Virus record (IMG/VR): IMGVR_UViG_2540341061_000001
Coordinates: 149-64,148 of that record
From: a virus
Direction: 5' to 3' (one strand)
Length of the DNA: 64,000 nt
In this document: piece after piece, positions 1 to 64,000 of the stretch
Numbering within the stretch: the first letter of the stretch is position 1
Layout of the letters: each line of letters begins with the position of its first letter
Translations under genes and position numbers: made by a program
Notes under the pieces: generated by a model
Databases searched by the model: none
Seen by the model: only the letters and a program-made list of their open reading frames with translations
Told to the model about the DNA's origin: nothing

Positions 1-470
1 GGCCGACCGATTGCTTTGCCTGATTTGGTGCCATTCTCTTTTGCATAAGCAATTCCGGCATTAACTCTTTGTCTTATAGTTGATTGCTCCAGTTCTGCGG
101 CCGCCGTCATTATGGAGAAAACAAAATTCCCCATTGGAGTAGTGGTATCAATGCCGGAGTCCATATAAGATTTAAAACCGACATTATAGCTATTAAGCAT
201 CTGCATGGAATTTACGGCATGGATCACAGATCTAAAAGCTCGGTCAAGTTTCCAGACAAGCAGAACATTGAACTTTTTCAGTTGGGCCTCCTTCATCAGC
301 GCCGTCCAAGCCTTGCGCCCGGTAAAATCTGATGCAGAAGCCTCATCTGTATATTCCCGGTAGATTTCCCAACCATTGTCGGCACAGTATTTACGAAGCG
401 CTGCGAGCTGCAGCTCCGGGTTTTGCTCTTTGTCTTTAGTTGATACCCTGGCGTATAGAGCTACTTTCAT
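1..470 (-). CDS. Small serine recombinase (resolvase/invertase), runs off the left window edge
   Basis: Not in ORF track. Manual translation from ATG 470: MKVALYARVSTKDKEQNPELQL...VLLVWKLDRAFRS...GIDTTTPMG; YARVS and KLDR motifs; AAGGAG RBS upstream. Confidence 0.9.
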   Translation of the reverse strand, partial: MKVALYARVSTKDKEQNPELQLAALRKYCADNGWEIYREYTDEASASDFTGRKAWTALMKEAQLKKFNVLLVWKLDRAFRSVIHAVNSMQMLNSYNVGFKSYMDSGIDTTTPMGNFVFSIMTAAAELEQSTIRQRVNAGIAYAKENGTKSGKAIGR

Positions 471-686
471 TTAGTTGCTCCTTGCTTTTCGTTGGTCCAT
501 GATGGAAAACAAAACGCCTACCGATCCGTCCACACCTAGCGTTTCACCCCCTGATAGAAGCATCTCCAGTACCTTTGGCCTATATTCTTCTTGTACGCCC
601 AACTCTTTAACGCATGCCGACATGGTTTCCGACATTGCCATCACTACGCCGAGTTTTTGTTTCTCGACATCCGGGCTATTCAACAT
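471..686 (-). CDS. Hypothetical protein, stop abuts the resolvase start
   Basis: 71-aa ORF; TAA directly followed by resolvase ATG; start uncertain (frame stays open upstream). Confidence 0.5.
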   Translation of the reverse strand: MLNSPDVEKQKLGVVMAMSETMSACVKELGVQEEYRPKVLEMLLSGGETLGVDGSVGVLFSIMDQRKARSN

Positions 687-748
687 TTCCTTAACAGTAT
701 AACTTGACCGCTGGTTTATGGTCTTCCTATCAGCAATGGTGTTATCCT

Positions 749-1462
749 TTATTCGCTGTACTTTACAAAAGCATCAGTAAAACCAGCCGCCTTAATCTTA
801 GCAAGCATCGCGTCTGCGTTTGACTTAACGGAATACGCACCGACCTGCACACGGTAATATTTTTTTGGTGTGGTCGGTGTGACGGGAACGGGTGCTTCCG
901 TTGCAGCCAGTCCAACCTTTACAGCAGCACGGAAGGTATCCATCGACTTTCCATGTTTCGGAAACCAGTGCATGACGTCGCCGTGGTTGCTGGCGATGCC
1001 CAGCTTACAACCCTCACTGTGGCAAATGATGTCCTTCTCCGTAAGTCCATACTGCTTGCAGAGATATACGCAAAGCTCCACGGCTTCTCTGTAAATGGCA
1101 GAAAAATACGAGGCATCGGTTAGACCGTCCTCGCAGATTTCAAAGCCGATATGTGTATCGTTCGCAGAACCCCCGGCGTGCCAACCTCTGTAATTCCACG
1201 GTAGAGTCTGATAGGTGGCTATGCTTCCGTCAGCCAACTTGCCTATGAAACCGTGAACGCAGACCTGCCTGCCATCGGGCTTGTCTTGATTCCAGTGGTT
1301 GTTGTACTGGTTCTTGCCCAGCAGACCGTCGTCGGGACCCACATAGCGTTTGAGGTTGGGGTTGTTCGCCCCAGTGGAATGTACCATGATGCCTTTCGGT
1401 GTGATGGTTTTACCCGCTTTGTAGCAGGCATTGTTAGTCAAAATGAGTTTGTGCAGGTTCAT
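749..1462 (-). CDS. Endolysin, N-acetylmuramoyl-L-alanine amidase (Amidase_2) with C-terminal SPOR-like domain
   Basis: IMVHSTG, WHAGG, IGFEICE, HSEG..HGD motifs; YRVQVGAYSVKSNA C-terminal domain; next to holin. Confidence 0.9.
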   Translation of the reverse strand: MNLHKLILTNNACYKAGKTITPKGIMVHSTGANNPNLKRYVGPDDGLLGKNQYNNHWNQDKPDGRQVCVHGFIGKLADGSIATYQTLPWNYRGWHAGGSANDTHIGFEICEDGLTDASYFSAIYREAVELCVYLCKQYGLTEKDIICHSEGCKLGIASNHGDVMHWFPKHGKSMDTFRAAVKVGLAATEAPVPVTPTTPKKYYRVQVGAYSVKSNADAMLAKIKAAGFTDAFVKYSE

Positions 1463-1870
1463 TTATTCGTCCTCCGTTCTGTCATGAAGCTGTTCCAAAA
1501 TGTCTTTGAGTTTCGCCGGAATGGGCAGTCCGAGATGCCCGGCATTTTCGAGCATCGAGACGCCCTCGTTGGAACAATAGAAGAAGATGACGGCTGTCCG
1601 CAGAACTTCTCCGTTGCCGATGAGATAGGTATCCATGATATGTCCGATACCGACCATCACAAATATCAGTACCTTCTTGCAGATACCCTTGAAGCCGACT
1701 TCGCTGGACAGATTTTTGTCCGCAATCGCGCACATGACGCCCGTGATATAATCGGCGATCACGAACACGAGCAGTGCATAAATTAAACCGTCCATGCCTC
1801 CAAAGAACCAGCCGAGTGCGCCGCCGACTGCCGACAGCGCGAGTTGAATCCAATTCCAGATTTCTTTCAT
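1463..1870 (-). CDS. Phage holin (toxin secretion/phage lysis holin family)
   Basis: Hydrophobic segments; DYITGV, NEGVSMLENAGHLGLPIP motifs. Confidence 0.9.
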   Translation of the reverse strand: MKEIWNWIQLALSAVGGALGWFFGGMDGLIYALLVFVIADYITGVMCAIADKNLSSEVGFKGICKKVLIFVMVGIGHIMDTYLIGNGEVLRTAVIFFYCSNEGVSMLENAGHLGLPIPAKLKDILEQLHDRTEDE

Positions 1871-1885
1871 GTTGTTATTCCTCCA

Positions 1886-3214
1886 TTAATAAATAGTCAC
1901 GCCGTTTAAATTGGGTTTTTCAGATGCTTTGCCGATCAAGTCAGAAAGACGTGCTTTGCCTTTCCGCCCGCCGCTGTCGACAGTAAATGCGGTATAGAAA
2001 CCACCCCTGCCGAAATTGTGTGCCACATCCGTGACCGTACCGAGGATTTCGGTTTTCGCACCGCTGATGATGCGAACCTCGTCGCCAATGGTGAGCTGTG
2101 GCGTGAAGATGCCCACGAAGCTCTCCTGTCTGCCGGAAGTGGCAATGGCTTGCGCCAGCTCCTCGGCCATAGCCGTTATCTCGGCAAGCGTCGCACCGTC
2201 AGCGGCTGTTACGTAGGTCGTTCGGTGGGAGGGCTGAACCCACCACTTGCTCCTGGGGACTGTGGCATAAACCGTGTTTTCTGGGTCGGCGCAGGTGACA
2301 CAGACCCTGCTGACCGCTTCCGAATCGTCATATTCCACGCTGTAACTCCAGCAAGTCTTGTCGCGCTCGAAGGTATACACAGCAGGCTGGTCGAAACGGG
2401 CATCTGAAGCGGCCGCCACGCCGATGATGCCATTTGCCGTTTCATCGACCTTCCAGCCGTCAAGCAGAGAGATGACCCGCTTGATGCCGTCCAGTATGGT
2501 GACATCTGGTTCGAAGCGCAGCTTCCATGCCTTTGTGCTGTCGCCGACAAAAAAATCCTCCACCTCCGCGAGGCGAAGAATTTCTTGCAGGTTCAGCTGA
2601 AGCGTCGTTTCTTCAAATGTATTGTCCTCATTGAAGGTCTGTTCCTTCAGCAGTTTGCCAATCGCGTTTCTGGCAGATACGGATACTTTTTCGTCCGGGT
2701 AAGGTACCGAAGCGCGGTCGATATAGAAGATGCCGAGCATGATTTCTCCGCTGCTGCCGAGGGAAAAGTGCAATTCCATCTTGGTGCCGGGTGTCACGAA
2801 AGCACGGTAGCGGTTGAGCAGTGCGCCCTTGATGTTGAGCAAGGTGCAAGACATCTGAGACACCTCACTGCCGATGCTGAATTTCACAGAGCCGTCAATA
2901 AACGAATTTGTGATGTCGGTCGGCAGCATATACATGACAAACCGATGGTCGCCCTCGGCGCTCCAGAACCCGTATGCGCCGTAATGCGCCACTTTTTTGA
3001 TGCTCGGATACGACACCGCTTCATCCGGTGAAATCCTGCTGGTTTCCGTATAGGTCAGGCTGTCATACAAACCGAGAACCGGGTCCGCCGTGCTGCCCGT
3101 GACAGTACCTTCGGCGGTGAGGTATATAAAACGGAGCAGGTTGTCCGAGGTGTGGATCACCTGCGGAAACAAGCCTGCTCCTGCGTCAAGGGAATATTCA
3201 AATGTCAGCGTCAT
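1886..3214 (-). CDS. Tail/baseplate hub-like protein
   Basis: Position after tail genes; C-terminal PQLTIGDEV..VTDVAHNF pattern; likely ATG at 3214. Confidence 0.65.
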   Translation of the reverse strand: MTLTFEYSLDAGAGLFPQVIHTSDNLLRFIYLTAEGTVTGSTADPVLGLYDSLTYTETSRISPDEAVSYPSIKKVAHYGAYGFWSAEGDHRFVMYMLPTDITNSFIDGSVKFSIGSEVSQMSCTLLNIKGALLNRYRAFVTPGTKMELHFSLGSSGEIMLGIFYIDRASVPYPDEKVSVSARNAIGKLLKEQTFNEDNTFEETTLQLNLQEILRLAEVEDFFVGDSTKAWKLRFEPDVTILDGIKRVISLLDGWKVDETANGIIGVAAASDARFDQPAVYTFERDKTCWSYSVEYDDSEAVSRVCVTCADPENTVYATVPRSKWWVQPSHRTTYVTAADGATLAEITAMAEELAQAIATSGRQESFVGIFTPQLTIGDEVRIISGAKTEILGTVTDVAHNFGRGGFYTAFTVDSGGRKGKARLSDLIGKASEKPNLNGVTIY

Positions 3215-3218
3215 GGCA

Positions 3219-5507
3219 TCACCCCCGTTGCAGCTGCACCGAGTAGGTGAAGCGCAGCAAGTTGTTCGCGGTCTTGAACGGGTACTCAAGCGCAAAGCTG
3301 GCTGTGATCGACGCACCTGCCGCAGGCGGTGTAGTGAACTTTAGCCCCGGCACGGTCTTGCCAAAAAAGAAGGTTGAGCCGAAGCTCTGTCCGTCCCTTG
3401 TCGGAAAGCTCTGGTAATATAAATTGTATGTCCAGTTGTAGCTGACACTGCCTGCTACGGTTAAGGTCTCTACCTGTTTTGTTCCCACATTGCCTGCGGC
3501 GTCAACTGTGGATGTCGGTATGGCGGTCAACCCTGTGCAAGTATCATTTGCAATGCTAATATTCAGGGTAGGATCATTATCCGCAGCCACTTTAGCGGTC
3601 AGACGTACATATCTTCCGTTATCGGGACTGATTGTAAAGAAGTCCGTGATATCGGAGTTTTGTGCGAGAGCAGCGTTTACCTTTGTCGCAACTACTGTCG
3701 AAGAGTCTCCGCTTGTAACCGGCACCGAAAGGGTGATCGGGGAGTTTACCATTCCAGCCGCCGTTACGACAACCGTTGCGTTTCCCGCAGTCCCTATGGT
3801 TCCGGTCACATAGATATTTTCCTGTTGCTTTACGGCGGCGACTCCGGCTGTCGTATTGGTCGAGGTTGAAACAACGGTCAGACCCGCGCAGGTGCCATTT
3901 GACAGTGCGATATTCAGACTTGAGACATTGGCTACCGGCGTTTTAGCGGTTAAGATCACATCCGCGCCTGAGACCGACGCGTCATATACAGCTGAAATAT
4001 TCGCATTGTTTTCAAGGGCTGTTTTTATCTTGCCTGCCACAATGCTCGCCGTATCCGATGAGGCCACAGGCACTGAAAGAGTGATCGGCGAACCTGTCAT
4101 ACCATTTGAAGTGACGACGACGGTGGCATTGCCTTCACCACTTAAAAAGACTCTCCAGTACCTCGCCGATACTTCTGTGAATTTCCAGACCTGACTCGTC
4201 CTCGAAAGCCCTGATACATCCGTCCAGTCGGCATCGTTTGTTGAATACTGAATTTTAAGAGTACCGAGCCTTGCGGAAGGTACGGTCAGAATGTCAATCT
4301 TAAGCGTATTGCAGGCCTTTGCTGTTCCGAAATCTATTTTAATCGGATTCACATCACTCACCGTGCAGGAAGAGGGATATACCGTCCTGTCATAACAGCT
4401 CCACCAGGCAAGAGGGTCGCGATAGTCGTAGCTGCTGTTTGGCGTTTTTGATGCAATATCACCGAATGATACTCCGGCGCTTTTGCAGGTCATCGCCGCC
4501 GTATGGTAGTTTTCATACCAGTCGCCGCAGTTGTTCTCCAAATCCACCGTATAGTCCGTTCCTTCTGTCATTTCCGTATCGTTTGCAAAAATACGTACGG
4601 TCCCGGACTGTATCAGCGGACACTTCATACTGAACTCGGTTGTAGCTCCGTCACCCTCGCCGATGACGAGATGGTCGACCGTGTAGGGTGGGAAAACCTC
4701 ATGGTTTGGGAAGGTAAAAGCTCCGACACCTGCAACGCCAAGGTGCTTGATGATGCGGTTGTTTGACTCGCTGTCAAGGAACGTGGTTACGGGCAGGTCA
4801 TACTGATAGGTAGTGGTATTCCCCGTACCGCCGCTGAAGGAATAGCTTTTACTGCCGTGATATTTCACGTTCATATCTGAGGAGTACTCCACGGGGAAGC
4901 GGGAAAAGCGAACATAATCGTCCGTACTTCCTGTGAGAAGCCATTTAAACAGGTAGTTGTTAGCCGCCGTGGGATAAATGCCGTTTGTACCGAAACCGGA
5001 AGGCGTGCAGGTAGCGTAGAAGGTTGCGGTTATATACACCACATCTGTATCAGTCTTTGCGATGGCGATCTGGTTCCCTTCGGAATCCTGCAGCATGGCA
5101 TGGGACATGATGTAGTAATAAGATGAAAAGGTGCCGCTGTAATAACCTTCGAGTGCCACCTCGGTAATGGTGGAGCCGTTACACTCGGTCGCTTCCAGCT
5201 TGATTTGCTTTGTAGTATGCGAAGTCGGATATTCATAAACCGTTTCCAGCGTCGTCACAGCTTTGCGCGTAAGATGTGTAAAAAGGGCGGTATCCGTAAC
5301 GGCGGGCGTCCCCGTTCCAGTACCAACTGCGATATATCTGAACAGGTCTGTCGTTTTACTCAGCGGAGAAGCCGTCAGCCTGCTATTAAAATAGTAGTTC
5401 GTAATGACGTTGAAGCCGACTGCTGTCTGCTTGATTTTACCGCTTACGGCATCGACGACCTTAACGTCAAAACGGTTGTGAAGAACAGCTCGTTCTTGTA
5501 TCTTCAT
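3219..5507 (-). CDS. Tail/receptor-binding protein with discoidin-like segment and two internal repeats
   Basis: N-terminal YIAVGTGTGTP..ITEVAL fibre-type domain; QYSTNDADW..ARYWRV motif; two ~115-aa repeats. Confidence 0.7.
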   Translation of the reverse strand: MKIQERAVLHNRFDVKVVDAVSGKIKQTAVGFNVITNYYFNSRLTASPLSKTTDLFRYIAVGTGTGTPAVTDTALFTHLTRKAVTTLETVYEYPTSHTTKQIKLEATECNGSTITEVALEGYYSGTFSSYYYIMSHAMLQDSEGNQIAIAKTDTDVVYITATFYATCTPSGFGTNGIYPTAANNYLFKWLLTGSTDDYVRFSRFPVEYSSDMNVKYHGSKSYSFSGGTGNTTTYQYDLPVTTFLDSESNNRIIKHLGVAGVGAFTFPNHEVFPPYTVDHLVIGEGDGATTEFSMKCPLIQSGTVRIFANDTEMTEGTDYTVDLENNCGDWYENYHTAAMTCKSAGVSFGDIASKTPNSSYDYRDPLAWWSCYDRTVYPSSCTVSDVNPIKIDFGTAKACNTLKIDILTVPSARLGTLKIQYSTNDADWTDVSGLSRTSQVWKFTEVSARYWRVFLSGEGNATVVVTSNGMTGSPITLSVPVASSDTASIVAGKIKTALENNANISAVYDASVSGADVILTAKTPVANVSSLNIALSNGTCAGLTVVSTSTNTTAGVAAVKQQENIYVTGTIGTAGNATVVVTAAGMVNSPITLSVPVTSGDSSTVVATKVNAALAQNSDITDFFTISPDNGRYVRLTAKVAADNDPTLNISIANDTCTGLTAIPTSTVDAAGNVGTKQVETLTVAGSVSYNWTYNLYYQSFPTRDGQSFGSTFFFGKTVPGLKFTTPPAAGASITASFALEYPFKTANNLLRFTYSVQLQRG

Positions 5508-5519
5508 TTTGAAAACCTC

Positions 5520-6923
5520 CTAAATTGGTAATGTAGAAACAGGTTGCAGGCTCACAGACGAAGCTACAACCGTAATAACAGCCGTATGTGCTGGTTGGTA
5601 GCAATTAATGAACACCGCCTCGTCAATCCAAGCGCCCGCCGATATTGTAGATATGGCTGCAGTCTCGTTTTCATAAGTGAAGTAGTCCACAGTTTCTGAG
5701 GCAGCGACAGCGCTCAGCGCGGGCAGAAACCATCTTTGCAAGCCAAGTTTGTAATACCAGAGAGAACGGTATTCCGGCATTGTAATGGTTACCGCTACCG
5801 TCCTGCGGATATCGGAGCTCGTATATAGAACAAGCGCCTGTTCCTCGCTGTCGTAGGAAGCGGAGATAACGGTCACCCCGGAAACGGAGAGGGTGCATTT
5901 CACCGGGAATCCCGCATCGATACTTCCGTTCAAAGGCTTTGTAAGATGGATTTTAAATCCATAACACACAAAGCCTGTATCGCGGTTCAGCTTTTCCACC
6001 GAGGCCACGGAGATTTCTTCGGTGTCCGACTCGTCCAGCAGGATATAGGGATAAGCGGTATTCCCGCACGAGTACTCCTTGTTCAGCGTGTCCAGTTCGG
6101 TTATATCGGAAATCCACATCCTTACATTAGAGGCGTTGATGTGGACCGTTTCCGGTCGAACACTCATTCCGGCATAGTTTCGGTGGGTCAGTGCCAGCAG
6201 CATCCGTCCGTTGTTCTGCGTCAAAAATCCGATGCGGAAGTCGTTTGTTCGGATAACTGACAGCGTCGTGTTGCCCGTACCAAGCGTGGCTACTTCATGC
6301 TCTGCTTCCCAGACATAGCTTCCGTTTTCCTGACAGCAGAGCGCCCGGTAATACACAGAACCGCTCTTGAGGTAGCCAATGATTAAGCCCTGGTCAAGGT
6401 CTTGTTCGACGCTGGACTGCCAGCCCTTGCAGGCAGATATCTGTGAAACATCGGTGGCAAGAAGTACAGTATTATCGCTGTCCCGCCAGACCTGAACATA
6501 GAGGTTTTCGTCACGGACATAAAAAATATACGGGTATTCCTCGGTTTGAAGGTAATACCATTCCTTTTCGGCGTTCATTTTCCACACGCCGTTAAATTCA
6601 ATCGCCACATCAGTCGCCGTGCCAAGTGTCCACTGGTGCTCCCACGGATACTCTAAGCCAGCCGGGAACTTCCGTTTATATATCTTTGCGACACCATCGT
6701 CCAGACAGATGGCATAAGCCAGAGATAAATCGGATTCGCCGGCAGTCTGGCGCACAGCCACATCTCCGAAAGCCGGAGCAATATCTTCGTGAATCGGCTC
6801 GGAGAGCAGCGAATTGACGGAGGTCTGTGTGGCTACCACACGGAGTTTTGCTAAGCTGTCCGTGTTTTCTACCTTGAAGCGGTTAGCAAGTTTTTCTTTC
6901 AGCGCCGTTGGTATGCTTCTCAT
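5520..6923 (-). CDS. Minor tail protein
   Basis: Synteny in tail module; beta-rich 467 aa. Confidence 0.6.
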   Translation of the reverse strand: MRSIPTALKEKLANRFKVENTDSLAKLRVVATQTSVNSLLSEPIHEDIAPAFGDVAVRQTAGESDLSLAYAICLDDGVAKIYKRKFPAGLEYPWEHQWTLGTATDVAIEFNGVWKMNAEKEWYYLQTEEYPYIFYVRDENLYVQVWRDSDNTVLLATDVSQISACKGWQSSVEQDLDQGLIIGYLKSGSVYYRALCCQENGSYVWEAEHEVATLGTGNTTLSVIRTNDFRIGFLTQNNGRMLLALTHRNYAGMSVRPETVHINASNVRMWISDITELDTLNKEYSCGNTAYPYILLDESDTEEISVASVEKLNRDTGFVCYGFKIHLTKPLNGSIDAGFPVKCTLSVSGVTVISASYDSEEQALVLYTSSDIRRTVAVTITMPEYRSLWYYKLGLQRWFLPALSAVAASETVDYFTYENETAAISTISAGAWIDEAVFINCYQPAHTAVITVVASSVSLQPVSTLPI

Positions 6924-7267
6924 GGGTCGCTCACCTCGCTTACCGCCGCAAGGGTGGCTGTGACCTTATACCAGCCAGCCGCCTGATAATCAAAGTCGCC
7001 GAGTTCAGTAATTCTTCCGCTGAAAACGCCCTGCTTTACCGAGCACTCAAGCAGCGGAACGCTATCCTCGGCTGTCATCAGCGCGGCTTTCCCGGCTTCA
7101 TTAACATGGAGAGTCAGCTCATAATGCACGGTCGGCGAACCGAAGCGTGTCAGATACTCTGTCCCGTCAAGGGCGGTCTGCACCGTTCGGATGACCTCCT
7201 GCGTTTTTCTAAAAGATACAAAGCGCGTGATGATTTCACTTGTCTCCATATTTTTCAGATAACTCAT
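6920..7267 (-). CDS. Small tail protein following the tape measure gene
   Basis: Synteny; overlapping start/stop with neighbours. Confidence 0.55.
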   Translation of the reverse strand: MSYLKNMETSEIITRFVSFRKTQEVIRTVQTALDGTEYLTRFGSPTVHYELTLHVNEAGKAALMTAEDSVPLLECSVKQGVFSGRITELGDFDYQAAGWYKVTATLAAVSEVSDP

Positions 7268-9597
7268 ACACGCACCTCCTGTCTGAGCCTGTCGATGATG
7301 ATGTCTACGACCGAGGTCATTTCACCAGCAGAATTAACACCTTCCACGCGGATAATGCCGGTGTGCTCCACGGTTTTGTTCACATCAAGAGCGGTGTCGT
7401 TCACCACCCGATTTATATCCGAGTCAATGTCCATCTTGAAATCCGTCGGCAGCGCGGTCTGCATATCGTCTGCGATCCCCTTCATCGCGCCGTCGATGTC
7501 CTTTGCCATATCAGCTACGGCATACACGGCATCCTTGCCGTTGCTGTCGATAGATCCGGCGAGACCTTCGACCATCATCTTGCCAAGCCAGCCCATTTCC
7601 TTTGAGGGAGAAGCAATACCAAAGAAGTCGCAGATACCGTCCCATATGGAAGAAATCCAGCCAGACACTTTATCCCAGAGCCACGAGGCCAGTGACTGTA
7701 TGCCTTGCCACAGGCCTGAAACGATGTTCTTTCCGATTTCAAATACCGCGCCGACCGCCTGTCCGAGTCCCTGCACAATTGCTGCAATAATCTGCGGAAG
7801 GGCGGCTACGAGCTGCGGAATGGCTTGAATCAGTCCAGCAGCAAGCTGAACGGTGAGCTCGATGCCCATTTCAATAATCTCAGGCAGATTGTCTGTAATA
7901 AAATCTATTATGGTCGTTATGATTTCGGGCAGCGCGTCGATCAGCTCCGGCAGTGCGTTCAGCAATCCCTCTGCCAGCCCTTTTATAATGGCAAAGGCCG
8001 CCTCGAGGATTTTGTCCATATTGTCGAGCAGCACCTGAACAATCAGGAGGATCGCCTCAACGATGGAAGGAATCAATTCAGGCAGAGCTTCTGCGATACC
8101 CAATGCCAGCGTCACGATCATCTGAATCGCGGCTTCTATAATGGCGGGCAGATTGTCGATAATGCCTTGAACCAGTGTAAGGACAAGCTGCAGAGCGCCT
8201 TCCGTGATAGCGGGCAGAGCCTCAATCAAGCCCTCAAGCAGAGTCATGACGATAGAGGATGCGCATTCCACGATGGTCGGTAGATTTTCTACAATCGCAT
8301 TTACGATAGCCATGACGATATCCATGCCGACCTGAATGATTTTAGGCAGATGCTCCATAATCATGTCGGCAAGCCCGCCTACTGTATTGCCGATGACCTC
8401 GCTTATCTTGTCAAAATCGTCTCCGGCCTCCACTAAGCCGGAAGTGAAGTCGCCGAGCAGCGTAGTACCCTCGTCAGCAAGCGTCTGTAGCTGCGGAAGG
8501 AGTACCGTACCCATGACGCGCTTGGCAGCTTCCGAGCCTTGCTTCAGCCGCTGAACGGAATCATCAAAGGCACCGAGTTTTTCGATGCTCTCCTCACTCA
8601 GAACAGCACCCATGCGTTTCGCTTCCTCGGTCAGCGCGGCGATGCCCTCGCTTCCTTGGGCGATAAGGGGATTCAAGTCCTGCGCACTCTTGCCGAAGAG
8701 CTGCATGGCGAGCGCGTCACGCTCCGTTTCATTGGACACGCCTCCGAGAGCATCAATGACCTCCCAGTAAACGTCCTCGCTGTCGCGAAGATTGCCGTTT
8801 GCATCGGTAACCGACACGCCAAGCCGCGCGTACGCGTCGGCATATTTTGCGGAGCCGTCCGCCGCGCTCGACATCGATTTAACGTTCTTGGCCATCGAGC
8901 CTGTAAGCGTATCCAGAGAAACATCCACGAGGTCTGCGGCATAACTGTATGCCTGCAAACTCTCAACCGACATACCTGTCACGGTGGACTGGGTCAGCAT
9001 TTCATCCGCGTAAGCGGCGGCTTCCACGGTCATATCGACCAGAGCTTTGCCTGCGCTTATAGCAGCTGCACCAACAGCAACAAAAGCCGCACCCATTGCA
9101 GCACCGATACCTTTGACAACCGAACCGAGCTTTTCAAACTTGCTGCCGGAGGAATCGGCTTCCTTGCCCGTTTTTTCAAGCTCGTCTCCGAATTGGTCGG
9201 CTTGCTTCTCGGCATCGTCAAAATTGTCGGCCACATTGTCCAGAGCCTTTTCGTTGTCCTTCAGTTCGCGCTCCATGCCGTTGAGTTCCGCCTGCGCGTT
9301 ATTCAGCTGCACCGCCCACTGCTGTGTGCGGCGGTCGTTCTCGCCAAAGGAGTCGGAGGCGTTTCCCAGTGCTTTGCGGAGCGTTTCGATTTTATCTTTC
9401 TGGGCGTCGATTTGTTTGGTCAGAACCTCATTTTTGGAGGTGAGGGACTGGACGCTATTTTCGTTTTTGCCAAATTCGGATTCGACCAGCTTCATCTCCG
9501 AGCCGAGTACCTTGAACGACTGGTTGATGTCGGAGAGCGCTTTTTTAAACTCTTTTTCGCCCTCGACTCCAATCTTCAAGCCGAAATTGTCACCCAT
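7264..9597 (-). CDS. Tape measure protein
   Basis: N-terminal coiled coil (GLKIGVEGEKEFKKAL), Ala/Leu-rich 11-residue periodicity, WLWDKVSGW motif. Confidence 0.9.
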   Translation of the reverse strand: MGDNFGLKIGVEGEKEFKKALSDINQSFKVLGSEMKLVESEFGKNENSVQSLTSKNEVLTKQIDAQKDKIETLRKALGNASDSFGENDRRTQQWAVQLNNAQAELNGMERELKDNEKALDNVADNFDDAEKQADQFGDELEKTGKEADSSGSKFEKLGSVVKGIGAAMGAAFVAVGAAAISAGKALVDMTVEAAAYADEMLTQSTVTGMSVESLQAYSYAADLVDVSLDTLTGSMAKNVKSMSSAADGSAKYADAYARLGVSVTDANGNLRDSEDVYWEVIDALGGVSNETERDALAMQLFGKSAQDLNPLIAQGSEGIAALTEEAKRMGAVLSEESIEKLGAFDDSVQRLKQGSEAAKRVMGTVLLPQLQTLADEGTTLLGDFTSGLVEAGDDFDKISEVIGNTVGGLADMIMEHLPKIIQVGMDIVMAIVNAIVENLPTIVECASSIVMTLLEGLIEALPAITEGALQLVLTLVQGIIDNLPAIIEAAIQMIVTLALGIAEALPELIPSIVEAILLIVQVLLDNMDKILEAAFAIIKGLAEGLLNALPELIDALPEIITTIIDFITDNLPEIIEMGIELTVQLAAGLIQAIPQLVAALPQIIAAIVQGLGQAVGAVFEIGKNIVSGLWQGIQSLASWLWDKVSGWISSIWDGICDFFGIASPSKEMGWLGKMMVEGLAGSIDSNGKDAVYAVADMAKDIDGAMKGIADDMQTALPTDFKMDIDSDINRVVNDTALDVNKTVEHTGIIRVEGVNSAGEMTSVVDIIIDRLRQEVRV

Positions 9598-9611
9598 ATC
9601 TCACCACCTCC

Positions 9612-9821
9612 TTAGATGCCATTTGGTATGATTTCGTCGATGTAATACTCGCGTTTGGCCTTTGCCAAGCCGTTAAACTGCTTGTATATCTCCCACTGGT
9701 CGAGCAGATGTCCGATCGGCATCAGCCATACTTCGGGCTCCGCCCGACCGAGGAGGGTTGTTCCATAAAAAATCAGCCGGGCAAACAATTCTTCATCGCT
9801 TACCCGACCGACACGTTTTTT
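9612..9821 (-). CDS. Tail assembly chaperone gpGT-like -1 frameshift extension
   Basis: A_AAA_AAC at 9821-9815 near end of the chaperone ORF; -1 frame open to TAA 9614-9612 (RVGRVSDEELFARLIFYG...EIIPNGI). Confidence 0.8.
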   Translation of the reverse strand, partial: KKRVGRVSDEELFARLIFYGTTLLGRAEPEVWLMPIGHLLDQWEIYKQFNGLAKAKREYYIDEIIPNGI

Positions 9822-10186
9822 GAGGGTTCATCCTCACTTTCCACATTTCGCTTCGTTCCTTTATACATCGCGTCCATGATGGCATTTTTATAATCCGAAA
9901 GCTCAAAGGGCGAAGTGAGTAGTTCGACAGCTTCCTCTGTGAGCAGCTCGCGCTTTTTGGCGGGATTTTTCAGATTGTGTACCAGTACCGACTGATTGGC
10001 GAGGAGTGTAATAAGCCATACGATTTCATCAAGAGCCATCTCGAAATTCTCGCTTTTCATCAGCTTTTCGCCGAGATTGGAAAGCCCACCGTAGCGCCCA
10101 GCGATTTCCTTCGTTGCCTTGGTGGTGAGGAGCATCTCATACTCTGCACCTCCGATGGTAATTTTGGAGCTTCTTTCGTCAGCCAT
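9800..10186 (-). CDS. Tail assembly chaperone (gpG-like)
   Basis: Between major tail and tape measure genes; slippery site near 3' end. Confidence 0.85.
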   Translation of the reverse strand: MADERSSKITIGGAEYEMLLTTKATKEIAGRYGGLSNLGEKLMKSENFEMALDEIVWLITLLANQSVLVHNLKNPAKKRELLTEEAVELLTSPFELSDYKNAIMDAMYKGTKRNVESEDEPSKNVSVG

Positions 10187-10788
10187 TAGGCTTCACCTCC
10201 AGTCTGCGCTGTGAACGCAGGCTCATAGACCTGCGTGTACCAGCCGGTGATAACGGAAGCCGGTACGCTCGTATCGTCCTCATTCACTTCGGCTTTCCAT
10301 GGGTGCTTGCCATTTCCGTCCAGCTTATTGCGGCGGAACACCGTGCCCTCGATGGTCGGGGTGGAGAAGGTGATGCTGTCGCCCTTGGTGGCGAGGTTGG
10401 TCGCCGGGATACCAAATTTCACCCGGTAAAGCCAGAAATAGCGGTACTTTCCATTTGCCTTTTTTGCCCGGAAGCCTACCGCAACGGGAGTGCCGCCGTC
10501 CTCGCTGCCGGACACTACGACGTTGTTATCGTCGAGTTTTGCGCCTGTCAGGTCCTCGGCCGCTGTTACGCCGATATCGTCGATACCAAGCGAGAGAGTG
10601 CCGTTTTTAAATTCCTTCACGACCTCGGCGGGACCGTCGTCCGCATAAAGCGTCGCCTCAGCAAGCTCGACCGACAGATCCGCTTTCATTGCTTTGGCAA
10701 GAGAGATTGGAGCGCTGTAGGTTTCTGTTCCGTCCACAGCCTCCGTGATTTTTGAGTAATAAAGTTTGTCAAGCCCGATAGTAGCCAT
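10186..10788 (-). CDS. Major tail protein (phi13-like family)
   Basis: MATIGLDKLYY, LYADDG, YRYFWLYRVKF motifs. Confidence 0.9.
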   Translation of the reverse strand: MATIGLDKLYYSKITEAVDGTETYSAPISLAKAMKADLSVELAEATLYADDGPAEVVKEFKNGTLSLGIDDIGVTAAEDLTGAKLDDNNVVVSGSEDGGTPVAVGFRAKKANGKYRYFWLYRVKFGIPATNLATKGDSITFSTPTIEGTVFRRNKLDGNGKHPWKAEVNEDDTSVPASVITGWYTQVYEPAFTAQTGGEA

Positions 10789-10791
10789 TTG

Positions 10792-11130
10792 TTATTCCTC
10801 CAGTTCGTAAATTTTCGCCACGTCGATGGCGTAGTGGTGATAGCCGGTATCGTCTTCATGTCCGATATACCGGCGGTCTGTTATTGTAAATTCCGCGTTC
10901 AGCAAGGCGCGGACAATTTGGTTTTTCATAGCTGTGTAGCTTCCCTTATCAAAAAGAGAAAGCCGCGCTTCTTGTGTTTCGTGACGGGGACCGTCATCGG
11001 TATACAAAGCAAAGGTATCCGCCAGCGGTGTAATCACAACGTATCTGTTCGGGGCGGATTCCGAAAAAACGCCTGTTTCGACGGGTACAATCGGTAAGAT
11101 GAGGGTGTTCAGTTCTTGAAGCAGGCTCAT
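10792..11130 (-). CDS. Tail terminator/completion protein
   Basis: Synteny; YIGHEDDTGYHHYAIDV C-terminus. Confidence 0.75.
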   Translation of the reverse strand: MSLLQELNTLILPIVPVETGVFSESAPNRYVVITPLADTFALYTDDGPRHETQEARLSLFDKGSYTAMKNQIVRALLNAEFTITDRRYIGHEDDTGYHHYAIDVAKIYELEE

Positions 11131-11558
11131 ATGTTTTCAACCTCCTTCTCAAACGCTGCGATCATCGCATCAACACAGGCACTTTTACTTGCCGATTTTG
11201 CGGGTTTGAGAAAGGGTTTCGGAGGCTGTCCGCTTTTGCCGTACTCCAAAACACCTGCAATCATGGCGTTGCTTTTGCCATCAGGACGAGGTTCAGAAAA
11301 TCCAACTTTTACAGTGAAATTTCCGTCCTTATCCTGTCTTGCGGAGGAAACGCCCAGCGCCGAGAGCAGCTCGCCAGTTGAGCGGCTTTCTTCCTTTGTT
11401 CCGCTGCCGATAACGGCTTGAAGGTTGGACTTAACTTTTGCTTCCACAACATCGCCGCCCGCTTCCAGCACCTTTGGGATGATTTCATCTGTTTTTTCTC
11501 CAAGCCGGGAGAGTTTCAGAAGAAAATCCTCCGGCATTTTAAATGCTGCTTTAGCCAC
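11127..11558 (-). CDS. HK97 gp10-like neck protein
   Basis: RSTGEL, LEYGKS..PKPFLKPA motifs. Confidence 0.85.
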   Translation of the reverse strand: MAKAAFKMPEDFLLKLSRLGEKTDEIIPKVLEAGGDVVEAKVKSNLQAVIGSGTKEESRSTGELLSALGVSSARQDKDGNFTVKVGFSEPRPDGKSNAMIAGVLEYGKSGQPPKPFLKPAKSASKSACVDAMIAAFEKEVENI

Positions 11559-11883
11559 TCGGCTTCACCTCCTTGGCGAGTACTTCAATGTACATCCCGC
11601 GACCTTTCACATCCTCAACTGAGATGATTTCAAAGTGACAATTATCGTTTATCACAACCATCGCGGTTGTAACTGTAACGTCGGGGATACAGCGAAAGCG
11701 GAAAAGGTCGGTGGCTTCGGAGAATTGAGCCCGATTTGCCCATTTCTCGTTGCCGTGCCGACCCTCCCGGTACGCTCTGACCGAAGCTACGATATTGTCA
11801 ACCTCGGTTCGGAATCCTTCTGCATCTTTTATGGTCACTTTCTGGGCGATGTCGATGAGGGTGTTCATCTTACCAAAGCTCAT
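11551..11883 (-). CDS. Head-tail adaptor (head closure)
   Basis: Synteny; likely ATG 11883 (MSFGKMN). Confidence 0.8.
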   Translation of the reverse strand: MSFGKMNTLIDIAQKVTIKDAEGFRTEVDNIVASVRAYREGRHGNEKWANRAQFSEATDLFRFRCIPDVTVTTAMVVINDNCHFEIISVEDVKGRGMYIEVLAKEVKPSG

Positions 11884-11885
11884 GC

Positions 11886-12194
11886 TCACACCTTCCAATC
11901 CCGGTCAAGTCGCAAAAGCAGATTGACCGTGTTCCATACTTGCTGTCCGGCCTGCACGTTGTCAGAGAAAAAGCCGCCAGTGCTGCCGTCCCTTGATTCA
12001 TAGAAATGGGACGACAGCATAATGACGGCCTGCTCTGTGGTAGGCGGCATCTGATGGTCGGTGTAGTAGTTTTCTGTGAGATGCTGATAGCTCTCGGCAT
12101 AGGACACAGAGGCGGATATGTACAACTGCAGCAGTTCATCGTCCGCCGTGTGTTCCAGGATGAGATTTGCTTTCACTTTTTCAAGCAGCGTCAT
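11886..12194 (-). CDS. Head-tail connector (gp6/gp15-like)
   Basis: LLEKVKANL..DDELL..AVIMLSSHFYESR. Confidence 0.85.
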   Translation of the reverse strand: MTLLEKVKANLILEHTADDELLQLYISASVSYAESYQHLTENYYTDHQMPPTTEQAVIMLSSHFYESRDGSTGGFFSDNVQAGQQVWNTVNLLLRLDRDWKV

Positions 12195-12212
12195 ACCGCC
12201 ACCGTCCTTTCA

Positions 12213-12833
12213 TTATTCTTCCGGTTCTGCGATGACCACAGTGAAGGTTGCTTCGGGATAGCCGGAAGCCCAGATGGTGAAGACCTTCGGCGTATTTATG
12301 ATTTCATCGCATTTTAACCACATGACGATATCTCTGGCTGAACCACCGACAGTAGCGGCTTCAGCAGCATCAGCGGCTGTAAGTTGAGAGCCGTTGTACT
12401 TAACCGCAGTAATATCTGCAAGTCCTGTGGTAATGAGCATTCCGACCCACTTGTGCGTGCCCTGCGCCGGATTGGAGCTTGGAAAAGCAATCAGTTCCGA
12501 TACGGAAGCCGCAACGGCAATAACACCGTCCTCAATGGTGATCGCCGTAACCTTACTTTGGTTGGCGATTATATCCTCGCCACTGGGTGTGGGGATTTTA
12601 GAAACCGATACATTCCATGCATCCGGAGTCATAAGCCCTGCATCTTTCAGTTTGAGCAGCAGAGCGTTGAAATCGTCCTTGACTCCAGCTACAGTAGCAG
12701 CTGTGCTGGTTGCTTGGTTATTTGCAGAAGGAAGCCCCGTTATCGAGGCTCCCTCCTTGATTTCCAACGTTCCGCCGATGACGGTTTTCTCGCCGCCCTG
12801 TTCGGTGTAGTTCTTCGCATTATATTCGCTCAT
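12213..12833 (-). CDS. Head fibre/decoration protein
   Basis: YNAKNYTEQGGEKTVIGG..FNALLLKLKDAGLM N-terminus; follows capsid gene. Confidence 0.75.
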   Translation of the reverse strand: MSEYNAKNYTEQGGEKTVIGGTLEIKEGASITGLPSANNQATSTAATVAGVKDDFNALLLKLKDAGLMTPDAWNVSVSKIPTPSGEDIIANQSKVTAITIEDGVIAVAASVSELIAFPSSNPAQGTHKWVGMLITTGLADITAVKYNGSQLTAADAAEAATVGGSARDIVMWLKCDEIINTPKVFTIWASGYPEATFTVVIAEPEE

Positions 12834-12845
12834 ATCGCTACCTCC

Positions 12846-14033
12846 TTAGGCCTTCATCTTAAGAATCTGTACGGCTTCGGGTAGTACCAGTTTGCCGTCG
12901 ACACGCTCCTTTGCCACATAGCCAATCATGCCGTTGCCTGCGTAGAGTTCCTTGAGTTGTGCAAAGGAACGGGAACCACGGTCACCGATGTTGTAGTAGC
13001 TGAAATCACCGAATGCCATAACAGGCACCCCCGGTGCAATGGTGGGAACGAAAGCGGAGGTGTAAATGGAGTAGCCTGCTAGCTTGTCGGGTTCACCAGC
13101 CTGATAGGACGGCTGCCAGATATATGCGCCGTTGCCGTCTTTCAGCTTGCGGAGAACGGCAAGCGTCTGGTCATTGGTGATGAATACGGCCTCTTTACGA
13201 TACGGGCGCTTGAGGGCATAGATGAGGTTCAATACCTCGTCTGCCGTAATCGAAGCACCGGAAGTAGTAACGCCAATCTGACCGCCGCCAGTTGCGGCAA
13301 AGATGCCGAGGGGCTTGCCCTGACCGTCTCCATTAAGGAAAGCATCCTCCTCAGCATTGGACAGAGCCTTAGTGAACTGGTCGAGGATGTGGCTTTCAAG
13401 ATTAAAAGCATTATCGTAGAGCAATTCCTCCGTGACCTTTACAGCCACATGGAGCTTGTGGGCGTCAAGCAGAATCTGCGCAAAGGTCGCGTCGCCGAAA
13501 GTAAGCGCAGCGCCCTCATCAATCCATGCCGCCGCAGGAGTTGTGGCTGCGATATTGATTTTATGCTCACCGCTGGTCGTGATTCTGGTAGCTAGCTTAC
13601 GGAAGATATTCTCTTCCTTCAGACCCTGAATAAGACGGTCATCATACTCAACGGGGACAAGATAACCGCCGTCCGTGTCAACACCCTCTTGTAGGACATT
13701 GCTGACCTGACGGAAGTTGGAGCGGAGCGCCTGCAGCATTCCTGCTTTGTACTCATCGGACGCTCTGCCGGTCTTGGTTTCCATTCCGGGGACGGCAGGC
13801 TTGCCTGTGAGAGGAGTGTTCAGAGGTTTGGAAAGCTCACGGTCGAGTGCTTCCTGTTTTTCGAGACGGTCGATTTCCTTGCCGAGAGCGACCACGTCAG
13901 TTTCCATTTTGTCGTAGGTAGCGGTATCCTCAGCGGAAACCAGTCCATCTGCACCGCGCTTGGTATCGAGGAAAGCCTTTGCAGCTTCCCATGCTTTTGC
14001 GCGCTTTTCGCGCAGTTCAAGAATTCTGTTCAT
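12846..14033 (-). CDS. Major capsid protein, HK97 fold
   Basis: Delta-domain coiled coil, DGGYLVP, FGDFSYY, ERVDGK motifs. Confidence 0.95.
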   Translation of the reverse strand: MNRILELREKRAKAWEAAKAFLDTKRGADGLVSAEDTATYDKMETDVVALGKEIDRLEKQEALDRELSKPLNTPLTGKPAVPGMETKTGRASDEYKAGMLQALRSNFRQVSNVLQEGVDTDGGYLVPVEYDDRLIQGLKEENIFRKLATRITTSGEHKINIAATTPAAAWIDEGAALTFGDATFAQILLDAHKLHVAVKVTEELLYDNAFNLESHILDQFTKALSNAEEDAFLNGDGQGKPLGIFAATGGGQIGVTTSGASITADEVLNLIYALKRPYRKEAVFITNDQTLAVLRKLKDGNGAYIWQPSYQAGEPDKLAGYSIYTSAFVPTIAPGVPVMAFGDFSYYNIGDRGSRSFAQLKELYAGNGMIGYVAKERVDGKLVLPEAVQILKMKA

Positions 14034-14053
14034 TGATGTTACCTCCATAAAAT

Positions 14054-14752
14054 TTAGTGTGAAATTAAAGAGAGCCGCTTTTCCAGCGACTCAACGGGTG
14101 TGCCTTTGTTCTGTTTGGGTATCTTAGGTTTAACCTTGTTCAGTAGCGAGTTCGTTACCGCCCGACGGCTGAAAGCATAGGTGACGTCCTCCGGTTGAAT
14201 CCGCTTTTTCTCATCTTCCAGAAGGCCGTCCGCAAATCCTAATTCAATTGCTTTATTGGCATTGAGCCAGGTTTCGGCGTCCATAAGGTGGGAAAGCTTC
14301 GCACGGGACTGCCCGGTCTTGATTTCATAGGCGTTGATGATACTCTCCTTGACCTCGTCCAGCATAGAGATTGCTTTCTGCATTTCCTCACTGTCGCCGA
14401 TTGCGATGGTCAACGGGTTATGCACCATCATAAGCGCCGTGGGAGCCATTAACACCTCGGTTCCCGCCATAGCGATCACGCTTGCCGCCGAAGCCGCAAT
14501 GCCGTCGATTTTTACGGTAACCTTGCCCTTATAATCCATGAGCATGGCATAAATCTGACTCGCCGCGATACAGTCGCCGCCGGGTGAGTTGATCCAAATA
14601 ACAATGTCACCCTCTCTGGCAGTCAAATCTGCTTTGAATGCTTTCGGGGTGACATCGTCGTCAAACCAGCTTTCCTCGGCAATCGTGCCGTCAAGGTAGA
14701 GCGTTCGGGCATCGGAATCTTCATCCCGCGCCCAGTTCCAGAATTTTTTCAT
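14054..14752 (-). CDS. ClpP-like prohead protease
   Basis: INSPGGD, AASAASVIA, MMVHNP, ETWL motifs. Confidence 0.95.
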   Translation of the reverse strand: MKKFWNWARDEDSDARTLYLDGTIAEESWFDDDVTPKAFKADLTAREGDIVIWINSPGGDCIAASQIYAMLMDYKGKVTVKIDGIAASAASVIAMAGTEVLMAPTALMMVHNPLTIAIGDSEEMQKAISMLDEVKESIINAYEIKTGQSRAKLSHLMDAETWLNANKAIELGFADGLLEDEKKRIQPEDVTYAFSRRAVTNSLLNKVKPKIPKQNKGTPVESLEKRLSLISH

Positions 14753-16014
14753 TCGGTTGTATCCTCCGTTCCTGTTTTATTTGCGAACGCACCCGCGTCC
14801 TGTAATTTGGTCATCGCGCCGTTGATAAGGTAGAGATCGCCACCCAGTTCCGCAGGGATGCGGTCGAGGTTTTCAAGCTCACGAATGTCGTTGGCAGACA
14901 TCCATCCGTTCTGGCGTGCTGTTGCGTAACCGCTCATACGGCTTGCGTAATCGCCGCGTAGAAGTCCGTCCACATTGAACTTGATAAACACTGTTGGCTT
15001 TTCGCTGTCGGAAAGCAGGGCACGGCACATGGACTGCTCCCAGCGCACCACCCACGGATCGAGTGTGTATTTCACAAACTCAAGGCTCTGCTGCTCGATG
15101 TTGCTGAAGGATGATTTTTCAAGGTCGGCGAGCATATGCGGCGGCACTCTGAAAATACGGGCGATCTCATTAATTTGAAACTTCCGCGTTTCCAGAAACT
15201 GCGCTTGTTCCGGTGAAATCCCGATAGGCTGATACTTCATGCCTTCCTCGAGAACGGCCACCTTATGTGAGTTGGCTGAACCTTGGTAGGCGGCGTTCCA
15301 GGATTCTTTGACCTTCTGCGGGTCTTTAATAGTTCCGGGATGTTCAAGTACACCGCCGGGCGCGGCACCGTTTGCGAAAAACTTCGCTCCGTATTCCTCG
15401 GTGGCAATGGCGAGTCCCACTGCGTTTTTTGCCATCGCAATAGGCGAATACCCGACCAGACCGTCAAAGCCCAAGCCAGGAATGTGCAGGACATCGGCCG
15501 GGGTAAGGTAGACCTGGCTGTCCTTGCCGAGAGAGGGTACGTCCTCCGAGCTTCGCTGATACAAATAGAAGAGCCGGCCGTTTGAATCACGGTCGACTGT
15601 CATTTTGTTCGGCATAAGTGGGTAGAGGGAAAGAACCTCGCCGTGTGCATTGCGTATAATCTGCGCGTATGCGTTACCCCACAGTAAAAGATGACTCATC
15701 AGCGTTTCCCGGAACGCGAATGAAGTCATCTCAGGGTTCGGTTCGTCGTGGAGCAGTTTATATAACGGATGTTTTAGGTTTTTTTCCTTGCCGCCGTTGT
15801 CATTGTACTTATATACATGGAGCGGCAGACCCGCCAGTGTTTCAGACAGTATCCTTACGCAGGAATAGACCGCTGTCATCTGCATGGCTGTATGTTCGTT
15901 GACCGGCTTTCCCGCGCTTGTACTGCCGAAAAAGAAGTTATAACGACTACCACCAAGAGTATCTGAAGGCTTATCTCGAGCCTTAAAGATTCCCTGAAAG
16001 ATATTCATAGGCAT
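14749..16014 (-). CDS. Portal protein, HK97 family
   Basis: LLHDEPNPEMTS, GNAYA, IARIFRVPPH motifs. Confidence 0.95.
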   Translation of the reverse strand: MPMNIFQGIFKARDKPSDTLGGSRYNFFFGSTSAGKPVNEHTAMQMTAVYSCVRILSETLAGLPLHVYKYNDNGGKEKNLKHPLYKLLHDEPNPEMTSFAFRETLMSHLLLWGNAYAQIIRNAHGEVLSLYPLMPNKMTVDRDSNGRLFYLYQRSSEDVPSLGKDSQVYLTPADVLHIPGLGFDGLVGYSPIAMAKNAVGLAIATEEYGAKFFANGAAPGGVLEHPGTIKDPQKVKESWNAAYQGSANSHKVAVLEEGMKYQPIGISPEQAQFLETRKFQINEIARIFRVPPHMLADLEKSSFSNIEQQSLEFVKYTLDPWVVRWEQSMCRALLSDSEKPTVFIKFNVDGLLRGDYASRMSGYATARQNGWMSANDIRELENLDRIPAELGGDLYLINGAMTKLQDAGAFANKTGTEDTTE

Positions 16015-16024
16015 TTACCTCCAA

Positions 16025-17629
16025 TCAAAAAACGAGCAATCCGCGTGTGTCATACACGCTTTTGCTCGTATCGTTTCCGCACCGTATCGCCCGGTCAAGC
16101 GCCATAATGGTGGCAACAGCGCCGTCGATTTTCTCAGTGGATTTCTCTTTGTCTGTTTTAATGTTTCCGGCAGGATCGGTGCGGATGTAGATGTTATCCA
16201 TCATCCAGCGTAAAACCGGGTGACCGCCGTGGGCAAGTTTCTGTTCTAAGGTTAGCTTCATAAGTTCCTTTGTCGGAGGGGACATATCCTTGAAGCCCTG
16301 CCCGAAAGGTACCACTGTGAAACCGAGGTTCTCAAGATTCTGTGTCATCTGAACTGCGCCCCAGCGGTCGAAAGCAATCTCACGGATGTTATATTTTGTA
16401 CCGAGTTCCTCAATAAACTTTTCTATATATCCGTAATGGACGACATTGCCCTCGGTAGTTTTCAGACACCCTTGCTTCTTCCAAACATCATAATTCACAT
16501 GGTCTCTGCACACACGCAAATCGATGTTGTCTTCCGGTATCCAGAAGAACGGAAGCACGATATACCGGTCATCCTCATTAATCGGCGGAAACACCAGGAC
16601 GAAAGCCGTTATATCTGTGGAGGAGGATAGGTCAAGTCCGCCGTAGCATACCCGACCCTGCAGCGCTTCCGGGTCGACCGTAAAAGCGCAAGCGTCCCAT
16701 TTATCCATCGGCATCCATCGCACGGCTTGCTTGACCCATTGGTTCAAGCGGAGTTGCCGAAAGCTGTTCTCCTCGGCGGGGTTCTGCCTTGCCGATTCAA
16801 AAGCTGCTTTTACCTTGTCCATACTCACCGTAATGCCGAGAGAGGGGTTTGCCTTTTTCCACACCTTTGGGTCTGACCAGTCGTCTTCCTGCGCTGCTCC
16901 ATAAATGACTGGATAAAAGGACGAGTCATGTTTTCTGCCGTCTATAATATCCAGTGCCTTCTGATGCACCTCCCAGCAGATGCTGTTTTGATTGTTTCCG
17001 GCCGTTGTAATAAGAAAATACAGCGGCTGCATTCTCGCATCACCACTGCCCTGGAGCATAACATCGTACAGTTTCCTGTTCGGCTGGGTATGCAGCTCAT
17101 CAAATATAACGCCGTGTGTGTTGAAGCCATGCTTGTTCGCCACATCCGCTGACAGTGCCTTGTATTTACTGCCCGTCGGAACATAATTCATAGTTTTCAG
17201 GCTTGCCTGGATGCTCATTTTGTTAAACAGATGAGGGCAGCGTTTGACCATATCCATCGCCACATCGAATACGATACGCGCCTGGTCTTTATCCGCAGCA
17301 CAGCCGTAGACTTCGGCACCGGGTTCAAAGTCCGCGCAGAGAAGATACAGCGCGACAGCCGCCGCGAGTTCACTTTTCCCTTGTTTTTTTGGTATTTCTA
17401 TATATGCCGTGTTGAACTGCCGGTATCCGTTCGGTTTCAGTATTCCGAATATATCCCGTATAATCTGTTCCTGCCAGTCGATAAGCTCGAAAGGCTTGCC
17501 GTCCCATGTACCTTTGGTATGGCAGCAGAAGTTTTCGATAAAACACACAGCGTGGTCGGCGGCATCCTTGTCATAATGACTGTCTTCAGCCATAAACCGT
17601 GTTGGAATGTATTTTTTGAGTTTTCTCAG
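16025..17629 (-). CDS. terL: Terminase large subunit (probable CTG start)
   Basis: IPKKQGKSE Walker A, FDELH Walker B, GGLDLS and KIDGAVA nuclease motifs; GGAGGAGG lies 8 nt before CTG 17629. Confidence 0.95.
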   Translation of the reverse strand: MRKLKKYIPTRFMAEDSHYDKDAADHAVCFIENFCCHTKGTWDGKPFELIDWQEQIIRDIFGILKPNGYRQFNTAYIEIPKKQGKSELAAAVALYLLCADFEPGAEVYGCAADKDQARIVFDVAMDMVKRCPHLFNKMSIQASLKTMNYVPTGSKYKALSADVANKHGFNTHGVIFDELHTQPNRKLYDVMLQGSGDARMQPLYFLITTAGNNQNSICWEVHQKALDIIDGRKHDSSFYPVIYGAAQEDDWSDPKVWKKANPSLGITVSMDKVKAAFESARQNPAEENSFRQLRLNQWVKQAVRWMPMDKWDACAFTVDPEALQGRVCYGGLDLSSSTDITAFVLVFPPINEDDRYIVLPFFWIPEDNIDLRVCRDHVNYDVWKKQGCLKTTEGNVVHYGYIEKFIEELGTKYNIREIAFDRWGAVQMTQNLENLGFTVVPFGQGFKDMSPPTKELMKLTLEQKLAHGGHPVLRWMMDNIYIRTDPAGNIKTDKEKSTEKIDGAVATIMALDRAIRCGNDTSKSVYDTRGLLVF

Positions 17630-17691
17630 AGTTGCCGCCTCCTCCCGGACAAAATAAAAGACACCCTCGATAGGTGCCGTACTACGAGCAA

Positions 17692-17708
17692 AAGAGCCGT
17701 TCGGCTCT
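17692..17708 (-). terminator. Intrinsic terminator after the accessory cassette
   Basis: AGAGCCG-AA-CGGCTCT followed by TTT on the minus strand. Confidence 0.55.
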
Positions 17709-17724
17709 GATGCTTTTTGTTTAC

Positions 17725-17952
17725 TTAGTAATTGCTACCGTGCAGCAGGATTTCGACTGCAAGCTGTGTGTCGGGATCAGCGGGTTCAATGTCCCACCCT
17801 CTGTCGTAGTTACATACTACCTTGCCGTCACGCTTGAGCATCAGCTTGCTGATCTTGCCGCCGTCGATGCCGAACTGACTGCCTTCCTCGTACACCTTTA
17901 TCCAGTAATGAAAAACGCTTTCGTTAATTTTCAGGCTTCCTTCTTTCCACAT
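17725..17952 (-). CDS. Conserved phage hypothetical protein
   Basis: GGAGG RBS; GIDGGKISKL..NYDRGWD motif typical of such prophage cassettes. Confidence 0.7.
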   Translation of the reverse strand: MWKEGSLKINESVFHYWIKVYEEGSQFGIDGGKISKLMLKRDGKVVCNYDRGWDIEPADPDTQLAVEILLHGSNY

Positions 17953-17965
17953 TCCCGTGTCCTCC

Positions 17966-18145
17966 TTAAAACCGCTTAATGCTGACGTTGTCATCAGCAT
18001 CGAAGCTCACGTTGTAGCGAATTTCGCAGCCGTCAGCGTTTTTAGTAATCACTCGAATCCCGCCTTCAAAGGCTTTGTACATTCTGTCGATTTTCTCGCC
18101 CTGCGGGAGCTGCTTCTCGATTTGCTTAATCTGTTTCTCTGTCAT
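17966..18145 (-). CDS. Hypothetical protein
   Basis: GGAGG RBS before ATG 18145. Confidence 0.6.
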   Translation of the reverse strand: MTEKQIKQIEKQLPQGEKIDRMYKAFEGGIRVITKNADGCEIRYNVSFDADDNVSIKRF

Positions 18146-18177
18146 GGTGGTGTTCCTCCGTTCTTTAGGTTGTGTGT

Positions 18178-18255
18178 ATATTACCGTCACTTTGAGGATA
18201 TATCCAGTCATTATCGAGATATAAACCGGCATAAACTACACAATCATTCTGAGGT
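18178..18255 (-). promoter_or_regulatory. Sigma70-like promoter, copy 1 of a duplicated motif
   Basis: ATATTACCGTCA-N7-GATATATCCAGTCATT, also at 19234-19268. Confidence 0.6.
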
Positions 18256-18278
18256 GTTTCCATCGAAAACACAGCAGA

Positions 18279-18512
18279 TTATTCCTCAATCCTACGGCAG
18301 GAATCCTCACCATAGACCACGTTCAGACCACAGCCGTTGTCCCATTTCACCATGACACTTGCCGTGTCATCTACACCGATAACAGTACCTTTGGTGCCGA
18401 CTGGCGGTGCCTGAACATCGTCCATACGGACAAGCTCCACCCGGCAGCCCTTCGGATACTGCCTGCGAACCATCTCCACAATTTCTTTACTCGGAAAGAA
18501 CATCTTTTGCAC
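18279..18512 (-). CDS. DUF4314-like protein
   Basis: YPKGCRVELVRMDD..GTKGTV.GVDD..WDNG motif. Confidence 0.75.
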   Translation of the reverse strand: MQKMFFPSKEIVEMVRRQYPKGCRVELVRMDDVQAPPVGTKGTVIGVDDTASVMVKWDNGCGLNVVYGEDSCRRIEE

Positions 18513-19203
18513 CTCTTTTGAAAGCGGAGGAGCCGTTCAGATTCCGCAGCAGGATTTTCCGCTCTTTTTTATACACCTCACCGATGAAACCGAGGCGAAG
18601 CAAAAAACAGCGGAAGGCATATTTTTCGTTCTCAACTTCTTTTTCGGTGGCGTTGACCCGCTTCTGATTCTTACTCATAGCACACAGTGCGCTGATGAAT
18701 TGGCTGTAGGCATTGACCTCGTCCGAGTCTGGTATGGCATCAAACCAGGGGAAGGATATCGTATCCTCGTTGACCTCAATTGGTGTTGCCGGGATGCGGA
18801 GCGCTTTGCTGATGAGACTGCCTTTGGCTTCAAGCAGCTTCGTGAGGTTTCCAACCGACACCTTGTCAAGCGGAAGGGTTATAACGAGTCCTGTTTCATT
18901 GCCGCTGCCGGCGCGCTGTTCGCCCGTGTCGGGGCTATTTCTCTCCGCTGTGGTGTTATCCGATGGTTCGGGCTCAAAGCCCTGTTCGGCAAGGCGCGCC
19001 ACAAGGTTTTCAATTTCCTCGCTGTCGGCTCTGTCATCGAAGCTGACCGCACCATTCTTGTCAATGGTGAAATAGTCCACCTGGTATGCCGTGGATGGCA
19101 TTCCGAGATATTTCGCTTCGGCTCCAGTGATTTTGCTGATTGCGCCTACAAGCCTTTTTCGCTCCGTACCGTTCACGTTGAATCTGAATGTGAATGTCGC
19201 CAT
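18487..19203 (-). CDS. Phage 'virulence-related' hypothetical protein
   Basis: YLGMPSTAYQV, ENEKYAFRCFLLRLGFIG motifs. Confidence 0.7.
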   Translation of the reverse strand: MATFTFRFNVNGTERKRLVGAISKITGAEAKYLGMPSTAYQVDYFTIDKNGAVSFDDRADSEEIENLVARLAEQGFEPEPSDNTTAERNSPDTGEQRAGSGNETGLVITLPLDKVSVGNLTKLLEAKGSLISKALRIPATPIEVNEDTISFPWFDAIPDSDEVNAYSQFISALCAMSKNQKRVNATEKEVENEKYAFRCFLLRLGFIGEVYKKERKILLRNLNGSSAFKRGAKDVLSE

Positions 19204-19233
19204 GTACAATTCCTCCTTCAATTTGGTAGTGTG

Positions 19234-19301
19234 ATATTACCGTCAGTGTTCAGATATATCCAGTCATTTCTGCGAAATATATCACACAATTATTCGGAGG
19301 T
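19234..19301 (-). promoter_or_regulatory. Sigma70-like promoter, copy 2 of the duplicated motif
   Basis: Same motif as 18178-18212; minus strand reads TGGATA..GGTAATAT. Confidence 0.6.
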
Positions 19302-21536
19302 TTTGCCGCCATTATTACGGGCAGACCACACAATACCGGAAAGCAGGAAGTATACGCATGGGAGAGCGATTCCGTTGCCCCACATCTTGTATTCCGCAGC
19401 GTCGGAGTAAGGGTTTTTCAGCCACGCGAGTATCTGTTTCCGCGATTTCGGTTTTGAGGAGGTTCCGCAAATGAGCCTATGTGTCTCAAACACATCCGTC
19501 CAGAATGCGATCTCACCGTATGTGGGAGCGGCCGTTCCGAGGTCTGCGCACCACCAGTCAGGGAATCCCTGCAGTCTGGCGCATTCGGTCGGAGTAAGGC
19601 GGCGGACAGTGTATTCCGGCTCGGCTTTCGCAACGGCTCCGGGACCTTTCGCCAAAAGGGTCGGCTGAAGCTCCTCCTCGACGGAGGGTTTGTACTGCGC
19701 GTTTTTTCCCTGGTTGAAAGCATCCCTGCCGATACCGTAGCAAGGCTCTGCAATAAATGTAGGGTCCTTATAATCCCGCGCCAAAAGCGTAGGCGACTGC
19801 TCCTCGCCGATATTGGCAAAGGAACCAGTGGTCATAGCGTAAACAGCATGGCGGTCGGCGGTGTTGAGGGTAAAGGAAATGTCCTCGTTCACACCGTCGC
19901 CCTGCGGACCATTCTCTTCTTTGCGCCCGATCATCGAACCTTGAAGCACATAGGTTTGCTGCTTTGTTGCCGCTCTGCAAAGCGCACCGCTCTTGTCACC
20001 GAGGATACGGACTTCGTCACGCTGGTTCTGCGTAAACGGGATACCTTCCACCACGGCTATACCACCCTGGTTGCAGGTGGGGTTGCCGCCATTACCGTCA
20101 AGACAGCGGGACGAGTCGGCTTTATAAAAACCGCTGTGCGGATTATCCGATTTCATGGAATTGGAGTCTTTGGAGCAGATGCCGTAGGCCTCTACCACGC
20201 AGTTGAAGTTGTCCTTATCCGGCATCCGCTGATTGCCGCCGGCATTATTCGCTGTGAGCGTGGGAGACACATCACCGCCATCCCAGGCTTTCGGCTCGAA
20301 AAGCGTCTGGTCATTGTTGCAGGACAGCGTAGCTGACCTATCCTCCTGAATCAGAGCGCCTTTCCCGCCGCCTTCGCAGCCGCAGCGTATCTTCAAAGTT
20401 TTTGGCGTACCTACTACGAACGGCTGATTATTACCGCCCGTGCCGTAGGTCGAGAGTACTGTGGGTGCAACATCACCTGTATCGGTGTAGCGGGTGTCCT
20501 GGCTGTGGTTTTCATACACTGTCGCCGGAACAACACCCGCGCGGAGCGTGGGAGACATCTCTTCCTCATAGCCAATCGACCGTGCTTTTGCCGAATGCTC
20601 GGTACAGAAGCCCGCCGATTCCATAACACATGGAGGATGATGCGCTTCCGCACGAAGCGTACTGGTCAAATCATGAGTCACATCCATACGGTCTCCGCCC
20701 TGGTCATTGAGCACGACGCCGTTTCTTCCAGTGCTCATGCCGCAGTTGATGCCGAGGGTGGCGGCTTTATCTTCAGTCAGACTGCCGTTATATCCGTCAA
20801 AACCGACGCCTGTCTTGTCAGCGCCGTTTTCAGCACTGCGGGCAGTTCCTTGCCACGCACGGAAGCCCTCCGAAGAATACCCTGACAGGCCTTCGGACTC
20901 AAATAATATTTGTCCGGCACTCCGACCTGCAAAATCCGCGACAAGGAAGATACGTTTTCTTCTCTGGGGAACTCCCCAAAACTGCGCATCGAGAACTCTC
21001 CACGCGACGGAGAAATCATCTCCCAGGATTTCACCTGCGGATTCCCACTTTTTATATTCAGGAACATCACAGGTTTCGTCTTTGATTTTGCAGACAGCGT
21101 CGAGGACTGCTTTGAAGTCTTCTCCCTTATTTGAAGAGAAGGCACCGGGGACATTCTCCCAGCAGATCCATCTCGGATACTTTCCATCGGTTGAGCACCT
21201 CATTTCTTTTACGATTCGGACAGCTTCATAGAAAAGGTTGGAGCGGCTGCCGTCCAGTCCCGCTCTCTTACCGGCAACGGACATATCCTGGCAGGGACTG
21301 CCGAAGGTGATAATGTCCACCGGCTCAATCTCGCCGCCGTTCATCTTGCTGACATCACCATAGTGCTTCATGAACGGCAGGCGTTTGGTGGTCACTCTTA
21401 TGGGAAAAGGCTCAACCTCCGATGCCCAGACCGGCTTAATACCGGAAAGAAGCCCTCCCAAAGGAAAACCCCCGGAGCCATCAAACAGGCTGCCGAGGGT
21501 AAGTCCGCTTTCGGACATAGACTTATTCTGTTTCAT
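19290..21536 (-). CDS. DNA (cytosine-5) methyltransferase with very long modular variable region
   Basis: LFDGSGG (I), GSPCQD (IV), ENV (VI), QRRKR (VIII), RRLTPTECARLQGFPD (IX), GNGIA (X). Confidence 0.95.
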   Translation of the reverse strand: MKQNKSMSESGLTLGSLFDGSGGFPLGGLLSGIKPVWASEVEPFPIRVTTKRLPFMKHYGDVSKMNGGEIEPVDIITFGSPCQDMSVAGKRAGLDGSRSNLFYEAVRIVKEMRCSTDGKYPRWICWENVPGAFSSNKGEDFKAVLDAVCKIKDETCDVPEYKKWESAGEILGDDFSVAWRVLDAQFWGVPQRRKRIFLVADFAGRSAGQILFESEGLSGYSSEGFRAWQGTARSAENGADKTGVGFDGYNGSLTEDKAATLGINCGMSTGRNGVVLNDQGGDRMDVTHDLTSTLRAEAHHPPCVMESAGFCTEHSAKARSIGYEEEMSPTLRAGVVPATVYENHSQDTRYTDTGDVAPTVLSTYGTGGNNQPFVVGTPKTLKIRCGCEGGGKGALIQEDRSATLSCNNDQTLFEPKAWDGGDVSPTLTANNAGGNQRMPDKDNFNCVVEAYGICSKDSNSMKSDNPHSGFYKADSSRCLDGNGGNPTCNQGGIAVVEGIPFTQNQRDEVRILGDKSGALCRAATKQQTYVLQGSMIGRKEENGPQGDGVNEDISFTLNTADRHAVYAMTTGSFANIGEEQSPTLLARDYKDPTFIAEPCYGIGRDAFNQGKNAQYKPSVEEELQPTLLAKGPGAVAKAEPEYTVRRLTPTECARLQGFPDWWCADLGTAAPTYGEIAFWTDVFETHRLICGTSSKPKSRKQILAWLKNPYSDAAEYKMWGNGIALPCVYFLLSGIVWSARNNGGKTSE
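20777..21187 (-). CDS. Alternative-frame ORF nested in the C5-MTase gene (EcoHK31I beta-like)
   Basis: 136 codons open on the same strand in another frame; SSLSRILQ..PDKYYLSPKACQGILRRA segment. Confidence 0.5.
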   Translation of the reverse strand: MESIRDGSAGRMSPVPSLQIREKTSKQSSTLSAKSKTKPVMFLNIKSGNPQVKSWEMISPSRGEFSMRSFGEFPREENVSSLSRILQVGVPDKYYLSPKACQGILRRASVRGKELPAVLKTALTRQASVLTDITAV

Positions 21537-22767
21537 CCGTCTGCACCTCCTCAAATCTGAGGGTCTTGCCGTTCCGGATGACCGATACGTTTTCGCTTGT
21601 ACCGACCTGCTCGATGTACCGTTTTACAATTACATCGCAGTACTTCTCATCGAGCTCGGCTGTATAACAGATACGCCCGGACTGCTCACAGGCGATGAGC
21701 GTAGACCCGCTTCCTCCGAATGGGTCGAGGACGATGGAGTTCGTAAGAGAGGAATTCATTATGGGGTAAGCCAGAAGCGGTATCGGTTTCATTGTGGGGT
21801 GATCGCCGTTTTTCTTCGGTTTGTCGAACTCCCAGATGGTGGTTTCCTTTCTGCCGGTGTACCACTGATGCTTTCCGCTTTTCTTCCAGCCGTACAGCAC
21901 TGGCTCGTGCTGCCACTGATACGGAGAGCGTCCAAGTACCAGAGACTGCTTTTTCCAGATACAGCAACCGGATAGATAGAACCCCGCGTCGTCAAAAGCG
22001 CGGCGGAAGTTCAACCCTTCGGTATCAGAGTGAAATACATATATACTGGCATCGTCCGCCATGCGGCTTGCTATATTGGTAAAGGCATCCAGGAGGAATT
22101 GATAAAACTTCTCGTTCGCCATATTGTCGTTCTTGATTTTTCCGGCGGAGCCTTCGTAATTGACATTATACGGTGGGTCGGTCACTACAAGGTTGACGCG
22201 ATGGTCACTGACAAGAATATTGTAGGTTTCTTTTTTGGTGGAGTCGCCGCAGATAAGCCTGTGCCGTCCGAGCGTCCAGACATCTCCGAATTTTGAGAAG
22301 GTCGGTTTTTGTAGTTCGGCTTCGACGTCGAAATCGTCATCCTTTACCTCGGTGTCCTTGCCGAACAAGTCCGATAGTTCCTTTTCATCGAAACCCGTAA
22401 GACCAAGGTCGAAGCCGAGCCCCTCGAGTTCTTCCAACTCTATCTTCAGAAGTTCCTCGTCCCATCCGGCATCAAGCGCCATACGGTTATCGGCGAGGAT
22501 ATATGCTTTCTTCTGCGCCTCGGTTAGGTGATCAACATATACACACGGTACTTCGGTGATGCCTTCCTCCATAGCCGCCTGGATTCTGCCGTGTCCGGCT
22601 ATGACGCCGTAGCTGCGGTCGATGAGGACGGGGTTCACAAAACCGAATTCCCGTAAAGAAGAGCGGATCTTTTTTATCTGCTCCGCCGAGTGTGTTCTCG
22701 CATTATTCTGATAAGGCACCAGCTTTGCGATGGGCACGAGCTGCATCTCAGTCGTTGTCTTGCTCAT
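21523..22767 (-). CDS. ParB-like N-terminal domain fused to amino (N6A/N4C) DNA methyltransferase
   Basis: NNARTHS..GHGR ParB motif; DPPY, HPTMKP, DPFGGSGST. Confidence 0.9.
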   Translation of the reverse strand: MSKTTTEMQLVPIAKLVPYQNNARTHSAEQIKKIRSSLREFGFVNPVLIDRSYGVIAGHGRIQAAMEEGITEVPCVYVDHLTEAQKKAYILADNRMALDAGWDEELLKIELEELEGLGFDLGLTGFDEKELSDLFGKDTEVKDDDFDVEAELQKPTFSKFGDVWTLGRHRLICGDSTKKETYNILVSDHRVNLVVTDPPYNVNYEGSAGKIKNDNMANEKFYQFLLDAFTNIASRMADDASIYVFHSDTEGLNFRRAFDDAGFYLSGCCIWKKQSLVLGRSPYQWQHEPVLYGWKKSGKHQWYTGRKETTIWEFDKPKKNGDHPTMKPIPLLAYPIMNSSLTNSIVLDPFGGSGSTLIACEQSGRICYTAELDEKYCDVIVKRYIEQVGTSENVSVIRNGKTLRFEEVQTDETE

Positions 22768-23917
22768 GCTTTTTCACCGCCTCTCGAAGTTCCTGCGAAC
22801 AGTGATTCCACTCCCATCTTTCGCAGCCGCCGAAGTGACCGTAGGTCGAAGTCGCGGAATAATCCGTGTCGCTCAGCTTGAGAAATTCAATGATGGCGGC
22901 CGGACGGAAGTTGAATGTATCAATGACAGCGTTTCTGATTGCAGTATCGGAATACTTCCCTGTGCCGAAGGTGTCTACCTGAACGGATACAGGGTCGGCC
23001 TTGCCGATGGCATAGGATACGGCCACCTGGCATTTATCCGCCAGGCCGTTCTGAACAACGGACACGGCGACGCATCTTGCCATATATGCCGCAGAGCGGT
23101 CGACCTTGGTGGGGTCTTTGCCGGAGAATGCTCCGCCACCGTGCGCTCCCTCGCCGCCGTAGGTGTCCACGATGATTTTTCTGCCGGTCAGACCTGTGTC
23201 TGCGGCCGGACCGCCCTTTACGAATCTCCCGGATGGGTTGACGAGGATTTCTGTATCATTATCAAATGGAAAGCTCTCGAACACCGGCCATAGGACATTG
23301 GCGATAACTTCACTGCGGAGAACATCGAGGTCCTTGCCCTCGGAATGCTGAACGGAAACTACGATGGTCTTCACACGCACGGGCTTTCCGTCCTCATACT
23401 GAATGGTCACCTGTGCCTTGCCGTCGGAAAAAATTCCCTTGACAGTACCGTCCGAGCGAACCTTGTCGACCCGCTTGCAAATCTGATGAGCAAGTTCAAG
23501 CGGCAGAGGTATAAGGCTTTTGGTTTCATTGGTGGCGTAGCCGTAAACGGTGCCCTGATCTCCGGCGCCGATGGTGGAATACCAGGAGGTATCTCCATTC
23601 CTTGATTCAAGGGCTCTGGACACGCCGCCGTCGATGTCCTCCGATTGTTTATGTACATATACATAAATGAGGTACTGGAGTGGATTGTATCCGGCTTTCC
23701 GCAGCGCCTGTCGTGTAATAAATCGGATATCCACACGCTTTGAGCAGGTAATTTCACCAGCTACGATGATTTTGTGTCCCGTTGCCATGACTTCGCAGGC
23801 TACGCGGGAGGATTTATCAAGCCGCAGGCATTCGTCCAGAATGCTGTCGGCAATAAGGTCACACAGTTTATCCGGGTGACCGATGCATACGCTTTCGCAG
23901 GTTTTAAATGATGTCAT
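22748..23917 (-). CDS. metK: S-adenosylmethionine synthetase (phage-borne)
   Basis: GHPDK, GAGDQG, GGGAFSGKDPTKVDRS signatures. Confidence 0.95.
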   Translation of the reverse strand: MTSFKTCESVCIGHPDKLCDLIADSILDECLRLDKSSRVACEVMATGHKIIVAGEITCSKRVDIRFITRQALRKAGYNPLQYLIYVYVHKQSEDIDGGVSRALESRNGDTSWYSTIGAGDQGTVYGYATNETKSLIPLPLELAHQICKRVDKVRSDGTVKGIFSDGKAQVTIQYEDGKPVRVKTIVVSVQHSEGKDLDVLRSEVIANVLWPVFESFPFDNDTEILVNPSGRFVKGGPAADTGLTGRKIIVDTYGGEGAHGGGAFSGKDPTKVDRSAAYMARCVAVSVVQNGLADKCQVAVSYAIGKADPVSVQVDTFGTGKYSDTAIRNAVIDTFNFRPAAIIEFLKLSDTDYSATSTYGHFGGCERWEWNHCSQELREAVKKHEQDND

Positions 23918-23918
23918 A

Positions 23919-24467
23919 TCAAAATCCCTTTCTCTGATGAAGCAGTCGTTCCAAATCATCATTAGGGTTTGCGCCGCTGAAATCCACGGTACAATTCTCC
24001 TTGACGATCTGCATGATGGCGTCCCACTGACGGGCTGCCTGGTTCATATAGTTGATGCCGATATTTATAAACGGAGAAGTAATCGGCTTTCCGGTTGTCG
24101 GATGCTTTGAGAGGAAACCGAGCTCATTGGTCATCTCCTCGCACTGAATCCATCGCGCCACGCACATGGCATAACGCTCTATTGTCTGGGGAGACACATA
24201 GGAAGAGCAGCCGATATTGCTGAGCCACTGCCATGTTTCCTCGTATATAACCTTTGCGCGGAGCTCCGTACCATCGCGCTGTTTTGCCGAGAGGATGTCT
24301 TTCGGCTTCGGCATTGCCGTCCCCTCAACATCGGGAATGTCCAGAACGGTAAGTTTCCTGCCTCCCGGATTGCCGCTGGCCGCTTTTTCGGTCACGGCTT
24401 TTTTCTTACGCCCGGCGCCGGGTCTTTTTCCGCCCTGCCCACCGGTGTTATTCGATTTTGTCGGCAT
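23919..24467 (-). CDS. terS: Terminase small subunit (P27 family)
   Basis: GG.RPGAGRK N-terminus; YAMCVARW..CE motif; downstream of HNH. Confidence 0.8.
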   Translation of the reverse strand: MPTKSNNTGGQGGKRPGAGRKKKAVTEKAASGNPGGRKLTVLDIPDVEGTAMPKPKDILSAKQRDGTELRAKVIYEETWQWLSNIGCSSYVSPQTIERYAMCVARWIQCEEMTNELGFLSKHPTTGKPITSPFINIGINYMNQAARQWDAIMQIVKENCTVDFSGANPNDDLERLLHQRKGF

Positions 24468-24580
24468 TTTCTCACCGCCTTCCTTTATCACCCTTTTGAT
24501 TTCGCCTTTTGTTCACACGTGACCCCAGGCCGTTGCTCGGGATTAAAAACCGTAGAGATTCGAACGCCCCACCGGGTGCG

Positions 24581-24952
24581 TCAGTCGTCAAAGCTGTGCT
24601 GCTTTCGTGTTCCAAGTTCACCGTGCGCCTTCATATGGCAGGAACGGCAGAGAGACACGAGGTTTGACCGTTCATGCGTTCCGCCTTCCGAGAGCGGGAC
24701 ACGATGGTGGACTTCCTCAGCCGGACGGTAGATGCCATGCTTCAAGCACTCCTCGCACATGGGAGACTCACGGATTTTTCTGTCCCTGATCCGTTTCCAG
24801 GCGCGTCCGTATACATTCTTGTCGGTTGGTCGCTGGTATCGGTTGTAGAAATGTTCGGCTTCCGTTTTGTGTTCCGGGCAGTAAATCTCACCGTCCCCGG
24901 CAAGGTTGGGACAGCCGTTCATACGGCAGGGCCTTTTTGGTTTCTTCGGCAC
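24581..24952 (-). CDS. HNH endonuclease (packaging-associated)
   Basis: CEEC..EVHH..GGTH..NLVSLCRSCH. Confidence 0.9.
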   Translation of the reverse strand: MPKKPKRPCRMNGCPNLAGDGEIYCPEHKTEAEHFYNRYQRPTDKNVYGRAWKRIRDRKIRESPMCEECLKHGIYRPAEEVHHRVPLSEGGTHERSNLVSLCRSCHMKAHGELGTRKQHSFDD

Positions 24953-25088
24953 TCATTTCACCTCCGTTTCCGCGCATAAGAAAAGCCCTGGGGGATTGCT
25001 CCCTCAAGGCCTTTCGGATCATACACTTTTCTATACTACCATTATACCTATATTGACCGGGACAATCTGTGCCATAGTGTGCCAACAT

Positions 25089-25502
25089 TCAAACCGGCAC
25101 AGAAAAGTTATAAAGAGCAGTTGAATGAATCCTGTGTACCGTCCGTCCGGAAACATTGAGTAGCTGTGCGATGTCGTCCCAATTATAGTTATTGAGGTAC
25201 CGGTATCGGAGAAGCAGGCGCTCATCCACGTTAGACACCCGGTCGATTGCCGCGTTCATTTCCGTTTTCAAATCCACATAGCGGTCGATGTCGCGGTTGA
25301 TTACCTTTTCCAGGTCAACGATTTTCTCAATAATTCTTGCGAACGGGGCTTCGGTGCTGCGCGACTTGCTGACGCGCTCACCCTCAAAACTGCAGGATGT
25401 CAGCCTTGTGGAGTAATCCCGCAGGCGCTCCAGTTCAGTAATGCGGGAGTCAATCAGCTCGTTGAGCCGATATGCCTGCCGTAAGTATTCTTTTGCCGTC
25501 AT
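25089..25502 (-). CDS. Late transcriptional activator (ArpU/RinA-like)
   Basis: AKEYLRQAY N-terminus; LRYRY..W..IA..HRIH..AL sigma-region-4-like HTH. Confidence 0.75.
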   Translation of the reverse strand: MTAKEYLRQAYRLNELIDSRITELERLRDYSTRLTSCSFEGERVSKSRSTEAPFARIIEKIVDLEKVINRDIDRYVDLKTEMNAAIDRVSNVDERLLLRYRYLNNYNWDDIAQLLNVSGRTVHRIHSTALYNFSVPV

Positions 25503-25720
25503 AGAAATGCCTCCTCTCTCAGCTTTCGTATCAGCATCTCACCATCGACGGAGGTGAGAGTTTCGTACCAGTCGGAACGGAAGAACCGCTCCATTTCATT
25601 AACAGCGGCCATCGCGGATCGGCTGTGCGGGTTTTTGCTCAACAGCTTCAACGCTTGCCTGTAATCCTTGACTGCCAGCAGGATGATGGCGTTTGCGAGA
25701 TTTTCATAAGCGTCCGTCAT
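25499..25720 (-). CDS. Conserved phage hypothetical protein
   Basis: YENLANAIIL.AVKDY..FFRSDW motif; coupled to helicase stop. Confidence 0.7.
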   Translation of the reverse strand: MTDAYENLANAIILLAVKDYRQALKLLSKNPHSRSAMAAVNEMERFFRSDWYETLTSVDGEMLIRKLREEAFL

Positions 25721-27092
25721 TTCACTGCCTCCAAATCCGCCTTGACCGCATCGATAAGGCTTTGCTGGGTGACGTCCTTTTGTGACAGCACCTTGAGAAT
25801 CCGCTGGTCTATGGTGTCCTCGGTCACGATGTGCTGAAGCACCACGGTTTTGGATTCCTGCCCCTGTCGCCACAATCGGGCGTTCGTCTGCTGGTAGAGT
25901 TCAAGACTCCATGTGAGTCCGAACCATACGATGGCGCTGCCGCCGGATTGAAGATTCAGTCCGTGTCCGGCAGATGCGGGGTGTATCAGACCCACGGGGA
26001 TCTCGCCGTTATTCCACCTCTTGATACTGTCGGCTTTATCCATTTCGGAAAACGGGATATGGAGACTGTGCAGCCGTTCTTTTATTCGCTCAAGGTCATG
26101 CCGGAACCAGTATGCTACCAGAACAGGCTTTCCGTTCGCCGCCTCAATTAAATCCTCCAGCGCATCCAGCTTTCTGTCGTGGATGTGGGTAACAGAACCG
26201 TCATCGGCGTAGACCGCGCCGTTCGCCATCTGGGACAGCTTGTTTGTAAGGCTTGCGGCGTTGGCGGCCGTTACCTCACCGTCCGGCAAGGCAAGCACCA
26301 GGTCGTCCTTAAGTGCATCGTATCGTTCACGTTCTTTTTCTGAAAGCCGCACCGTGTACTCGCTTGAAATCAGTTGCGGCATACGGATGAAGTCTGTCGC
26401 CTTCATGGAAATGGTCATATCGGATATTTTCTCGTATATACGTTCCTCCGCACCGGGAAGGGGCTTATAGCTGAATACCACCATGCCGTTTCGCTTATCC
26501 GGGGTAAAGTACTCGTTGCGGTAGTGGGTGATGTATCTTCCGAGCCGCTGTCCCATATCCAGCAGACGAAACTCCGCCCATAAATCCATAAGTCCGTTTG
26601 AGGCGGGCGTACCGGTCAGTCCAATAATCCGTTTTACCCTGGGTCTTACAGTCATAAGGCTTTTGAATCTTTTCGCCTGTCCGTTTTTGAAGGAGGAAAG
26701 CTCGTCTATAACCACGGTGTCATAATCAAAGGGGACGCCGCTCTTTTCCACCAGCCACTGGACGTTCTCACGGTTGATAATGTAAATGTCGGCTTTTGTT
26801 TTCAGTGCCGCATGCCGTTCTTCTTCCGTGCCAACCGCCACGCTGATTATGAGATCTTTCAGATGATCCCATTTCTCAACCTCCGCAGGCCATGTATCTC
26901 TCGCGACCCGGAGGGGCGCTATAACCAGCACCCGGTGTGATTCAAAGCTGTCGAACAGAAGATTGATAACCGCCGTCAGCGTAATGACCGTCTTGCTCAG
27001 CCGAGGCCCATATCTAAGAGGACTGCGGCGTTTTTATGCTTTTCGATGTAATCGACTGCATGGCTCTGGTACTCATGTGGTATGAACTTCAT
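25717..27092 (-). pseudogene. SNF2-family helicase split inside motif I by TGA plus a 5-nt offset (pseudogene or recoded)
   Basis: 27092-26997 encodes MKFIPHEYQ...LLDMGLG*; KTVITLT resumes at 26994 in the frame of the ORF with DELS, TGTP, HGLNLQ, NARLWRQGQ. Confidence 0.8.
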
Positions 27093-27369
27093 CCGGCATC
27101 ACCTCCTTCACGATTTTGTCTATATTCGTTGCGGTATCAAGGACATAAACCTTGAAGCCGAGTTTTCTAAGTAACCTGTGTCTTGCCATCTGCAGCGGCC
27201 TCGGCTTTTCTCCCGGAGCTTTCACTTCTACGAAAGCCATTCTGCCGTTCGGAAGGAGCAGCAGTCTGTCCGGCATCCCGTCATAGCCGGGGGACACAAA
27301 CTTGGGGGCAATACCGCCGGCCGCCTTGACCGCATTCACCAGTTTTCGCTCAATCTGTTTTTCTCTCAT
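27073..27369 (-). CDS. VRR-NUC domain nuclease
   Basis: MREKQIE..GMPDRL..FVEVKAPG. Confidence 0.9.
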   Translation of the reverse strand: MREKQIERKLVNAVKAAGGIAPKFVSPGYDGMPDRLLLLPNGRMAFVEVKAPGEKPRPLQMARHRLLRKLGFKVYVLDTATNIDKIVKEVMPDEVHTT

Positions 27370-27853
27370 ATTCCAGTACCTCAAATGCCACAGCTTTCGC
27401 CGCCTCAAGCGTTTCAATCCTTCGGTTTTCCCACCACTGGTACGGTTCACCGTCAATGACGACCTTGTAGAATTCTCTGCCGCGATAGCTGTCTATTTCT
27501 GCCGTTATCGTTCTGCGGGTTTTGGGCAGTACCCTGAATCCCGCCGGATGTTCCACCCACTGCTTTTTCAGAAACGCTCTTTTCCGTGACTCTTTACGTT
27601 TTGCCGCATCGTCACGCTCCTGCGCCGCCAGCATATTCCCGGACATGGTGCCGTCGCATACGCAGCCGACCCGGAACTCGCCGATCCACTGGGGATGAAC
27701 CATAACGTGGACATATCTGATGCGGTCATAGTCGCAGAGCTCACAGGTGAAGGTTGCATCTTCCATTGTGATGACATCCTCGCAGACCCAACCGCTGCAG
27801 GGAGCGCCGATTGATTCCAGTCTTGCGATGCATTTCTGCGAATATCCGCTCAC
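27350..27853 (-). CDS. Hypothetical Cys/His-rich protein
   Basis: CELC, HVMVH and CVC clusters; GGAG RBS. Confidence 0.6.
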   Translation of the reverse strand: MSGYSQKCIARLESIGAPCSGWVCEDVITMEDATFTCELCDYDRIRYVHVMVHPQWIGEFRVGCVCDGTMSGNMLAAQERDDAAKRKESRKRAFLKKQWVEHPAGFRVLPKTRRTITAEIDSYRGREFYKVVIDGEPYQWWENRRIETLEAAKAVAFEVLEYERKTD

Positions 27854-27886
27854 TTTTACTCCTCCGTTCTGACAAAAATAATAAAT

Positions 27887-28022
27887 GTAACGAAAGTAAC
27901 TACTTGTAGGAGAAACATATATCTCGTATAGAGCTTTTTCTTTACGACCCCCATGAAATTAAAACTACATATATATATGGTTGTCTTCCGAATGAGGGTG
28001 TTACGGGGGTTATTCTCGTTAC
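27887..28022. other. Candidate prophage replication origin
   Basis: GTAAC x2 facing GTTAC x2 across an AT-rich spacer with a (TA)n run, just 3' of the primase gene. Confidence 0.4.
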
Positions 28023-30886
28023 AGAAACTCTTCAGCCTCGGTATCGACGTCAATTTTCAGGCATACGACGCGGGTGTTGACGCCTTGAATCCGCTTCTGA
28101 GTCTGGTTGTTGTTGCCGCCCTCCGAATTGGAAAAGCTCTCGATATACTCTCTGTCATGGAATCCCTTGATGCACTTGGTATAGATGAAACCGGAGTCCT
28201 CCAAAGCCTCGCGCAGAACCGACGCTATAACGAATACATGATGCTTGTCGATTTTGCCGTAACAGGGAGATACAGCCGTATCGAAACGGTTCTTGTTTTC
28301 CGCGACCCATCCCTCAACAAAATGCCATGCTCTATCCACGGAATCTTCCTTTTCCAGCGACTTGCAGTTATGAAGCAGCGTCATACCTAGTTCCAACGCC
28401 TCCGCTATGGCATCCTCGTCGCTCATACTGAAAAGGCACTCGGAGGAATATTTGTCGGCAAGGGTGATAGCGGCTATATTGTCCAGATGCGCGCCGGGGT
28501 CGCCGAGGTCAAGCATTTCAAAGGACTTTTTCAGTTCACTGCGAATCTTGGTGTAGTCGCCGCTTAATTTGCCTTTGACCGGCATTGCCTTTTCAACCAG
28601 ATACCTTACAAACTTCTCTCCGGCAAAGCCATAATTGTCCTCGCTGACCTGGTGGACATACCGCCCGTACTCCATGTCCTCGATAGGCTGACCGTAGACC
28701 TCCAGAACACGGGTGTTTATGCCGTCCATAGAGGTTTCGTTTGTGATGGGCTGCTCCCCGGTAGAGATGATGCTGTTAAGCCAGGTTGGTACTTCCTGCA
28801 GGCCGCCGTTTTTTGAACCTCTGGTCTTGCCGTAACCGTTGCCCAGAGAGTACACGATGGTGGAGGAGGACAGCCGTTTTTCGTTCAGCACCTGCAGCTC
28901 GTCCAGACCAAGCGGCAGATGCTTCAACGTTCCGGCTCTGCGTTCCAGACCGACCGCCGTGGAGTTAAAATTGCCCATGAGTTTCAGCGGATTGCCCCAG
29001 ACGGAAAGAGAGAATTTCAGCATGGCGGTCTTTCCGCTCCCAGATGCGTACCAGAAGTGGATGTTGATGATTCTGTTCTGCAGCGGACTCAACATCGGGG
29101 AAACAAAGGAACCCGCCAGCATGGCTCTCGATACGGCCGACTCCCGCAGCACTTTTGCGGTTTCAAGCCACACCTCGAAATCACCCTTTGCCGTTAGCGC
29201 CGGGAGTATCTCCTCGCCGTCGTCACCGTCAAACACGATCTCGCCCTCTGTGACATAGGGGTAGAACTCTTTTCCTATCCATCCGATTCTGCTCACGCTG
29301 CGGATAAAGGGAATGACGCCGCCGTTCTCGGTTTCATAATCAGTGAAATACCGCACCATGCCCTCAGAGTTGTCAGAGGACACCAGAAGGCCGCTGTCGG
29401 CGTATTTTACGAGGGAGGTTTTATTGAACAGATTTGACCGGGGAGCGCGAAGGGTCTTCCATTTGCCGTTTCGCATGAAGGCGAGTTCCATCATTTCCAT
29501 GCCGCTGTCGATATTCTCAAGCCTTGCGGTGATAACCACGGGCTGATGGCAGAGGCTCACTTTTATTGGAACGCCGTTGATGTAGGATGTGGAGCAAATA
29601 CCTTCTTCAATGCTGATCTGATATCCGGCGGGTTCCACTGCGCCGTTAAGGTCGATGCCGTCAAGGTTGATTTCTGCCTGCATACTGTCAAACTCCGGCT
29701 CTATGGCTTTATCCGCTGTGAACTTGACAGCGTGTTCAAAATCTCGAATCCCCACGCCGGATGTTTTTATGAGCTGCTTGAGCCGGGCGTAGAGGGCGGG
29801 CGCTTTTACTTTCGCGTACCCGGCAAGCCGAAGAGTGCGGTCGTCCAAAGCCTCATCGCCGTCAATCTTCTTTTTTGCCAGCAGTATTTCAAGCTGTTCA
29901 TGGAGAGAAAGCAGCGCATGGACGACGGGAGCCTTTACGCCGCAGCCGCCCGCAGGACAGTCAAAGCAGAGGTTCTCCCGGATATACAGGCAGGTGACCG
30001 GGCGTTTGACCTTTTGTGAGCGCTGAATCTTCCGCTCCGTTTCCTCTTCGGAATAGCCGTCATACAGGGCACTCCACTCGTGGAACAGCTCCGCTCCGTC
30101 CGGGACGAGGGAAATGTTATCGCACATGGCTTTCCATTCCGGCTCAGTCACGCTGTTGGGGTGGTTTTTGAGTTTCTGCACAAAAGCGCAGCGTTCCATG
30201 ATCCTGTTAGCGCTGCCAGTCGTTTCCGGGTCTGCCTCAAACGGTTCTCTGTCTGAGGACGGGGAATTTTCGTAGTACCCTGCAAAGTCCTCAAGGGTGT
30301 ATCGGGGACCGTCAAAAGACAGAACTCCACACGGCACGGGCTCGTCCAGCTTGTGGTTCAGACTGCCGGGGGCGCGAAACATATGTGAGATGTTATACAC
30401 GTTGTCCAGTTTCCAGCCACGCTTTGACGCCTCCGATATCAGCAGCTTTCCGAAGCCCCGGAGCAGACCTTTCGCCCGTTCACGGGTGTCGTCATCCGCA
30501 AGGGACACGGGCTCCTCGAAAAGGTAATAGCCGTATATGCCGTAGCCGGAGTTCACGAAGCCCGTGGGCTTTATTTTCATATCGTCAAGAAAAGCCATTG
30601 CCGAATCCTTGTCCGGCGGCAGTTCGGTTTCCTTGTGGGCGGGACCGTGAACGTCGATATCCGCTACAAAGGCGATGAGGGTTTCCACATCATCGTCCTC
30701 ACCACGGAGGTGCGGCGGCAGGTCGGCTCTTCTCGTATTGGGATTGATATACACATTCCTGCTTTTGCCGATTTCGACCACGCGGTCATAGACCTCGGCC
30801 GCCGGGACGCGGAAGTGCTTTCTGTCCGGCAGAGTCGTTATGATGACCTCATCGCCGAACAGCTTATAAAATTCGCGGTCGTCCAT
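28019..30886 (-). CDS. Primase-helicase (primase domain, Cys cluster, DUF927-like helicase domain)
   Basis: ADIDV..HMFRAPGSLN primase motifs; SGSGKT Walker A; LDELQ Walker B; NGYGKTRG. Confidence 0.85.
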   Translation of the reverse strand: MDDREFYKLFGDEVIITTLPDRKHFRVPAAEVYDRVVEIGKSRNVYINPNTRRADLPPHLRGEDDDVETLIAFVADIDVHGPAHKETELPPDKDSAMAFLDDMKIKPTGFVNSGYGIYGYYLFEEPVSLADDDTRERAKGLLRGFGKLLISEASKRGWKLDNVYNISHMFRAPGSLNHKLDEPVPCGVLSFDGPRYTLEDFAGYYENSPSSDREPFEADPETTGSANRIMERCAFVQKLKNHPNSVTEPEWKAMCDNISLVPDGAELFHEWSALYDGYSEEETERKIQRSQKVKRPVTCLYIRENLCFDCPAGGCGVKAPVVHALLSLHEQLEILLAKKKIDGDEALDDRTLRLAGYAKVKAPALYARLKQLIKTSGVGIRDFEHAVKFTADKAIEPEFDSMQAEINLDGIDLNGAVEPAGYQISIEEGICSTSYINGVPIKVSLCHQPVVITARLENIDSGMEMMELAFMRNGKWKTLRAPRSNLFNKTSLVKYADSGLLVSSDNSEGMVRYFTDYETENGGVIPFIRSVSRIGWIGKEFYPYVTEGEIVFDGDDGEEILPALTAKGDFEVWLETAKVLRESAVSRAMLAGSFVSPMLSPLQNRIINIHFWYASGSGKTAMLKFSLSVWGNPLKLMGNFNSTAVGLERRAGTLKHLPLGLDELQVLNEKRLSSSTIVYSLGNGYGKTRGSKNGGLQEVPTWLNSIISTGEQPITNETSMDGINTRVLEVYGQPIEDMEYGRYVHQVSEDNYGFAGEKFVRYLVEKAMPVKGKLSGDYTKIRSELKKSFEMLDLGDPGAHLDNIAAITLADKYSSECLFSMSDEDAIAEALELGMTLLHNCKSLEKEDSVDRAWHFVEGWVAENKNRFDTAVSPCYGKIDKHHVFVIASVLREALEDSGFIYTKCIKGFHDREYIESFSNSEGGNNNQTQKRIQGVNTRVVCLKIDVDTEAEEFL

Positions 30887-31223
30887 AATTTTTACACCTG
30901 TCTTCCTCGGTTACAAATTTTATGGTCATGTTCTTTTCACTCGCCCTGTCAAACTCCGCCTCCATACCGGAACTGAGGCGGTCGCCGCACACCCAGAATT
31001 CGCCGCATCTGTCCATGAGGGCGTTACCAAAGGACATACCGAGTTTTCGTTCCGCCGGGTCGTTATCGTCCATGAACTGCGGATACAGAAGATGAGGCGC
31101 AACGGGGATGTATCCCTTTTCAACTGCAAGGCGGCAGTATTCTCTCGCAGCCTTTACGTTCGCCGCCACATCCCCGGAGTAGGGACTGCAGATGTACACG
31201 AGGGTTCTTTTGTTATCCGGCAT
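30864..31223 (-). CDS. DUF4406/nucleoside deoxyribosyltransferase-like phage protein
   Basis: VYICSPYSG..PVAPHL..CGEFWV.G..SSGMEAE. Confidence 0.75.
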   Translation of the reverse strand: MPDNKRTLVYICSPYSGDVAANVKAAREYCRLAVEKGYIPVAPHLLYPQFMDDNDPAERKLGMSFGNALMDRCGEFWVCGDRLSSGMEAEFDRASEKNMTIKFVTEEDRCKNYGRPRIL

Positions 31224-31599
31224 GGCGCACCTCCGAAATCCTGTCGAGGAGTTCATCGACAAAAAGCTCATATTCCTCCGGGGCAAGAGCGCGGACGTCC
31301 TCGACCTCGAAATTCTCGCAGAGTCCGTGCAGTTCCATGCCGTAGCCGATATCCTTTAGAACATCGGTCAGACGGATAACGGTATCGATGTTAATATCGC
31401 CTCTGTGCATCATCTTCGCGCTGCATTCGGCACAGTTCACCTCCGTGTCAAAGGGATCTTGTGCTCCGGCGAGAATAAGCTCCCGCAGATCAATCTGGAT
31501 TTCCTTGCCGCATACGGCGCAGCGGGTATAAGTGCTCTTTGCCGTGACGGGACCGAACACGACCGCGCCGTCCTTCAGCTTTGTTTTTGTGTAAATCAT
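31213..31599 (-). CDS. Hypothetical protein with CxxC..CxxC
   Basis: GGAGG RBS; CAVC and CAEC. Confidence 0.65.
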   Translation of the reverse strand: MIYTKTKLKDGAVVFGPVTAKSTYTRCAVCGKEIQIDLRELILAGAQDPFDTEVNCAECSAKMMHRGDINIDTVIRLTDVLKDIGYGMELHGLCENFEVEDVRALAPEEYELFVDELLDRISEVRHAG

Positions 31600-31644
31600 C
31601 TTCTCTACCTCCGCAGTATTCGTGATAAACGGAAAATCCGTCCT

Positions 31645-31681
31645 CACCTCGTACAGGACAGGCAAGGACGGAAACCGTACC
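31645..31681 (-). promoter_or_regulatory. Phage-specific promoter/operator, copy 1
   Basis: CACCTCGTACAGGACAGGCA-N5-GGAAACCGTACC, identical arms at 36060-36096. Confidence 0.6.
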
Positions 31682-31685
31682 ATAT

Positions 31686-33677
31686 TTAATCTTTTTTATA
31701 AAAATCGCATTCGTAGCCGTCGGCACTGAGGATAAGACCCGGAGCCCAAGGCGGTGTTCTGCCCATCTGTTCACAGACCACGTCAAGGGACATGATCCTG
31801 TCCGCTTCGATGATGACTTCATCGTGTACATGGGCAACAATGTTACAGCAGCGCAGAGTCTTCATGGCGTGGCAGAGGATATCCCGGCTTGTCGCCTGGA
31901 CGATGTTTTCCACCAGTTTTGGGCCGTAAGTTTCAAGCCGCTCCCACTTTTTCGTGCCGCCGGTACCCTCATAAGTGATAGCCTCGCCGCCGAAACGGTT
32001 CTCTCCGATTCTTGGCTTCACATAGGCAAGCCGTCTGTCAGACGGTAGTTTTATAAAAAGGAACCCGCTCTCATAGGAAAACTCGACGCCGTAAGCGGTT
32101 GTATGCGTTTTACCTCTAATAGCCGCTTTTGCTGCTCGGTCGACCGCCCACCAGAATTTGACGATATTCGGGTTCGCACCGCGCCATGAATCCACGATGG
32201 GCTGAAGCTCCGACTCCTTTAGACCCATCTCCAGAGCGCCCATTGCCTTTAGCGCGCCCACGGAACCGCCGTAGCCGCAGGCCAGTTCCGCAACCTTACC
32301 TTTCTGCCTGAGTTCGCCGTTTACGCCGTGCTTTATCACGGGGACGAGGAACATCTGCGAGGCGGTGGCGCAGTAAATGTCCTCACCCTTGGCGAAAGCG
32401 TCCAATTTCCACTGTTCTTTGGCAAACCACGATATGACCCGCGCCTCGATTGCTGAGAAGTCCGCCACTATAAACTTCCTACCGTTCTGCGGCACGAAAG
32501 CCGTGCGGATAAGTTGGGACAAGGTATCCGGGATATCTTCATACAGCATTTCAAGAGCGTCGTAATCTTCGGCTCCGGCGAGAGCGCGGGCTTCGTCAAG
32601 GTCGGGGATATGATTTTGCGGCAGATTTTGTAACTGGACAAGTCGTCCGGCGAATCGGCCAGTGCGCGAGGCTCCGAGGAACATGAGCATTCCCCGAACG
32701 CGGCTGTCAGTGCAGACGGCGTTTTCCATCGCCGTGTATTTCTTTACGGACGATTTCGCAAGCTGCTGGCGGAGCTGCAGCACCGGCACAAGCTCCGCCG
32801 GAGCGGTCTTCAGCCGTGCTGACACTTCCTTTTTACCGAGGGTGTCTATCTCAAGACCGTTATCCGCAAGCCAGCCCTTGACCTGCGCCACGCTGTTGGG
32901 GTTTTCCAGAGCGGTCAGTTCCCGCATGGCGTCTGTCAGCGCATCTGTTGACTTTGCATCCAGGGACAGGCAAGCGGAAACGAACGGCATATCCACGCCG
33001 ATGCCTCGGTCGTTTATTTCTTCGGACAGATGGTACTCGTCCCATACGAAGTCCGGCACGGGTAACTTAGAAAGTCTCTGCGTTATCTGCATCTCGACCT
33101 CCACGTCGCGGAGGTTATATGACTTGAATAAATCCCACTTTTCCGGGGCGTCGGATGGCAGATTCCTCACCCTGCCGCTGTTTGCCTTTGTCGGAGCACA
33201 AGGCTGACAGAAGAATTTAACGAGTTCCTTGCCCTCGGTCAGCTTTTTCTTTTCAAGACCGAGTATCTCTCCGACTCCCGAAAGGGAGAGCGGAAGGCCG
33301 AGATAAGCCGCCCATGTCATGGAGCAGCGCCAGGAGGTTGGGTTCAGAAAGCGGGTGCAATCCTGTTGTGACAGCGTATGGTTATCGCGGAAGGGGTCAA
33401 GACTGACACCCATATCGGCGAGGTACCGTGACAGGCACACCCGCTCAAATCCGCTGTTGTGCGCCCATTTGACAACTGTATCGTCCGTAAGGGCGTCGAG
33501 AATATCCTGCGGTAGTGTTTCACCTTGCAGAAGGTCAACAACCTTCACTTCGCCGCTGTCCACGCTGTATCCGAAGAGGATAATCTGAAAATCCGGGGAT
33601 TCGGCGTACTTATACACTCCGCATTTCTGAAGGCTCACGCTGCTGAATGTCTCAATGTCGATTTCAAGAGTCCTCAT
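31686..33677 (-). CDS. Phage DNA polymerase, family A
   Basis: IDIET exonuclease motif, QLQNLP, ADFSAIEARV, ELACGYGG, HVHDE. Confidence 0.95.
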   Translation of the reverse strand: MRTLEIDIETFSSVSLQKCGVYKYAESPDFQIILFGYSVDSGEVKVVDLLQGETLPQDILDALTDDTVVKWAHNSGFERVCLSRYLADMGVSLDPFRDNHTLSQQDCTRFLNPTSWRCSMTWAAYLGLPLSLSGVGEILGLEKKKLTEGKELVKFFCQPCAPTKANSGRVRNLPSDAPEKWDLFKSYNLRDVEVEMQITQRLSKLPVPDFVWDEYHLSEEINDRGIGVDMPFVSACLSLDAKSTDALTDAMRELTALENPNSVAQVKGWLADNGLEIDTLGKKEVSARLKTAPAELVPVLQLRQQLAKSSVKKYTAMENAVCTDSRVRGMLMFLGASRTGRFAGRLVQLQNLPQNHIPDLDEARALAGAEDYDALEMLYEDIPDTLSQLIRTAFVPQNGRKFIVADFSAIEARVISWFAKEQWKLDAFAKGEDIYCATASQMFLVPVIKHGVNGELRQKGKVAELACGYGGSVGALKAMGALEMGLKESELQPIVDSWRGANPNIVKFWWAVDRAAKAAIRGKTHTTAYGVEFSYESGFLFIKLPSDRRLAYVKPRIGENRFGGEAITYEGTGGTKKWERLETYGPKLVENIVQATSRDILCHAMKTLRCCNIVAHVHDEVIIEADRIMSLDVVCEQMGRTPPWAPGLILSADGYECDFYKKD

Positions 33678-33774
33678 CGTCATCTTCCTCCTCGCAGTAT
33701 CCGCCGTCCTCCGAATCGTTGAGGCATCTACCCTCGATATAGTCGAGGTAATCGTAATAGCTGTCATCGAACAT
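33664..33774 (-). CDS. 36-aa highly acidic peptide
   Basis: Manual translation MFDDSYYDYLDYIEGRCLNDSEDGGYCEEEDDDEDS; GGAGG RBS 8 nt upstream; overlaps PolA start. Confidence 0.55.
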   Translation of the reverse strand: MFDDSYYDYLDYIEGRCLNDSEDGGYCEEEDDDEDS

Positions 33775-33836
33775 ATTCGTTTCCTCCATAAGAAAAGCGG
33801 TGGAGAAAGACTGTCTCCCTCCACCGTCCGTTCGGT

Positions 33837-33986
33837 TTACTGTTTTTCTTCGTTATCCTTGCGGATGCGTTTTTTCTCTCTGCGCTCATCTATCGCAAAC
33901 TTTACGATACAGATTGCGTTGCCGATAAAGGTTCCTACCACGGCACCGAAGCAGACCGCAAGCATCATTGACTGGATGTTTGTCAT
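33837..33986 (-). CDS. Small single-TM protein
   Basis: MTNIQSMMLAVCFGAVVGTFIGNAICIVKFAIDERREKKR...; GGAGG RBS; followed by hairpin 33798-33826. Confidence 0.6.
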   Translation of the reverse strand: MTNIQSMMLAVCFGAVVGTFIGNAICIVKFAIDERREKKRIRKDNEEKQ

Positions 33987-34001
33987 AGTGTCAGACCTCC
34001 C

Positions 34002-34574
34002 TTAACCCAGGAAGTCGTCGTCGGCATCACTCTGATAGCCGTCGCTAAAATCGTCTTCAGCTTTCGCTTTGCCGCCGAGGGATTCGCCGTCCTTGATTTT
34101 CTGGATGTTCTGAAGACCGCAGGCGACGCCTTTATTGCCGTTAGAATTAAAAGCATAGAAGCTGAGAGACACACGGGCATACACGCCGGAGTAGATTTCC
34201 GAGGTGTCGAAGATGGGCTGGCAGTGGACATCCACGACGCCGGGAGCATTATTGCTGTTGGCGTTTACGAACCAGCAGCCCTGGTACGCCTCATCATCTG
34301 GGCGTTCGACATCTCCGTCGCGGAGGGGCGTTTTCAGAGTGGAGAGCGGAGGCACAGTTTTGCCGCTTCCGCGCAGCTTGCCCTGACCTTCCTCGTAGGC
34401 CGCCTGAATAGCAGCCTTGATCTTGGTGACGGTGACGGTGTCGGACTTAGGGATAAGTACGGAAGTGGAGAATTTGGGCGCGCCGCCGTTAATGGATTTT
34501 GCCTGCCAGATATTTGCGTAGGAAAGACGGGCAAGGCCGGTTACTACTTTTGTGGGGTTAACAGTATTTGTCAT
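34002..34574 (-). CDS. DUF2815 family ssDNA-binding protein
   Basis: RLSYANIW, PLRDGD, GNKGVACGLQNIQKIKDGE, acidic tail. Confidence 0.9.
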   Translation of the reverse strand: MTNTVNPTKVVTGLARLSYANIWQAKSINGGAPKFSTSVLIPKSDTVTVTKIKAAIQAAYEEGQGKLRGSGKTVPPLSTLKTPLRDGDVERPDDEAYQGCWFVNANSNNAPGVVDVHCQPIFDTSEIYSGVYARVSLSFYAFNSNGNKGVACGLQNIQKIKDGESLGGKAKAEDDFSDGYQSDADDDFLG

Positions 34575-34587
34575 GATAATAATCTCC

Positions 34588-35691
34588 TTAATTTTCGTTA
34601 GGGTCGGCGAAGTTATCCGCCGCCGTGTTTAGTTCGTTACGCTTGTCCGATGCCGGAACAAGCACCGGTTTGCCTTCGGGTTTGCAGGTCAGCCCGCCGA
34701 GCAGTTCATCAAACCTCTTCCTGCCGAGAAGCGAGGTCATTGCCGTTATTCCGAGCAATTTGTGTTCATAGGGGTCGTATCCTGCGTCCTTGACCGCGGC
34801 TGCAGCGGCATCATCATCTGTGTACTTGCGGTTGCTTCTGCCGGCCACAACCTTCCAGCCGTCATACTTCGTGCCGGAAAGTGCCTGGGCAAGAGCGTAG
34901 TCCTTGACGTCCGACGCCCAGGAAACCAGTTCGTCGATTTTGCCGAGGATGTCCGCCACCTCACAGATTTGAAGTAGAGCGGGGTCTGTGAAGTCATAGA
35001 CGGCAAGCGCCATATTTGCTTCGGCTCTGGTTCTGCATTCCGTTTTCGCCTTGCAAAACCGGCAGTGATCGCCGGCCGTATAGCTGCCTTTGCCGTCCCA
35101 TGCGAGTTTCGCTGCCGGGACAAGCACGGTTTCCGCCCATTCGATAAGAGCATCCGCTGTGGTTTCCCAGGTCTGCACATTTCCGAGCCTCGGCTGATAG
35201 ATGCTCATCCGCACGGTATCGAACCGATAAAGGAAGTCGAACATCCGCATGGCACCGAGGGTGTAGATGCGAAGCTGGTCATTATCTACTGCATCAACTT
35301 TGACTCCGCGCCCGCTCTTGAGATCAATGATGTGCAGAACGCCGTCCGATACGATAAGCGCGTCGCAGGTGCCGAAGCATTCCGGGACATAGAGGGAACA
35401 GTCAACACGCTGCTCGACAAACACAGCCGGGTCTTTAAGTCCTTCCGTCTGCTCCATTACGAAGTCGGCGTAATCGGATGTGTACTCATCCATTTCCGCG
35501 TCGTCGCAAGCAGGAGCGTTTTTGGCTCTGCCGAGCCGATGGTTGAGTTTCCCCTCTGCCACACTGTGGGCGAGGGTGCCTTCAGAGGCGTAGCTTGATA
35601 CCGAGTCCGCGAGGAACTCTGTAAGCCGAGCCGACGGCGGACACGCAATCCACCTGTGGCTTGCCGAGGGAGAGAGGAGTGCGTGGCTCAT
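34588..35691 (-). CDS. DUF2800 family (Cas4-like PD-(D/E)XK) nuclease
   Basis: HALLSPSASHRW..C, GTCDA, IIDLK.G, QL..Y, C.FC. Confidence 0.85.
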   Translation of the reverse strand: MSHALLSPSASHRWIACPPSARLTEFLADSVSSYASEGTLAHSVAEGKLNHRLGRAKNAPACDDAEMDEYTSDYADFVMEQTEGLKDPAVFVEQRVDCSLYVPECFGTCDALIVSDGVLHIIDLKSGRGVKVDAVDNDQLRIYTLGAMRMFDFLYRFDTVRMSIYQPRLGNVQTWETTADALIEWAETVLVPAAKLAWDGKGSYTAGDHCRFCKAKTECRTRAEANMALAVYDFTDPALLQICEVADILGKIDELVSWASDVKDYALAQALSGTKYDGWKVVAGRSNRKYTDDDAAAAAVKDAGYDPYEHKLLGITAMTSLLGRKRFDELLGGLTCKPEGKPVLVPASDKRNELNTAADNFADPNEN

Positions 35692-36014
35692 AGCAGCGCC
35701 CTCGCTTTCTCCATGAGCTCTTCATAGAACTCACTTTCGATCTCGGACAGCTTTTCACAGCCGTGGCTTTCAAGCAGCTTCTTTACCTCCGCCGTTTTTC
35801 CGCCGCGGGATACCTCCGCTAGCAGAGCGCGGACTTCAGCAAGTTCCGGGGTCTTCTTCTGAGGTGCTTTGGGAGCGGGACTGCCAAACTCGTCTGCCTT
35901 GAGCGCCGTACTCAGCTTCGTCACGCTGCCAGCCAGCGAGGTGAGCTCCGAGATTACACGCGCCAGGGTTTCCGCGATGTTGACCAGTTCGTTCCCGATT
36001 TCGGTGATTGTCAT
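35688..36014 (-). CDS. Phage hypothetical protein
   Basis: Synteny; LAEVRALLAE..KLSEI motif. Confidence 0.65.
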   Translation of the reverse strand: MTITEIGNELVNIAETLARVISELTSLAGSVTKLSTALKADEFGSPAPKAPQKKTPELAEVRALLAEVSRGGKTAEVKKLLESHGCEKLSEIESEFYEELMEKARALL

Positions 36015-36059
36015 TCGGTTTACCTCCGTTTCTTATTTATGAGAGGTCTTGTCCCTCTC

Positions 36060-36096
36060 CACCTCGTACAGGACAGGCAGAGAGGGAAACCGTACC
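36060..36096 (-). promoter_or_regulatory. Phage-specific promoter/operator, copy 2
   Basis: Matches 31645-31681 at 32/37 nt; directly downstream of the sigma-like gene. Confidence 0.6.
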
Positions 36097-36108
36097 GAAA
36101 CGCAGAAA

Positions 36109-36681
36109 TTATTCGAAATAGTTTTTGAGAGCAGGATTTTCACGGAGAGTCTGTGCGAGTTTTTTCACGCGTTTGCGGATAGCGCCCTCACTCAGACCGC
36201 ATTCCTCCGCAATCTTCGCCTTTGTCTTGTCGCTCAGAAGCTCGTCCCACAGATACCGCTCCTCCGGGGTAACGGCGTCAACAGCGATGCGAATGGATGT
36301 GATGGTTTCCTTTTTTATAAGGAACTCAACGGGCTCGTCCGTATCGTCCGGGATATCAAAGCCGCTTTCCTCGCCGTCATCGGTGCGGGACATGGGCTTG
36401 TCAATTTCGAGGTCGCCGTGCTTGGCGGCTCTCGCCGTCCAGCGTTCCTGGCTCTTAAGGTCGGCGGCGTTTGCCTTGTGGGTATCATCACCCATCGTGT
36501 TTCTGGGGAGCCGAATTGCCATCTCTCGGTCGGGGCTGTAGTACCAGCGTTGAACGAAGGGGTTGTCCGCTGTGGGTATTTCTGCCGGGGCGAAGCATTC
36601 CTGCCGGGTACATTCGACCGTTTCTCCGCTCTGGCGCATACGGTAATAGTGGCAGTAGTGAAGGCTTTGGTAGTTTTTCAT
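36109..36681 (-). CDS. Sigma-70 region-4-like transcription regulator
   Basis: C-terminal TKAKIAEECGLSEGAIRKR HTH; GGAGG RBS. Confidence 0.7.
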   Translation of the reverse strand: MKNYQSLHYCHYYRMRQSGETVECTRQECFAPAEIPTADNPFVQRWYYSPDREMAIRLPRNTMGDDTHKANAADLKSQERWTARAAKHGDLEIDKPMSRTDDGEESGFDIPDDTDEPVEFLIKKETITSIRIAVDAVTPEERYLWDELLSDKTKAKIAEECGLSEGAIRKRVKKLAQTLRENPALKNYFE

Positions 36682-37038
36682 GGTGTTTCCTCCTGTGATT
36701 TGCCGAGGCATCAGCGGCGGAGGAAACAAATAAAGGGTCTGCATCCGATGGACACAGCCCTGTTTCGCATAAAATGAGCGCACGAAACTAAGGTGGTGGC
36801 ACATCGGAGCTTCGGTGGCGGTCTTTATCACCGCTCCCGAAACCTCTATGTAACCTCCACCGCTTCATGGCCACTCAGCGATGTTGATGTATTTTCAGAG
36901 CCGTATAATCCGCGGCTCCTGCGGACTGTTTGGAATCTCAAGCACTGCTGCTTTTTAGATTCTGTGCTTATGGTAGCACGGATTTTTTTCTCACAATGGA
37001 CACGTCGTGTCCTGTAAAAAACCCATAAACGCAAAAAA

Positions 37039-37088
37039 GCCGGAGTTATCTATTTCGGCCTGATACAGGCTTCGTAGATAACTCCGGC
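37039..37088 (-). terminator. Long hairpin terminator/attenuator
   Basis: 14-bp stem GCCGGAGTTATCTA/TAGATAACTCCGGC with nested small hairpin, T-tract on minus strand. Confidence 0.7.
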
Positions 37089-37134
37089 GGTTAGCTCCTC
37101 GATTGGTTACGGGGCAAATTGCGGTAGTTTCTTA

Positions 37135-37329
37135 TTATTGATTCGCAGCTTTTGCCGCTTCCACCTGGTAGACTACGTCATCCCAGGGGATTTTCTCATA
37201 TTTGTTTTTATCTGATTTTTTCTCAAGGAAAACCTTGTCGCCTTCAATAATTACATCACAAAAGCGAGGCGGAGTCGACTTATCGCTGTGGAGGTCTCGA
37301 ATTGGGCGTTTTATCAATTTTCGTACCAT
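37135..37329 (-). CDS. Small hypothetical protein
   Basis: GGGGGG RBS-like run; MVRKLIKRP start. Confidence 0.6.
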   Translation of the reverse strand: MVRKLIKRPIRDLHSDKSTPPRFCDVIIEGDKVFLEKKSDKNKYEKIPWDDVVYQVEAAKAANQ

Positions 37330-37340
37330 AGCCGCCCCCC

Positions 37341-38294
37341 TCACTTCAAATAATCAGCGATGAAGCTTCTAACGGAAGGCGACACCTTTGCGTCAAACTC
37401 CTGGTCACGGATAATTTCATACAGTTCGGCAGCCTTTTCCTGTAGTCTGCCAAATGGCTCATCTGCCGTATAAAATACCTTCTCCCAATCATAACTGGCG
37501 CCGCTCGGATTGCTGTGACAGGGAGTAGTGGTAACGAAGATAACGTCATAGTTAATTTTTGGCATCTCATCACAATTAAATGGAATAATAACAAGGCTTC
37601 TGCCGTCATCAATATCACCGCAAGAGAAAATATCGTCTGCAAGCTTCCATTTAATGTCGGGGTTCAGGTGATTCGGATGATAGAAGGTAACTTCACCTTC
37701 CTCAGAGATAAGCCCCATCTCTGTATATTTGCTGTCAAGTTCATACATTGAACCACCGTCCGGTTGCCACTCGATAGAGCATTCTTCGGTCTGATGACGC
37801 AGTTTTTTGATAAACTGTAGAACAAGGTCAGTGTTCTTGTTGGGTACGGAGAGATCGGTCTCGATAAGTTCTCTGACATCGACCTCAAACAAACGAGCAA
37901 TTTTCCAAACGACATCAATACTCAGTCGTTTGGCGGAGTTTTCCTTTGCTGTACGGGAAATGTACCCAGTGCTGATTCCAAGCATTTTTTCAAGGTCGCC
38001 AAAGCGCAAGCTGCTCTTCTTGGCAAGGAAAGCGATGTTGTTGATAAGGCAGCTGTTGTTGAACTCTCCTATGCTGTCGAGATATGCCTGTATTAAATCC
38101 TCCTGCTCCTGCAAAAGATTCTGCCATCCGCTGTCATCCTCATCATGCATCGCAGAGTCTATCTGCTGCTGTATTAAATCCCTGCTTTCGAGGGCTTGCA
38201 TCAACTCCGCAAAGTTATCCGGTGAGATGAGAGAATGCAGTTCTCCGCTGATTTCATATTTGTCGCTTATATATTCGTCAAACTGGCGTGACAT
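37341..38294 (-). CDS. XRE-type HTH-containing protein
   Basis: LRFGDLEKMLGISTGYISR HTH. Confidence 0.7.
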   Translation of the reverse strand: MSRQFDEYISDKYEISGELHSLISPDNFAELMQALESRDLIQQQIDSAMHDEDDSGWQNLLQEQEDLIQAYLDSIGEFNNSCLINNIAFLAKKSSLRFGDLEKMLGISTGYISRTAKENSAKRLSIDVVWKIARLFEVDVRELIETDLSVPNKNTDLVLQFIKKLRHQTEECSIEWQPDGGSMYELDSKYTEMGLISEEGEVTFYHPNHLNPDIKWKLADDIFSCGDIDDGRSLVIIPFNCDEMPKINYDVIFVTTTPCHSNPSGASYDWEKVFYTADEPFGRLQEKAAELYEIIRDQEFDAKVSPSVRSFIADYLK

Positions 38295-38329
38295 AGTATA
38301 CCTCCGTTCAATTCCTTATGCTGTTATTA

Positions 38330-38368
38330 TATAACTTGTACCATTGATTGTCAATGGTACAAGTTATA
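38330..38368. promoter_or_regulatory. 18-bp perfect inverted repeat (operator)
   Basis: TATAACTTGTACCATTGA-TTG-TCAATGGTACAAGTTATA upstream of the HTH gene. Confidence 0.75.
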
Positions 38369-38477
38369 ATTGATTGTAAATATTTTTGAACCAAAAAAGA
38401 CCCGCGATCAACTCGCAGGTCTGTGGGTTTTAGTTATGAGCGGACACGCTATGTCCGTTTTTTGATGAAATTTATTT

Positions 38478-40361
38478 TTATATTTTCACGCCGAACTGCT
38501 CCAAATACTCTTCAACCGCCTCTAGTGGCTCCGGGTACTTGAGATACAATGCTTCTTTAATCCATTGGTGGTTGGAGTCCATTGGTTTCAGCGGACAACG
38601 CAAAACCTCCAGCAGCTTCTCGCTTATTGTCGGAGGAAGGTGAAGTCCGAAACAAATGCGAACCACGGTCTCGATGCTTGGCGCGGTTTGCCCATTTACT
38701 GTCCTGCTTATTGTTTTTGGATCTCGGTCAATGGCATCACCGAGTTCGGTGTATTTCATACCTCTCCAATTGAGTAACAGTTCCATACATTGTTCCGGAT
38801 CGTCTGTCATCTGTCTGCGGATATCCAGCCACTCGGCCTGCTGCTTTTTCCGCATTGCCACCTGGCGTTCCTGGGGAGAGTTTTGATAACCGTTGTGATA
38901 GGTAATGTCGAAAGTGATATCGCTCGGCTCACGGTTCAAAAAGCAAGCGGTGTGGTATGTATCCGACACCTTGCTGACGATTGCCATATCAAAGGCTAGG
39001 CAGCACTCATCCATATGTGCACGGGCATAGCCAGTCAGTTCAAGTCTGCCGTTTTCACCTGCTTCAACATATAGCGGAGCATTGTAAACATAATGATTAT
39101 CTACGAAAAGGTAGTCGCCGTTTTCAGTCAGCTTCCGCAGTTCCGGGTTAACAAACCGCTGAACGGCTGCATCCTGCGCTCCAATGGAAAAGGTCTGGTT
39201 CAGCTTTATAGCGCCTTTTCGGAAACTGTGGGGTTTTACATAGTGACCATCGAGGTATGTAAATGTGCCGACCGCCTCTTCAATTCCGAGTTCAACAAGG
39301 CGGATTTTCGCCGCTTGCTTTGAAACGCCGAAATCAGACTCAAGCTGCCGGATGACGGTCTCCATAACATCGATGGTGTGTCTTGAATCCGTTTCCCGCA
39401 TAAAGCGAGTGATATATTCTTTGGCTTTTGCCCGAAAAGGTTCGGCAGGCATTTGAATTCTCGGCGTAAGTTGATTAGCTTGGTGCTCCATGAATTCCGT
39501 TGATTTTTTCGCAAGGGGAGAAGCTGCTCCGCCGACAACCTCGCAACTAATAAATGATGTGTCTGGATTAAACAGTTTCTCAAGGGCGAATGCCTTGCGA
39601 TGCTTGTCCCAATGAACGCACTCATGGATGATTGTATTGTTTACTGACCCCAGATTTCGCAGAAGATACATCAGCGGGTCAACGAGAATGGTCTTTTCCG
39701 GGATACTGGTCTCAACATCGCCGCCTGTTTCCGCATCAAATAAGGCCACATCGGTGTTCTCAAAAAATATCTGCCCGAACACGCTGGCATCTTCATGTAT
39801 ACGCTGCGTTTTCACGGTCAATCCCAACCGCTCTGCAAGCACGGAAGGGTCTACCCAGACCGGCGGTTTACCCATAGGAGTAATGGTGAGCGCCTCTGGG
39901 TAATGGCGTGTCAAAAAGTCGTGCGCCGCTTTTTCTAGTTGGTCATAGGCAACGTAAGGAACGAGCGAATCATCAAGCGGGTTTTGCATCCGGCTTTTGG
40001 CGTTGTACGCAGAATAATCGAAAACCGTAAAGTCATTCAAACGGCGTTCAAGATTTCCCCGGCATTTTACCATCATCCAGACGGTCTTTTCTTCGGAATT
40101 ATCATAATGGTGGTCTGCCTCCGGGAAGGAGAGCGACAACGAAAGCGCCACATCAAACTGTATATCCATGTCCGGTAAATCATCTACCCAGACGTGCTCT
40201 ACCTTGATATCCTCGATTTCCGGCTGACCGGGGCGATGGAGGCGGTAAAACGTGAGAGAGGAGGCGTCGAACTCGTCCTGCAGATACCGTTCGGCTATTT
40301 CCCAAAACTTGTTATCAAACCTTTTTGAGATATATTCTTTGAATGAACGGTTCTGCGCCAC
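38478..40361 (-). CDS. ImmA/IrrE-family metallopeptidase with C-terminal XRE HTH
   Basis: TIIHECVHW (HExxH), EHQAN; C-terminal MKYTELGDAIDRDPKTISR. Confidence 0.8.
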   Translation of the reverse strand: MAQNRSFKEYISKRFDNKFWEIAERYLQDEFDASSLTFYRLHRPGQPEIEDIKVEHVWVDDLPDMDIQFDVALSLSLSFPEADHHYDNSEEKTVWMMVKCRGNLERRLNDFTVFDYSAYNAKSRMQNPLDDSLVPYVAYDQLEKAAHDFLTRHYPEALTITPMGKPPVWVDPSVLAERLGLTVKTQRIHEDASVFGQIFFENTDVALFDAETGGDVETSIPEKTILVDPLMYLLRNLGSVNNTIIHECVHWDKHRKAFALEKLFNPDTSFISCEVVGGAASPLAKKSTEFMEHQANQLTPRIQMPAEPFRAKAKEYITRFMRETDSRHTIDVMETVIRQLESDFGVSKQAAKIRLVELGIEEAVGTFTYLDGHYVKPHSFRKGAIKLNQTFSIGAQDAAVQRFVNPELRKLTENGDYLFVDNHYVYNAPLYVEAGENGRLELTGYARAHMDECCLAFDMAIVSKVSDTYHTACFLNREPSDITFDITYHNGYQNSPQERQVAMRKKQQAEWLDIRRQMTDDPEQCMELLLNWRGMKYTELGDAIDRDPKTISRTVNGQTAPSIETVVRICFGLHLPPTISEKLLEVLRCPLKPMDSNHQWIKEALYLKYPEPLEAVEEYLEQFGVKI

Positions 40362-40759
40362 GGTCTACACCTCCTTTAGGTTGTATGTATTAATATCTAC
40401 CATCCTAAACGGCATTGCGAAAATCGGAACCAGTGAAAAAAAGCATCGCAGCGTTCTCCGCACCGATGGAAAATGTTTGATTACTTTCAATGGAACTTTA
40501 TTGAAGGTATGCAGCTGAACATATCGCCCGTCTATAGTATAAAGCTCCGACTGCTTCTTTAAATCCACATCAACCACTCAGATTTTGGTAGTGGTTCGAG
40601 AAAAGCATCAGAACATAGCCGATTCTTCAAGCATCAGTATATCATTTATTGAGTAGTTTCACAATGTAAAAAGGAAATTTTATTCCGTAAACGCACACTT
40701 TTCTATTGTGTTTTGTCGTATGTGTGATAAAATATAATTAAGAAATTGGGGGTGAGCCA

Positions 40760-40975
40760 GTGAGCGACATCAGTTATAAAAAACTTTGGAAACTGTTGAT
40801 CGATAGGGATATGAAGAAAAAAGACCTAATGATTGCTGCTGGCATCAGCGCCACATCGATGGCGAAGATTACACGGGGCGAGAATGTCCAAACCGCCATT
40901 CTCGTTAAAATTTGTCACGCTCTGGACTGCGACCTTGCGGATATCGCAGAAATAATAAAGAATAAAGGAGAATAG
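40760..40975 (+). CDS. Cro/C1-type HTH regulator (controller-like) A
   Basis: YKKLWKLLIDRDMKKKDL..KICHALDC. Confidence 0.85.
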   Translation: MSDISYKKLWKLLIDRDMKKKDLMIAAGISATSMAKITRGENVQTAILVKICHALDCDLADIAEIIKNKGE

Positions 40976-40978
40976 GCT

Positions 40979-41755
40979 TTGGACTACATATTGAACGGAG
41001 ATTGTGATTACATCGTTGCAGAAGGTAGCGCAATCCTAACAACAGAGGACGTTTTAAACGCAATACATTGGGCTAACGATGCATTAATCAGCATTAATTC
41101 TGCGACGCGGGAATTCGACATAAACGTGTTTGACACGTTGGGAATGCGTAATCTGAGTGGAATGGTCGGCGAAGTTTTTGGTAAAAGTGTGAAATACCAC
41201 TCTGGAGGAAGGTTGGAAGGAAATCTTCACCAAGACGGATATCCTGACCTGCTTTTAGTCGACACAGAGGATAAACTTGCTTACTACCATTCGCTGTACA
41301 GAGTAGAGGGAGATAAAAAGTACCCCTACAACAAACGCGATTTCAGTCCGTTCCGCTATGGCGGAATCGAGGTAAAGGCGACTTGCGGTAGTACTCCGAC
41401 TGCAACCGAAACAACGCCGAAACCGCTGATTGGTGAACAGCGGTTTCAAATCGTTAATGCATTTGATTGGAAAGCCCACCACCGCGACACGAACAATCTG
41501 CTTGGGGTGCTATGGGACTTTATCGACGGAGTTCCGACAATTGTAGCTTGTTTTTTCCGCAACGACCTGACCGTGGACGATTGGGGCAGAATTGTACAAC
41601 CGAGGGAGGGTGGCGGACGAACAACCAGCGTTTCCATCATGAACTCTGGTGGCGTTTCAAAGATGTGCAGAGGTTGGGTGGCGGTTATCAACGACCCGGT
41701 TTATACATCAAAACTCTCCGCAAGAAAATGGATAGGTATTGACGTTAGTCGTTAG
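40979..41755 (+). CDS. Putative type II restriction endonuclease (PD-(D/E)XK)
   Basis: YPDLL...IEVK motif; convergent with a C5-MTase; AT-richer than flanks. Confidence 0.6.
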   Translation: MDYILNGDCDYIVAEGSAILTTEDVLNAIHWANDALISINSATREFDINVFDTLGMRNLSGMVGEVFGKSVKYHSGGRLEGNLHQDGYPDLLLVDTEDKLAYYHSLYRVEGDKKYPYNKRDFSPFRYGGIEVKATCGSTPTATETTPKPLIGEQRFQIVNAFDWKAHHRDTNNLLGVLWDFIDGVPTIVACFFRNDLTVDDWGRIVQPREGGGRTTSVSIMNSGGVSKMCRGWVAVINDPVYTSKLSARKWIGIDVSR

Positions 41756-43046
41756 ATTCAATATTAATGATATTTCGGCACAACAGATCTATCACACGAG
41801 GCGGTACGCTCTCACCGATAGTGTCTCGGATTAGCCCGTCGTTGACGGGCTTTCCGTTTATACGGAAAGAAAATGGGTACTCCGATATAGTCTGAATGAC
41901 CGTGCCCTCATACAAGGAAAGGACTCGGTTTTGCGTCGGATGAAGTTTGTTATCCGAACAGGCATATTGAAAATTCTGTGTCAGTGTACTCGCAGGTTCA
42001 TCCCAAGACATACGCTTATACGCGCTGGTATAACCTTTCATTAACCGCTTCTCACCAGTCTTTGGGTCTTCCACATATGGACGAGGGAGTAACGCTCCAC
42101 ATTTTTCACAGTATATAGGAGTGTCACCATTGTAACGGTTAATACCGCTCTCGTCTCGTTTCGCGCCGTGAATCGGATTTCCCTGAAACTTACACTCAGG
42201 GTTAATGCATTGATTATTAAATGCCGTGTTACCCTCTGGCGTATTTTCGACCCAGAAAATTTTTTTGTCATCCAACAAAGGTACTTTGTGTGGTGGGTTG
42301 TAGTTCTTATCTACGTTTTTACCTTTTACAGACGAAATTGGTGGTAGCGCCTCAATCGCATCCCGAACGGTTACCCATTTCTTTGTAAACATATTTTCGC
42401 GCTCGGCGTGTGTGCGTTCAGGCAGAAAAGTACCATGTTGAGTAAAGTGCTTTTTGCCGTTGTCTGTGCGTGAAAACACGGTTAAGAGACGTTTTCGCCG
42501 TTGAGGAATGCCATAATCAGCGCAGTCAATTACGGTATCGGTGCCAACATATTCACCTGAGAGTTGTGCCTTTATGTATTCAATAATATTAACGAGCTCG
42601 TTTTCCTCGTTCAATATCACCGTATTTTGCATATTGGCAACATTTTCGAGTATGACCCATTCGGGCTGTAATCTTTTTATAATATTAAGTGTCGGGATTA
42701 TAAGCCTATTGCGCTCATCCAATTCGGGACGTAGTCCCTTACGGAAGTCGCTCAGCATTTTTCCCATACCATTTGATGACATACCTTGGCACGGCGGCGT
42801 CGCAAGAATCATAAACGGCGCATCGGAAAAATTCGCCGTATAATAATCAATAATTTCATCAGTTAGATTCCAAATATCCCCGCAAAAGCACTTTGCGTTG
42901 GGATAATTGGCCTGGAATAAGTTCATTCGTTCTTGGAGCAATTCACAGGCAACGACGGTTTCAATGCCGTTTGCTTGTAGTCCTAAGTCGCCAATCCCTG
43001 AGGATGAGAATAGGCTTATCGCGTTTCGCATACAATTCTCCTTCAT
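41745..43046 (-). CDS. DNA (cytosine-5) methyltransferase with Cys4 insertion
   Basis: LFSSSGIG, TPPCQG, ENV, QRRKR, GESVPP; CINPEC..CEKC insert. Confidence 0.9.
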   Translation of the reverse strand: MKENCMRNAISLFSSSGIGDLGLQANGIETVVACELLQERMNLFQANYPNAKCFCGDIWNLTDEIIDYYTANFSDAPFMILATPPCQGMSSNGMGKMLSDFRKGLRPELDERNRLIIPTLNIIKRLQPEWVILENVANMQNTVILNEENELVNIIEYIKAQLSGEYVGTDTVIDCADYGIPQRRKRLLTVFSRTDNGKKHFTQHGTFLPERTHAERENMFTKKWVTVRDAIEALPPISSVKGKNVDKNYNPPHKVPLLDDKKIFWVENTPEGNTAFNNQCINPECKFQGNPIHGAKRDESGINRYNGDTPIYCEKCGALLPRPYVEDPKTGEKRLMKGYTSAYKRMSWDEPASTLTQNFQYACSDNKLHPTQNRVLSLYEGTVIQTISEYPFSFRINGKPVNDGLIRDTIGESVPPRVIDLLCRNIINIESND

Positions 43047-43255
43047 TGCGAGTTTTTATTTACTTCGCAGATGTCTTCGATTTCGCAGTTTAGGGCAAGG
43101 CAGATGCGAGCCAAAATGTCTGTCGTCAGGTTTTGCCCTTTCGACAATTTCGTCATAGTCGTTTGGCTGATGTTCGCCGAACGTTGAAGGTCGCTCTTTT
43201 TCATCTCTCGGTCAATCAACAGTTTCCATAATCGTTTGTAACAGATAGCCGACAT
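43043..43255 (-). CDS. Cro/C1-type HTH regulator (controller-like) B
   Basis: YKRLWKLLIDREMKKSDL..RICLALNC; paralog of 40760-40975. Confidence 0.85.
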   Translation of the reverse strand: MSAICYKRLWKLLIDREMKKSDLQRSANISQTTMTKLSKGQNLTTDILARICLALNCEIEDICEVNKNSQ

Positions 43256-43551
43256 GTCGCTCTCCTCCTTGCTTTAAGGTAGTATACCATAATTATCATG
43301 CTGTACGCAAGTATTATTTCCGAAATCGCGTAGTTTTTGATGTAATAAAAGACCCCCCCGAGCAGTGATGCTCGGGGCGAAAAGTAGTTGAACATTCAGC
43401 GAAGAAACAGCTTAGCGCAACTAACACCTTGATTTAATGTGTTTGGGCATAGCGAATTGAACCCTTTTATTTTTCATAGAACTATTTTATTTTTCCTCTT
43501 AGGGTATTCAAAATTACCCTTGAGCCGAGAGAACTTCCGAAGCCACATAAC

Positions 43552-45243
43552 TCAAAGAAAGCCTGTAATACAAAGGACTGTGAATACCCCTATAGGGCAA
43601 ATCCCTTGTATTGCAGGCTTTCTTAATACGAATAATAAAGGAATTGACCGAAGCATCGTATCAATGCTTCGGTCAATGTTTGGTGGAGCTGAGGAGACGA
43701 TATCTAGAACCGATACCGTCTCCTGTTTGATGTTGGTAGGGGGAAAAGGCAAAGTATAATCCAGTGTGACCTTGTTATCGCCAACCCGAATCTGCTCGAT
43801 AAATGACCTTAAGAAAGCTTTCCGTTCAAATAATCCTCTTTCATCAAGAAAATGGCGCAGTTCAGCCACATAGGAGAGTACTTTTTGCGGATCAATATAC
43901 GCGGCTCTATTGGCGCCTTGACCATTCTCTAGGTCTAGCTTTGCCTGTCTCATCAGGTTCAACTTATCTTGTACATCTGCTATTCTTTGTGCCATTCTAT
44001 CCGGTTCGATTTTCTTGGTTTCAACAAAGTCATAAAGTCGTTCCAATCGACCTTGCCACTGCTCAATTTCTTTATCGATGACCCCTACACGCTCTTTGCG
44101 TTTATTGTCAGCAACATCAAAAGCTTCATTGCTTTGTTTTATTAAGTCCAGCAGATGTCCATCAGTCAAAATGTAGCCCTTAATCTTGTCCGTGACAAAC
44201 CGTTCTAATTTCTCCTGAGGAAGGTGCTGGCTTGGGCAAGCTTCCTTACCCTTACTATAAGCCGTACCGCAGACGTAGTAATGGAATTGTCCGGACTTTG
44301 CGCCATAGCCGATATATGATGCACCGCAATTGCGGCATCGCACAAGTCCACTCAATAGATAGTTGCTGCTAGCAACACGGGGATGAGTCACCTTTGGAGC
44401 CCGTTCGCTGAGTGTGACCTGCACATTTTCAAATACTGATTTATCAACAATTGCTGGCCAAGCATTATCTTTAATCACAGGAGGAAGACTCGTTTTCCCT
44501 TTATGAACCTTACCCCAGATGAGACGGCCGGTGTAGGCTTCATTGGTGAGAATCTTGTGCAAGCGCTGCTTTCCCCATTTCCCACCTGCCGGAGCTGGAA
44601 CTCCGTCCCTGTTAAGACCTTTGGCAATCTCTTTGAGTCCTTTCTCGTTAGTAATCTCGTTAAAGATTCTCTGCACGATTGGTAGCAGCTTGGGGTTCGG
44701 CTCAAGAGAATTGCGTTCCTTGTCTCCATCCTTAATCTTCTTTCTCACGTAACCAAAGGGAGGACGGCTACCGTTAAAGAAGCCTCGGGAAGCATTCTCG
44801 CGCATACCCCTCTTGATGTCCTGTCCGAGATTGGATGAGTAGAACTCGTCAATGACCTCGATAATGCCTTCCATTAAACGACCGGTTGGAGTATCTTCGA
44901 TAGGTTCGTTGATGGAGACGACCTGGATGCCTTGTTTTCTCAACAGCGACTTATAGATAATAGAGTCCTCGCGATTACGGGCAAACCTGGAGAGCTTCCA
45001 AACCAGTATCATTTCAAAGGGAGCTTGTTTTGTTCTGGCAAGACCTATCATTTCGCGGAATGACGGCCTCGCGGTGCTTCTGCCACTCTCTGCCTCATCA
45101 ACGAATTCTTTGACCACGACATAACCATTTCTAGCGGCGTAATCCCGCAAAGCCTTCAATTGAGCTGATATAGAAAGATCTACGTCCTGCCGGTCCGAAG
45201 ATACCCGGGCATAGATGATTACTCTTTTTACACGATTCTCCAT
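43552..45243 (-). CDS. Large serine recombinase (integrase)
   Basis: YARVSS, WKLSRFARN, recombinase domain PFGY, Zn-ribbon CRNCG..YYVC..C, coiled coil. Confidence 0.95.
   Translation of the reverse strand: MENRVKRVIIYARVSSDRQDVDLSISAQLKALRDYAARNGYVVVKEFVDEAESGRSTARPSFREMIGLARTKQAPFEMILVWKLSRFARNREDSIIYKSLLRKQGIQVVSINEPIEDTPTGRLMEGIIEVIDEFYSSNLGQDIKRGMRENASRGFFNGSRPPFGYVRKKIKDGDKERNSLEPNPKLLPIVQRIFNEITNEKGLKEIAKGLNRDGVPAPAGGKWGKQRLHKILTNEAYTGRLIWGKVHKGKTSLPPVIKDNAWPAIVDKSVFENVQVTLSERAPKVTHPRVASSNYLLSGLVRCRNCGASYIGYGAKSGQFHYYVCGTAYSKGKEACPSQHLPQEKLERFVTDKIKGYILTDGHLLDLIKQSNEAFDVADNKRKERVGVIDKEIEQWQGRLERLYDFVETKKIEPDRMAQRIADVQDKLNLMRQAKLDLENGQGANRAAYIDPQKVLSYVAELRHFLDERGLFERKAFLRSFIEQIRVGDNKVTLDYTLPFPPTNIKQETVSVLDIVSSAPPNIDRSIDTMLRSIPLLFVLRKPAIQGICPIGVFTVLCITGFL
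43555..43624. repeat. 23-bp imperfect inverted repeat with inner palindrome
   Basis: AAGAAAGCCTGTAATACAAAGGA / TCCCTTGTATTGCAGGCTTTCTT (2 mismatches); CCCTATAGGG inside. Confidence 0.7.
43643..43677 (-). terminator. Terminator hairpin after the tRNA-like 3' end
   Basis: Perfect 14-bp stem ATTGACCGAAGCAT/ATGCTTCGGTCAAT, 7-nt loop. Confidence 0.75.
43681..43696 (-). other. att site: displaced 3' end of a tRNA-Ala or tmRNA
   Basis: Minus strand CTCCTCAGCTCCACCA fits an Ala-type acceptor 3' strand plus ACCA; upstream bases do not form a T-loop. Confidence 0.7.
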
Positions 45244-45267
45244 TCCAACACCTCTCTTATCGGCAAA

Positions 45268-46197
45268 CTACAGATGCTTGTGAAATCCTTCCAGTTCAAC
45301 TGGATTAAGACGTTCAATTTGTGGTTGTAAGAGTCCGATGCTGTGAGAAAGCACCACGACTAACGCCACTTTAACAAGAGATCCGGTAATAACCAACGGA
45401 CTGGCAATTGCAACCAGGCCTTCATCCTCCTTGCTATCAAGAACAGTAATTCTGCGAACCAGGTGTGGTTTTTTAGCTTTAATTACCATATCTACCAAAG
45501 AACCCGGGATAACTGCCCTTCCCTTCCTCGGGAATAGCCCATCTGCTCCATAGACATTAGCTTCAGGATCATCGTTGTTGGCACTACCGGTCCAGTAGTT
45601 TAATATCCAATTATCCACCTCAGGACCCTGCTCATAAAGGGCGCTATATAGAAAAACACTTCCTTGAAGCACCTCTCCCATTCGGAGAAGCACCTGGGAG
45701 CAGCTCTTTGAATAGAGCTTTGAAAGGGCGATAACGTCAAACCCGGTCTCGTAGACTTTATCCCGGAACTCATCAGTTGGCAACAAGACAGCCGTAGCAA
45801 ACTTATTAGCTGCTAAGTGTACTGCGTTCGTCCTCAAGGGGCTGTAGTCTGTGCACAACTCGGCAAAAACTGGCTCTATCATCTCTCTGAACTCATGAAG
45901 AACCGTGTTTTCTATGCCGCTTTTTGTGTCGCCCTTTTTGTAGTAGATGTTTCTCTTATCTTCAAATACATCATGGTAGCCTCTAATATTTTGCGGCAGT
46001 TTCTTGCTATCGACTCCATTTACATAGATGCCGCAAGCTGAGGCAATGGCTCTAAGTGTTCTGATATCTAAAGGTAAATCCCGCAAGTATATCTTACGGA
46101 ACTCTTGAGCCTTTTCTTCCTCTGAAGCATTCGAAGGTGAGCCGTATTTATTTACAATGTAGTCGCAAAAATAGCGCAGGTCGCTGAAACTTCTCAA
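45268..46197 (-). CDS. ImmA/IrrE-like antirepressor with C-terminal GAF-like region
   Basis: NTVLHEFRE, ANKFATAVLLP, YSKSCSQV; between repressor and integrase. Confidence 0.7.
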   Translation of the reverse strand: MRSFSDLRYFCDYIVNKYGSPSNASEEEKAQEFRKIYLRDLPLDIRTLRAIASACGIYVNGVDSKKLPQNIRGYHDVFEDKRNIYYKKGDTKSGIENTVLHEFREMIEPVFAELCTDYSPLRTNAVHLAANKFATAVLLPTDEFRDKVYETGFDVIALSKLYSKSCSQVLLRMGEVLQGSVFLYSALYEQGPEVDNWILNYWTGSANNDDPEANVYGADGLFPRKGRAVIPGSLVDMVIKAKKPHLVRRITVLDSKEDEGLVAIASPLVITGSLVKVALVVVLSHSIGLLQPQIERLNPVELEGFHKHL

Positions 46198-46200
46198 AGG

Positions 46201-46596
46201 CTATCCTCCAGGTAAAAGCTTCTTCCCGGTCGCTTTTTCGTACATCTCTACGATGAAACGCTTGACATCGGTAGTAAGCCCCCCCTTGATACGGGTACCG
46301 GATTTATACCTGGGATCATTCATTACGTAGTTGAAGGCCATCTCAATTTCATCATTCTCGCTTATAGAGATGTCTTCATCTTTCAGGTATCCGGCAGCCT
46401 TGAGTAGATCCCTCACCGGCACATCATAGACAGGAGCGAGCTTCTTCAGGATATCTGCGCCCGGTATAGGTCTCTGACCGCGCTCGATGAGTCCCAGGTA
46501 TGAGTTCGAGACGCCGGACTGCTGCTCAACTTCCCGCAGTGATAGCCTTTTCTCAACCCTCAGGGTACGGAGATATTCACCGAAGTTCTCCACCAT
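46201..46596 (-). CDS. XRE-family repressor (ImmR/CI-like)
   Basis: LSLREVEQQSGVSNSYLGLIERG. Confidence 0.9.
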   Translation of the reverse strand: MVENFGEYLRTLRVEKRLSLREVEQQSGVSNSYLGLIERGQRPIPGADILKKLAPVYDVPVRDLLKAAGYLKDEDISISENDEIEMAFNYVMNDPRYKSGTRIKGGLTTDVKRFIVEMYEKATGKKLLPGG

Positions 46597-46619
46597 AGCT
46601 CCTCACCTCCTTTTGAAAG

Positions 46620-46722
46620 ATAATAGCACTTTTTGTATACCAAGTCAAACACTATTGACACCAATGTGCTATCTACAGTGACATTTATCTATTGACAGTC
46701 TATGATTAGCCTTTGGTATACT
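46620..46722. promoter_or_regulatory. Divergent promoters/operators of the genetic switch
   Basis: Leftward TTGACT-17-TATTAT with TG extension; rightward GTGACA-17-TATGAT and TTGACA..TATACT; repeated TATTGACA. Confidence 0.6.
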
Positions 46723-46754
46723 ACAGAAAGCGTAATGAGTTCTGAGGTAGCTCA

Positions 46755-47000
46755 ATGGTTAAGGTAAAGTTGAATCGGGTTGCTTTTGAAGTTGCCTTGT
46801 CGAGGAAAAACCTCTCCCAGCGTGACCTTGCCGAGAAGATTGGATTTTCCCGCAGTCACTTGTCGCACATCATTAATGGGAGAAGAGAACCATCACCGGT
46901 ACTAAGACGCCTTATCCTTGAGAATCTGCCCGAATACACTTTCGATGATCTGTTTACTATCGAAAACGGCAATGGAGCGGGTAATGATGCACACTCCTGA
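46755..47000 (+). CDS. Cro-like XRE HTH protein
   Basis: LSQRDLAEKIGFSRSHLSHIING. Confidence 0.9.
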   Translation: MVKVKLNRVAFEVALSRKNLSQRDLAEKIGFSRSHLSHIINGRREPSPVLRRLILENLPEYTFDDLFTIENGNGAGNDAHS

Positions 47001-47107
47001 AAACGGAATAAAGATTCTGGCCAGGATGATAGCGGAAGCATACATTGAAGAGCTATCTCAGAAACCACATCAAGATGATGAATTAAAGGAAATGAAGGAG
47101 GATGACA

Positions 47108-48088
47108 ATGCCAATCAAAGGTGTGACCGGAGTGGTGAGGCTTCCCCGCCTGGGAAAAGTAAGGCTGGGAGTAAAAAAAGAAAATGCTAGCGGCATATCT
47201 TATCCCTGCCCAACGGATCATTTTGTCTGCCCGGAAGAGGTCAAGAAGGTCTTTGGCGAAAAGCCTAAAGAGCTACGAATCATGTTCCCTACCGATGACC
47301 AGACCCAGTGGGCCAGCCAGTATTTAAGATGTTACTCGGCATCGAGAGGACTCGTTTGCCGTGGCGACGGTGAAACGGCAGTCGCCAAGATTGACACCCG
47401 AACCGGTGAGATTGCCAACAGAGATTCTGTTGAGATGGAAATGAAGGAAATCACCTGTAATCCGGCCAAGTGTACCTTCTATCAAGTAGCACGGTGCCGC
47501 CGAGTGATGAACCTACAATTCCTTTTGCCTGACTGTCCCGGCTTCGGCGTTTACCAGCTCGATACCAGCTCTTTTTATTCTATTGTAAATGTTAATTCCA
47601 GCCTTGAACTGATTCGCGGTACCTGCGGCCGACTGTCTATGATTCCGCTATCACTGAAGCTCGTGGAACAGGAAGTACAGCCGGAAGGAAAGAAAAAGAC
47701 TGTCCGGGTGCTCAGCATGACGGCGCCCTTTTCATTGGTAGAAATCCAACGATATGCACAAATTCCACCCGGGCAGGTTTTGCTCCTACCTCCGCCCGAC
47801 AATGAAGGACCTGATGATCTTTTCCCGGATGAAATCCTGGGTAAAGAAGAACCTGCGAAGACAATTTTGGGTTCGGACAAAGATTTAATGCTGCTCTGGG
47901 ATCGGGTCAAGAGTAAGGTCTGGCAAATGAACATGCAGGATTACCAGGTATCAAACTGGTTTCAAAAGAACTGTAACCTTGATGTCCATATAACCGACTT
48001 TGATCTTCTGACACCTCCGAACAGGATTAAGGCCGAGTACCTAGAAAACTTCTTGAAGACCCTGGAACGATATACAGATCGCAGCTAG
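47108..48088 (+). CDS. Gp3-like/recombination-directionality-factor-like protein
   Basis: LPRLGKVRLG, CRGDGETA, L.F.LPD..GFGVYQLDT.SF.S motifs, Cys cluster. Confidence 0.6.
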   Translation: MPIKGVTGVVRLPRLGKVRLGVKKENASGISYPCPTDHFVCPEEVKKVFGEKPKELRIMFPTDDQTQWASQYLRCYSASRGLVCRGDGETAVAKIDTRTGEIANRDSVEMEMKEITCNPAKCTFYQVARCRRVMNLQFLLPDCPGFGVYQLDTSSFYSIVNVNSSLELIRGTCGRLSMIPLSLKLVEQEVQPEGKKKTVRVLSMTAPFSLVEIQRYAQIPPGQVLLLPPPDNEGPDDLFPDEILGKEEPAKTILGSDKDLMLLWDRVKSKVWQMNMQDYQVSNWFQKNCNLDVHITDFDLLTPPNRIKAEYLENFLKTLERYTDRS

Positions 48089-48137
48089 AACACAGGATTC
48101 TAATCACCCCGTAGAAAAGTGTTCTTAAAGGATTGCC

Positions 48138-50333
48138 ATGCCTGAACTTGTTTTTTCAGAAGCTGTCCCGCAACTCCTGGCCGAGCATCTTACTCATCTA
48201 AGTGAAGGAAGCGGTATCAGCCTCGATGTCATAAAAGAAAGAGGATACCGGAGCATACTCGGTAAAGACGAGCTTGCCAAAGCGGGGTTTACCTCTTCTC
48301 AGCAGAGAACTACCGGTATCCTCATCCCTCTGTGGGGAGTTGATGGTGGGCAAGTAGGTTACCAGTACCGCCCGGATAATCCCCGTTCGGACTCAAGGCA
48401 GCGACCGGTGAAATACGAGTCCCCCATAGGGTCTTCAAATCATCTAGATTGTCCGCCTCGTAGCAAGCCAATGCTTGGCGACCCCAAGACGCCGCTATGG
48501 ATAACCGAAGGCTCTAAAAAAGCCGATGCCCTGGCATCTCATGGTGCCTGCGTAATTTCGCTCACCGGTGTCTGGGGCTTCAAGGGCAAAAATGAGTTCG
48601 GTGCGATAACGTTATTATCTGACTGGGACCACATTGCCATCAAAGACAGGTTAGTCTATCTCGCCTTCGACTCTGACATTGTTTCCAAGGAGATGGTACG
48701 AAAAGCCCTCGAACATCTGGGTGAGCATCTCAGCCGCAAAGGCGCTACCATCCTGGTCGTTTATCTCCCACAAGAAGGCAGCCAGAAAGTCGGCATCGAT
48801 GATTATCTGCTTAACCATACACTTGAAGAAGCTCGGAAACTGGCGACTGATTTCAAGATTGATGATACAGCGAGCAGAGAGCGATTCGTCCCGGGCTTTG
48901 TCCTGCATGATGGTACAGTAGGCGAAATGGTAGTGAGTAAAGAGGATGAGCGTGCCTTTATCATTGTCGTCAGCGGCTCGGTCCGCAAGGTCTTTCGTTA
49001 CGAGACACCCAAGGCTATATATCTTCCTACCGACGATCCCCTGGTAACCGAGGTCGTCCACTTCGCCACGACAGCTACCCCTTATGATTCACAGGCGCGT
49101 TTGTTTGAAGAGATACGGAGTTTTGTTCACAAGTATCTCGAACTTCAGGCTGACTTCGAGGAAATATCTTCTCTTTACGTGCTTCTTACCTGGGTGTATG
49201 AATTTGCTCCCTCGATACCATACCTCCGGGTAATCGGCGATTGGGGTACCGGCAAGACACGGTTTCTACAGGTGGTAGGTAGCATCTGCTTTCGACCGAC
49301 ATTCGCTTCTGGAGCGACCACTCCGGCGCCTATATTTCGGATATTGGAGCAGTTCCGGGGGACACTGGTTTTAGATGAGGCGGACTTCAAAGATTCTTCG
49401 TCCTGGATGGAAATGGTCAAACTTTTAAACAATGGTTACCGCCCCGGTATGCCGGTGCTCAGGGCAGACAAAGAGAATGGCAAATGGTTCCCGCGTGCCT
49501 ACCAGGTATTTGGGCCGAAACTCATTGCTACCCGCTTCCCTTTCAAAGACGAGGCTTTGGAGAGCCGATGTCTCACCTCCGAAATGCTGTCGCTGACCAG
49601 GGATGATATTCCCCGGGTACTGCCACCGACTTTCGACAAAGAGATCGATGACCTGAGAGCCAAGTTGTTAACCTTCCGGCTGGCGAACCTGACCAAGCTC
49701 AAGGGTAAAACCTTCGGCAATGAACTGCTGGAACCCAATCTTCAACCCCGTTTACAAGAGATACTCATACCGCTCAAAGCGATGCTTAACGGCGACCGTT
49801 CCATGGTTGAAGCAATCACCGGCTTCGTTCATCGTCTCCAGGATAGTCTCTTTATACGAAGAAGAGAGAGCGCCCCGGGTAGAGTGCTGGCGGCGCTGAT
49901 GGAGCTACATGAAGAAGGCAAAGAACTAACATCTGAAAATGTAGCCAGGAAAGCTAATGAAACGGATGATGAAGTTGAACAGCTCAGCGCGGAAAAGGTC
50001 GGCAGAATGACGAAGCGATTGGGCTTTGCCAAAGAGCGGACCGGAAAGTCACGGCAACGCCTTATCTGCTGGGATGAGACCCGGGTTACCAAACTAATCG
50101 GGTCATATGGCTTGCAGATGGCTCTTCCACTATCCCAGGAAAAACCGTCCGAACCGTCCTTACTGTCCGCTTTAGCTACAAAACAGGCGGACAGTAGTAA
50201 AGAGGGCTCCGTATACCGTCCGCCATACTGTCCGCCAAAAACTGAAGCTGACTCAAGCGTGGGGGCGGACAGTAGGACAGAGCGGACAGTAACTGACGAT
50301 AGATTAACAAAGGAGGCAAGTGGCGGTGAGTAA
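48138..50333 (+). CDS. DUF3854 (Toprim-like) primase fused to a P-loop helicase-like domain
   Basis: ITEGSKKADA, FDSD, GIDDY; GDWGTGKT, LDEAD, ESRCL. Confidence 0.8.
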   Translation: MPELVFSEAVPQLLAEHLTHLSEGSGISLDVIKERGYRSILGKDELAKAGFTSSQQRTTGILIPLWGVDGGQVGYQYRPDNPRSDSRQRPVKYESPIGSSNHLDCPPRSKPMLGDPKTPLWITEGSKKADALASHGACVISLTGVWGFKGKNEFGAITLLSDWDHIAIKDRLVYLAFDSDIVSKEMVRKALEHLGEHLSRKGATILVVYLPQEGSQKVGIDDYLLNHTLEEARKLATDFKIDDTASRERFVPGFVLHDGTVGEMVVSKEDERAFIIVVSGSVRKVFRYETPKAIYLPTDDPLVTEVVHFATTATPYDSQARLFEEIRSFVHKYLELQADFEEISSLYVLLTWVYEFAPSIPYLRVIGDWGTGKTRFLQVVGSICFRPTFASGATTPAPIFRILEQFRGTLVLDEADFKDSSSWMEMVKLLNNGYRPGMPVLRADKENGKWFPRAYQVFGPKLIATRFPFKDEALESRCLTSEMLSLTRDDIPRVLPPTFDKEIDDLRAKLLTFRLANLTKLKGKTFGNELLEPNLQPRLQEILIPLKAMLNGDRSMVEAITGFVHRLQDSLFIRRRESAPGRVLAALMELHEEGKELTSENVARKANETDDEVEQLSAEKVGRMTKRLGFAKERTGKSRQRLICWDETRVTKLIGSYGLQMALPLSQEKPSEPSLLSALATKQADSSKEGSVYRPPYCPPKTEADSSVGADSRTERTVTDDRLTKEASGGE
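50145..50291. repeat. Iteron-like decamer array inside the primase 3' end
   Basis: TACTGTCCGC at 50161 and 50226 (50214 has 1 mismatch); reverse complement GCGGACAGTA at 50187, 50265, 50282. Confidence 0.8.
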
Positions 50334-50619
50334 AAAGAAAAAGAGGACGCTCTATGAATGTGCTCACGCACGGGTGAGAAACGAAAGAATTTGCTGTGAT
50401 AAAGAATACCCTTTATCACAGGCATCCGTAGACGGCAGCCTGGATATCCAGCACCTCGCGGAAGGTAAACCATTAGCGCCCAAAATTTGCCAGCAATGCA
50501 TCAGCTTCGACCGGATTGGACCGCCTGTACCCGAAGAGGAAAGAGGCTGGCTCAAGGTAAAGGAGGCAGTAAAACATGACCGGAATCATCGGCAAGCTTT
50601 ACGAGAAGTTATGGCGTAA
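50320..50619 (+). CDS. Hypothetical Cys-containing protein
   Basis: CAH..CC..CQQC; GGAGG RBS. Confidence 0.6.
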   Translation: MAVSKKKKRTLYECAHARVRNERICCDKEYPLSQASVDGSLDIQHLAEGKPLAPKICQQCISFDRIGPPVPEEERGWLKVKEAVKHDRNHRQALREVMA

Positions 50620-50797
50620 AGTGGGCGGCAAGCCCTGGACGGAGATAGTTCGGGAAGACCAGAAAGCTTCACCCCTGGTGTACCTGCTCATCTTCCTGGG
50701 ACTGGGAGTACTGATGGCCAGACTAGCTGGTAAAAACTGGTGGCAGATACTGGTCGGGTTTTTACTCGGCATAATTTGTGGACATTTCTGGTGGTAA
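50576..50797 (+). CDS. Small two-TM membrane protein
   Basis: Two hydrophobic segments; GGAGG RBS. Confidence 0.7.
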   Translation: MTGIIGKLYEKLWRKVGGKPWTEIVREDQKASPLVYLLIFLGLGVLMARLAGKNWWQILVGFLLGIICGHFWW

Positions 50798-51149
50798 AGC
50801 CGTGGAAGACCAGGTAAAGAAAGCACAAAAGAGGATGACAGAAGCAACAGCAGAAATGATGTCAGGGTGGTTAAGCCAAATGTTGCAAGGTATGTGTAAC
50901 GACCCGGTATTGGGAGAGCTTTGGTCGGCCATGAAGATGAGAAGTCAATCTACCCATCATGCCAGCATTGATTCTTACCAGGTACTCGGGTTGGAGAAAT
51001 CTGTTACCGATGACCAGGTTAAAAGGCGGTACCGGGAACTGGTAGTAAAGCTGCACCCCGATACTGCCGGAGTCAAAGGGACTGAGTTTCTCTTCCAGCT
51101 CGTAACGGCAGCTTATCAGCAAATCTCAAAAGAAAGGGGGTGGCGATGA
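50778..51149 (+). CDS. J-domain (DnaJ-like) protein; start uncertain
   Basis: YQVLGL..VKRRYREL..LHPD..F..V..AY. Confidence 0.85.
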   Translation: MDISGGKAVEDQVKKAQKRMTEATAEMMSGWLSQMLQGMCNDPVLGELWSAMKMRSQSTHHASIDSYQVLGLEKSVTDDQVKRRYRELVVKLHPDTAGVKGTEFLFQLVTAAYQQISKERGWR

Positions 51150-52078
51150 TGAAAGAAGGCGACATGGAGCTACTTACCGAGATTGCGAAGTTTGAGGCAT
51201 CGGTGGACATGGAGAAAGAGTACCGGATTGGCTGGTCGTGGCGTCATGTAAGAATCTGGCCAGCAACACTCAGCCGGCTATTCAAGGACGGCTACCTGGA
51301 TAATGTCTTTCGTTCTAACTCCTTTACAGGATACAAGCTTACAGAAAAAGCTAAAGCTATCCTTCTATCGAACCAGCGAGAAGCTTCTACTGAATCTCAG
51401 TCAGAATCACCGATGAATCCCGGCGATGACCTATTTACAGATATTATCGGGCATGAGGACGTCAAGGCTTTGCTTAAAGCAATTCTTTTGTCAGAAAAGC
51501 CAGTACACGTCATGTTGACGGGACCGCCTGCTCTGGCCAAGACCCTGTTTCTCTGGGACATCGAGCAGACTTTTGGCGAGCAAGCGATCTGGCTGGTCGG
51601 CTCGGCTACTTCCAAGGCGGGATTGTGGGACCTGGTAGCCGAGAGAGAACCGAAAATACTCCTGATTGACGAGATGGACAAGATGAATGCCGTTGATATG
51701 GCAGCTTTACTGACGATGATGGAAGGCGGCAGGCTGGTCAGGGCTAAGCGAGGTCGAGAGCTCGACATCAACAATCCCCTCAAAGTTATTGCCGCCAGTA
51801 ACCGGTTGGAGAAGCTGTCTCCGGAGCTGCGTTCCCGCTTCGCTATCCGTAAGCTCAATGCCTATGGCCGCAGCGAATTCTTGACTGTGGTGCAAGGTGT
51901 ATTGGTACGTAAGGAAGGCTTGTCCGACGACCTGGCCGAAGAGATTGCGAGGAAGCTCGACGGTCGAAGTCAGGATGTCCGGGACGCTATCCGTATCGCC
52001 CGGCTGGCGCCGCAGGTCGGTGTGGATAGAGCAATAAACCTTTTACTGGGAGGTGAAACAGGTACAAGTTCAGACTAG
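51140..52078 (+). CDS. AAA+ ATPase (RuvB/MCM-like) with N-terminal winged-helix-like domain
   Basis: GPPALAKT, LIDEMDK, IAASN, LRSRF. Confidence 0.85.
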   Translation: MAMMKEGDMELLTEIAKFEASVDMEKEYRIGWSWRHVRIWPATLSRLFKDGYLDNVFRSNSFTGYKLTEKAKAILLSNQREASTESQSESPMNPGDDLFTDIIGHEDVKALLKAILLSEKPVHVMLTGPPALAKTLFLWDIEQTFGEQAIWLVGSATSKAGLWDLVAEREPKILLIDEMDKMNAVDMAALLTMMEGGRLVRAKRGRELDINNPLKVIAASNRLEKLSPELRSRFAIRKLNAYGRSEFLTVVQGVLVRKEGLSDDLAEEIARKLDGRSQDVRDAIRIARLAPQVGVDRAINLLLGGETGTSSD

Positions 52079-52230
52079 ACCGGTGACCGGTCGGGAGGTA
52101 AATTAGCTACGATTTTAAGACTGGCAAGCGTGGCAAAAACCAGACCATTTAGCTTCAGGTGGTCTAACCAGACAATAACCAGTCCAGATATAAAGAATAA
52201 ACCAGTAATAACCACATTAGCTTTGGTGGT
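52078..52230. repeat. Intergenic array of phased AACCAG repeats and TTAGCT-loop hairpins
   Basis: AACCAG at 52138, 52166, 52177, 52200 (AACCAC 52210); hairpins 52142-52165 and 52211-52230. Confidence 0.65.
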
Positions 52231-52245
52231 CGGAAAGGAGGATAT

Positions 52246-53067
52246 ATGGACGACCAGTTTTTAGAAGAAGTCAAGAAACGTAAAGAGCGGGGACAATCGG
52301 AAAGGCAGATGGCAACCGAGCTCGGTGTCAGCCGCAGTAAGGTCCACAATGCATTACAGGATCTCAAGCTAACTGAAACCGGCACTTCCCTGGTACCTGA
52401 AGACAAGCTGCGGGTAATTATTCGAGAAGAGCTGGAACGGGTCCGTACCGGAGAGGAAGAAGAGGCTAAGACAAGCAGCGAGTTTCCCATCATACGCAAG
52501 ATGGGCGGTGGTATGGAGATGATTGCTCCGGAGGCAGTACTCAAGCACTACATGGGAGGGACGCCGGAAGGTGAGGTTGAGCTTAGAGCTATTATGAAAT
52601 TCCGGGCGGCCATGTTGATGGTAATGGACCTGGTGAATATCCAGAAGGGTTCGGCGGAGGCTGACGCCAGGCGTATGGAGCCTATTCTAAGGCTAATGAA
52701 AGAGACACGCGAAGAGCAGGATGCGGCAGCGGCAAGGGCAAAGGCTTCCAGTGAGGAGATCGCAGAGCGAACCGCTCAAGCAACAGCAGGTCAACTATTT
52801 GGGGCAATCTCTCAAAGCAACACCCAGGTAAATAGCACACTTGCCCAGATCAAGCAGATGGTTGGTGGACAATCGAATGACCCTTTCAGCCAGGTTGTAA
52901 GCATGCTCCAGTCCATGCAGCAGATGTCCCAGATGTTTGGGATGCCATTACCCGGTATGATGCCGGGAGCGCCGCAGGGGGGCGGAATGCCCGGCGGTCA
53001 ACCGCCTTCGGACCCGCCGCCGATTGAAAAACACACTGCCAAAGAATGGGAGGAAAGAAATGTTTGA
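52246..53067 (+). CDS. N-terminal HTH, coiled coil, Met/Gln/Gly/Pro-rich tail
   Basis: SERQMATELGVSRSKVH HTH; low-complexity C-terminus. Confidence 0.7.
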   Translation: MDDQFLEEVKKRKERGQSERQMATELGVSRSKVHNALQDLKLTETGTSLVPEDKLRVIIREELERVRTGEEEEAKTSSEFPIIRKMGGGMEMIAPEAVLKHYMGGTPEGEVELRAIMKFRAAMLMVMDLVNIQKGSAEADARRMEPILRLMKETREEQDAAAARAKASSEEIAERTAQATAGQLFGAISQSNTQVNSTLAQIKQMVGGQSNDPFSQVVSMLQSMQQMSQMFGMPLPGMMPGAPQGGGMPGGQPPSDPPPIEKHTAKEWEERNV

Positions 53068-53338
53068 TTTTATGCAAATGGCCAATTCACCCCAGGCAAG
53101 GGATATGCTCTTCAAAATGATGAGCCGTCAGATGGGACAGTCTCCGCCGGACGTGAAAGAGGCGATCTCGAAAGTCGAGATTGCTATCAAAAGAAATGAG
53201 CGGGGTTTTGAGTTACGTCTCGGCAAGAGCGAGCATCAGCAGGTCGAGAAGATGCTCCAGGAATCAACCGATAGCTGGATTGAAATGCTCAGCCGCGGCT
53301 TTCAGGCGGTGGGCTATAAGGTAAAAATCTATGAATAA
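53060..53338 (+). CDS. Hypothetical protein
   Basis: GGAGG RBS; coupled overlaps. Confidence 0.7.
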   Translation: MFDFMQMANSPQARDMLFKMMSRQMGQSPPDVKEAISKVEIAIKRNERGFELRLGKSEHQQVEKMLQESTDSWIEMLSRGFQAVGYKVKIYE

Positions 53339-53579
53339 CTGGTTTGCGCCTCTCCAGTGGCTGGTATTTCTGGCACTCTGGAGGATGTCTTACGAGACGG
53401 CCAACGTAAATAAGCCTGCTAACTCAGAAAAGAGTTTCCTTATTGAAAAGACATCACCACTGGAAGCCGGTAATCCAAGGGAAAAGGAATGGACGGAGAA
53501 GGCGATCAATAAGTATGCCGATGCCCAAGAGAAGAAATGGCAGCACTGGAATGAAGCGATGTTTGAGAGGTCAGATTGA
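53331..53579 (+). CDS. Hypothetical protein
   Basis: Overlapping start/stop with both neighbours. Confidence 0.55.
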   Translation: MNNWFAPLQWLVFLALWRMSYETANVNKPANSEKSFLIEKTSPLEAGNPREKEWTEKAINKYADAQEKKWQHWNEAMFERSD

Positions 53580-53755
53580 TGCCACTCCTGGTGGAAAGGA
53601 AGCTTTTCAAGATCGGAGAGGGTGGCTTTGCCGTCACCCTGCCCAAAGCCTGGATAAACTACCACCGGCTTAAACCCGGCGATACGGTCGAGGTCGTGGT
53701 AGATGGAGACCTTATTATCCGGGTCAAGGTGAAGCCGGAAGAGAAGCTTATATAA
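53579..53755 (+). CDS. AbrB/MazE/SpoVT-like DNA-binding protein (58 aa)
   Basis: Not in ORF track; MPLLVERKLFKIGEGGFAVTLPKAWINYHRLKPGDTVEVVVDGDLIIR. Confidence 0.85.
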   Translation: MPLLVERKLFKIGEGGFAVTLPKAWINYHRLKPGDTVEVVVDGDLIIRVKVKPEEKLI

Positions 53756-53803
53756 GATTTTATAGACTTGTCAGGCGAGCCAGGACGCGGTACGCTCTTA
53801 ATG

Positions 53804-53973
53804 AAGCCCTGCGAGCTTGCCGGTGAAAGTTGGCTCGCAGGGCTTGCTTTATTACCGGCAGCTTCGGGGCTTCAAAAAAGGGGTTAGCAACCTGGACCGG
53901 AAGGATTCAAGGCTAACCCCTTTTTCCTTTTCAGCCAGGTTGCACCCCGCTATTACCCGGCCGCGACCGGGTA
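53804..53973 (+). promoter_or_regulatory. Structured leader / candidate cis-regulatory RNA
   Basis: Stems 53804-16/53833-45, 53875-88/53912-25, 53954-60/53967-73; 53887-95 complementary to 53935-43. Confidence 0.55.
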
Positions 53974-53996
53974 CGAATGAAAGAGGAGGTGCCCAT

Positions 53997-54209
53997 ATGG
54001 GTAAGTACGCAAGCTGGAACGAATTCGAGAAAAACGTCCCTATCTCCTACAAGGAGAAGGCCACTCCCGAGGCTTTCCGCACCGGGATGAACGGCATTGC
54101 ACCGACCGGACTGAAGGTTAAAGAGGGACGGGTCAAGCACTACGGCGATGGCGTGGATGGTAAGGGTGAGGTCGTGGTCGCCGGTTACAAGCGCGCTATG
54201 TTCGAGTAG
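53997..54209 (+). CDS. 70-aa soluble protein, first gene of the structural-like operon
   Basis: GAGGAGGT RBS; MGKYASWNEFEKNVP...YKRAMFE. Confidence 0.8.
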   Translation: MGKYASWNEFEKNVPISYKEKATPEAFRTGMNGIAPTGLKVKEGRVKHYGDGVDGKGEVVVAGYKRAMFE

Positions 54210-54252
54210 CGCTTTTACCGCTTGATGCCTATCCAAACGAGGGCACTGCCCT

Positions 54253-54292
54253 TATCGGTTTTACCGCTGTCGCGGTAGCGGTAAAGCTGATA
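54253..54292 (+). terminator. 16-bp hairpin (with G-U pairs) after the 70-aa gene
   Basis: TATCGGTTTTACCGCT-N8-AGCGGTAAAGCTGATA; no clear U-tract. Confidence 0.45.
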
Positions 54293-54338
54293 GACCGGAT
54301 GAGCATCGAGCCTGAAGATTTAGTTTTAGGAGGAGAAT

Positions 54339-54551
54339 ATGTTCACAGCACAGCAACTGACCGGGCCGGTAGCACCGGGGCAAATGAGCCCGATGCAGGT
54401 CAGCGGTCCGGGCGCCTACTATCCCACACAAACCACTACTGACCCCTTCTCAGGCATGTTCACCAGTATGATGCCGATGATCATGATGATCATGATGTTT
54501 GCCATTCTTATGCCCATGATGAAAGGCATGACGGCATCAGCCAAGGACTAA
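54339..54551 (+). CDS. Met-rich single-TM small protein 1
   Basis: YYPTQT then DPFSGMFTSMMPMIMMIMMFAILMPMMKG; AGGAGG RBS. Confidence 0.85.
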   Translation: MFTAQQLTGPVAPGQMSPMQVSGPGAYYPTQTTTDPFSGMFTSMMPMIMMIMMFAILMPMMKGMTASAKD

Positions 54552-54595
54552 CCCCACAAATATATTATTTTGAGAATTTTAGGAGGTAATCAACA

Positions 54596-54799
54596 ATGTA
54601 TAAGGCACAGCAGATCGCCGGCCAGCAAGTTCGCCCCCAGCAGTACCAGTACGGCACGGTCAGTGGTTATTATCCCCTTCAGACCACCGACCCGATTTCG
54701 GGAATGTTCACCAGTATGATGCCCATGATCATGATGATTATGATGATGGCCATTCTTATGCCCATGATGAAGGGCGTCACCGGCTCCAGCAAGTCCTAG
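54596..54799 (+). CDS. Met-rich single-TM small protein 2 (paralog of 54339)
   Basis: YYPLQT then DPISGMFTSMMPMIMMIMMMAILMPMMKG; DNA-level similarity. Confidence 0.85.
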   Translation: MYKAQQIAGQQVRPQQYQYGTVSGYYPLQTTDPISGMFTSMMPMIMMIMMMAILMPMMKGVTGSSKS

Positions 54800-54831
54800 T
54801 GGAGGTGCAATTACATTAAGGAGGTTAATCC

Positions 54832-55410
54832 ATGAAAAACAAAATTGTTCCACAGCAATATGCAGGACAGCGGCCTCCGAAGGGTTGGGTGCCTCCCCTG
54901 GGACAGGAATTAACCCTCCTGGGAGTCTATGATAATGACTCCGGCTACTGGATGGGATTGCCGCTCCAGGTTCTGCGGGAAGCGCTGCTGACCGCTGAAT
55001 CTCTGCACACTGAAGACCGCATTGACGAGCGGGATAAAATCGAGGCCACAGTTCCTAACGCTTCGGCGCAAGATACCGTTAAAACCAAAGAGTTCGAGGT
55101 GCCTGCCGGTGAGGTCTGGTATCTCAACCGTCTCAACCTGATAACCGAAGCTGAGATTTCCGGCAATGTCCGCGTCTCCCGATTCCCCAAGGTCGATACA
55201 GTGGAAAAGAAGTACCTGGGGACCGACCTGGCAGCCAGCCAGAATGAAGATTATGATCTGGCAAGTCCCGGTCAACTCGGTGCTGATTTGAGGATCCTCG
55301 GGGGCGATAAGCTTACCGTGGTCGCCACTGTAACCGCAGTGGGAGGCACTACCGCCGACCGCAAAGTTACCCTGAATGTTTACGGCCGGAAAGCCAGGAG
55401 ACTGGTATAG
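54832..55410 (+). CDS. Beta-rich protein, candidate jelly-roll virion protein
   Basis: VPAGEVWYL and alternating-hydrophobic strands ending VTLNVYGRK; strong RBS. Confidence 0.6.
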   Translation: MKNKIVPQQYAGQRPPKGWVPPLGQELTLLGVYDNDSGYWMGLPLQVLREALLTAESLHTEDRIDERDKIEATVPNASAQDTVKTKEFEVPAGEVWYLNRLNLITEAEISGNVRVSRFPKVDTVEKKYLGTDLAASQNEDYDLASPGQLGADLRILGGDKLTVVATVTAVGGTTADRKVTLNVYGRKARRLV

Positions 55411-55430
55411 CGGCATAAGGAGGTAATCCT

Positions 55431-55958
55431 ATGCCCTATACCATGACACCGCCGGGATATAGGGCTGTCCTAATCGGACAAGCCGTTGCTATCGAGGAAC
55501 TGGGCACCTTCGCCCCGCTTGAAGAAAGTTCGGCTGAAGGTGCTCTTTTCTTAATGAGGCTCGACTTTACCGAGTCTCCGTCTACGGAAGCACTGTCTCA
55601 GCTTGAACAGGCGTGCTTTGACGCGGGAGTCGAATTGTGGCCGGGTTATAGCCACGTTGTCTTTGCCGATGTAGATCAGCCCACAGTTTATCTAGCCTGG
55701 CAAAAAGGATTTGCCTGGCTGCCGATCATTATCGGACTTCTGGTTACCACCGTTTTGCCGCCCTTGTTGGGTTCGCTGGTTTGGTGGTTAATGCCGGAGT
55801 CCTTAAAGAACCTGATCAGCGGCATCGTCAATATGGGAATCATGCTTTTGGTCATGCTTCTTATCAGCAAGCTTATGCCCTCGTTCACCCAGGATAAAGA
55901 GAAGGTAAGGAAAGTAAAACAGGTAGAACCGGAGAAATTAGAGGAGGCGAAGGCATGA
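55431..55958 (+). CDS. Membrane protein with two C-terminal TM segments
   Basis: WLPIIIGLLVTTVLPPLLGSLVWW; GIMLLVMLLISKLMP. Confidence 0.8.
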   Translation: MPYTMTPPGYRAVLIGQAVAIEELGTFAPLEESSAEGALFLMRLDFTESPSTEALSQLEQACFDAGVELWPGYSHVVFADVDQPTVYLAWQKGFAWLPIIIGLLVTTVLPPLLGSLVWWLMPESLKNLISGIVNMGIMLLVMLLISKLMPSFTQDKEKVRKVKQVEPEKLEEAKA

Positions 55959-56131
55959 GCCAGTACCCCATCGAATATCAAAATTATTACCCCTACCAGT
56001 ACCAGGCTTCGCAATGGCAGGGCGTTGTGGGCACGCTGATGGGTGTGGTCATGCTGATAGCTATGGGCGCCTGGGCGCTATCCCTGGTAAAGAAGGCGTT
56101 CAAGGGCGAGGAGGTGAAGTTCCCGCTATGA
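55955..56131 (+). CDS. 58-aa coat-like single-TM protein
   Basis: Not in ORF track; MSQYPIEYQNYYPYQYQ...GVVMLIAMGAWALSLVKKAFK; GAGGAGG RBS; ATGA overlaps on both sides. Confidence 0.8.
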   Translation: MSQYPIEYQNYYPYQYQASQWQGVVGTLMGVVMLIAMGAWALSLVKKAFKGEEVKFPL

Positions 56132-56691
56132 CGACACAGGTAAGCGTCATGTCCGGCTCTTTGGGCGACATCTTCTGGGACCTGCCGCCATGGATGACCT
56201 ACACACCCGGGTTCGACCTGGGTTGCAGTATTTACGTGGCTAATCCCACCGGCGTAGAAAAGGAATATGCCCTGATGGCCAGGTTGAATCGGGAAAGCAC
56301 CTTGATTAGTGAAGAGGCTTTGCCGGTATTCGGTTACGCCTGGTTCAAGGTTGCTCCCGGCGATTTCGTCAGGCTCCGAGGCGCCCTACGTTTTAACGAA
56401 AGCGATGCCGACCTCACGGTGCTCCTGGTAGAGCGAGAGACAGAAGAGATCACTGACTCCGCAGCTACCCGGCTGGTGGCGCCGCAAGGGACGAGTGCTT
56501 TGCCACCGACGTGGCCCGGGTCCACCAGTACTACTGATAACGGCTTCAACTGGAACTCACTACTGGCCATGATGCTTCCGATGATGATGCTGGGGATGGT
56601 CGTGATGTCCGCTAAACCTCAGCAAGAGAAGGTGGAAGCGAAAACCACGGTTGAAACCCAGAAGTTACTTCCGGAAGGGAGGAACCGGTAA
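56128..56691 (+). CDS. Beta-rich ectodomain with Met-rich TM anchor
   Basis: LLAMMLPMMMLGMVVMSAKP; ATG 56128 overlaps previous stop. Confidence 0.75.
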   Translation: MTTQVSVMSGSLGDIFWDLPPWMTYTPGFDLGCSIYVANPTGVEKEYALMARLNRESTLISEEALPVFGYAWFKVAPGDFVRLRGALRFNESDADLTVLLVERETEEITDSAATRLVAPQGTSALPPTWPGSTSTTDNGFNWNSLLAMMLPMMMLGMVVMSAKPQQEKVEAKTTVETQKLLPEGRNR

Positions 56692-57158
56692 TGCCTGGAG
56701 AGTTTTATGTTGAAAACAAAGCGGAAAAGGTCAGCCTTGAGACAGTAGAGTCCAGTCTTGCTGGTCTAAACACTAAGGCGGATGCCATCAAGGCACGCAC
56801 CGATAACCTGGCTGGGGAAAATCCTTGGCAGGGAGCAACGACGGCTGACTGGCAAACAGTCGAGGCTAATATCGTTAGCATTGGCACTGCCGGTATCCGG
56901 AATAAGATACATGACCTGACTCTCAGCATTCATAACCTGGTGGGCACACAAATCAGAGTGAGGCTTTATAAGAAGGTCAATGGGACCGAGCGGAAAGTAT
57001 ATGACCAGTCTTTTGATGCAACTTCTGATCCGGTAGGACTGCCGGTTATCAACGGCACCTGGGCCATTCACGATGTCCTGAGAGTGACCTTACAAAGTAA
57101 TAACGCCGCAGATAACGGGAAAGCCGTGGATTATGACTACATGCTGGAGGCGATGTAA
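56691..57158 (+). CDS. Coiled coil plus beta-sandwich, candidate virion protein
   Basis: SLETVESSLAGLNTKADAIK then beta-rich domain. Confidence 0.65.
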   Translation: MPGEFYVENKAEKVSLETVESSLAGLNTKADAIKARTDNLAGENPWQGATTADWQTVEANIVSIGTAGIRNKIHDLTLSIHNLVGTQIRVRLYKKVNGTERKVYDQSFDATSDPVGLPVINGTWAIHDVLRVTLQSNNAADNGKAVDYDYMLEAM

Positions 57159-57388
57159 TGAGCCTGCTCGCTATCGCGAAAAGCGTTACTGCCCTCTCGC
57201 AGATTGAGATAGATATCGATAAAGACTGGGATGCGAAAGAGATCTTAAATATCGGCTCTATTGTAGCCGGTATGACGCATGGCGATTTCGTTTACTACGA
57301 CGGCTCAATATTAGCTAGATTACCCGCTGGCTCGCCTGGTCACAATTTACAATGCTTGGGTCCTGGCAAAAACCCGAGGTGGAGTTAA
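57158..57388 (+). CDS. Stand-alone copy of the spike N-terminal domain
   Basis: LSQIEIDIDKDW..GMTHGD..RLPAG..NPRW, shared with 57393 and 60768. Confidence 0.7.
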   Translation: MSLLAIAKSVTALSQIEIDIDKDWDAKEILNIGSIVAGMTHGDFVYYDGSILARLPAGSPGHNLQCLGPGKNPRWS

Positions 57389-57392
57389 GAAC

Positions 57393-58217
57393 GTGACTTT
57401 GCTAATTAAACCGAATGCAGTCTCTAGCCTGTCGCAGCTATCCATCGATGCTGACAAAGATTGGGGTGGTAGAGCAATTACTAACCTGAAAGGGTTAGCT
57501 GCTGGCATGACCCAGGGAGACCTATTTTTTCGAGGCATCGCCTCAATCCAGAGATTACTTCCAGGGGTTGCTGGGCAGTTCCTGATAACCAAAGGGACGG
57601 GAGCCAACCCTGAGTGGGGAGATTATGCCGGAAGGGTAGAAAGGCTTTTCTTTTTGCTATCCACTATGCCGGTGAAAAGCCATTCGGTGATTGCAACCAA
57701 TGTTCCAGGGGTTCAATCTCCGGTACCTCTAATCATCCAAAATGCAGGTGTATTCTTGGTTACTCCTTATGCCAGCCCATTAGCATGCGGTGGAGCTGTT
57801 TACCACGATGATTCACCTTTAATTGATACTGACGAGACTACTCAGGCTAATAATGCTACCGCTAATGATATTCACTTACTTCCAAGTCCAGGCGCGGTTG
57901 GCGATGGTTTTTATTTCGGACTCAATAATCCCTTCGATCGTGTCGTGGTCAACATCGGAACGGCTGGAGTGGGAACGTGGACAATCACCTGGAAATACTA
58001 TAACGGAGTAACCTGGACTGCTCTTACCATCAAAACCGATGAAACTTCGCACTTCAGAACTTCGGGATTAAAAGGCTGTCACTGGGTTAGACCATTAGAT
58101 TGGACTGCGACTCTGATTGCAGGAATGAATCTCTATTGGGTTAAGTCCGAAATAACAGCCTACACAAGTATGACCACCCAACCCCTGGGAAATCAGGCAT
58201 GGTTAGGCAGATATTAA
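57393..58217 (+). CDS. Spike/receptor-binding-like protein A
   Basis: Shared N-domain; C-domain DET.QAN..RP.DW..LYW..QPLG shared with 60768. Confidence 0.65.
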   Translation: MTLLIKPNAVSSLSQLSIDADKDWGGRAITNLKGLAAGMTQGDLFFRGIASIQRLLPGVAGQFLITKGTGANPEWGDYAGRVERLFFLLSTMPVKSHSVIATNVPGVQSPVPLIIQNAGVFLVTPYASPLACGGAVYHDDSPLIDTDETTQANNATANDIHLLPSPGAVGDGFYFGLNNPFDRVVVNIGTAGVGTWTITWKYYNGVTWTALTIKTDETSHFRTSGLKGCHWVRPLDWTATLIAGMNLYWVKSEITAYTSMTTQPLGNQAWLGRY

Positions 58218-58237
58218 GGCCTGTATGGGAGAAGCAA

Positions 58238-58960
58238 ATGAACAAAATCTACATTGAACCGCTGGCAAGCGAAAGGAAATACCGGGACTTATCCAGGCTC
58301 GGCAGGGAGCTAAAAATCCCGATTACTGAGTGTTTTCTGGAGCTCAAGGTGACTATGCCGGATGGCAAGGTTGCTCATCATCACAAGCAACGCAGCCATT
58401 CCTGGGTAAGAAATGGCTATAACGTTTTAACCTGCATCATGATGGCCATAAATTATAACGACGCCACTTATGGTCCTGGTTTTCTAAATCTCAGGGCAAC
58501 CAATGGAACCATTCAGAAAAGAGCCGGCGCGATTATCTACGGCTATAACGATCCTGACTGGGAAAGCACTGGGTGTGGCTACATGGCAGCTGCCGGTAGC
58601 TTGAACAACGGAATAGTCGTTGGATCCGGAGTTGCCGCCGAGTCTTTTGAGGATTATGCCTTACAAACGCAGATTGCTCACGGCACTGGCGCCGGACAGC
58701 TTTCCTATGCCCAGTGTGAAGCCCCCGTCAAATCATACGATGCGGGTACCAAGACCTATACCTGCGTATGGAACAGGTATCTTAACAATAACTCTGTAGG
58801 GGACGTCACCGTTAATGAAGTCGGCTTAATAATGTCCTGCAATACGAACTATGGTTACAGGGGTATGGTCAGCCGGGACAAACTCGCTGCTTCCGTGGTG
58901 GTTGCCAGTGCAGGTCAATTGAAAGTCAGCTATACGTTTTCGGTGGTATTCCCCGCATAG
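58238..58960 (+). CDS. Fibre/spike-base-like protein A
   Basis: QRSHSWVRN, GIVVG, GQLSY, NNNS.GD.TVNE shared with 61629. Confidence 0.65.
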   Translation: MNKIYIEPLASERKYRDLSRLGRELKIPITECFLELKVTMPDGKVAHHHKQRSHSWVRNGYNVLTCIMMAINYNDATYGPGFLNLRATNGTIQKRAGAIIYGYNDPDWESTGCGYMAAAGSLNNGIVVGSGVAAESFEDYALQTQIAHGTGAGQLSYAQCEAPVKSYDAGTKTYTCVWNRYLNNNSVGDVTVNEVGLIMSCNTNYGYRGMVSRDKLAASVVVASAGQLKVSYTFSVVFPA

Positions 58961-58978
58961 GAGTGCTTTATAAAGGAC

Positions 58979-60241
58979 GTGAACGAAATGAGATATTCAG
59001 TAATCGCGAAAGGAATAACGCCAGCGCAGGTTGAGGTGGAGATCCGTAAGCTGGGCATAACCGATTTCAAACCTGCCAGGCTGTTGGGGCAGTTCTTTTG
59101 CGAGCTCAGCGAAGAAAAAGTCAGAGCTCTATCAGCCGTCTCCGGTATTGTCTTAAAGCCTATCAAAGACTATAAAGCCGAGCAGGTGCTGAGTGAAGTG
59201 GCACCGGTTGAGAGCCTTTCGGATGTATTTTATTTGCTGCGTTCATATTTCAATCCGCCACTTACCGGGACCGGACTCACCGTAGCTGTGTTAGACAGTG
59301 GTATCAGGAAAACCCATCAGTCTCTAAGAAGCAAAGTCGTCTACGAGGCTAATTTTACAGATTCGCCGACGGCCGATGATGTTTTCGGACACGGGACTCA
59401 GGTTGCCTTCATCATTGCCGGCGGTATGCATGCCATAGGTGAGAAAGCTGGTGTTTCTCCCAGCGCTTCCATCATGAATATCAAGGTAATCAATGACGAT
59501 GGCATTGGCAGCGATGAAGGTATCGTCATGGGAATTGAGCGTGTCTGTGGGTTAGCCGAGCAAGCGAGAAAGAACGGGCTCTGGATAACCGATGATTTGT
59601 ATCCCAACATCATCAACCTCAGCCTGGGAGGTGAGGATGACGGTGATGCCGACAATCCAGTGCGGGCAGCTTGCCGCAAGGCAAGCACTGAATATGGTCT
59701 GGACGTTATTGCCGCCGCGGGAAACTCCGGTCCGAAAATGACTACCGTTATGCTCCCGGCCTGTGACCCGGAGGTTATTGCTGTGGGCGCAGTTGAAACC
59801 AACGGCGAGCTGGCTATTTGGGAAAAATCATCTCGCGGACCAACGGTACAGGGTGAGACCAAGCCCGACTTCGTTATCTGGGGTACCGACCTTGAAATGG
59901 CGAGTCATCAGAAAGACGATGAGTATCTTGTGAAGTCGGGCACCAGCTTTGCCGCTCCCATGCTGTCGGGGCTGGCCGGTCTACTTTGGGAGAGTGGCAG
60001 AAGGGCTTACGGAGAAGCCTGGGTATTCAGCTGGCGAGAGGCCAAGAAACTGGCCCCCTATTTTTCGACCAAACCGCAGGATGCCCCGGTCAATAAAGAT
60101 AACGTCTATGGCTTCGGGCTCCCTGCGATGGGCTCGATGCTGGGACAGGTATCCCAAACCGATTCAACGACACAACAGGGCACAGAAGTATTTCCCATGT
60201 TCATGATGATGGCTATGATGGCGAGCATGGTAGGAGCGTAA
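58979..60241 (+). CDS. Subtilisin-like S8 serine protease with Met-rich C-terminal tail
   Basis: VAVLDSG (D), GHGTQV (H), AAAGN, SGTSFAAP (S); ends PMFMMMAMMASMVGA; no N-terminal signal peptide seen. Confidence 0.95.
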   Translation: MNEMRYSVIAKGITPAQVEVEIRKLGITDFKPARLLGQFFCELSEEKVRALSAVSGIVLKPIKDYKAEQVLSEVAPVESLSDVFYLLRSYFNPPLTGTGLTVAVLDSGIRKTHQSLRSKVVYEANFTDSPTADDVFGHGTQVAFIIAGGMHAIGEKAGVSPSASIMNIKVINDDGIGSDEGIVMGIERVCGLAEQARKNGLWITDDLYPNIINLSLGGEDDGDADNPVRAACRKASTEYGLDVIAAAGNSGPKMTTVMLPACDPEVIAVGAVETNGELAIWEKSSRGPTVQGETKPDFVIWGTDLEMASHQKDDEYLVKSGTSFAAPMLSGLAGLLWESGRRAYGEAWVFSWREAKKLAPYFSTKPQDAPVNKDNVYGFGLPAMGSMLGQVSQTDSTTQQGTEVFPMFMMMAMMASMVGA

Positions 60242-60244
60242 ACG

Positions 60245-60571
60245 ATGGCAGACAGCGAATTAGTTAAATCCCTGATTGCACTGGGCGGAGTGCCCCTTAT
60301 CCTGGGATTCGTACAGCTTTTCAAGCCCTTTATCTCGGATACCCGCTACTATCCTTTGCTGGCGGTTGCTATGGGATTAGTGATTAACCTGGTGGCCAGC
60401 TGGGCGCTCGGTGTCACCGCCATGTCGGACTGGGTAGCAGCAATATTCAACGGCATCATCGCTGGTATGGCAGCCAGTGGGGTTTACTCCACGGGTTCCA
60501 CGCTGCGGGAGGGTCCGGCAGCCGATAAAAATAACCGCTCAACTGAAGGAGAGACTGATGAAACTAAGTAG
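60245..60571 (+). CDS. Holin-like multi-TM protein
   Basis: Three hydrophobic segments; GIIAGMAASGVY motif. Confidence 0.55.
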   Translation: MADSELVKSLIALGGVPLILGFVQLFKPFISDTRYYPLLAVAMGLVINLVASWALGVTAMSDWVAAIFNGIIAGMAASGVYSTGSTLREGPAADKNNRSTEGETDETK

Positions 60572-60758
60572 AAACCTGGCGATAGGACTGGAAACCGTGG
60601 GTTGCTGTATCACGGTTGCCGGGGTCGTTACAGAGTGGGCTACGGGGGCTGACTACGGCTATTGCATTATCACGGGCGGAGCGCTGGTGGTTAGTTTCGG
60701 TAGCATGATATTCGCCAAGGTCGTCAAACGCAACTGGGACGATGGAGATAAGGGTTAA
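60558..60758 (+). CDS. Small two-TM protein
   Basis: GGAG RBS; two hydrophobic stretches. Confidence 0.65.
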   Translation: MKLSRNLAIGLETVGCCITVAGVVTEWATGADYGYCIITGGALVVSFGSMIFAKVVKRNWDDGDKG

Positions 60759-60767
60759 GGAGTAGCA

Positions 60768-61619
60768 ATGAGCTTATTGCTTAAGGGAGCCGCTAGACTT
60801 TCCCAACTTGAAATAGACACCGATAAAGATTGGCAGGCAAAGGGAATGACCAATCTTAAAAGTATTGCCGAATCAATGAGTCACGGCGATATTGCCTTTC
60901 GTGGGAATGACATCCTTGAAAGGCTATTGGCAGATGCCGGCAAAGGGTATAGCTTCCTGAGAAGTCGTGGCCCTGGGCTATCGCCGGTCTGGCAGGATAT
61001 TGAGAGTTTGGTCCAGTATCTGACCGGTTCAGCCAACAGGGCGCTGGCATTTGACCTTTCCATGCCTATGCCAGCAATGAGTGTCGCTCATATCACTGGT
61101 CCCGGCGGCGGGGGGTCTTCTTCTCCAGTCCTTAGTATTCCGGCCCCAGTATTTAACAGGGAAGTCTTGGCGACTACAGTAAATCCGGTTGGTGGTACGG
61201 TTTCACACAACGATGACGTCGGCGACAGCGATGAGACCGCCCAGGCAAATGATGATACGGGAAACGATATAACACTTCTCCCAGCCGATGGCTCTATCAA
61301 TGATTACTGTGCCATGGGACATTCTGGGCTCTTTGATGCAATCGCTGTCCTGGTTGGACAGGTAGGCGCTAATTACACCCTTGCTTATGAATATTCCAGG
61401 GGTATCGGAACATGGGGAACACTGACAATTAAACACAATAGCACAAGTGATTGGAAAGCGGCAGGAAAAGGCTGGCTCACTTTCGCTCGTCCTCCTGACT
61501 GGGCAACTGATACCCTCGCCGGATTAACCCTCTACTGGATAAGGACGCGGGCTGCCAGTATCAGCGGTGGTTTTCTCCAGCCTTTAGGAACACGGGCATG
61601 GATACTGGTTTACGCGTAG
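60768..61619 (+). CDS. Spike/receptor-binding-like protein B (paralog of 57393)
   Basis: Same N- and C-domains as 57393-58217. Confidence 0.7.
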   Translation: MSLLLKGAARLSQLEIDTDKDWQAKGMTNLKSIAESMSHGDIAFRGNDILERLLADAGKGYSFLRSRGPGLSPVWQDIESLVQYLTGSANRALAFDLSMPMPAMSVAHITGPGGGGSSSPVLSIPAPVFNREVLATTVNPVGGTVSHNDDVGDSDETAQANDDTGNDITLLPADGSINDYCAMGHSGLFDAIAVLVGQVGANYTLAYEYSRGIGTWGTLTIKHNSTSDWKAAGKGWLTFARPPDWATDTLAGLTLYWIRTRAASISGGFLQPLGTRAWILVYA

Positions 61620-61628
61620 GAGATTAAG

Positions 61629-62342
61629 ATGACAGGAGCATTTTTAGAAACTGAGTATGACGATCTGAGAAAGCTGGCTAAAAAGCTGCATATCCTACTT
61701 CCTGAGGCTTTCTGGGAGTTTGAGGTCAGGGACAAGAACGGTCTGACTCTGGCACGACACAGGCAGCGGAGTCATAGCTGGGTCAGGAACGCCTATAACC
61801 TGATGGTTTGCCAGGCAGCCGCAGTGCCCGGTGATTTGGCCGTCGGACTGGCTGTCGTTGATATTAACGGAACCGCCAGGTCAGATGCTACCACTCAACC
61901 TGCTTCCGGGCTATCCAGCGGCGGTGCCAGTAACTCCAGTATCTACGTAAACCTGGGTAACGGCATCTATGCCGGAGCCGGCGTTGACTTGTTTGGCATC
62001 GTGGTTGGGACAGGTAACAACCCGGAGAGTCTGGAGAGCTATGCCCTGGCAACAAAGATAGTTAGCGGAAACCTGGCTGGTCAGCTTTCTTACAGCGCAA
62101 CCGACCCGCCCACGATATCCACTATCGGGACTACCAAAACAGTGGCATGGGTGAGGTATTTCAATAACAATAGCGGCGGCGATATTACGGTCAACGAGGC
62201 AGGGGTTTACACAAAGGGTACCTACGACAACTCGAGTGCGACTTTTATGCTCTGTCGGGACCTGCTCGCCGGTGGAGTTGTTGTTCCGAATACGGGGCAG
62301 CTGAAGGTAACTTATACTCTCCAGCTCACTTATCCGGCTTAG
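61629..62342 (+). CDS. Fibre/spike-base-like protein B (paralog of 58238)
   Basis: Shared motifs; ends GQLKVTYTLQLTYPA vs GQLKVSYTFSVVFPA. Confidence 0.7.
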   Translation: MTGAFLETEYDDLRKLAKKLHILLPEAFWEFEVRDKNGLTLARHRQRSHSWVRNAYNLMVCQAAAVPGDLAVGLAVVDINGTARSDATTQPASGLSSGGASNSSIYVNLGNGIYAGAGVDLFGIVVGTGNNPESLESYALATKIVSGNLAGQLSYSATDPPTISTIGTTKTVAWVRYFNNNSGGDITVNEAGVYTKGTYDNSSATFMLCRDLLAGGVVVPNTGQLKVTYTLQLTYPA

Positions 62343-62353
62343 GAGAAGTAATA

Positions 62354-62737
62354 GTGGCACAGTATGCGGACATCATCGAAATAATTGCTCCCAGCCAGGC
62401 AGCATCGGGCAGCATGGTGGATATTACCATCAGGGTAAAAAACACCTATTCCGGTGCTATCGCCATCATGATGGGCGGCGCTCTGGAATACGGCGTTTCT
62501 CCATGGCCAGGCATTGATGTTCCGGAGAACTGGGCGAATGTGGATGGCGGGGCGGTCCATTCATTCAGTGGGTTCTTCATGATGCCGGATGCCCGGGTGA
62601 CCATCCATGCCTACAGTTACTGGTACGGCGCCGACGGCTACTGGCATTTCGATGACGAGATGACGAAAACCATCAACCTGTCGGCGCTGACGCCCCAGGT
62701 GAGCGAGTTTAAGATAGCAGACTTCTACAAAATGTAA
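62354..62737 (+). CDS. Ig-like beta protein with shared C-terminal motif
   Basis: Ends PQVSEFKIADFYKM. Confidence 0.7.
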   Translation: MAQYADIIEIIAPSQAASGSMVDITIRVKNTYSGAIAIMMGGALEYGVSPWPGIDVPENWANVDGGAVHSFSGFFMMPDARVTIHAYSYWYGADGYWHFDDEMTKTINLSALTPQVSEFKIADFYKM

Positions 62738-62748
62738 GGAGGCACACC

Positions 62749-63327
62749 ATGAAATTGAAAACACTGTCTATAGACCTCGGAGAGTTTAAGGCTCTCCAAG
62801 AAAGTGCTCTGGGACAAATGCCGGAGCCGTCCGCGGCTGGCTGGTATATTGACCCGCGTACCGGGGAGCGTGTTTTTTATGACCCGGATAGCCACAAGTT
62901 CTATACCCTGGCGGGCGGCATCTATATCCCCTTGGGCTATATGAATCCGGCCCCGAAGCAGGTAACTTTGGCCCCGGGGGAAAAGCTCAGGATAAATATG
63001 TCCTTCAAGTATTCGGGACCGGCAATCAGCAGCGCCATCTGTTATTACTCCATCGGAGTCTATGGACTATTCGGCTTTGATGAGAAGATGGTGGGGCAGA
63101 ACTCGAAGAGCCTTCCCCAGTATACGACGCCGACCCAGGTAACTGACTCATATACGTTCACTCTGCCGACGAATGTGGGTAATGACTGGGACGACATCTA
63201 CTGCAAGATATACGGCGGCTCACCGGGTGTTCCTCAAACCCTGTTTGGTTATGAGCAAGCCCTGCTGATTATAGGCAAAGACCCGACCATCAGTGAGTTC
63301 ATGATTGCAGATTTTGCCAAGGTGTAG
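62749..63327 (+). CDS. Ig-like beta protein with shared C-terminal motif
   Basis: Ends PTISEFMIADFAKV. Confidence 0.7.
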   Translation: MKLKTLSIDLGEFKALQESALGQMPEPSAAGWYIDPRTGERVFYDPDSHKFYTLAGGIYIPLGYMNPAPKQVTLAPGEKLRINMSFKYSGPAISSAICYYSIGVYGLFGFDEKMVGQNSKSLPQYTTPTQVTDSYTFTLPTNVGNDWDDIYCKIYGGSPGVPQTLFGYEQALLIIGKDPTISEFMIADFAKV

Positions 63328-63336
63328 GAGTAGAGC

Positions 63337-63810
63337 ATGGCACTTGAAATAGTCTTTGCACCGATGGCGCTTGAGCCAGGAACGTTCAACGTAGGGGATA
63401 AGGTCCGGGTGACCGTCTCCTTCAAGTACGTCATCGGTGTGAACACCACCGTAAAGCTGCTGGCTGGTCCTTACTACACAAACCTCTTCGGCAAGCACAT
63501 GGTCAGTTCCTGTGTAGGTCAGGCTGATATAGATTTGCCGTCGTCTTCCACACCGGCTGATGGAACCGCCACGGTGGATTTCATACTCATTGCTAAATCC
63601 CTGGGTGGCATTGAGAACGGCACCTATGGCTTAAGGGTCTGGATTGAGGATACCAGCGCTATTGCCGAGCAGGATAACGTCATTATCGTCTCTGGTAATA
63701 CCAGTGGTGGGGATATGTTTTCGTCAATGATGCCGATGGTAATGATGTTGATGATGATGGGCATGATAATGCCGATGACCCAGCAAATGGGTGAGGGAGT
63801 CGAGGAATAG
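63337..63810 (+). CDS. Ig-like domain with Met-rich TM anchor
   Basis: GDKVRVTVSFKY..; DMFSSMMPMVMMLMMMGMIMPMTQQ. Confidence 0.8.
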   Translation: MALEIVFAPMALEPGTFNVGDKVRVTVSFKYVIGVNTTVKLLAGPYYTNLFGKHMVSSCVGQADIDLPSSSTPADGTATVDFILIAKSLGGIENGTYGLRVWIEDTSAIAEQDNVIIVSGNTSGGDMFSSMMPMVMMLMMMGMIMPMTQQMGEGVEE

Positions 63811-64000
63811 TGAAAGCCTACCTGGAACCGGAAGAGGTGGAACGGCTTGAGCAGTCGGCAGAATATCTGCGGGACAGGCTGCTTATCCGTTTGCTCTTTC
63901 ACCTCGGTTGCCGCGTCTCCGAAGCTTTGGGGATCAAGGTAAGCGACATCGACTTCAAACAGGGCTTGGTAACCATCCAGCACCTGAAGCAGCGAATTAA
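63810..64000 (+). CDS. Tyrosine recombinase, catalytic domain starting at the N-terminus (runs off the window)
   Basis: GTG 63810; RDRLLIRLLFHLGCRVSEALGIKVSDIDF box I. Confidence 0.85.
   Translation, partial: MKAYLEPEEVERLEQSAEYLRDRLLIRLLFHLGCRVSEALGIKVSDIDFKQGLVTIQHLKQRI

Follow-up and report, generated by a model that had tools for sequence, protein, structure and literature searches.

A putative short translational bypass over a stop codon in the Walker A motif of phage SNF2 helicase genes

How is a helicase made from a gene that is broken by a stop codon and a change of frame in the middle of motif I? The question is raised by a minus-strand gene in a 64,000-nt stretch of viral DNA, the whole of which is called the window here. 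The gene begins with ATG at 27092-27090, and its first reading frame, ORF1 (27000-27092, M-K-F-I-P-H ... L-L-D-M-G-L-G), comprises 31 codons that cover the Q-motif region and the first half of Walker A. The last codon, Gly31 (GGC, 27002-27000), is followed directly by TGA (26999-26997) and two further bases, GC (26996-26995). From 26994 the codons AAG ACG GTC ATT encode K-T-V-I in a frame other than that of ORF1, beginning with the Walker A lysine (AAG, 26992-26994). This second frame, ORF2 (25717-26994, K-T-V-I-T-L ...), is open for 425 codons up to a stop at 25719-25717. The coding gap TGAGC (26995-26999) parts G-L-G from K-T, so that motif I (G-x-G-K-T) is not contiguous in one frame.

The original prediction had placed a break in motif I at GGC-TGA-GC-AAG between halves that otherwise looked intact, and its coordinates and frames were borne out on the minus strand. 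Reading of the codons likewise confirmed that leaving out 5 nt yields DMGLGKT and that a -1 shift yields GLGLSKT. A contiguous motif I is obtained in the window only with the 5 nt skipped. The downstream piece scores above the Pfam cut-offs for the SNF2-related domain (PF00176, SNF2-rel_dom; 52.7 bits, cut-off 24.9) and for Helicase_C (PF00271; 29.0 bits, cut-off 23.5), and the best solved match of the helicase is PDB 1z63 (E 1e-14). Aligned with an uninterrupted phage helicase whose motif I is DMGLGKT, the downstream piece is 75% identical without alignment gaps. The rest of the prophage replication module is intact, with a DUF2800 nuclease, an Enc34-type SSB, a family A polymerase, a DUF927 primase-helicase and a VRR-NUC gene in addition to the helicase. 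No phage-encoded tRNA was found in the 64,000-nt window. The nearest prophages in species-representative genomes are at most 81% identical and reside in Bacillota and assorted MAGs.

The original prediction allowed for a lesion unique to this assembly, or for GGCAAG in the underlying DNA. Neither was found, as the gap is kept in the contigs of independent samples. Contigs of three independent studies (bioreactor, soil and wastewater) span the gap with zero indels and with only two substitutions there, GGC>GGT in the take-off codon and C>T in the gap's final base. The same gap is present in two IMG/VR contigs of 95-98% identity. The metagenome run search returned mostly DNA contigs, with up to 55% of the sampled words, and six RNA-labelled runs with small shares; one possibly-RNA run (X12), aligned to the window, is probably DNA. 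These results confirm that the lesion is real and is not an artefact.

Recurrence of the lesion was examined in samples drawn regardless of the site, called site-blind here, which comprised the nearest loci, loci around two distant carriers, and prophages in species-representative genomes. An insert at the G|K junction is present in 16/84 loci when the window is counted with its 83 nearest loci, and in 15/80 prophages of species-representative genomes. Across the non-redundant site-blind loci, 65/270 have inserts of 4-10 nt at this junction. Scans for the junction DNA pattern, which yield carrier sets biased towards that pattern, added at least 100 helicase carriers among the 113 matches listed from viral contigs and at least 26 among the 120 matches listed from bacterial genomes. 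The first sample and both scans together hold at least 111 non-redundant carriers among the matches listed. Because many diverged relatives are interrupted likewise at the same junction, the lesion lies far beyond chance. Full-text searches of the literature found no description of such gaps in phage SNF2 genes.

The gaps vary in length but share their form. Among the matches listed (n=111), gaps of 5 nt (62) and 6 nt (33) predominate over those of 7 nt (8), 8 nt (1), 9 nt (3) and 10 nt (4), and gaps of 4 nt were also present in the samples around distant carriers and in the species-representative prophages. In every carrier found, the gap opens with TGA, TAG or TAA immediately after GGY. Gaps of 6 nt or more (n=49 among the matches listed) close with GGN before AAR in 47/49 cases and with AGC in the other 2. 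The 5-nt gaps fall into two types, one with a TAG stop and a GGN end and the other, which includes the window, with a TGA stop and an AGN end; 18/111 carriers among the matches listed, the window type included, end in AGN. TGAGC or TGAGT itself is found in at least 14 helicases that are 48-75% identical to that of the window over the first 120 residues. Cultured bacteria with a lysogenic carrier of this gap type include Ihubacter sp. rT4E-8 (NZ_CP187532.1) and Gudongella sp. DL1XJH-153 (two loci). A second, independent gap site, two codons upstream of the main one and after the first Gly of G-L-G-K-T, is occupied in six loci with both ORFs intact; there GGT and a stop are followed by GGN and then by Leu-Gly-Lys-Thr.

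A stop after GGY and a GGN ending before Lys is, as a sequence pattern, the signature expected of a hop by tRNA-Gly and not of one frameshift class. The window's last gap triplet, AGC (26997-26995), would be a near-cognate landing codon that matches the take-off codon GGC at 2 of 3 bases. In relatives the third base of the landing triplet is often unlike that of the take-off codon, the first base is unlike in the TGA-type 5-nt gaps, and a few triplets match at one position only (TGAGA, TGAC). Re-pairing is therefore not the sole determinant of the point at which decoding would resume.

Could ribosomes join the two frames by ordinary frameshifting? A -1 (or +2) shift at GGC-TGA would give a helicase with G-L-G-L-S-K-T. 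A 5-nt gap does equal a -1 shift, and a stop in the A site stimulates slippage in the P site. TAG-type relatives with 5-nt gaps read G-L-G-L-G-K-T in the -1 frame with GKT intact, and a TTG codon for Leu would make GGG available for re-pairing of the P-site tRNA. Many of these gaps are tandem duplications (TTAGG twice), in which the stop and the landing Gly arise automatically and a -1 shift also gives GLGKT. The window is different, however. Its -1 triplet is CGG, with which tRNA-Gly cannot re-pair, and CTC GGC TGA offers neither a slippery heptamer nor a downstream structure. The product would also be without the Gly that invariably precedes Lys in uninterrupted relatives (205/205). Gaps of 4, 6, 7, 9 and 10 nt would require other shifts or read-through. 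A single frameshift class is ruled out because the gaps range from 4 to 10 nt, and read-through is unfit for the frame-changing gaps because the frames differ. In the AGN-type gaps only skipping gives GKT, since frameshifting or read-through exchanges the invariant Gly for Ser or Arg. We consider frameshifting a very unlikely source of the helicase.

Both ORFs bear the marks of selection on protein sequence. All 16/16 carriers of the first sample have the start codon, exactly 31 codons in ORF1, 420-426 codons in ORF2 and zero other lesions. Codons 2-26 of ORF1 show pS 0.78, pN 0.28 and pN/pS 0.36 across 109 carriers, with non-synonymous differences as low as in ORF2 and close to those of uninterrupted relatives. 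In ORF2, pN/pS is 0.34-0.44 at a saturated pS of about 0.8. The Lys and Thr/Ser codons that follow the gap (AAR-AC(N)/AG(Y)) are kept with synonymous variation in all site-blind carriers. These values show purifying selection on both ORFs at saturated synonymous divergence, and the low pN/pS in both ORFs indicates that each piece is translated in its own frame.

A P-loop interrupted by a stop and a shift of frame would normally mean a dead helicase, and one carrier (L090) has a further lesion. A pseudogene, an excision scar or an assembly error, with a dead helicase in a decaying prophage, would account for such features. The original prediction had named an excision scar, a sequencing error and a plain pseudogene as its alternatives. 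Such an explanation is contradicted by the independent contigs, by recurrence and by purifying selection. The gap is the same in independent samples, carriers of the first sample have no extra lesions, and the rest of the window's replication module is intact. Moreover, the gap has outlasted synonymous saturation with pN/pS of about 0.35 in both ORFs, and more than 100 diverged genes, with divergent synonymous sites, are interrupted in this form at this site. We give a dead gene almost no credence.

Selection on both ORFs could also be imagined if they were expressed separately, as a 31-residue peptide and an N-truncated helicase, or if ORF2 had an alternative start, without any hop. The gap sequences are purine-rich and SD-like, and some relatives have GTG 2 codons past Lys. 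The window ORF list contains a 404-codon ORF headed by GTG at 26931. An ATG farther upstream opens the ORF2 frame in 12/72 carriers with 5-nt gaps, and the GenBank annotation of one relative uses such an ATG to start the downstream frame. Against this, in the window the ORF2 frame contains no ATG, GTG or TTG ahead of the Lys codon, an upstream start in that frame is available in 0/52 carriers with 6-nt gaps, and most carriers likewise offer no alternative start codon for ORF2. A start past Lys-Thr would leave out the Walker A lysine, whose codon is nevertheless conserved along with its neighbour as AAR-AC(N)/AG(Y), and ORF1 is conserved as a protein in its own frame. Separate expression thus appears highly improbable.

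Carriers and uninterrupted genes stand side by side among helicases that are 95-97% identical. Such coexistence might reflect removal of the gap at the nucleic-acid level, by RNA editing or splicing, by transcriptional realignment or by a DNA indel that switches phase reversibly. In principle, slippage could erase some of the gaps, namely those that are exact tandem duplications of 5 nt. The window gap, however, is no repeat (CTCGG/CTGAG), so that reversion by slippage is impossible, and no mixed indel was seen in contigs, which drop rare variants. Nor would the obligatory stop after the Gly codon and the Gly-like landing triplet have any role in such a process. We know of no system that excises 4-10-nt segments of heterogeneous sequence. 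There is little to recommend removal from the nucleic acid, and we rate it as very improbable.

The interpretation that we favour, with a probability of roughly 0.8, is a programmed short translational bypass in which peptidyl-tRNA-Gly hops over the stop (a stop-hop), a counterpart of T4 gene 60 bypassing at short range. Ribosomes would initiate at a very strong binding site and translate 31 codons, then pause when TGA enters the A site, with GGC in the P site occupied by peptidyl-tRNA-Gly. This tRNA would unpair, the mRNA would slip 5 nt forward, and the tRNA would re-pair with AGC through 2/3 bases. Decoding would restart at AAG to give the canonical DMGLGKT P-loop in one polypeptide, while ribosomes that do not hop would release a 31-residue peptide. 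We infer the hop itself, and its efficiency, from sequence. The original prediction had proposed a 5-nt bypass that takes off from GGC at a stop and lands on AGC with a 2/3 match, and recurrence and the gap series argue for it. A point against it is that known stop-hops lacking a stimulator work poorly, at about 1% in E. coli. In that bacterium, ribosomes stalled at stop codons are known to hop to codons that match the anticodon in the P site (PMC6815119, PMC5009743).

Carriers also differ from uninterrupted relatives in the sequence around the gap. An extended Shine-Dalgarno sequence (27098-27106, minus strand), 9 nt with perfect complementarity to the 16S 3' end, lies 5 nt ahead of the window's helicase ATG. 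In the site-blind samples, counted without regard to kinship, this 9-nt element precedes the ATG in 48/65 carriers versus 8/205 uninterrupted genes, and the leader M-K-F-I/V-P-H is encoded in 63/65 versus 31/205. Codon choice in motif I differs in the same samples (raw counts, kinship ignored): the first Gly codon is GGC in 65/65 carriers versus 44/205 uninterrupted genes, the Leu codon is CTT in 0/65 versus 116/205, and the take-off codon (27000-27002 in the window, with the GGC>GGT variant in other samples) is GGY in 65/65 versus 121/205. The MKFIPH leader was rejected as a carrier-only marker, since the 31/205 uninterrupted relatives share it. The shared M-K-F-I/V-P-H leader may reflect common cassette ancestry rather than a nascent-peptide signal.

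Sequence around the start of the gene may have moved as a unit. A 41-nt block of the window (27066-27106, minus strand), consisting of the SD, the ATG and the first nine codons, forms the left part of the carrier cassette and is conserved among carriers. It is common to many otherwise unrelated metagenome contigs, where it appears as a depth spike with loose ends on both sides (three runs). In one cluster of helicases that are 95-97% identical, the 8 carriers have an invariant 25-nt core at the gap, whereas the 9 uninterrupted members vary synonymously at those core positions. Carriers are scattered over the helicase tree, where well-supported branches force at least 6 changes. Either the leader and the gap travel as a cassette, or recoding constrains the fixed sites, or both. 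As a conjecture, the strong initiation site might compensate for an inefficient hop, or it might promote the hop through ribosome queuing.

RNA structure does not distinguish the carriers. Folding energies were compared with those of shuffles, and carriers with uninterrupted relatives, over four intervals surrounding the gap; neither a conserved RNA structure nor a take-off stem-loop in or near it was found. The folding z-score is slightly lower only in the 93 nt of ORF1, and alifold on the 111 carriers among the matches listed gave an energy of about 0. A hairpin within the gap is not possible because 5 nt leave no room for one.

Where might such gaps come from? An HNH_3 gene lies directly upstream of the helicase and ends at its ATG in 16/140 carriers versus 2/145 uninterrupted genes (Fisher p = 4e-4). 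In the site-blind samples only, the counts are 4/41 carriers versus 2/145 uninterrupted (p = 0.02). HNH_3 replaces VRR-NUC upstream in about 11% of carriers (non-redundant, kinship ignored), and the SD and leader block stays the same behind either upstream gene. In the cassette of locus L008, for example, an HNH_3 protein is encoded at 936-1427. An HNH gene was also looked for beside the window helicase and is absent there; a VRR-NUC nuclease gene (PF08774, 27073-27456, minus strand) precedes the helicase and overlaps its start by 20 nt. The sole HNH gene of the window (PF01844, 24581-24952) lies beside the terminase. The conserved leader cassette, the HNH_3 link and the additional gap site behind the first Gly all go beyond the original prediction.

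In T4-like phages the HNH gene mobA travels with a stretch that replaces part of the target gene and with the bypass insert (bioRxiv 10.1101/2022.08.31.505936). The insert protects the site from being nicked again, and in some phages the bypass persists after loss of the nuclease (bioRxiv 10.1101/2022.08.31.505936). By analogy, the helicase gap may have arisen with a homing-endonuclease cassette made up of the HNH_3 gene, the helicase leader and the gap, and the window would then be a relic without the HNH gene; we give this origin even odds. The gap would alter the nuclease target in the most conserved codons and leave the protein unchanged, as in T4 mobA/gene 60. A bolder extension, which we regard as doubtful, is that a mobile unit (HNH_3, strong SD, 31-codon leader and gap) writes a skipped insert into a phage ATPase gene, at its most conserved codons, and so grants its carrier immunity to the nuclease. 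If that were true, the 31-codon leader, with its very strong initiation site and fixed synonymous sites, would be a dedicated hop-promoting module, acting for example through ribosomes that queue behind a paused ribosome. Homing endonucleases would then generally leave short stop-hops behind in P-loop genes, a trace that has gone unrecognised, and the more than 100 natural variants would reveal the rules of take-off and landing.

To our knowledge, programmed bypassing has long rested on T4 gene 60 with its homologues and on one yeast mitochondrion. If ribosomes do hop here, the helicases supply a large natural series with gaps of 4-10 nt, three stops, cognate and near-cognate landings and two take-off positions, in a protein whose function demands an exact junction. 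Rules for take-off and landing, the part played by initiation strength and the link to homing endonucleases would then be open to simple reporters. There are also consequences for annotation. Gene callers misread helicases with gaps, calling them truncated or pseudogenes or choosing a wrong frame (PV036457.1), and prophages with such gaps should not be scored as defective.

Compared with known systems, the mechanism would be of the gene 60 kind, and it is set apart by its gene, its 5-nt gap, the lack of a hairpin, the near-cognate landing and the upstream nuclease. As in T4 gene 60, take-off would be from a Gly codon with a stop directly after it, landing would be on a Gly or Gly-like codon, and decoding would restart at the next codon. 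Both gaps interrupt an essential ATPase of DNA metabolism where its codons are highly conserved, and in both systems some lineages have the gap without the nuclease. Unlike gene 60, with its 50-nt gap, the helicases have gaps of 4-10 nt in which no hairpin or conserved structure was found. The gap interrupts the Walker A motif of an SNF2 helicase instead of a topoisomerase, mostly in prophages of Bacillota, and the landing triplet may mismatch the take-off codon at the third and sometimes the first base. In addition, the window helicase is not split into two genes, and the HNH_3 gene of its relatives lies upstream of the whole gene. The protein itself resembles SNF2/Rad54-like helicases such as the Sulfolobus SsoRad54-like enzyme (PDB 1z63) in its SNF2-related and Helicase_C domains and in motifs I (after the skip) and II, but it is a small phage form of 456 residues that is paired with VRR-NUC in a replication module.

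Other recoding systems share single features with the helicases. In the mitochondrion of Magnusiomyces capitatus, many short non-coding inserts (byp) are skipped in translation, and take-off and landing codons frequently agree at just 2/3 positions (PMC5009743). Those inserts differ in measuring 27-55 nt, in occupying 81 positions in many genes under relaxed mitochondrial decoding, and in placing an unused sense codon in the A site where the helicase gaps have a stop. The +1 frameshift of prfB (RF2) is alike in that a poorly decoded stop in the A site provokes slippage of the P-site tRNA. It differs as a single-base shift onto an overlapping codon, with an SD 3 nt upstream and RF2 autoregulation, whereas the helicase gaps use all three stop codons and would require displacements of 4-10 nt. 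A short-distance bypass proposed in a phage (PMC5009743) also has an SD-like element, but it involves a rare UUA codon in another gene, is unconfirmed and has no known family-wide series of gap lengths. A 2016 review expected shorter counterparts of bypassing and knew of no natural in-frame stop-hop (PMC5009743). Closest in form are the synthetic stop-hops of E. coli (Weiss et al. 1987, via PMC5009743), in which peptidyl-tRNA hops over a stop to a nearby matching codon, and helicase relatives with 6-nt gaps (GGT TGA GGT) have exactly that design. The synthetic stop-hops are engineered and of low efficiency; the helicases present a natural and conserved form on which an essential phage protein apparently depends.

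The gap, a short insert that opens with a stop codon inside the Walker A sequence G-L-G-K-T of the helicase, also occurs at a second position. In six loci (L345, L356, L357, L381, L344 and L431, at about 1480-1500 in each) an insert of 5-8 nt follows the first glycine of G-L-G-K-T rather than the second and has the form stop ... GGN. Both ORF1, the 31-codon frame 5' of the gap, and ORF2, the helicase frame from the lysine codon onward, are unbroken in all six, and the same strong Shine-Dalgarno sequence is present as in carriers of the usual site.

The carrier L237 is intact apart from a TAG at ORF1 codon 9, the position of the conserved glutamine in the P-H-x-Y-Q motif. Either the gene has suffered a nonsense mutation here or the phage decodes TAG as glutamine. 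Another carrier, L090, has a further stop after ORF2 codon 231, adjoining an A-run; its near-identical twin L125 is intact. The extra stop is either an assembly error or the mark of a truly decayed copy. The carrier at L002 1509-2879 (GenBank PV036457.1, protein XPP58021.1) was annotated in the ORF2 frame from an upstream ATG within the Shine-Dalgarno block, which adds a spurious 30-residue N-terminus. Such carrier helicases are therefore mis-annotated in public records.

In L408 (1-1500) and L415 the 5' part of the helicase is replaced by unrelated DNA encoding a ThsA-Macro (Thoeris-like) protein. The replacement ends at a gap remnant, TAAGGC, just 5' of the lysine codon, so the gap boundary also serves as a recombination junction for cargo genes. 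Metagenome contigs show a 5- to 50-fold rise in depth over 41 nt of the window (27066-27106) comprising the Shine-Dalgarno sequence, the ATG and the first nine codons, with unrelated sequence flanking both sides. This block is a mosaic junction common to many phages of the same samples.

Only two uninterrupted helicases, L006 and L011, have an HNH_3 gene directly upstream. Their motif has cysteine for methionine (D/A-C-G-L-G-K-T) and their leader differs too, which may be another route to altering a nuclease target. Elsewhere on the minus strand of the window, a DUF7768 gene (30864-31286) lies between the polymerase and primase genes, and an HNH gene (PF01844, 24581-24952) adjoins the small terminase gene, of which it is the usual packaging partner.

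Follow-up and report, generated by a model that had tools for sequence, protein, structure and literature searches.

A methionine-rich helix module on unrelated proteins of a tail-less virus-like element in Dehalococcoidia, and its possible role as a tail anchor

The virion proteins of filamentous phages (Ff pVIII, pIII with its C-terminal anchor, and pVI/pVII/pIX) are membrane proteins first, and similar hydrophobic helices hold them in the particle; the coat protein of Pf3 lacks a signal peptide, and its N-tail is uncharged. Many small membrane proteins are also encoded by tail-less viruses that contain a membrane, such as PRD1, P23-77/IN93, the haloarchaeal sphaerolipoviruses and the pleolipoviruses. 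To our knowledge, no common Met-rich module has been described for the latter viruses, and our literature search found none. The Dehalococcoidia, the hosts considered here, have a membrane and an S-layer without a peptidoglycan wall.

The closest published system is IME1, a set of elements integrated in Dehalococcoides at a GC content of 44–45%; they are proposed to be dsDNA viruses, either budding or filamentous, whose coat proteins are small and hydrophobic (bioRxiv 10.64898/2026.09.15.751708). Its 14 conserved orthologous groups run from the recombinase and resolvase to the primase-helicase, with the repressor last; a Zot/pI-like ATPase whose gene precedes those for the TM proteins, a serine resolvase and an opposite-strand repressor inside the module are among its features, and methionine is nowhere mentioned in the preprint text (bioRxiv 10.64898/2026.09.15.751708).

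The locus described here lies for the most part in a window of 64,000 nucleotides, by which we mean the whole stretch of DNA under study. It is an integrated, tail-less virus-like element of ~21 kb and ~51% GC that houses all the Met-rich-helix genes, and its gene set combines many small membrane proteins with spike-like genes. The same element is present in the cultured D. mccartyi DCMB5. Like IME1, it resides in this host class, is integrated, measures ~20 kb and has no tailed-phage hallmark genes; both have a primase-helicase, a tyrosine recombinase, and a module of several small predicted-TM proteins with a CARDB-domain protein and a protein flagged 'PEP-CTERM'. However, the recombinase of IME1 is at the opposite end and IME1 has no protease, whereas the present element is marked by a Gp3-like factor, DUF3854, a J-domain protein, a RuvB/MCM-like AAA+ protein, an S8 protease and its higher GC content. 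No match to the Zot/pI-like ATPase (PF05707) was found among the element proteins scanned. Judged by the preprint's description, gene order and content both differ, and IME1 appears to be a different element family. The relevant features, with their strand, are as follows.

47102..52078, + strand: replication/regulation module (Gp3-like factor, DUF3854 primase-helicase, J-domain protein, RuvB/MCM-like AAA+ ATPase)
52246..53067, + strand: 273-aa protein; weak HTH at the N-terminus, Met/Gln-rich polar amphipathic stretch (52900-52968)
54339..54551, + strand: A1 gene, 70-aa mini-protein; P/Q/G/T-rich N-tail with a YYPxQ motif, Met-rich helix, short K-containing tail
54456..54521, + strand: Met-rich helix of A1 (residues 40-61), set between two prolines at a 13-residue spacing
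54596..54799, + strand: A2 gene, 67-aa mini-protein, paralogue of A1
54704..54769, + strand: Met-rich helix of A2 (residues 37-58)
54832..55410, + strand: 192-aa conserved beta-rich protein without the helix, directly 3' of the mini-proteins
55431..55958, + strand: 175-aa protein with two TM helices, TM1 ordinary, TM2 (55812-55868) mildly Met-rich
56128..56691, + strand: A3, 187-aa protein; Ig-like beta-sandwich (residues ~10-120), Thr-rich linker, Met-rich helix (56560-56607), charged tail
58979..60241, + strand: S8 (subtilisin-family) protease; Met-rich C-terminal tail (60188-60238) formed by the last 17 residues, up to the stop codon
63337..63810, + strand: A5, 157-aa CARDB-like protein; beta-sandwich N-domain, Met-rich helix (63715-63777), acidic tail
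63810..64000, + strand: start of a tyrosine integrase that continues past the window

Three more conserved element genes follow the integrase on the contig, outside the window.

When the whole 76,510-bp contig was scanned in six frames for six or more Met in 15 residues, exactly five places were returned, all on the + strand from 54,444 to 63,798 and all at gene C-termini. The first-pass annotation had reported a Met-rich helix on five or more different proteins; the peptides it quoted are present in the five translations at the ORFs it gave, and no further such stretch exists in the contig. It had also named the 55431 protein as a weaker case, rightly, as TM2 of this 175-aa protein has three Met here and up to nine in homologs. 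Five or six carriers can thus be counted: two ~70-aa proteins, a two-TM protein, an Ig-like protein, the S8 protease and a CARDB-like protein. Between the helix and the stop there are 0–12 residues in A1, A2, A5 and the protease, and ~27 in A3. The best 19-residue windows of the five carriers hold 9, 10, 7, 7 and 11 Met, compared with mostly 0–1 (maximum 4) in the other TM helices of the element, the 73-aa protein, the 108-aa protein and TM1 of the 175-aa protein all having 0–1. By our own arithmetic, with a Met frequency of ~3% and ~1.5e5 windows, nine or more Met in 19 residues would arise by chance with p ~2e-9 per window, or ~3e-4 times in total.

The mini-proteins A1 and A2 have no Pfam or PHROG match. 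A1 has 359 homologs in Dehalococcoidia, with MMPMIMM invariant in the family alignment, and A2 lies directly 3' of A1 in every case. In both, the N-tail is nearly devoid of positive charge and the short C-tail contains Lys. Among the larger carriers, A3 has its true start at 56128; its Ig-like domain is predicted by AF2 with pLDDT >90 and gives generic Ig-like Foldseek matches, its charged tail has a conserved terminal LPxGR motif, and AF2 confidence is low in the Met-rich helix region. The protease belongs to subtilase family S8 (Pfam PF00082, 5.8e-37, 128 bits where the cut-off is 21.8), with the catalytic motifs DSG at 106, HGT at 138 and GTS at 321. A5 has 535 homologs, and its N-domain is paralogous to the adjoining 192-aa gene product (62749-63327), whose family it matches with an hhalign probability of 90%.

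The helix module is real, homologous between its carriers and confined to this element family. Families A1, A2 and A5, along with some members of A3, share a pre-motif, (T)D-x-x-S-x-M-F-x-x-M-M-P-M, and a P-x12-P frame. When the profiles of the A5 and A3 families (157-aa and 187-aa) were compared, the alignment covered the helix only, so that the earlier statement that the helix is appended to unrelated domains is true at the profile level. The accompanying statement that it is always C-terminal is correct throughout the window, but not for P0155, a distant relative (DUF192/ArdC-like) in which the complete module, pre-motif included, is an internal TM; the P0155 homolog in this element has an ordinary TM instead. 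A helix profile searched against 1.84 billion (1.84e9) representative proteins gave 59 significant matches, every one a relative of the element's own genes, in agreement with the suggestion that an HMM of the anchor would be confined to such elements. Conservation in homologs, which had been in question, is also evident, since at 20+ Dehalococcoidia loci of 40–98% identity, including that of D. mccartyi DCMB5, the same 5–6 syntenic genes bear the helix. The pattern MMxMxMMxMM was met with 12 times across five whole genomes, nearly always at identified element loci (one of the 12 lies on another contig), and not at all in the control. As far as these genomes show, the motif in hosts is confined to element copies, and the helix is element-specific rather than a generic feature of host TM composition. 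Across 301 genomes of the class, MMPM-type matches are paired at 216–248 bp, in most copies with a third match 5.3–8.7 kb downstream.

We propose, with a probability of roughly 50%, that the helix serves both as a tail anchor, modular and specific to the element, and as a co-assembly helix for particle proteins. The first-pass annotation had inferred a sorting or co-assembly signal that would recruit cargo, the protease included, into one putative membrane patch or envelope. A single hydrophobic segment within ~30 residues of the C-terminus, as expected of tail-anchored proteins, is seen in A1, A2, A3, A5 and the S8 protease, but not in the 175-aa protein with its two TMs. A hydrophobicity scan and reading of the carriers found no N-terminal signal peptide or TM-like segment; their N-termini are either of low hydrophobicity or have a segment that is a conserved beta-strand without a basic n-region. 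Since signal peptides are lacking, the carriers would be inserted into the membrane post-translationally, in the manner of tail-anchored proteins. With these they share the extreme C-terminal position of one hydrophobic segment, the missing N-terminal signal and a moderate hydrophobicity, although tail-anchored proteins are a topological class and not a family, and neither Met-richness nor a common pre-motif is a feature of that class.

The hydrophobicity of the helices is marginal, the crude Hessa sums falling between about -0.2 and +1.8 kcal/mol and reaching +5.4 in the S8 tail, while Leu versions of the A1 and A5 helices would score about -4.2 and -3.2 kcal/mol. Because it is only marginal, we propose that the helices would be most stable when packed like-with-like. 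The element would make two abundant one-helix mini-proteins, A1 and A2, and larger proteins (Ig-like, CARDB-like, S8 protease, two-TM) that bear the same marginally hydrophobic, Met-lined helix. Packing would bring these carriers together in a single structure, either derived from a membrane or a particle coat, composed chiefly of A1/A2, where the protease would adjoin the N-tails of the mini-proteins. We infer that the carriers would insert into the membrane, pack like-with-like, enter the particle and bring the protease close to its substrate. The flanking charges are ambiguous as to whether the N-domains would stay in the cytoplasm, with a basic C-flank in A1/A2 but an acidic one in A5; orientation may thus differ between carriers, which makes simple parallel packing a less straightforward model. 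In addition, the tails of the S8 family have 15–18 residues with T/S/N/Q/R among them, and being so short and polar may not span a bilayer.

A somewhat unlikely alternative is that these are ordinary membrane anchors of a lineage-specific composition, the helix having spread by duplication or copying from one element gene to another and been retained simply as a working TM, with Met carrying no sorting or assembly information, so that any TM would do. Shared descent or gene conversion alone could explain the likeness of homologous helices, and Met counts show no clear co-variation between different helices across elements. Moreover, in the A3 and 175-aa families L/I/V/F often replace Met, down to 2–4 Met; given such free exchange, Met is not indispensable everywhere. 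However, Met itself is constrained in the helix: over 54 distinct sequences, column entropy is 0.13–0.67 bits for Met versus 0.85–1.9 bits for other hydrophobic columns. In the S8 family, whose tail has diverged (pairwise identity 0.41, against 0.81 in the catalytic domain), 13 of 13 tails still hold 6–10 Met in their last 22 residues (27–45%), compared with 2.3–3.8% Met elsewhere in the protein. The Met-poor composition of the element's other TMs also speaks against ordinary anchors.

It is unlikely that the helices, instead of being bilayer anchors, form the hydrophobic core of a filamentous or spindle-like proteinaceous coat comparable to the inovirus coat or fusellovirus VP1, in which A1/A2 would be the major coat subunits and the larger carriers minor coat proteins joined through the same helix. 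The layout of A1/A2 (N-tail, helix, Lys-containing C-tail) does resemble that of small one-helix coat proteins such as that of Pf3, the marginal hydrophobicity would suit such a core, and for IME1 of the same hosts a filamentous or budding virus whose coat proteins are small and hydrophobic has been proposed. On the other hand, Pfam, NCBIfam and PHROG searches gave no sequence or family match to filamentous phages and no pI/pIV (Zot/secretin) genes in the element; no other inovirus or fusellovirus marker and no PHROG match to VP1-like families was found, and the AAA+ protein is RuvB/MCM-like. The element is also dsDNA-sized at ~21 kb, and its helices, unlike those of filamentous phages, are Met-lined and constitute one homologous module.

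The 273-aa protein at 52246, which the first-pass annotation had listed as another weak anchor, was excluded as such, its Met/Gln-rich stretch being polar and amphipathic. This stretch has a Met every 3–4 residues, comparable to the TM-binding grooves of SRP54-M and Sgt2-C.

A bolder and decidedly doubtful extension is a 'methionine zipper', a self-recognising address tag that would route any protein into the particle, with the stretch of the 273-aa HTH protein as a soluble receptor or chaperone and with conditional, reversible anchoring. That this protein is a soluble partner of the Met-rich helices is an idea only. If it were true, the protein would link the genome with the membrane proteins that bear the tag, and marginal hydrophobicity, perhaps with oxidation sensitivity, would make anchoring conditional and reversible.

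The carrier tails could also be read as C-terminal sorting signals that are cleaved or modified by an exosortase or archaeosortase in the PEP-CTERM/PGF-CTERM manner, which we consider very improbable. They do resemble these modular tags of unrelated proteins in having a Thr/Ser-rich linker, a short Pro-containing motif, a hydrophobic stretch and sometimes Lys, and the S8 protease of the module could be the processing enzyme; but the protease itself bears the tail, the carriers have no signal peptides, and no basic cluster is constant, A5 being acidic and the S8 tail stopping at the helix. A sortase route is further disfavoured because no carrier tail matched a CTERM sorting-domain model (NCBIfam at E up to 1, Pfam at E up to 0.01) and the exosortase family PF09721 was not found in five element-bearing genomes, with a positive control genome. 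Methionine chemistry as the function, whether thioether binding of soft metals such as Cu(I), for which Met-rich sites are known in copper-handling proteins, or an oxidation-sensitive switch in a strict anaerobe, where the helix would lose its hydrophobicity once Met is oxidised, is hardly credible, as Met lies on every face of the hydrophobic helix and not in MxxM-type loops, no metal-handling genes are among the element's genes, and nothing links the module to redox.

Returning to the proposed tail anchor and co-assembly helix, a candidate particle protein without the helix is the 192-aa product of 54832, possibly a jelly-roll. Its AF2 model (pLDDT 60) gives VIA Z 5–8 to jelly-roll folds, capsid proteins of membrane-containing viruses included, although these matches also take in PHM and nucleoplasmin and are not discriminating. 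Apart from this weak match to their capsid proteins, the element resembles the PRD1-type viruses in being tail-less, ~20 kb in size and rich in small membrane proteins, but differs from them in that Pfam and PHROG searches found neither a packaging ATPase of the FtsK/HerA type nor any recognisable capsid family. Finally, RNA-library contigs span the helix-gene module, a weak hint that it is transcribed.

When the 76,510-bp contig was scanned over its full length in six frames for stretches with at least 6 Met per 15 residues, only five places were returned, all on the + strand between window positions 54,444 and 63,798, each located C-terminally in a long ORF. The five Met-rich peptides quoted in the first-pass annotation are all present in the window translations, which confirms that observation. 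The carriers are as follows.

54339-54551, + strand: A1, a 70-aa mini-protein with a Met-rich helix
54596-54799, + strand: A2, a 67-aa paralog of A1 with a Met-rich helix
56128 (true start, as annotated in DCMB5), + strand: A3, a 187-aa protein
58979-60241, + strand: S8 protease, 420 aa (PF00082 at 5.8e-37; DSG/HGT/GTS motifs present)
63337-63810, + strand: A5, a 157-aa protein with a Met-rich helix

The best 19-residue windows of A1, A2, A3, S8 and A5 hold 9, 10, 7, 7 and 11 Met, respectively; by our own arithmetic, with Met near 3%, the chance expectation of at least 9 Met per 19 residues is about 3e-4 for a contig of this size. Apart from S8, no helix carrier has a match in Pfam, NCBIfam or PHROGs. 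Two weaker anchors had also been proposed. The second TM helix of the 175-aa protein at 55431 is real (3 Met here, up to 9 in homologs), but the candidate in the 273-aa gene at 52246 was rejected as a membrane helix, since the stretch is polar, amphipathic and Met/Gln-rich. This conserved stretch (52900-52968), located after a weak HTH and with a Met every 3-4 residues, resembles the TM-binding grooves of SRP54-M or Sgt2-C, and the analogy gives rise to the idea that it might bind Met-rich helices. The antisense ORFs over the helices (54419-54544 and 54590-54853, minus strand) are His- or Ile-rich; they are by-products of ATG runs and not genes.

Two mobile elements share the window, a minus-strand prophage from position 1 to about 45 kb and the element carrying the helices, in which all genes from about 45-46 kb onward lie on the + strand.

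1-45243, minus strand: separate tailed-type prophage (DUF2800, family-A DNA polymerase, DUF927 primase, SNF2 helicase)
43552-45243, minus strand: large serine recombinase of the prophage

The prophage is the probable reason for the viral classification of the record. The second element starts with a Gp3-like directionality factor, a DUF3854 primase-helicase, a J-domain protein and a RuvB/MCM-like AAA+ ATPase, followed by about 20 genes without a family, the S8 protease and a tyrosine integrase at 63810. Three further genes are conserved 3′ of the integrase, on this contig beyond the window (about 64447-66884 in window numbering), at L032:9397-11741 and L033:11162-13551, and thus in independent contigs.

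First gene after the integrase: 101-aa paralog of the 70-aa gene at 53997
Second gene: DUF192-TM-ArdC-N protein with an HExxH motif
Third gene: protein of 176-178 aa

Thus, the integrase is not the last gene, and the element extends to about 66.9 kb, which gives it a length of roughly 21 kb. The flanks compared for att sites share no direct repeat of more than 12 bp; the right end lies beyond the integrase and the boundaries are approximate. Family-library searches recognised no terminase, portal, tail or conjugation genes in the element.

The host class is clear from the homologs of A1 and A5. The A1 family has 359 members, of which those named belong to Dehalococcoides mccartyi, Dehalogenimonas or Chloroflexi, and the 535 of A5 include many from complete genomes of D. 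mccartyi; moreover, synteny with D. mccartyi DCMB5 (CP004079.1:286,594-306,803) extends over the whole element, and the A1 homolog of that strain is WP_015406861.1. Some homologs of the 70-aa mini-protein (WP_338739154.1 and others) are named "cell division protein FtsH" at NCBI, almost certainly a spurious transfer from the hydrophobic stretch. A protein-guided scan of IMG/VR gave no relatives, and deposited phage genomes gave no match to the 192-aa protein of the element (54832..55410), with the window's own genome or near-identical records possibly outside either search. The exact DNA pattern was met in IMG/VR in two giant-virus contigs only, assumed to be unrelated to the element, and protein-atlas look-ups returned only uncharacterised Chloroflexota and viral clusters. 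In a single transcriptome of 2014, most of the element is overlain by RNA-library contigs, and three metatranscriptomes have short contigs on the 53.9-54.8 kb stretch; all these runs were picked with that same stretch, and such contigs are not proof of transcription.

The helices of A1, A2 and A5 can be aligned without a gap across 33 residues, and share an acidic or Thr-rich pre-motif, the pattern M-F-x-x-M-M-P-M-h-M-M-h-M-M, a variable hydrophobic half and a closing P-M. All of 54 distinct sequences keep the first Pro, and 96% have the second. The T-D-W-[ST]-[SA]-M pre-motif of A2 is also found in some A3 proteins (loci L016 and L026), and when the A5 and A3 families are compared as profiles, the helix region alone can be aligned. 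The N-domain of A5 is paralogous to the adjacent protein at 62749, which lacks an anchor (hhalign probability 90%), and that of A3 is predicted to be a confident, but generic, Ig-like sandwich. In the distant metagenomic relative P0155, the module is present in full, together with the pre-motif, as an internal TM of a DUF192/ArdC-like protein (a relationship assigned by reading), whereas the homolog on this contig, a 514-aa DUF192/ArdC-N protein, has an ordinary TM. Together with the shared helix, this difference suggests that the module has moved between genes of the element family in a cassette-like manner. Two other C-terminal features were seen: the anchor-less beta-sandwich proteins at 62354-62737 and 62749-63327 share the motif SEF-x-IADF-x-K-[VM], and the charged tail of A3 past the helix (56608-56691) ends in K-x-L-P-x-G-R, kept in nearly all 17 homologs.

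A scan with one genome per species gave 23 loci, all in Dehalococcoidia save for a few contigs binned as Phaeospirillum and Treponemataceae, which are probably mis-binned. These loci have more than 20 genes in common at 40-98% identity, and the same syntenic genes keep their Met-rich C-terminal helices in every locus long enough to show them.

Met per best 19 residues across loci
A1: 6-12
A2: 6-12
175-aa protein: 2-9
A3: 3-9
S8: 6-10
A5: 7-11

Other TM helices of the element hold 0-1 Met (the 73-aa and 108-aa proteins and the first TM of the 175-aa protein) or 0-4 (the 58-aa protein). Met counts co-vary only weakly between helices, with a rho of 0.68 for one pair and of −0.36 to 0.46 for the others over 29 loci that are not independent.

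The methionines themselves are under constraint. In a 54-sequence alignment, the Met columns have an entropy of 0.13-0.67 bits, as against 0.85-1.9 bits for the Ile/Val/Leu/Phe columns. The difference is seen even though changes of Met to Ile, Leu or Val require a single base and are normally well tolerated in membrane helices. In the S8 family, the mean pairwise identity is 0.81 for the catalytic domain, 0.69 for the linker and 0.41 for the tail, and all 13 tails have 6-10 Met in their last 22 residues (27-45%), compared with 2.3-3.8% Met in the remainder of the protein; composition is thus conserved here without sequence conservation. A3 and the second TM of the 175-aa protein are less strictly constrained, and L/I/V/F often take the place of Met in them.

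The check suggested in the first-pass annotation, a profile search with the anchor, places it largely in such elements. A 33-column helix profile run against 1.84 billion representative proteins gave 59 matches at E up to 0.001, which by reading are A1/A2-like mini-proteins and A5-like and A3-like proteins or fragments, with three kinds of exception (mini-proteins with Lys-rich N-termini, P0155 and one apparent chimera). One of the proteins with a Lys-rich N-terminus, 60 aa long and bearing this helix, is encoded next to a tyrosine integrase on sediment contigs (L027:3707-3889 and L028:1513-1695), in an island of very small size that may represent a remnant or a different element type. At the DNA level, MMxMxMMxMM had 12 matches in five whole Dehalococcoidia genomes, with Pro at the first x in all of them and 0 control matches; nearly all lie at identified element loci, and one is on a further contig. 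MMPM-type matches in about 10 of 301 class genomes form pairs 216-248 bp apart, with a third match 5.3-8.7 kb downstream in most copies. This arrangement is the signature of A1/A2/A5, and a genome can hold up to three copies of the element. The remaining matches occur singly here and there, in numbers little higher than with the reversed-pattern control; the unpublished genome G249, with an (ATG)n run only, was left out of our claims. By the profile and DNA-pattern results, the helix is therefore neither a sorting signal used throughout the host nor a habit of host composition, and its profile is a near-perfect detector of the element family.

The carriers have no N-terminal signal-like hydrophobic segment, which, with the C-terminal position of the helix, would fit tail anchoring. 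Hessa-scale sums, which are crude and not position-weighted, are about −0.2 (A1), 0.0 (A2), +1.4 (A3), +1.8 (A5) and +5.4 kcal/mol (S8 tail), and fall to about −4.2 (A1) and −3.2 (A5) when Leu replaces Met. With sums near or above zero, the helices are only marginally hydrophobic, and marginally hydrophobic segments rely on partner helices for stable insertion; it is this dependence that leads us to infer co-assembly. The S8 tail, of 15-18 residues with T/S/N/Q/R, may be an interfacial or docking helix instead of a full TM. On its C-terminal side, the helix is flanked by basic charges in A1/A2 but by acidic ones in A5, and the carriers may therefore not all be oriented alike. The N-tails of A1/A2 are almost free of positive charge, a layout like that of the Pf3 coat protein.

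The first-pass annotation had taken the helix for a sorting or co-assembly signal. What stands of that proposal is a shared, conserved, element-specific module, whose existence, homology, conservation, exclusivity and physical properties are observed; the mechanism is our interpretation. We favour, with a probability of about 0.5, a modular tail-anchor/co-assembly helix for particle proteins. A1/A2 would be abundant and would make up a membrane-derived structure or coat, into which the Ig-like, CARDB-like, protease and two-TM proteins would be drawn through their own copies of the helix, by like-with-like packing. The S8 protease would thereby come to lie beside the conserved mini-protein N-tails, which bear a YYPxQ motif 8-10 residues before the helix in three mini-proteins (54339-54551, 54596-54799 and 55955-56131), and this motif is a possible cleavage site for the co-anchored protease.

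Among the alternatives, the helices could be ordinary anchors whose likeness reflects shared descent only, an account that we regard as rather unlikely but that deserves serious attention. A protein-only coat formed by the helices is a more doubtful option. A sorting signal recognised by an enzyme is quite improbable, since the carriers have no signal peptides, no CTERM-type model matches them and no exosortase gene was found in five element-bearing genomes. Metal or redox chemistry of Met as the function is the least credible proposal.

Among published systems, IME1 of Dehalococcoides, an integrated element family of the same hosts, comes closest; its members are proposed to be dsDNA viruses, budding or filamentous, that have small TM proteins (bioRxiv 10.64898/2026.09.15.751708). 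By its description, IME1 is set apart from the element here by a Zot/pI-like ATPase, a resolvase and a repressor placed internally on the opposite strand, as well as by a different gene order, a lower GC in Dehalococcoides and the lack of a protease, in contrast to the S8 protease of the present element. Methionine is not mentioned in the text of the IME1 preprint (bioRxiv 10.64898/2026.09.15.751708). Zot matches were found in 1 of 121 class genomes, and in one of five element-bearing genomes at sub-threshold level only. We therefore treat the present element, set apart from IME1 by the latter's description, as a putative second, separate family of tail-less virus-like elements; it is apparently undescribed, and apparently carries a modular C-terminal anchor or assembly helix.

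Cell surfaces are known to use common C-terminal tags that bring unrelated proteins together, and in principle so do membrane-assembled viruses. A homologous methionine-lined helix is not known to have been described as such a tag, and the terms "methionine-rich transmembrane" and "Met-rich transmembrane" do not occur in the literature searched. If Met is required, the module would offer a natural case for what methionine does in membrane helices beyond leucine, with adaptable packing, marginal insertion energy and redox sensitivity as candidate roles. It also serves as a marker for an element family that is widespread in Dehalococcoides and Dehalogenimonas, genera used for the cleanup of chlorinated solvents.

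Two further observations concern the remaining proteins of the element. The 192-aa protein was modelled with a pLDDT of 60, and its matches to jelly-roll folds are no better than middling. A cassette of two genes, for proteins of about 280 and about 240 aa, occurs in duplicate at 57158-58960 and 60768-62342, and a 76-aa copy of its conserved N-terminus is also present; the duplicated genes may be exchangeable spike or receptor-binding genes.
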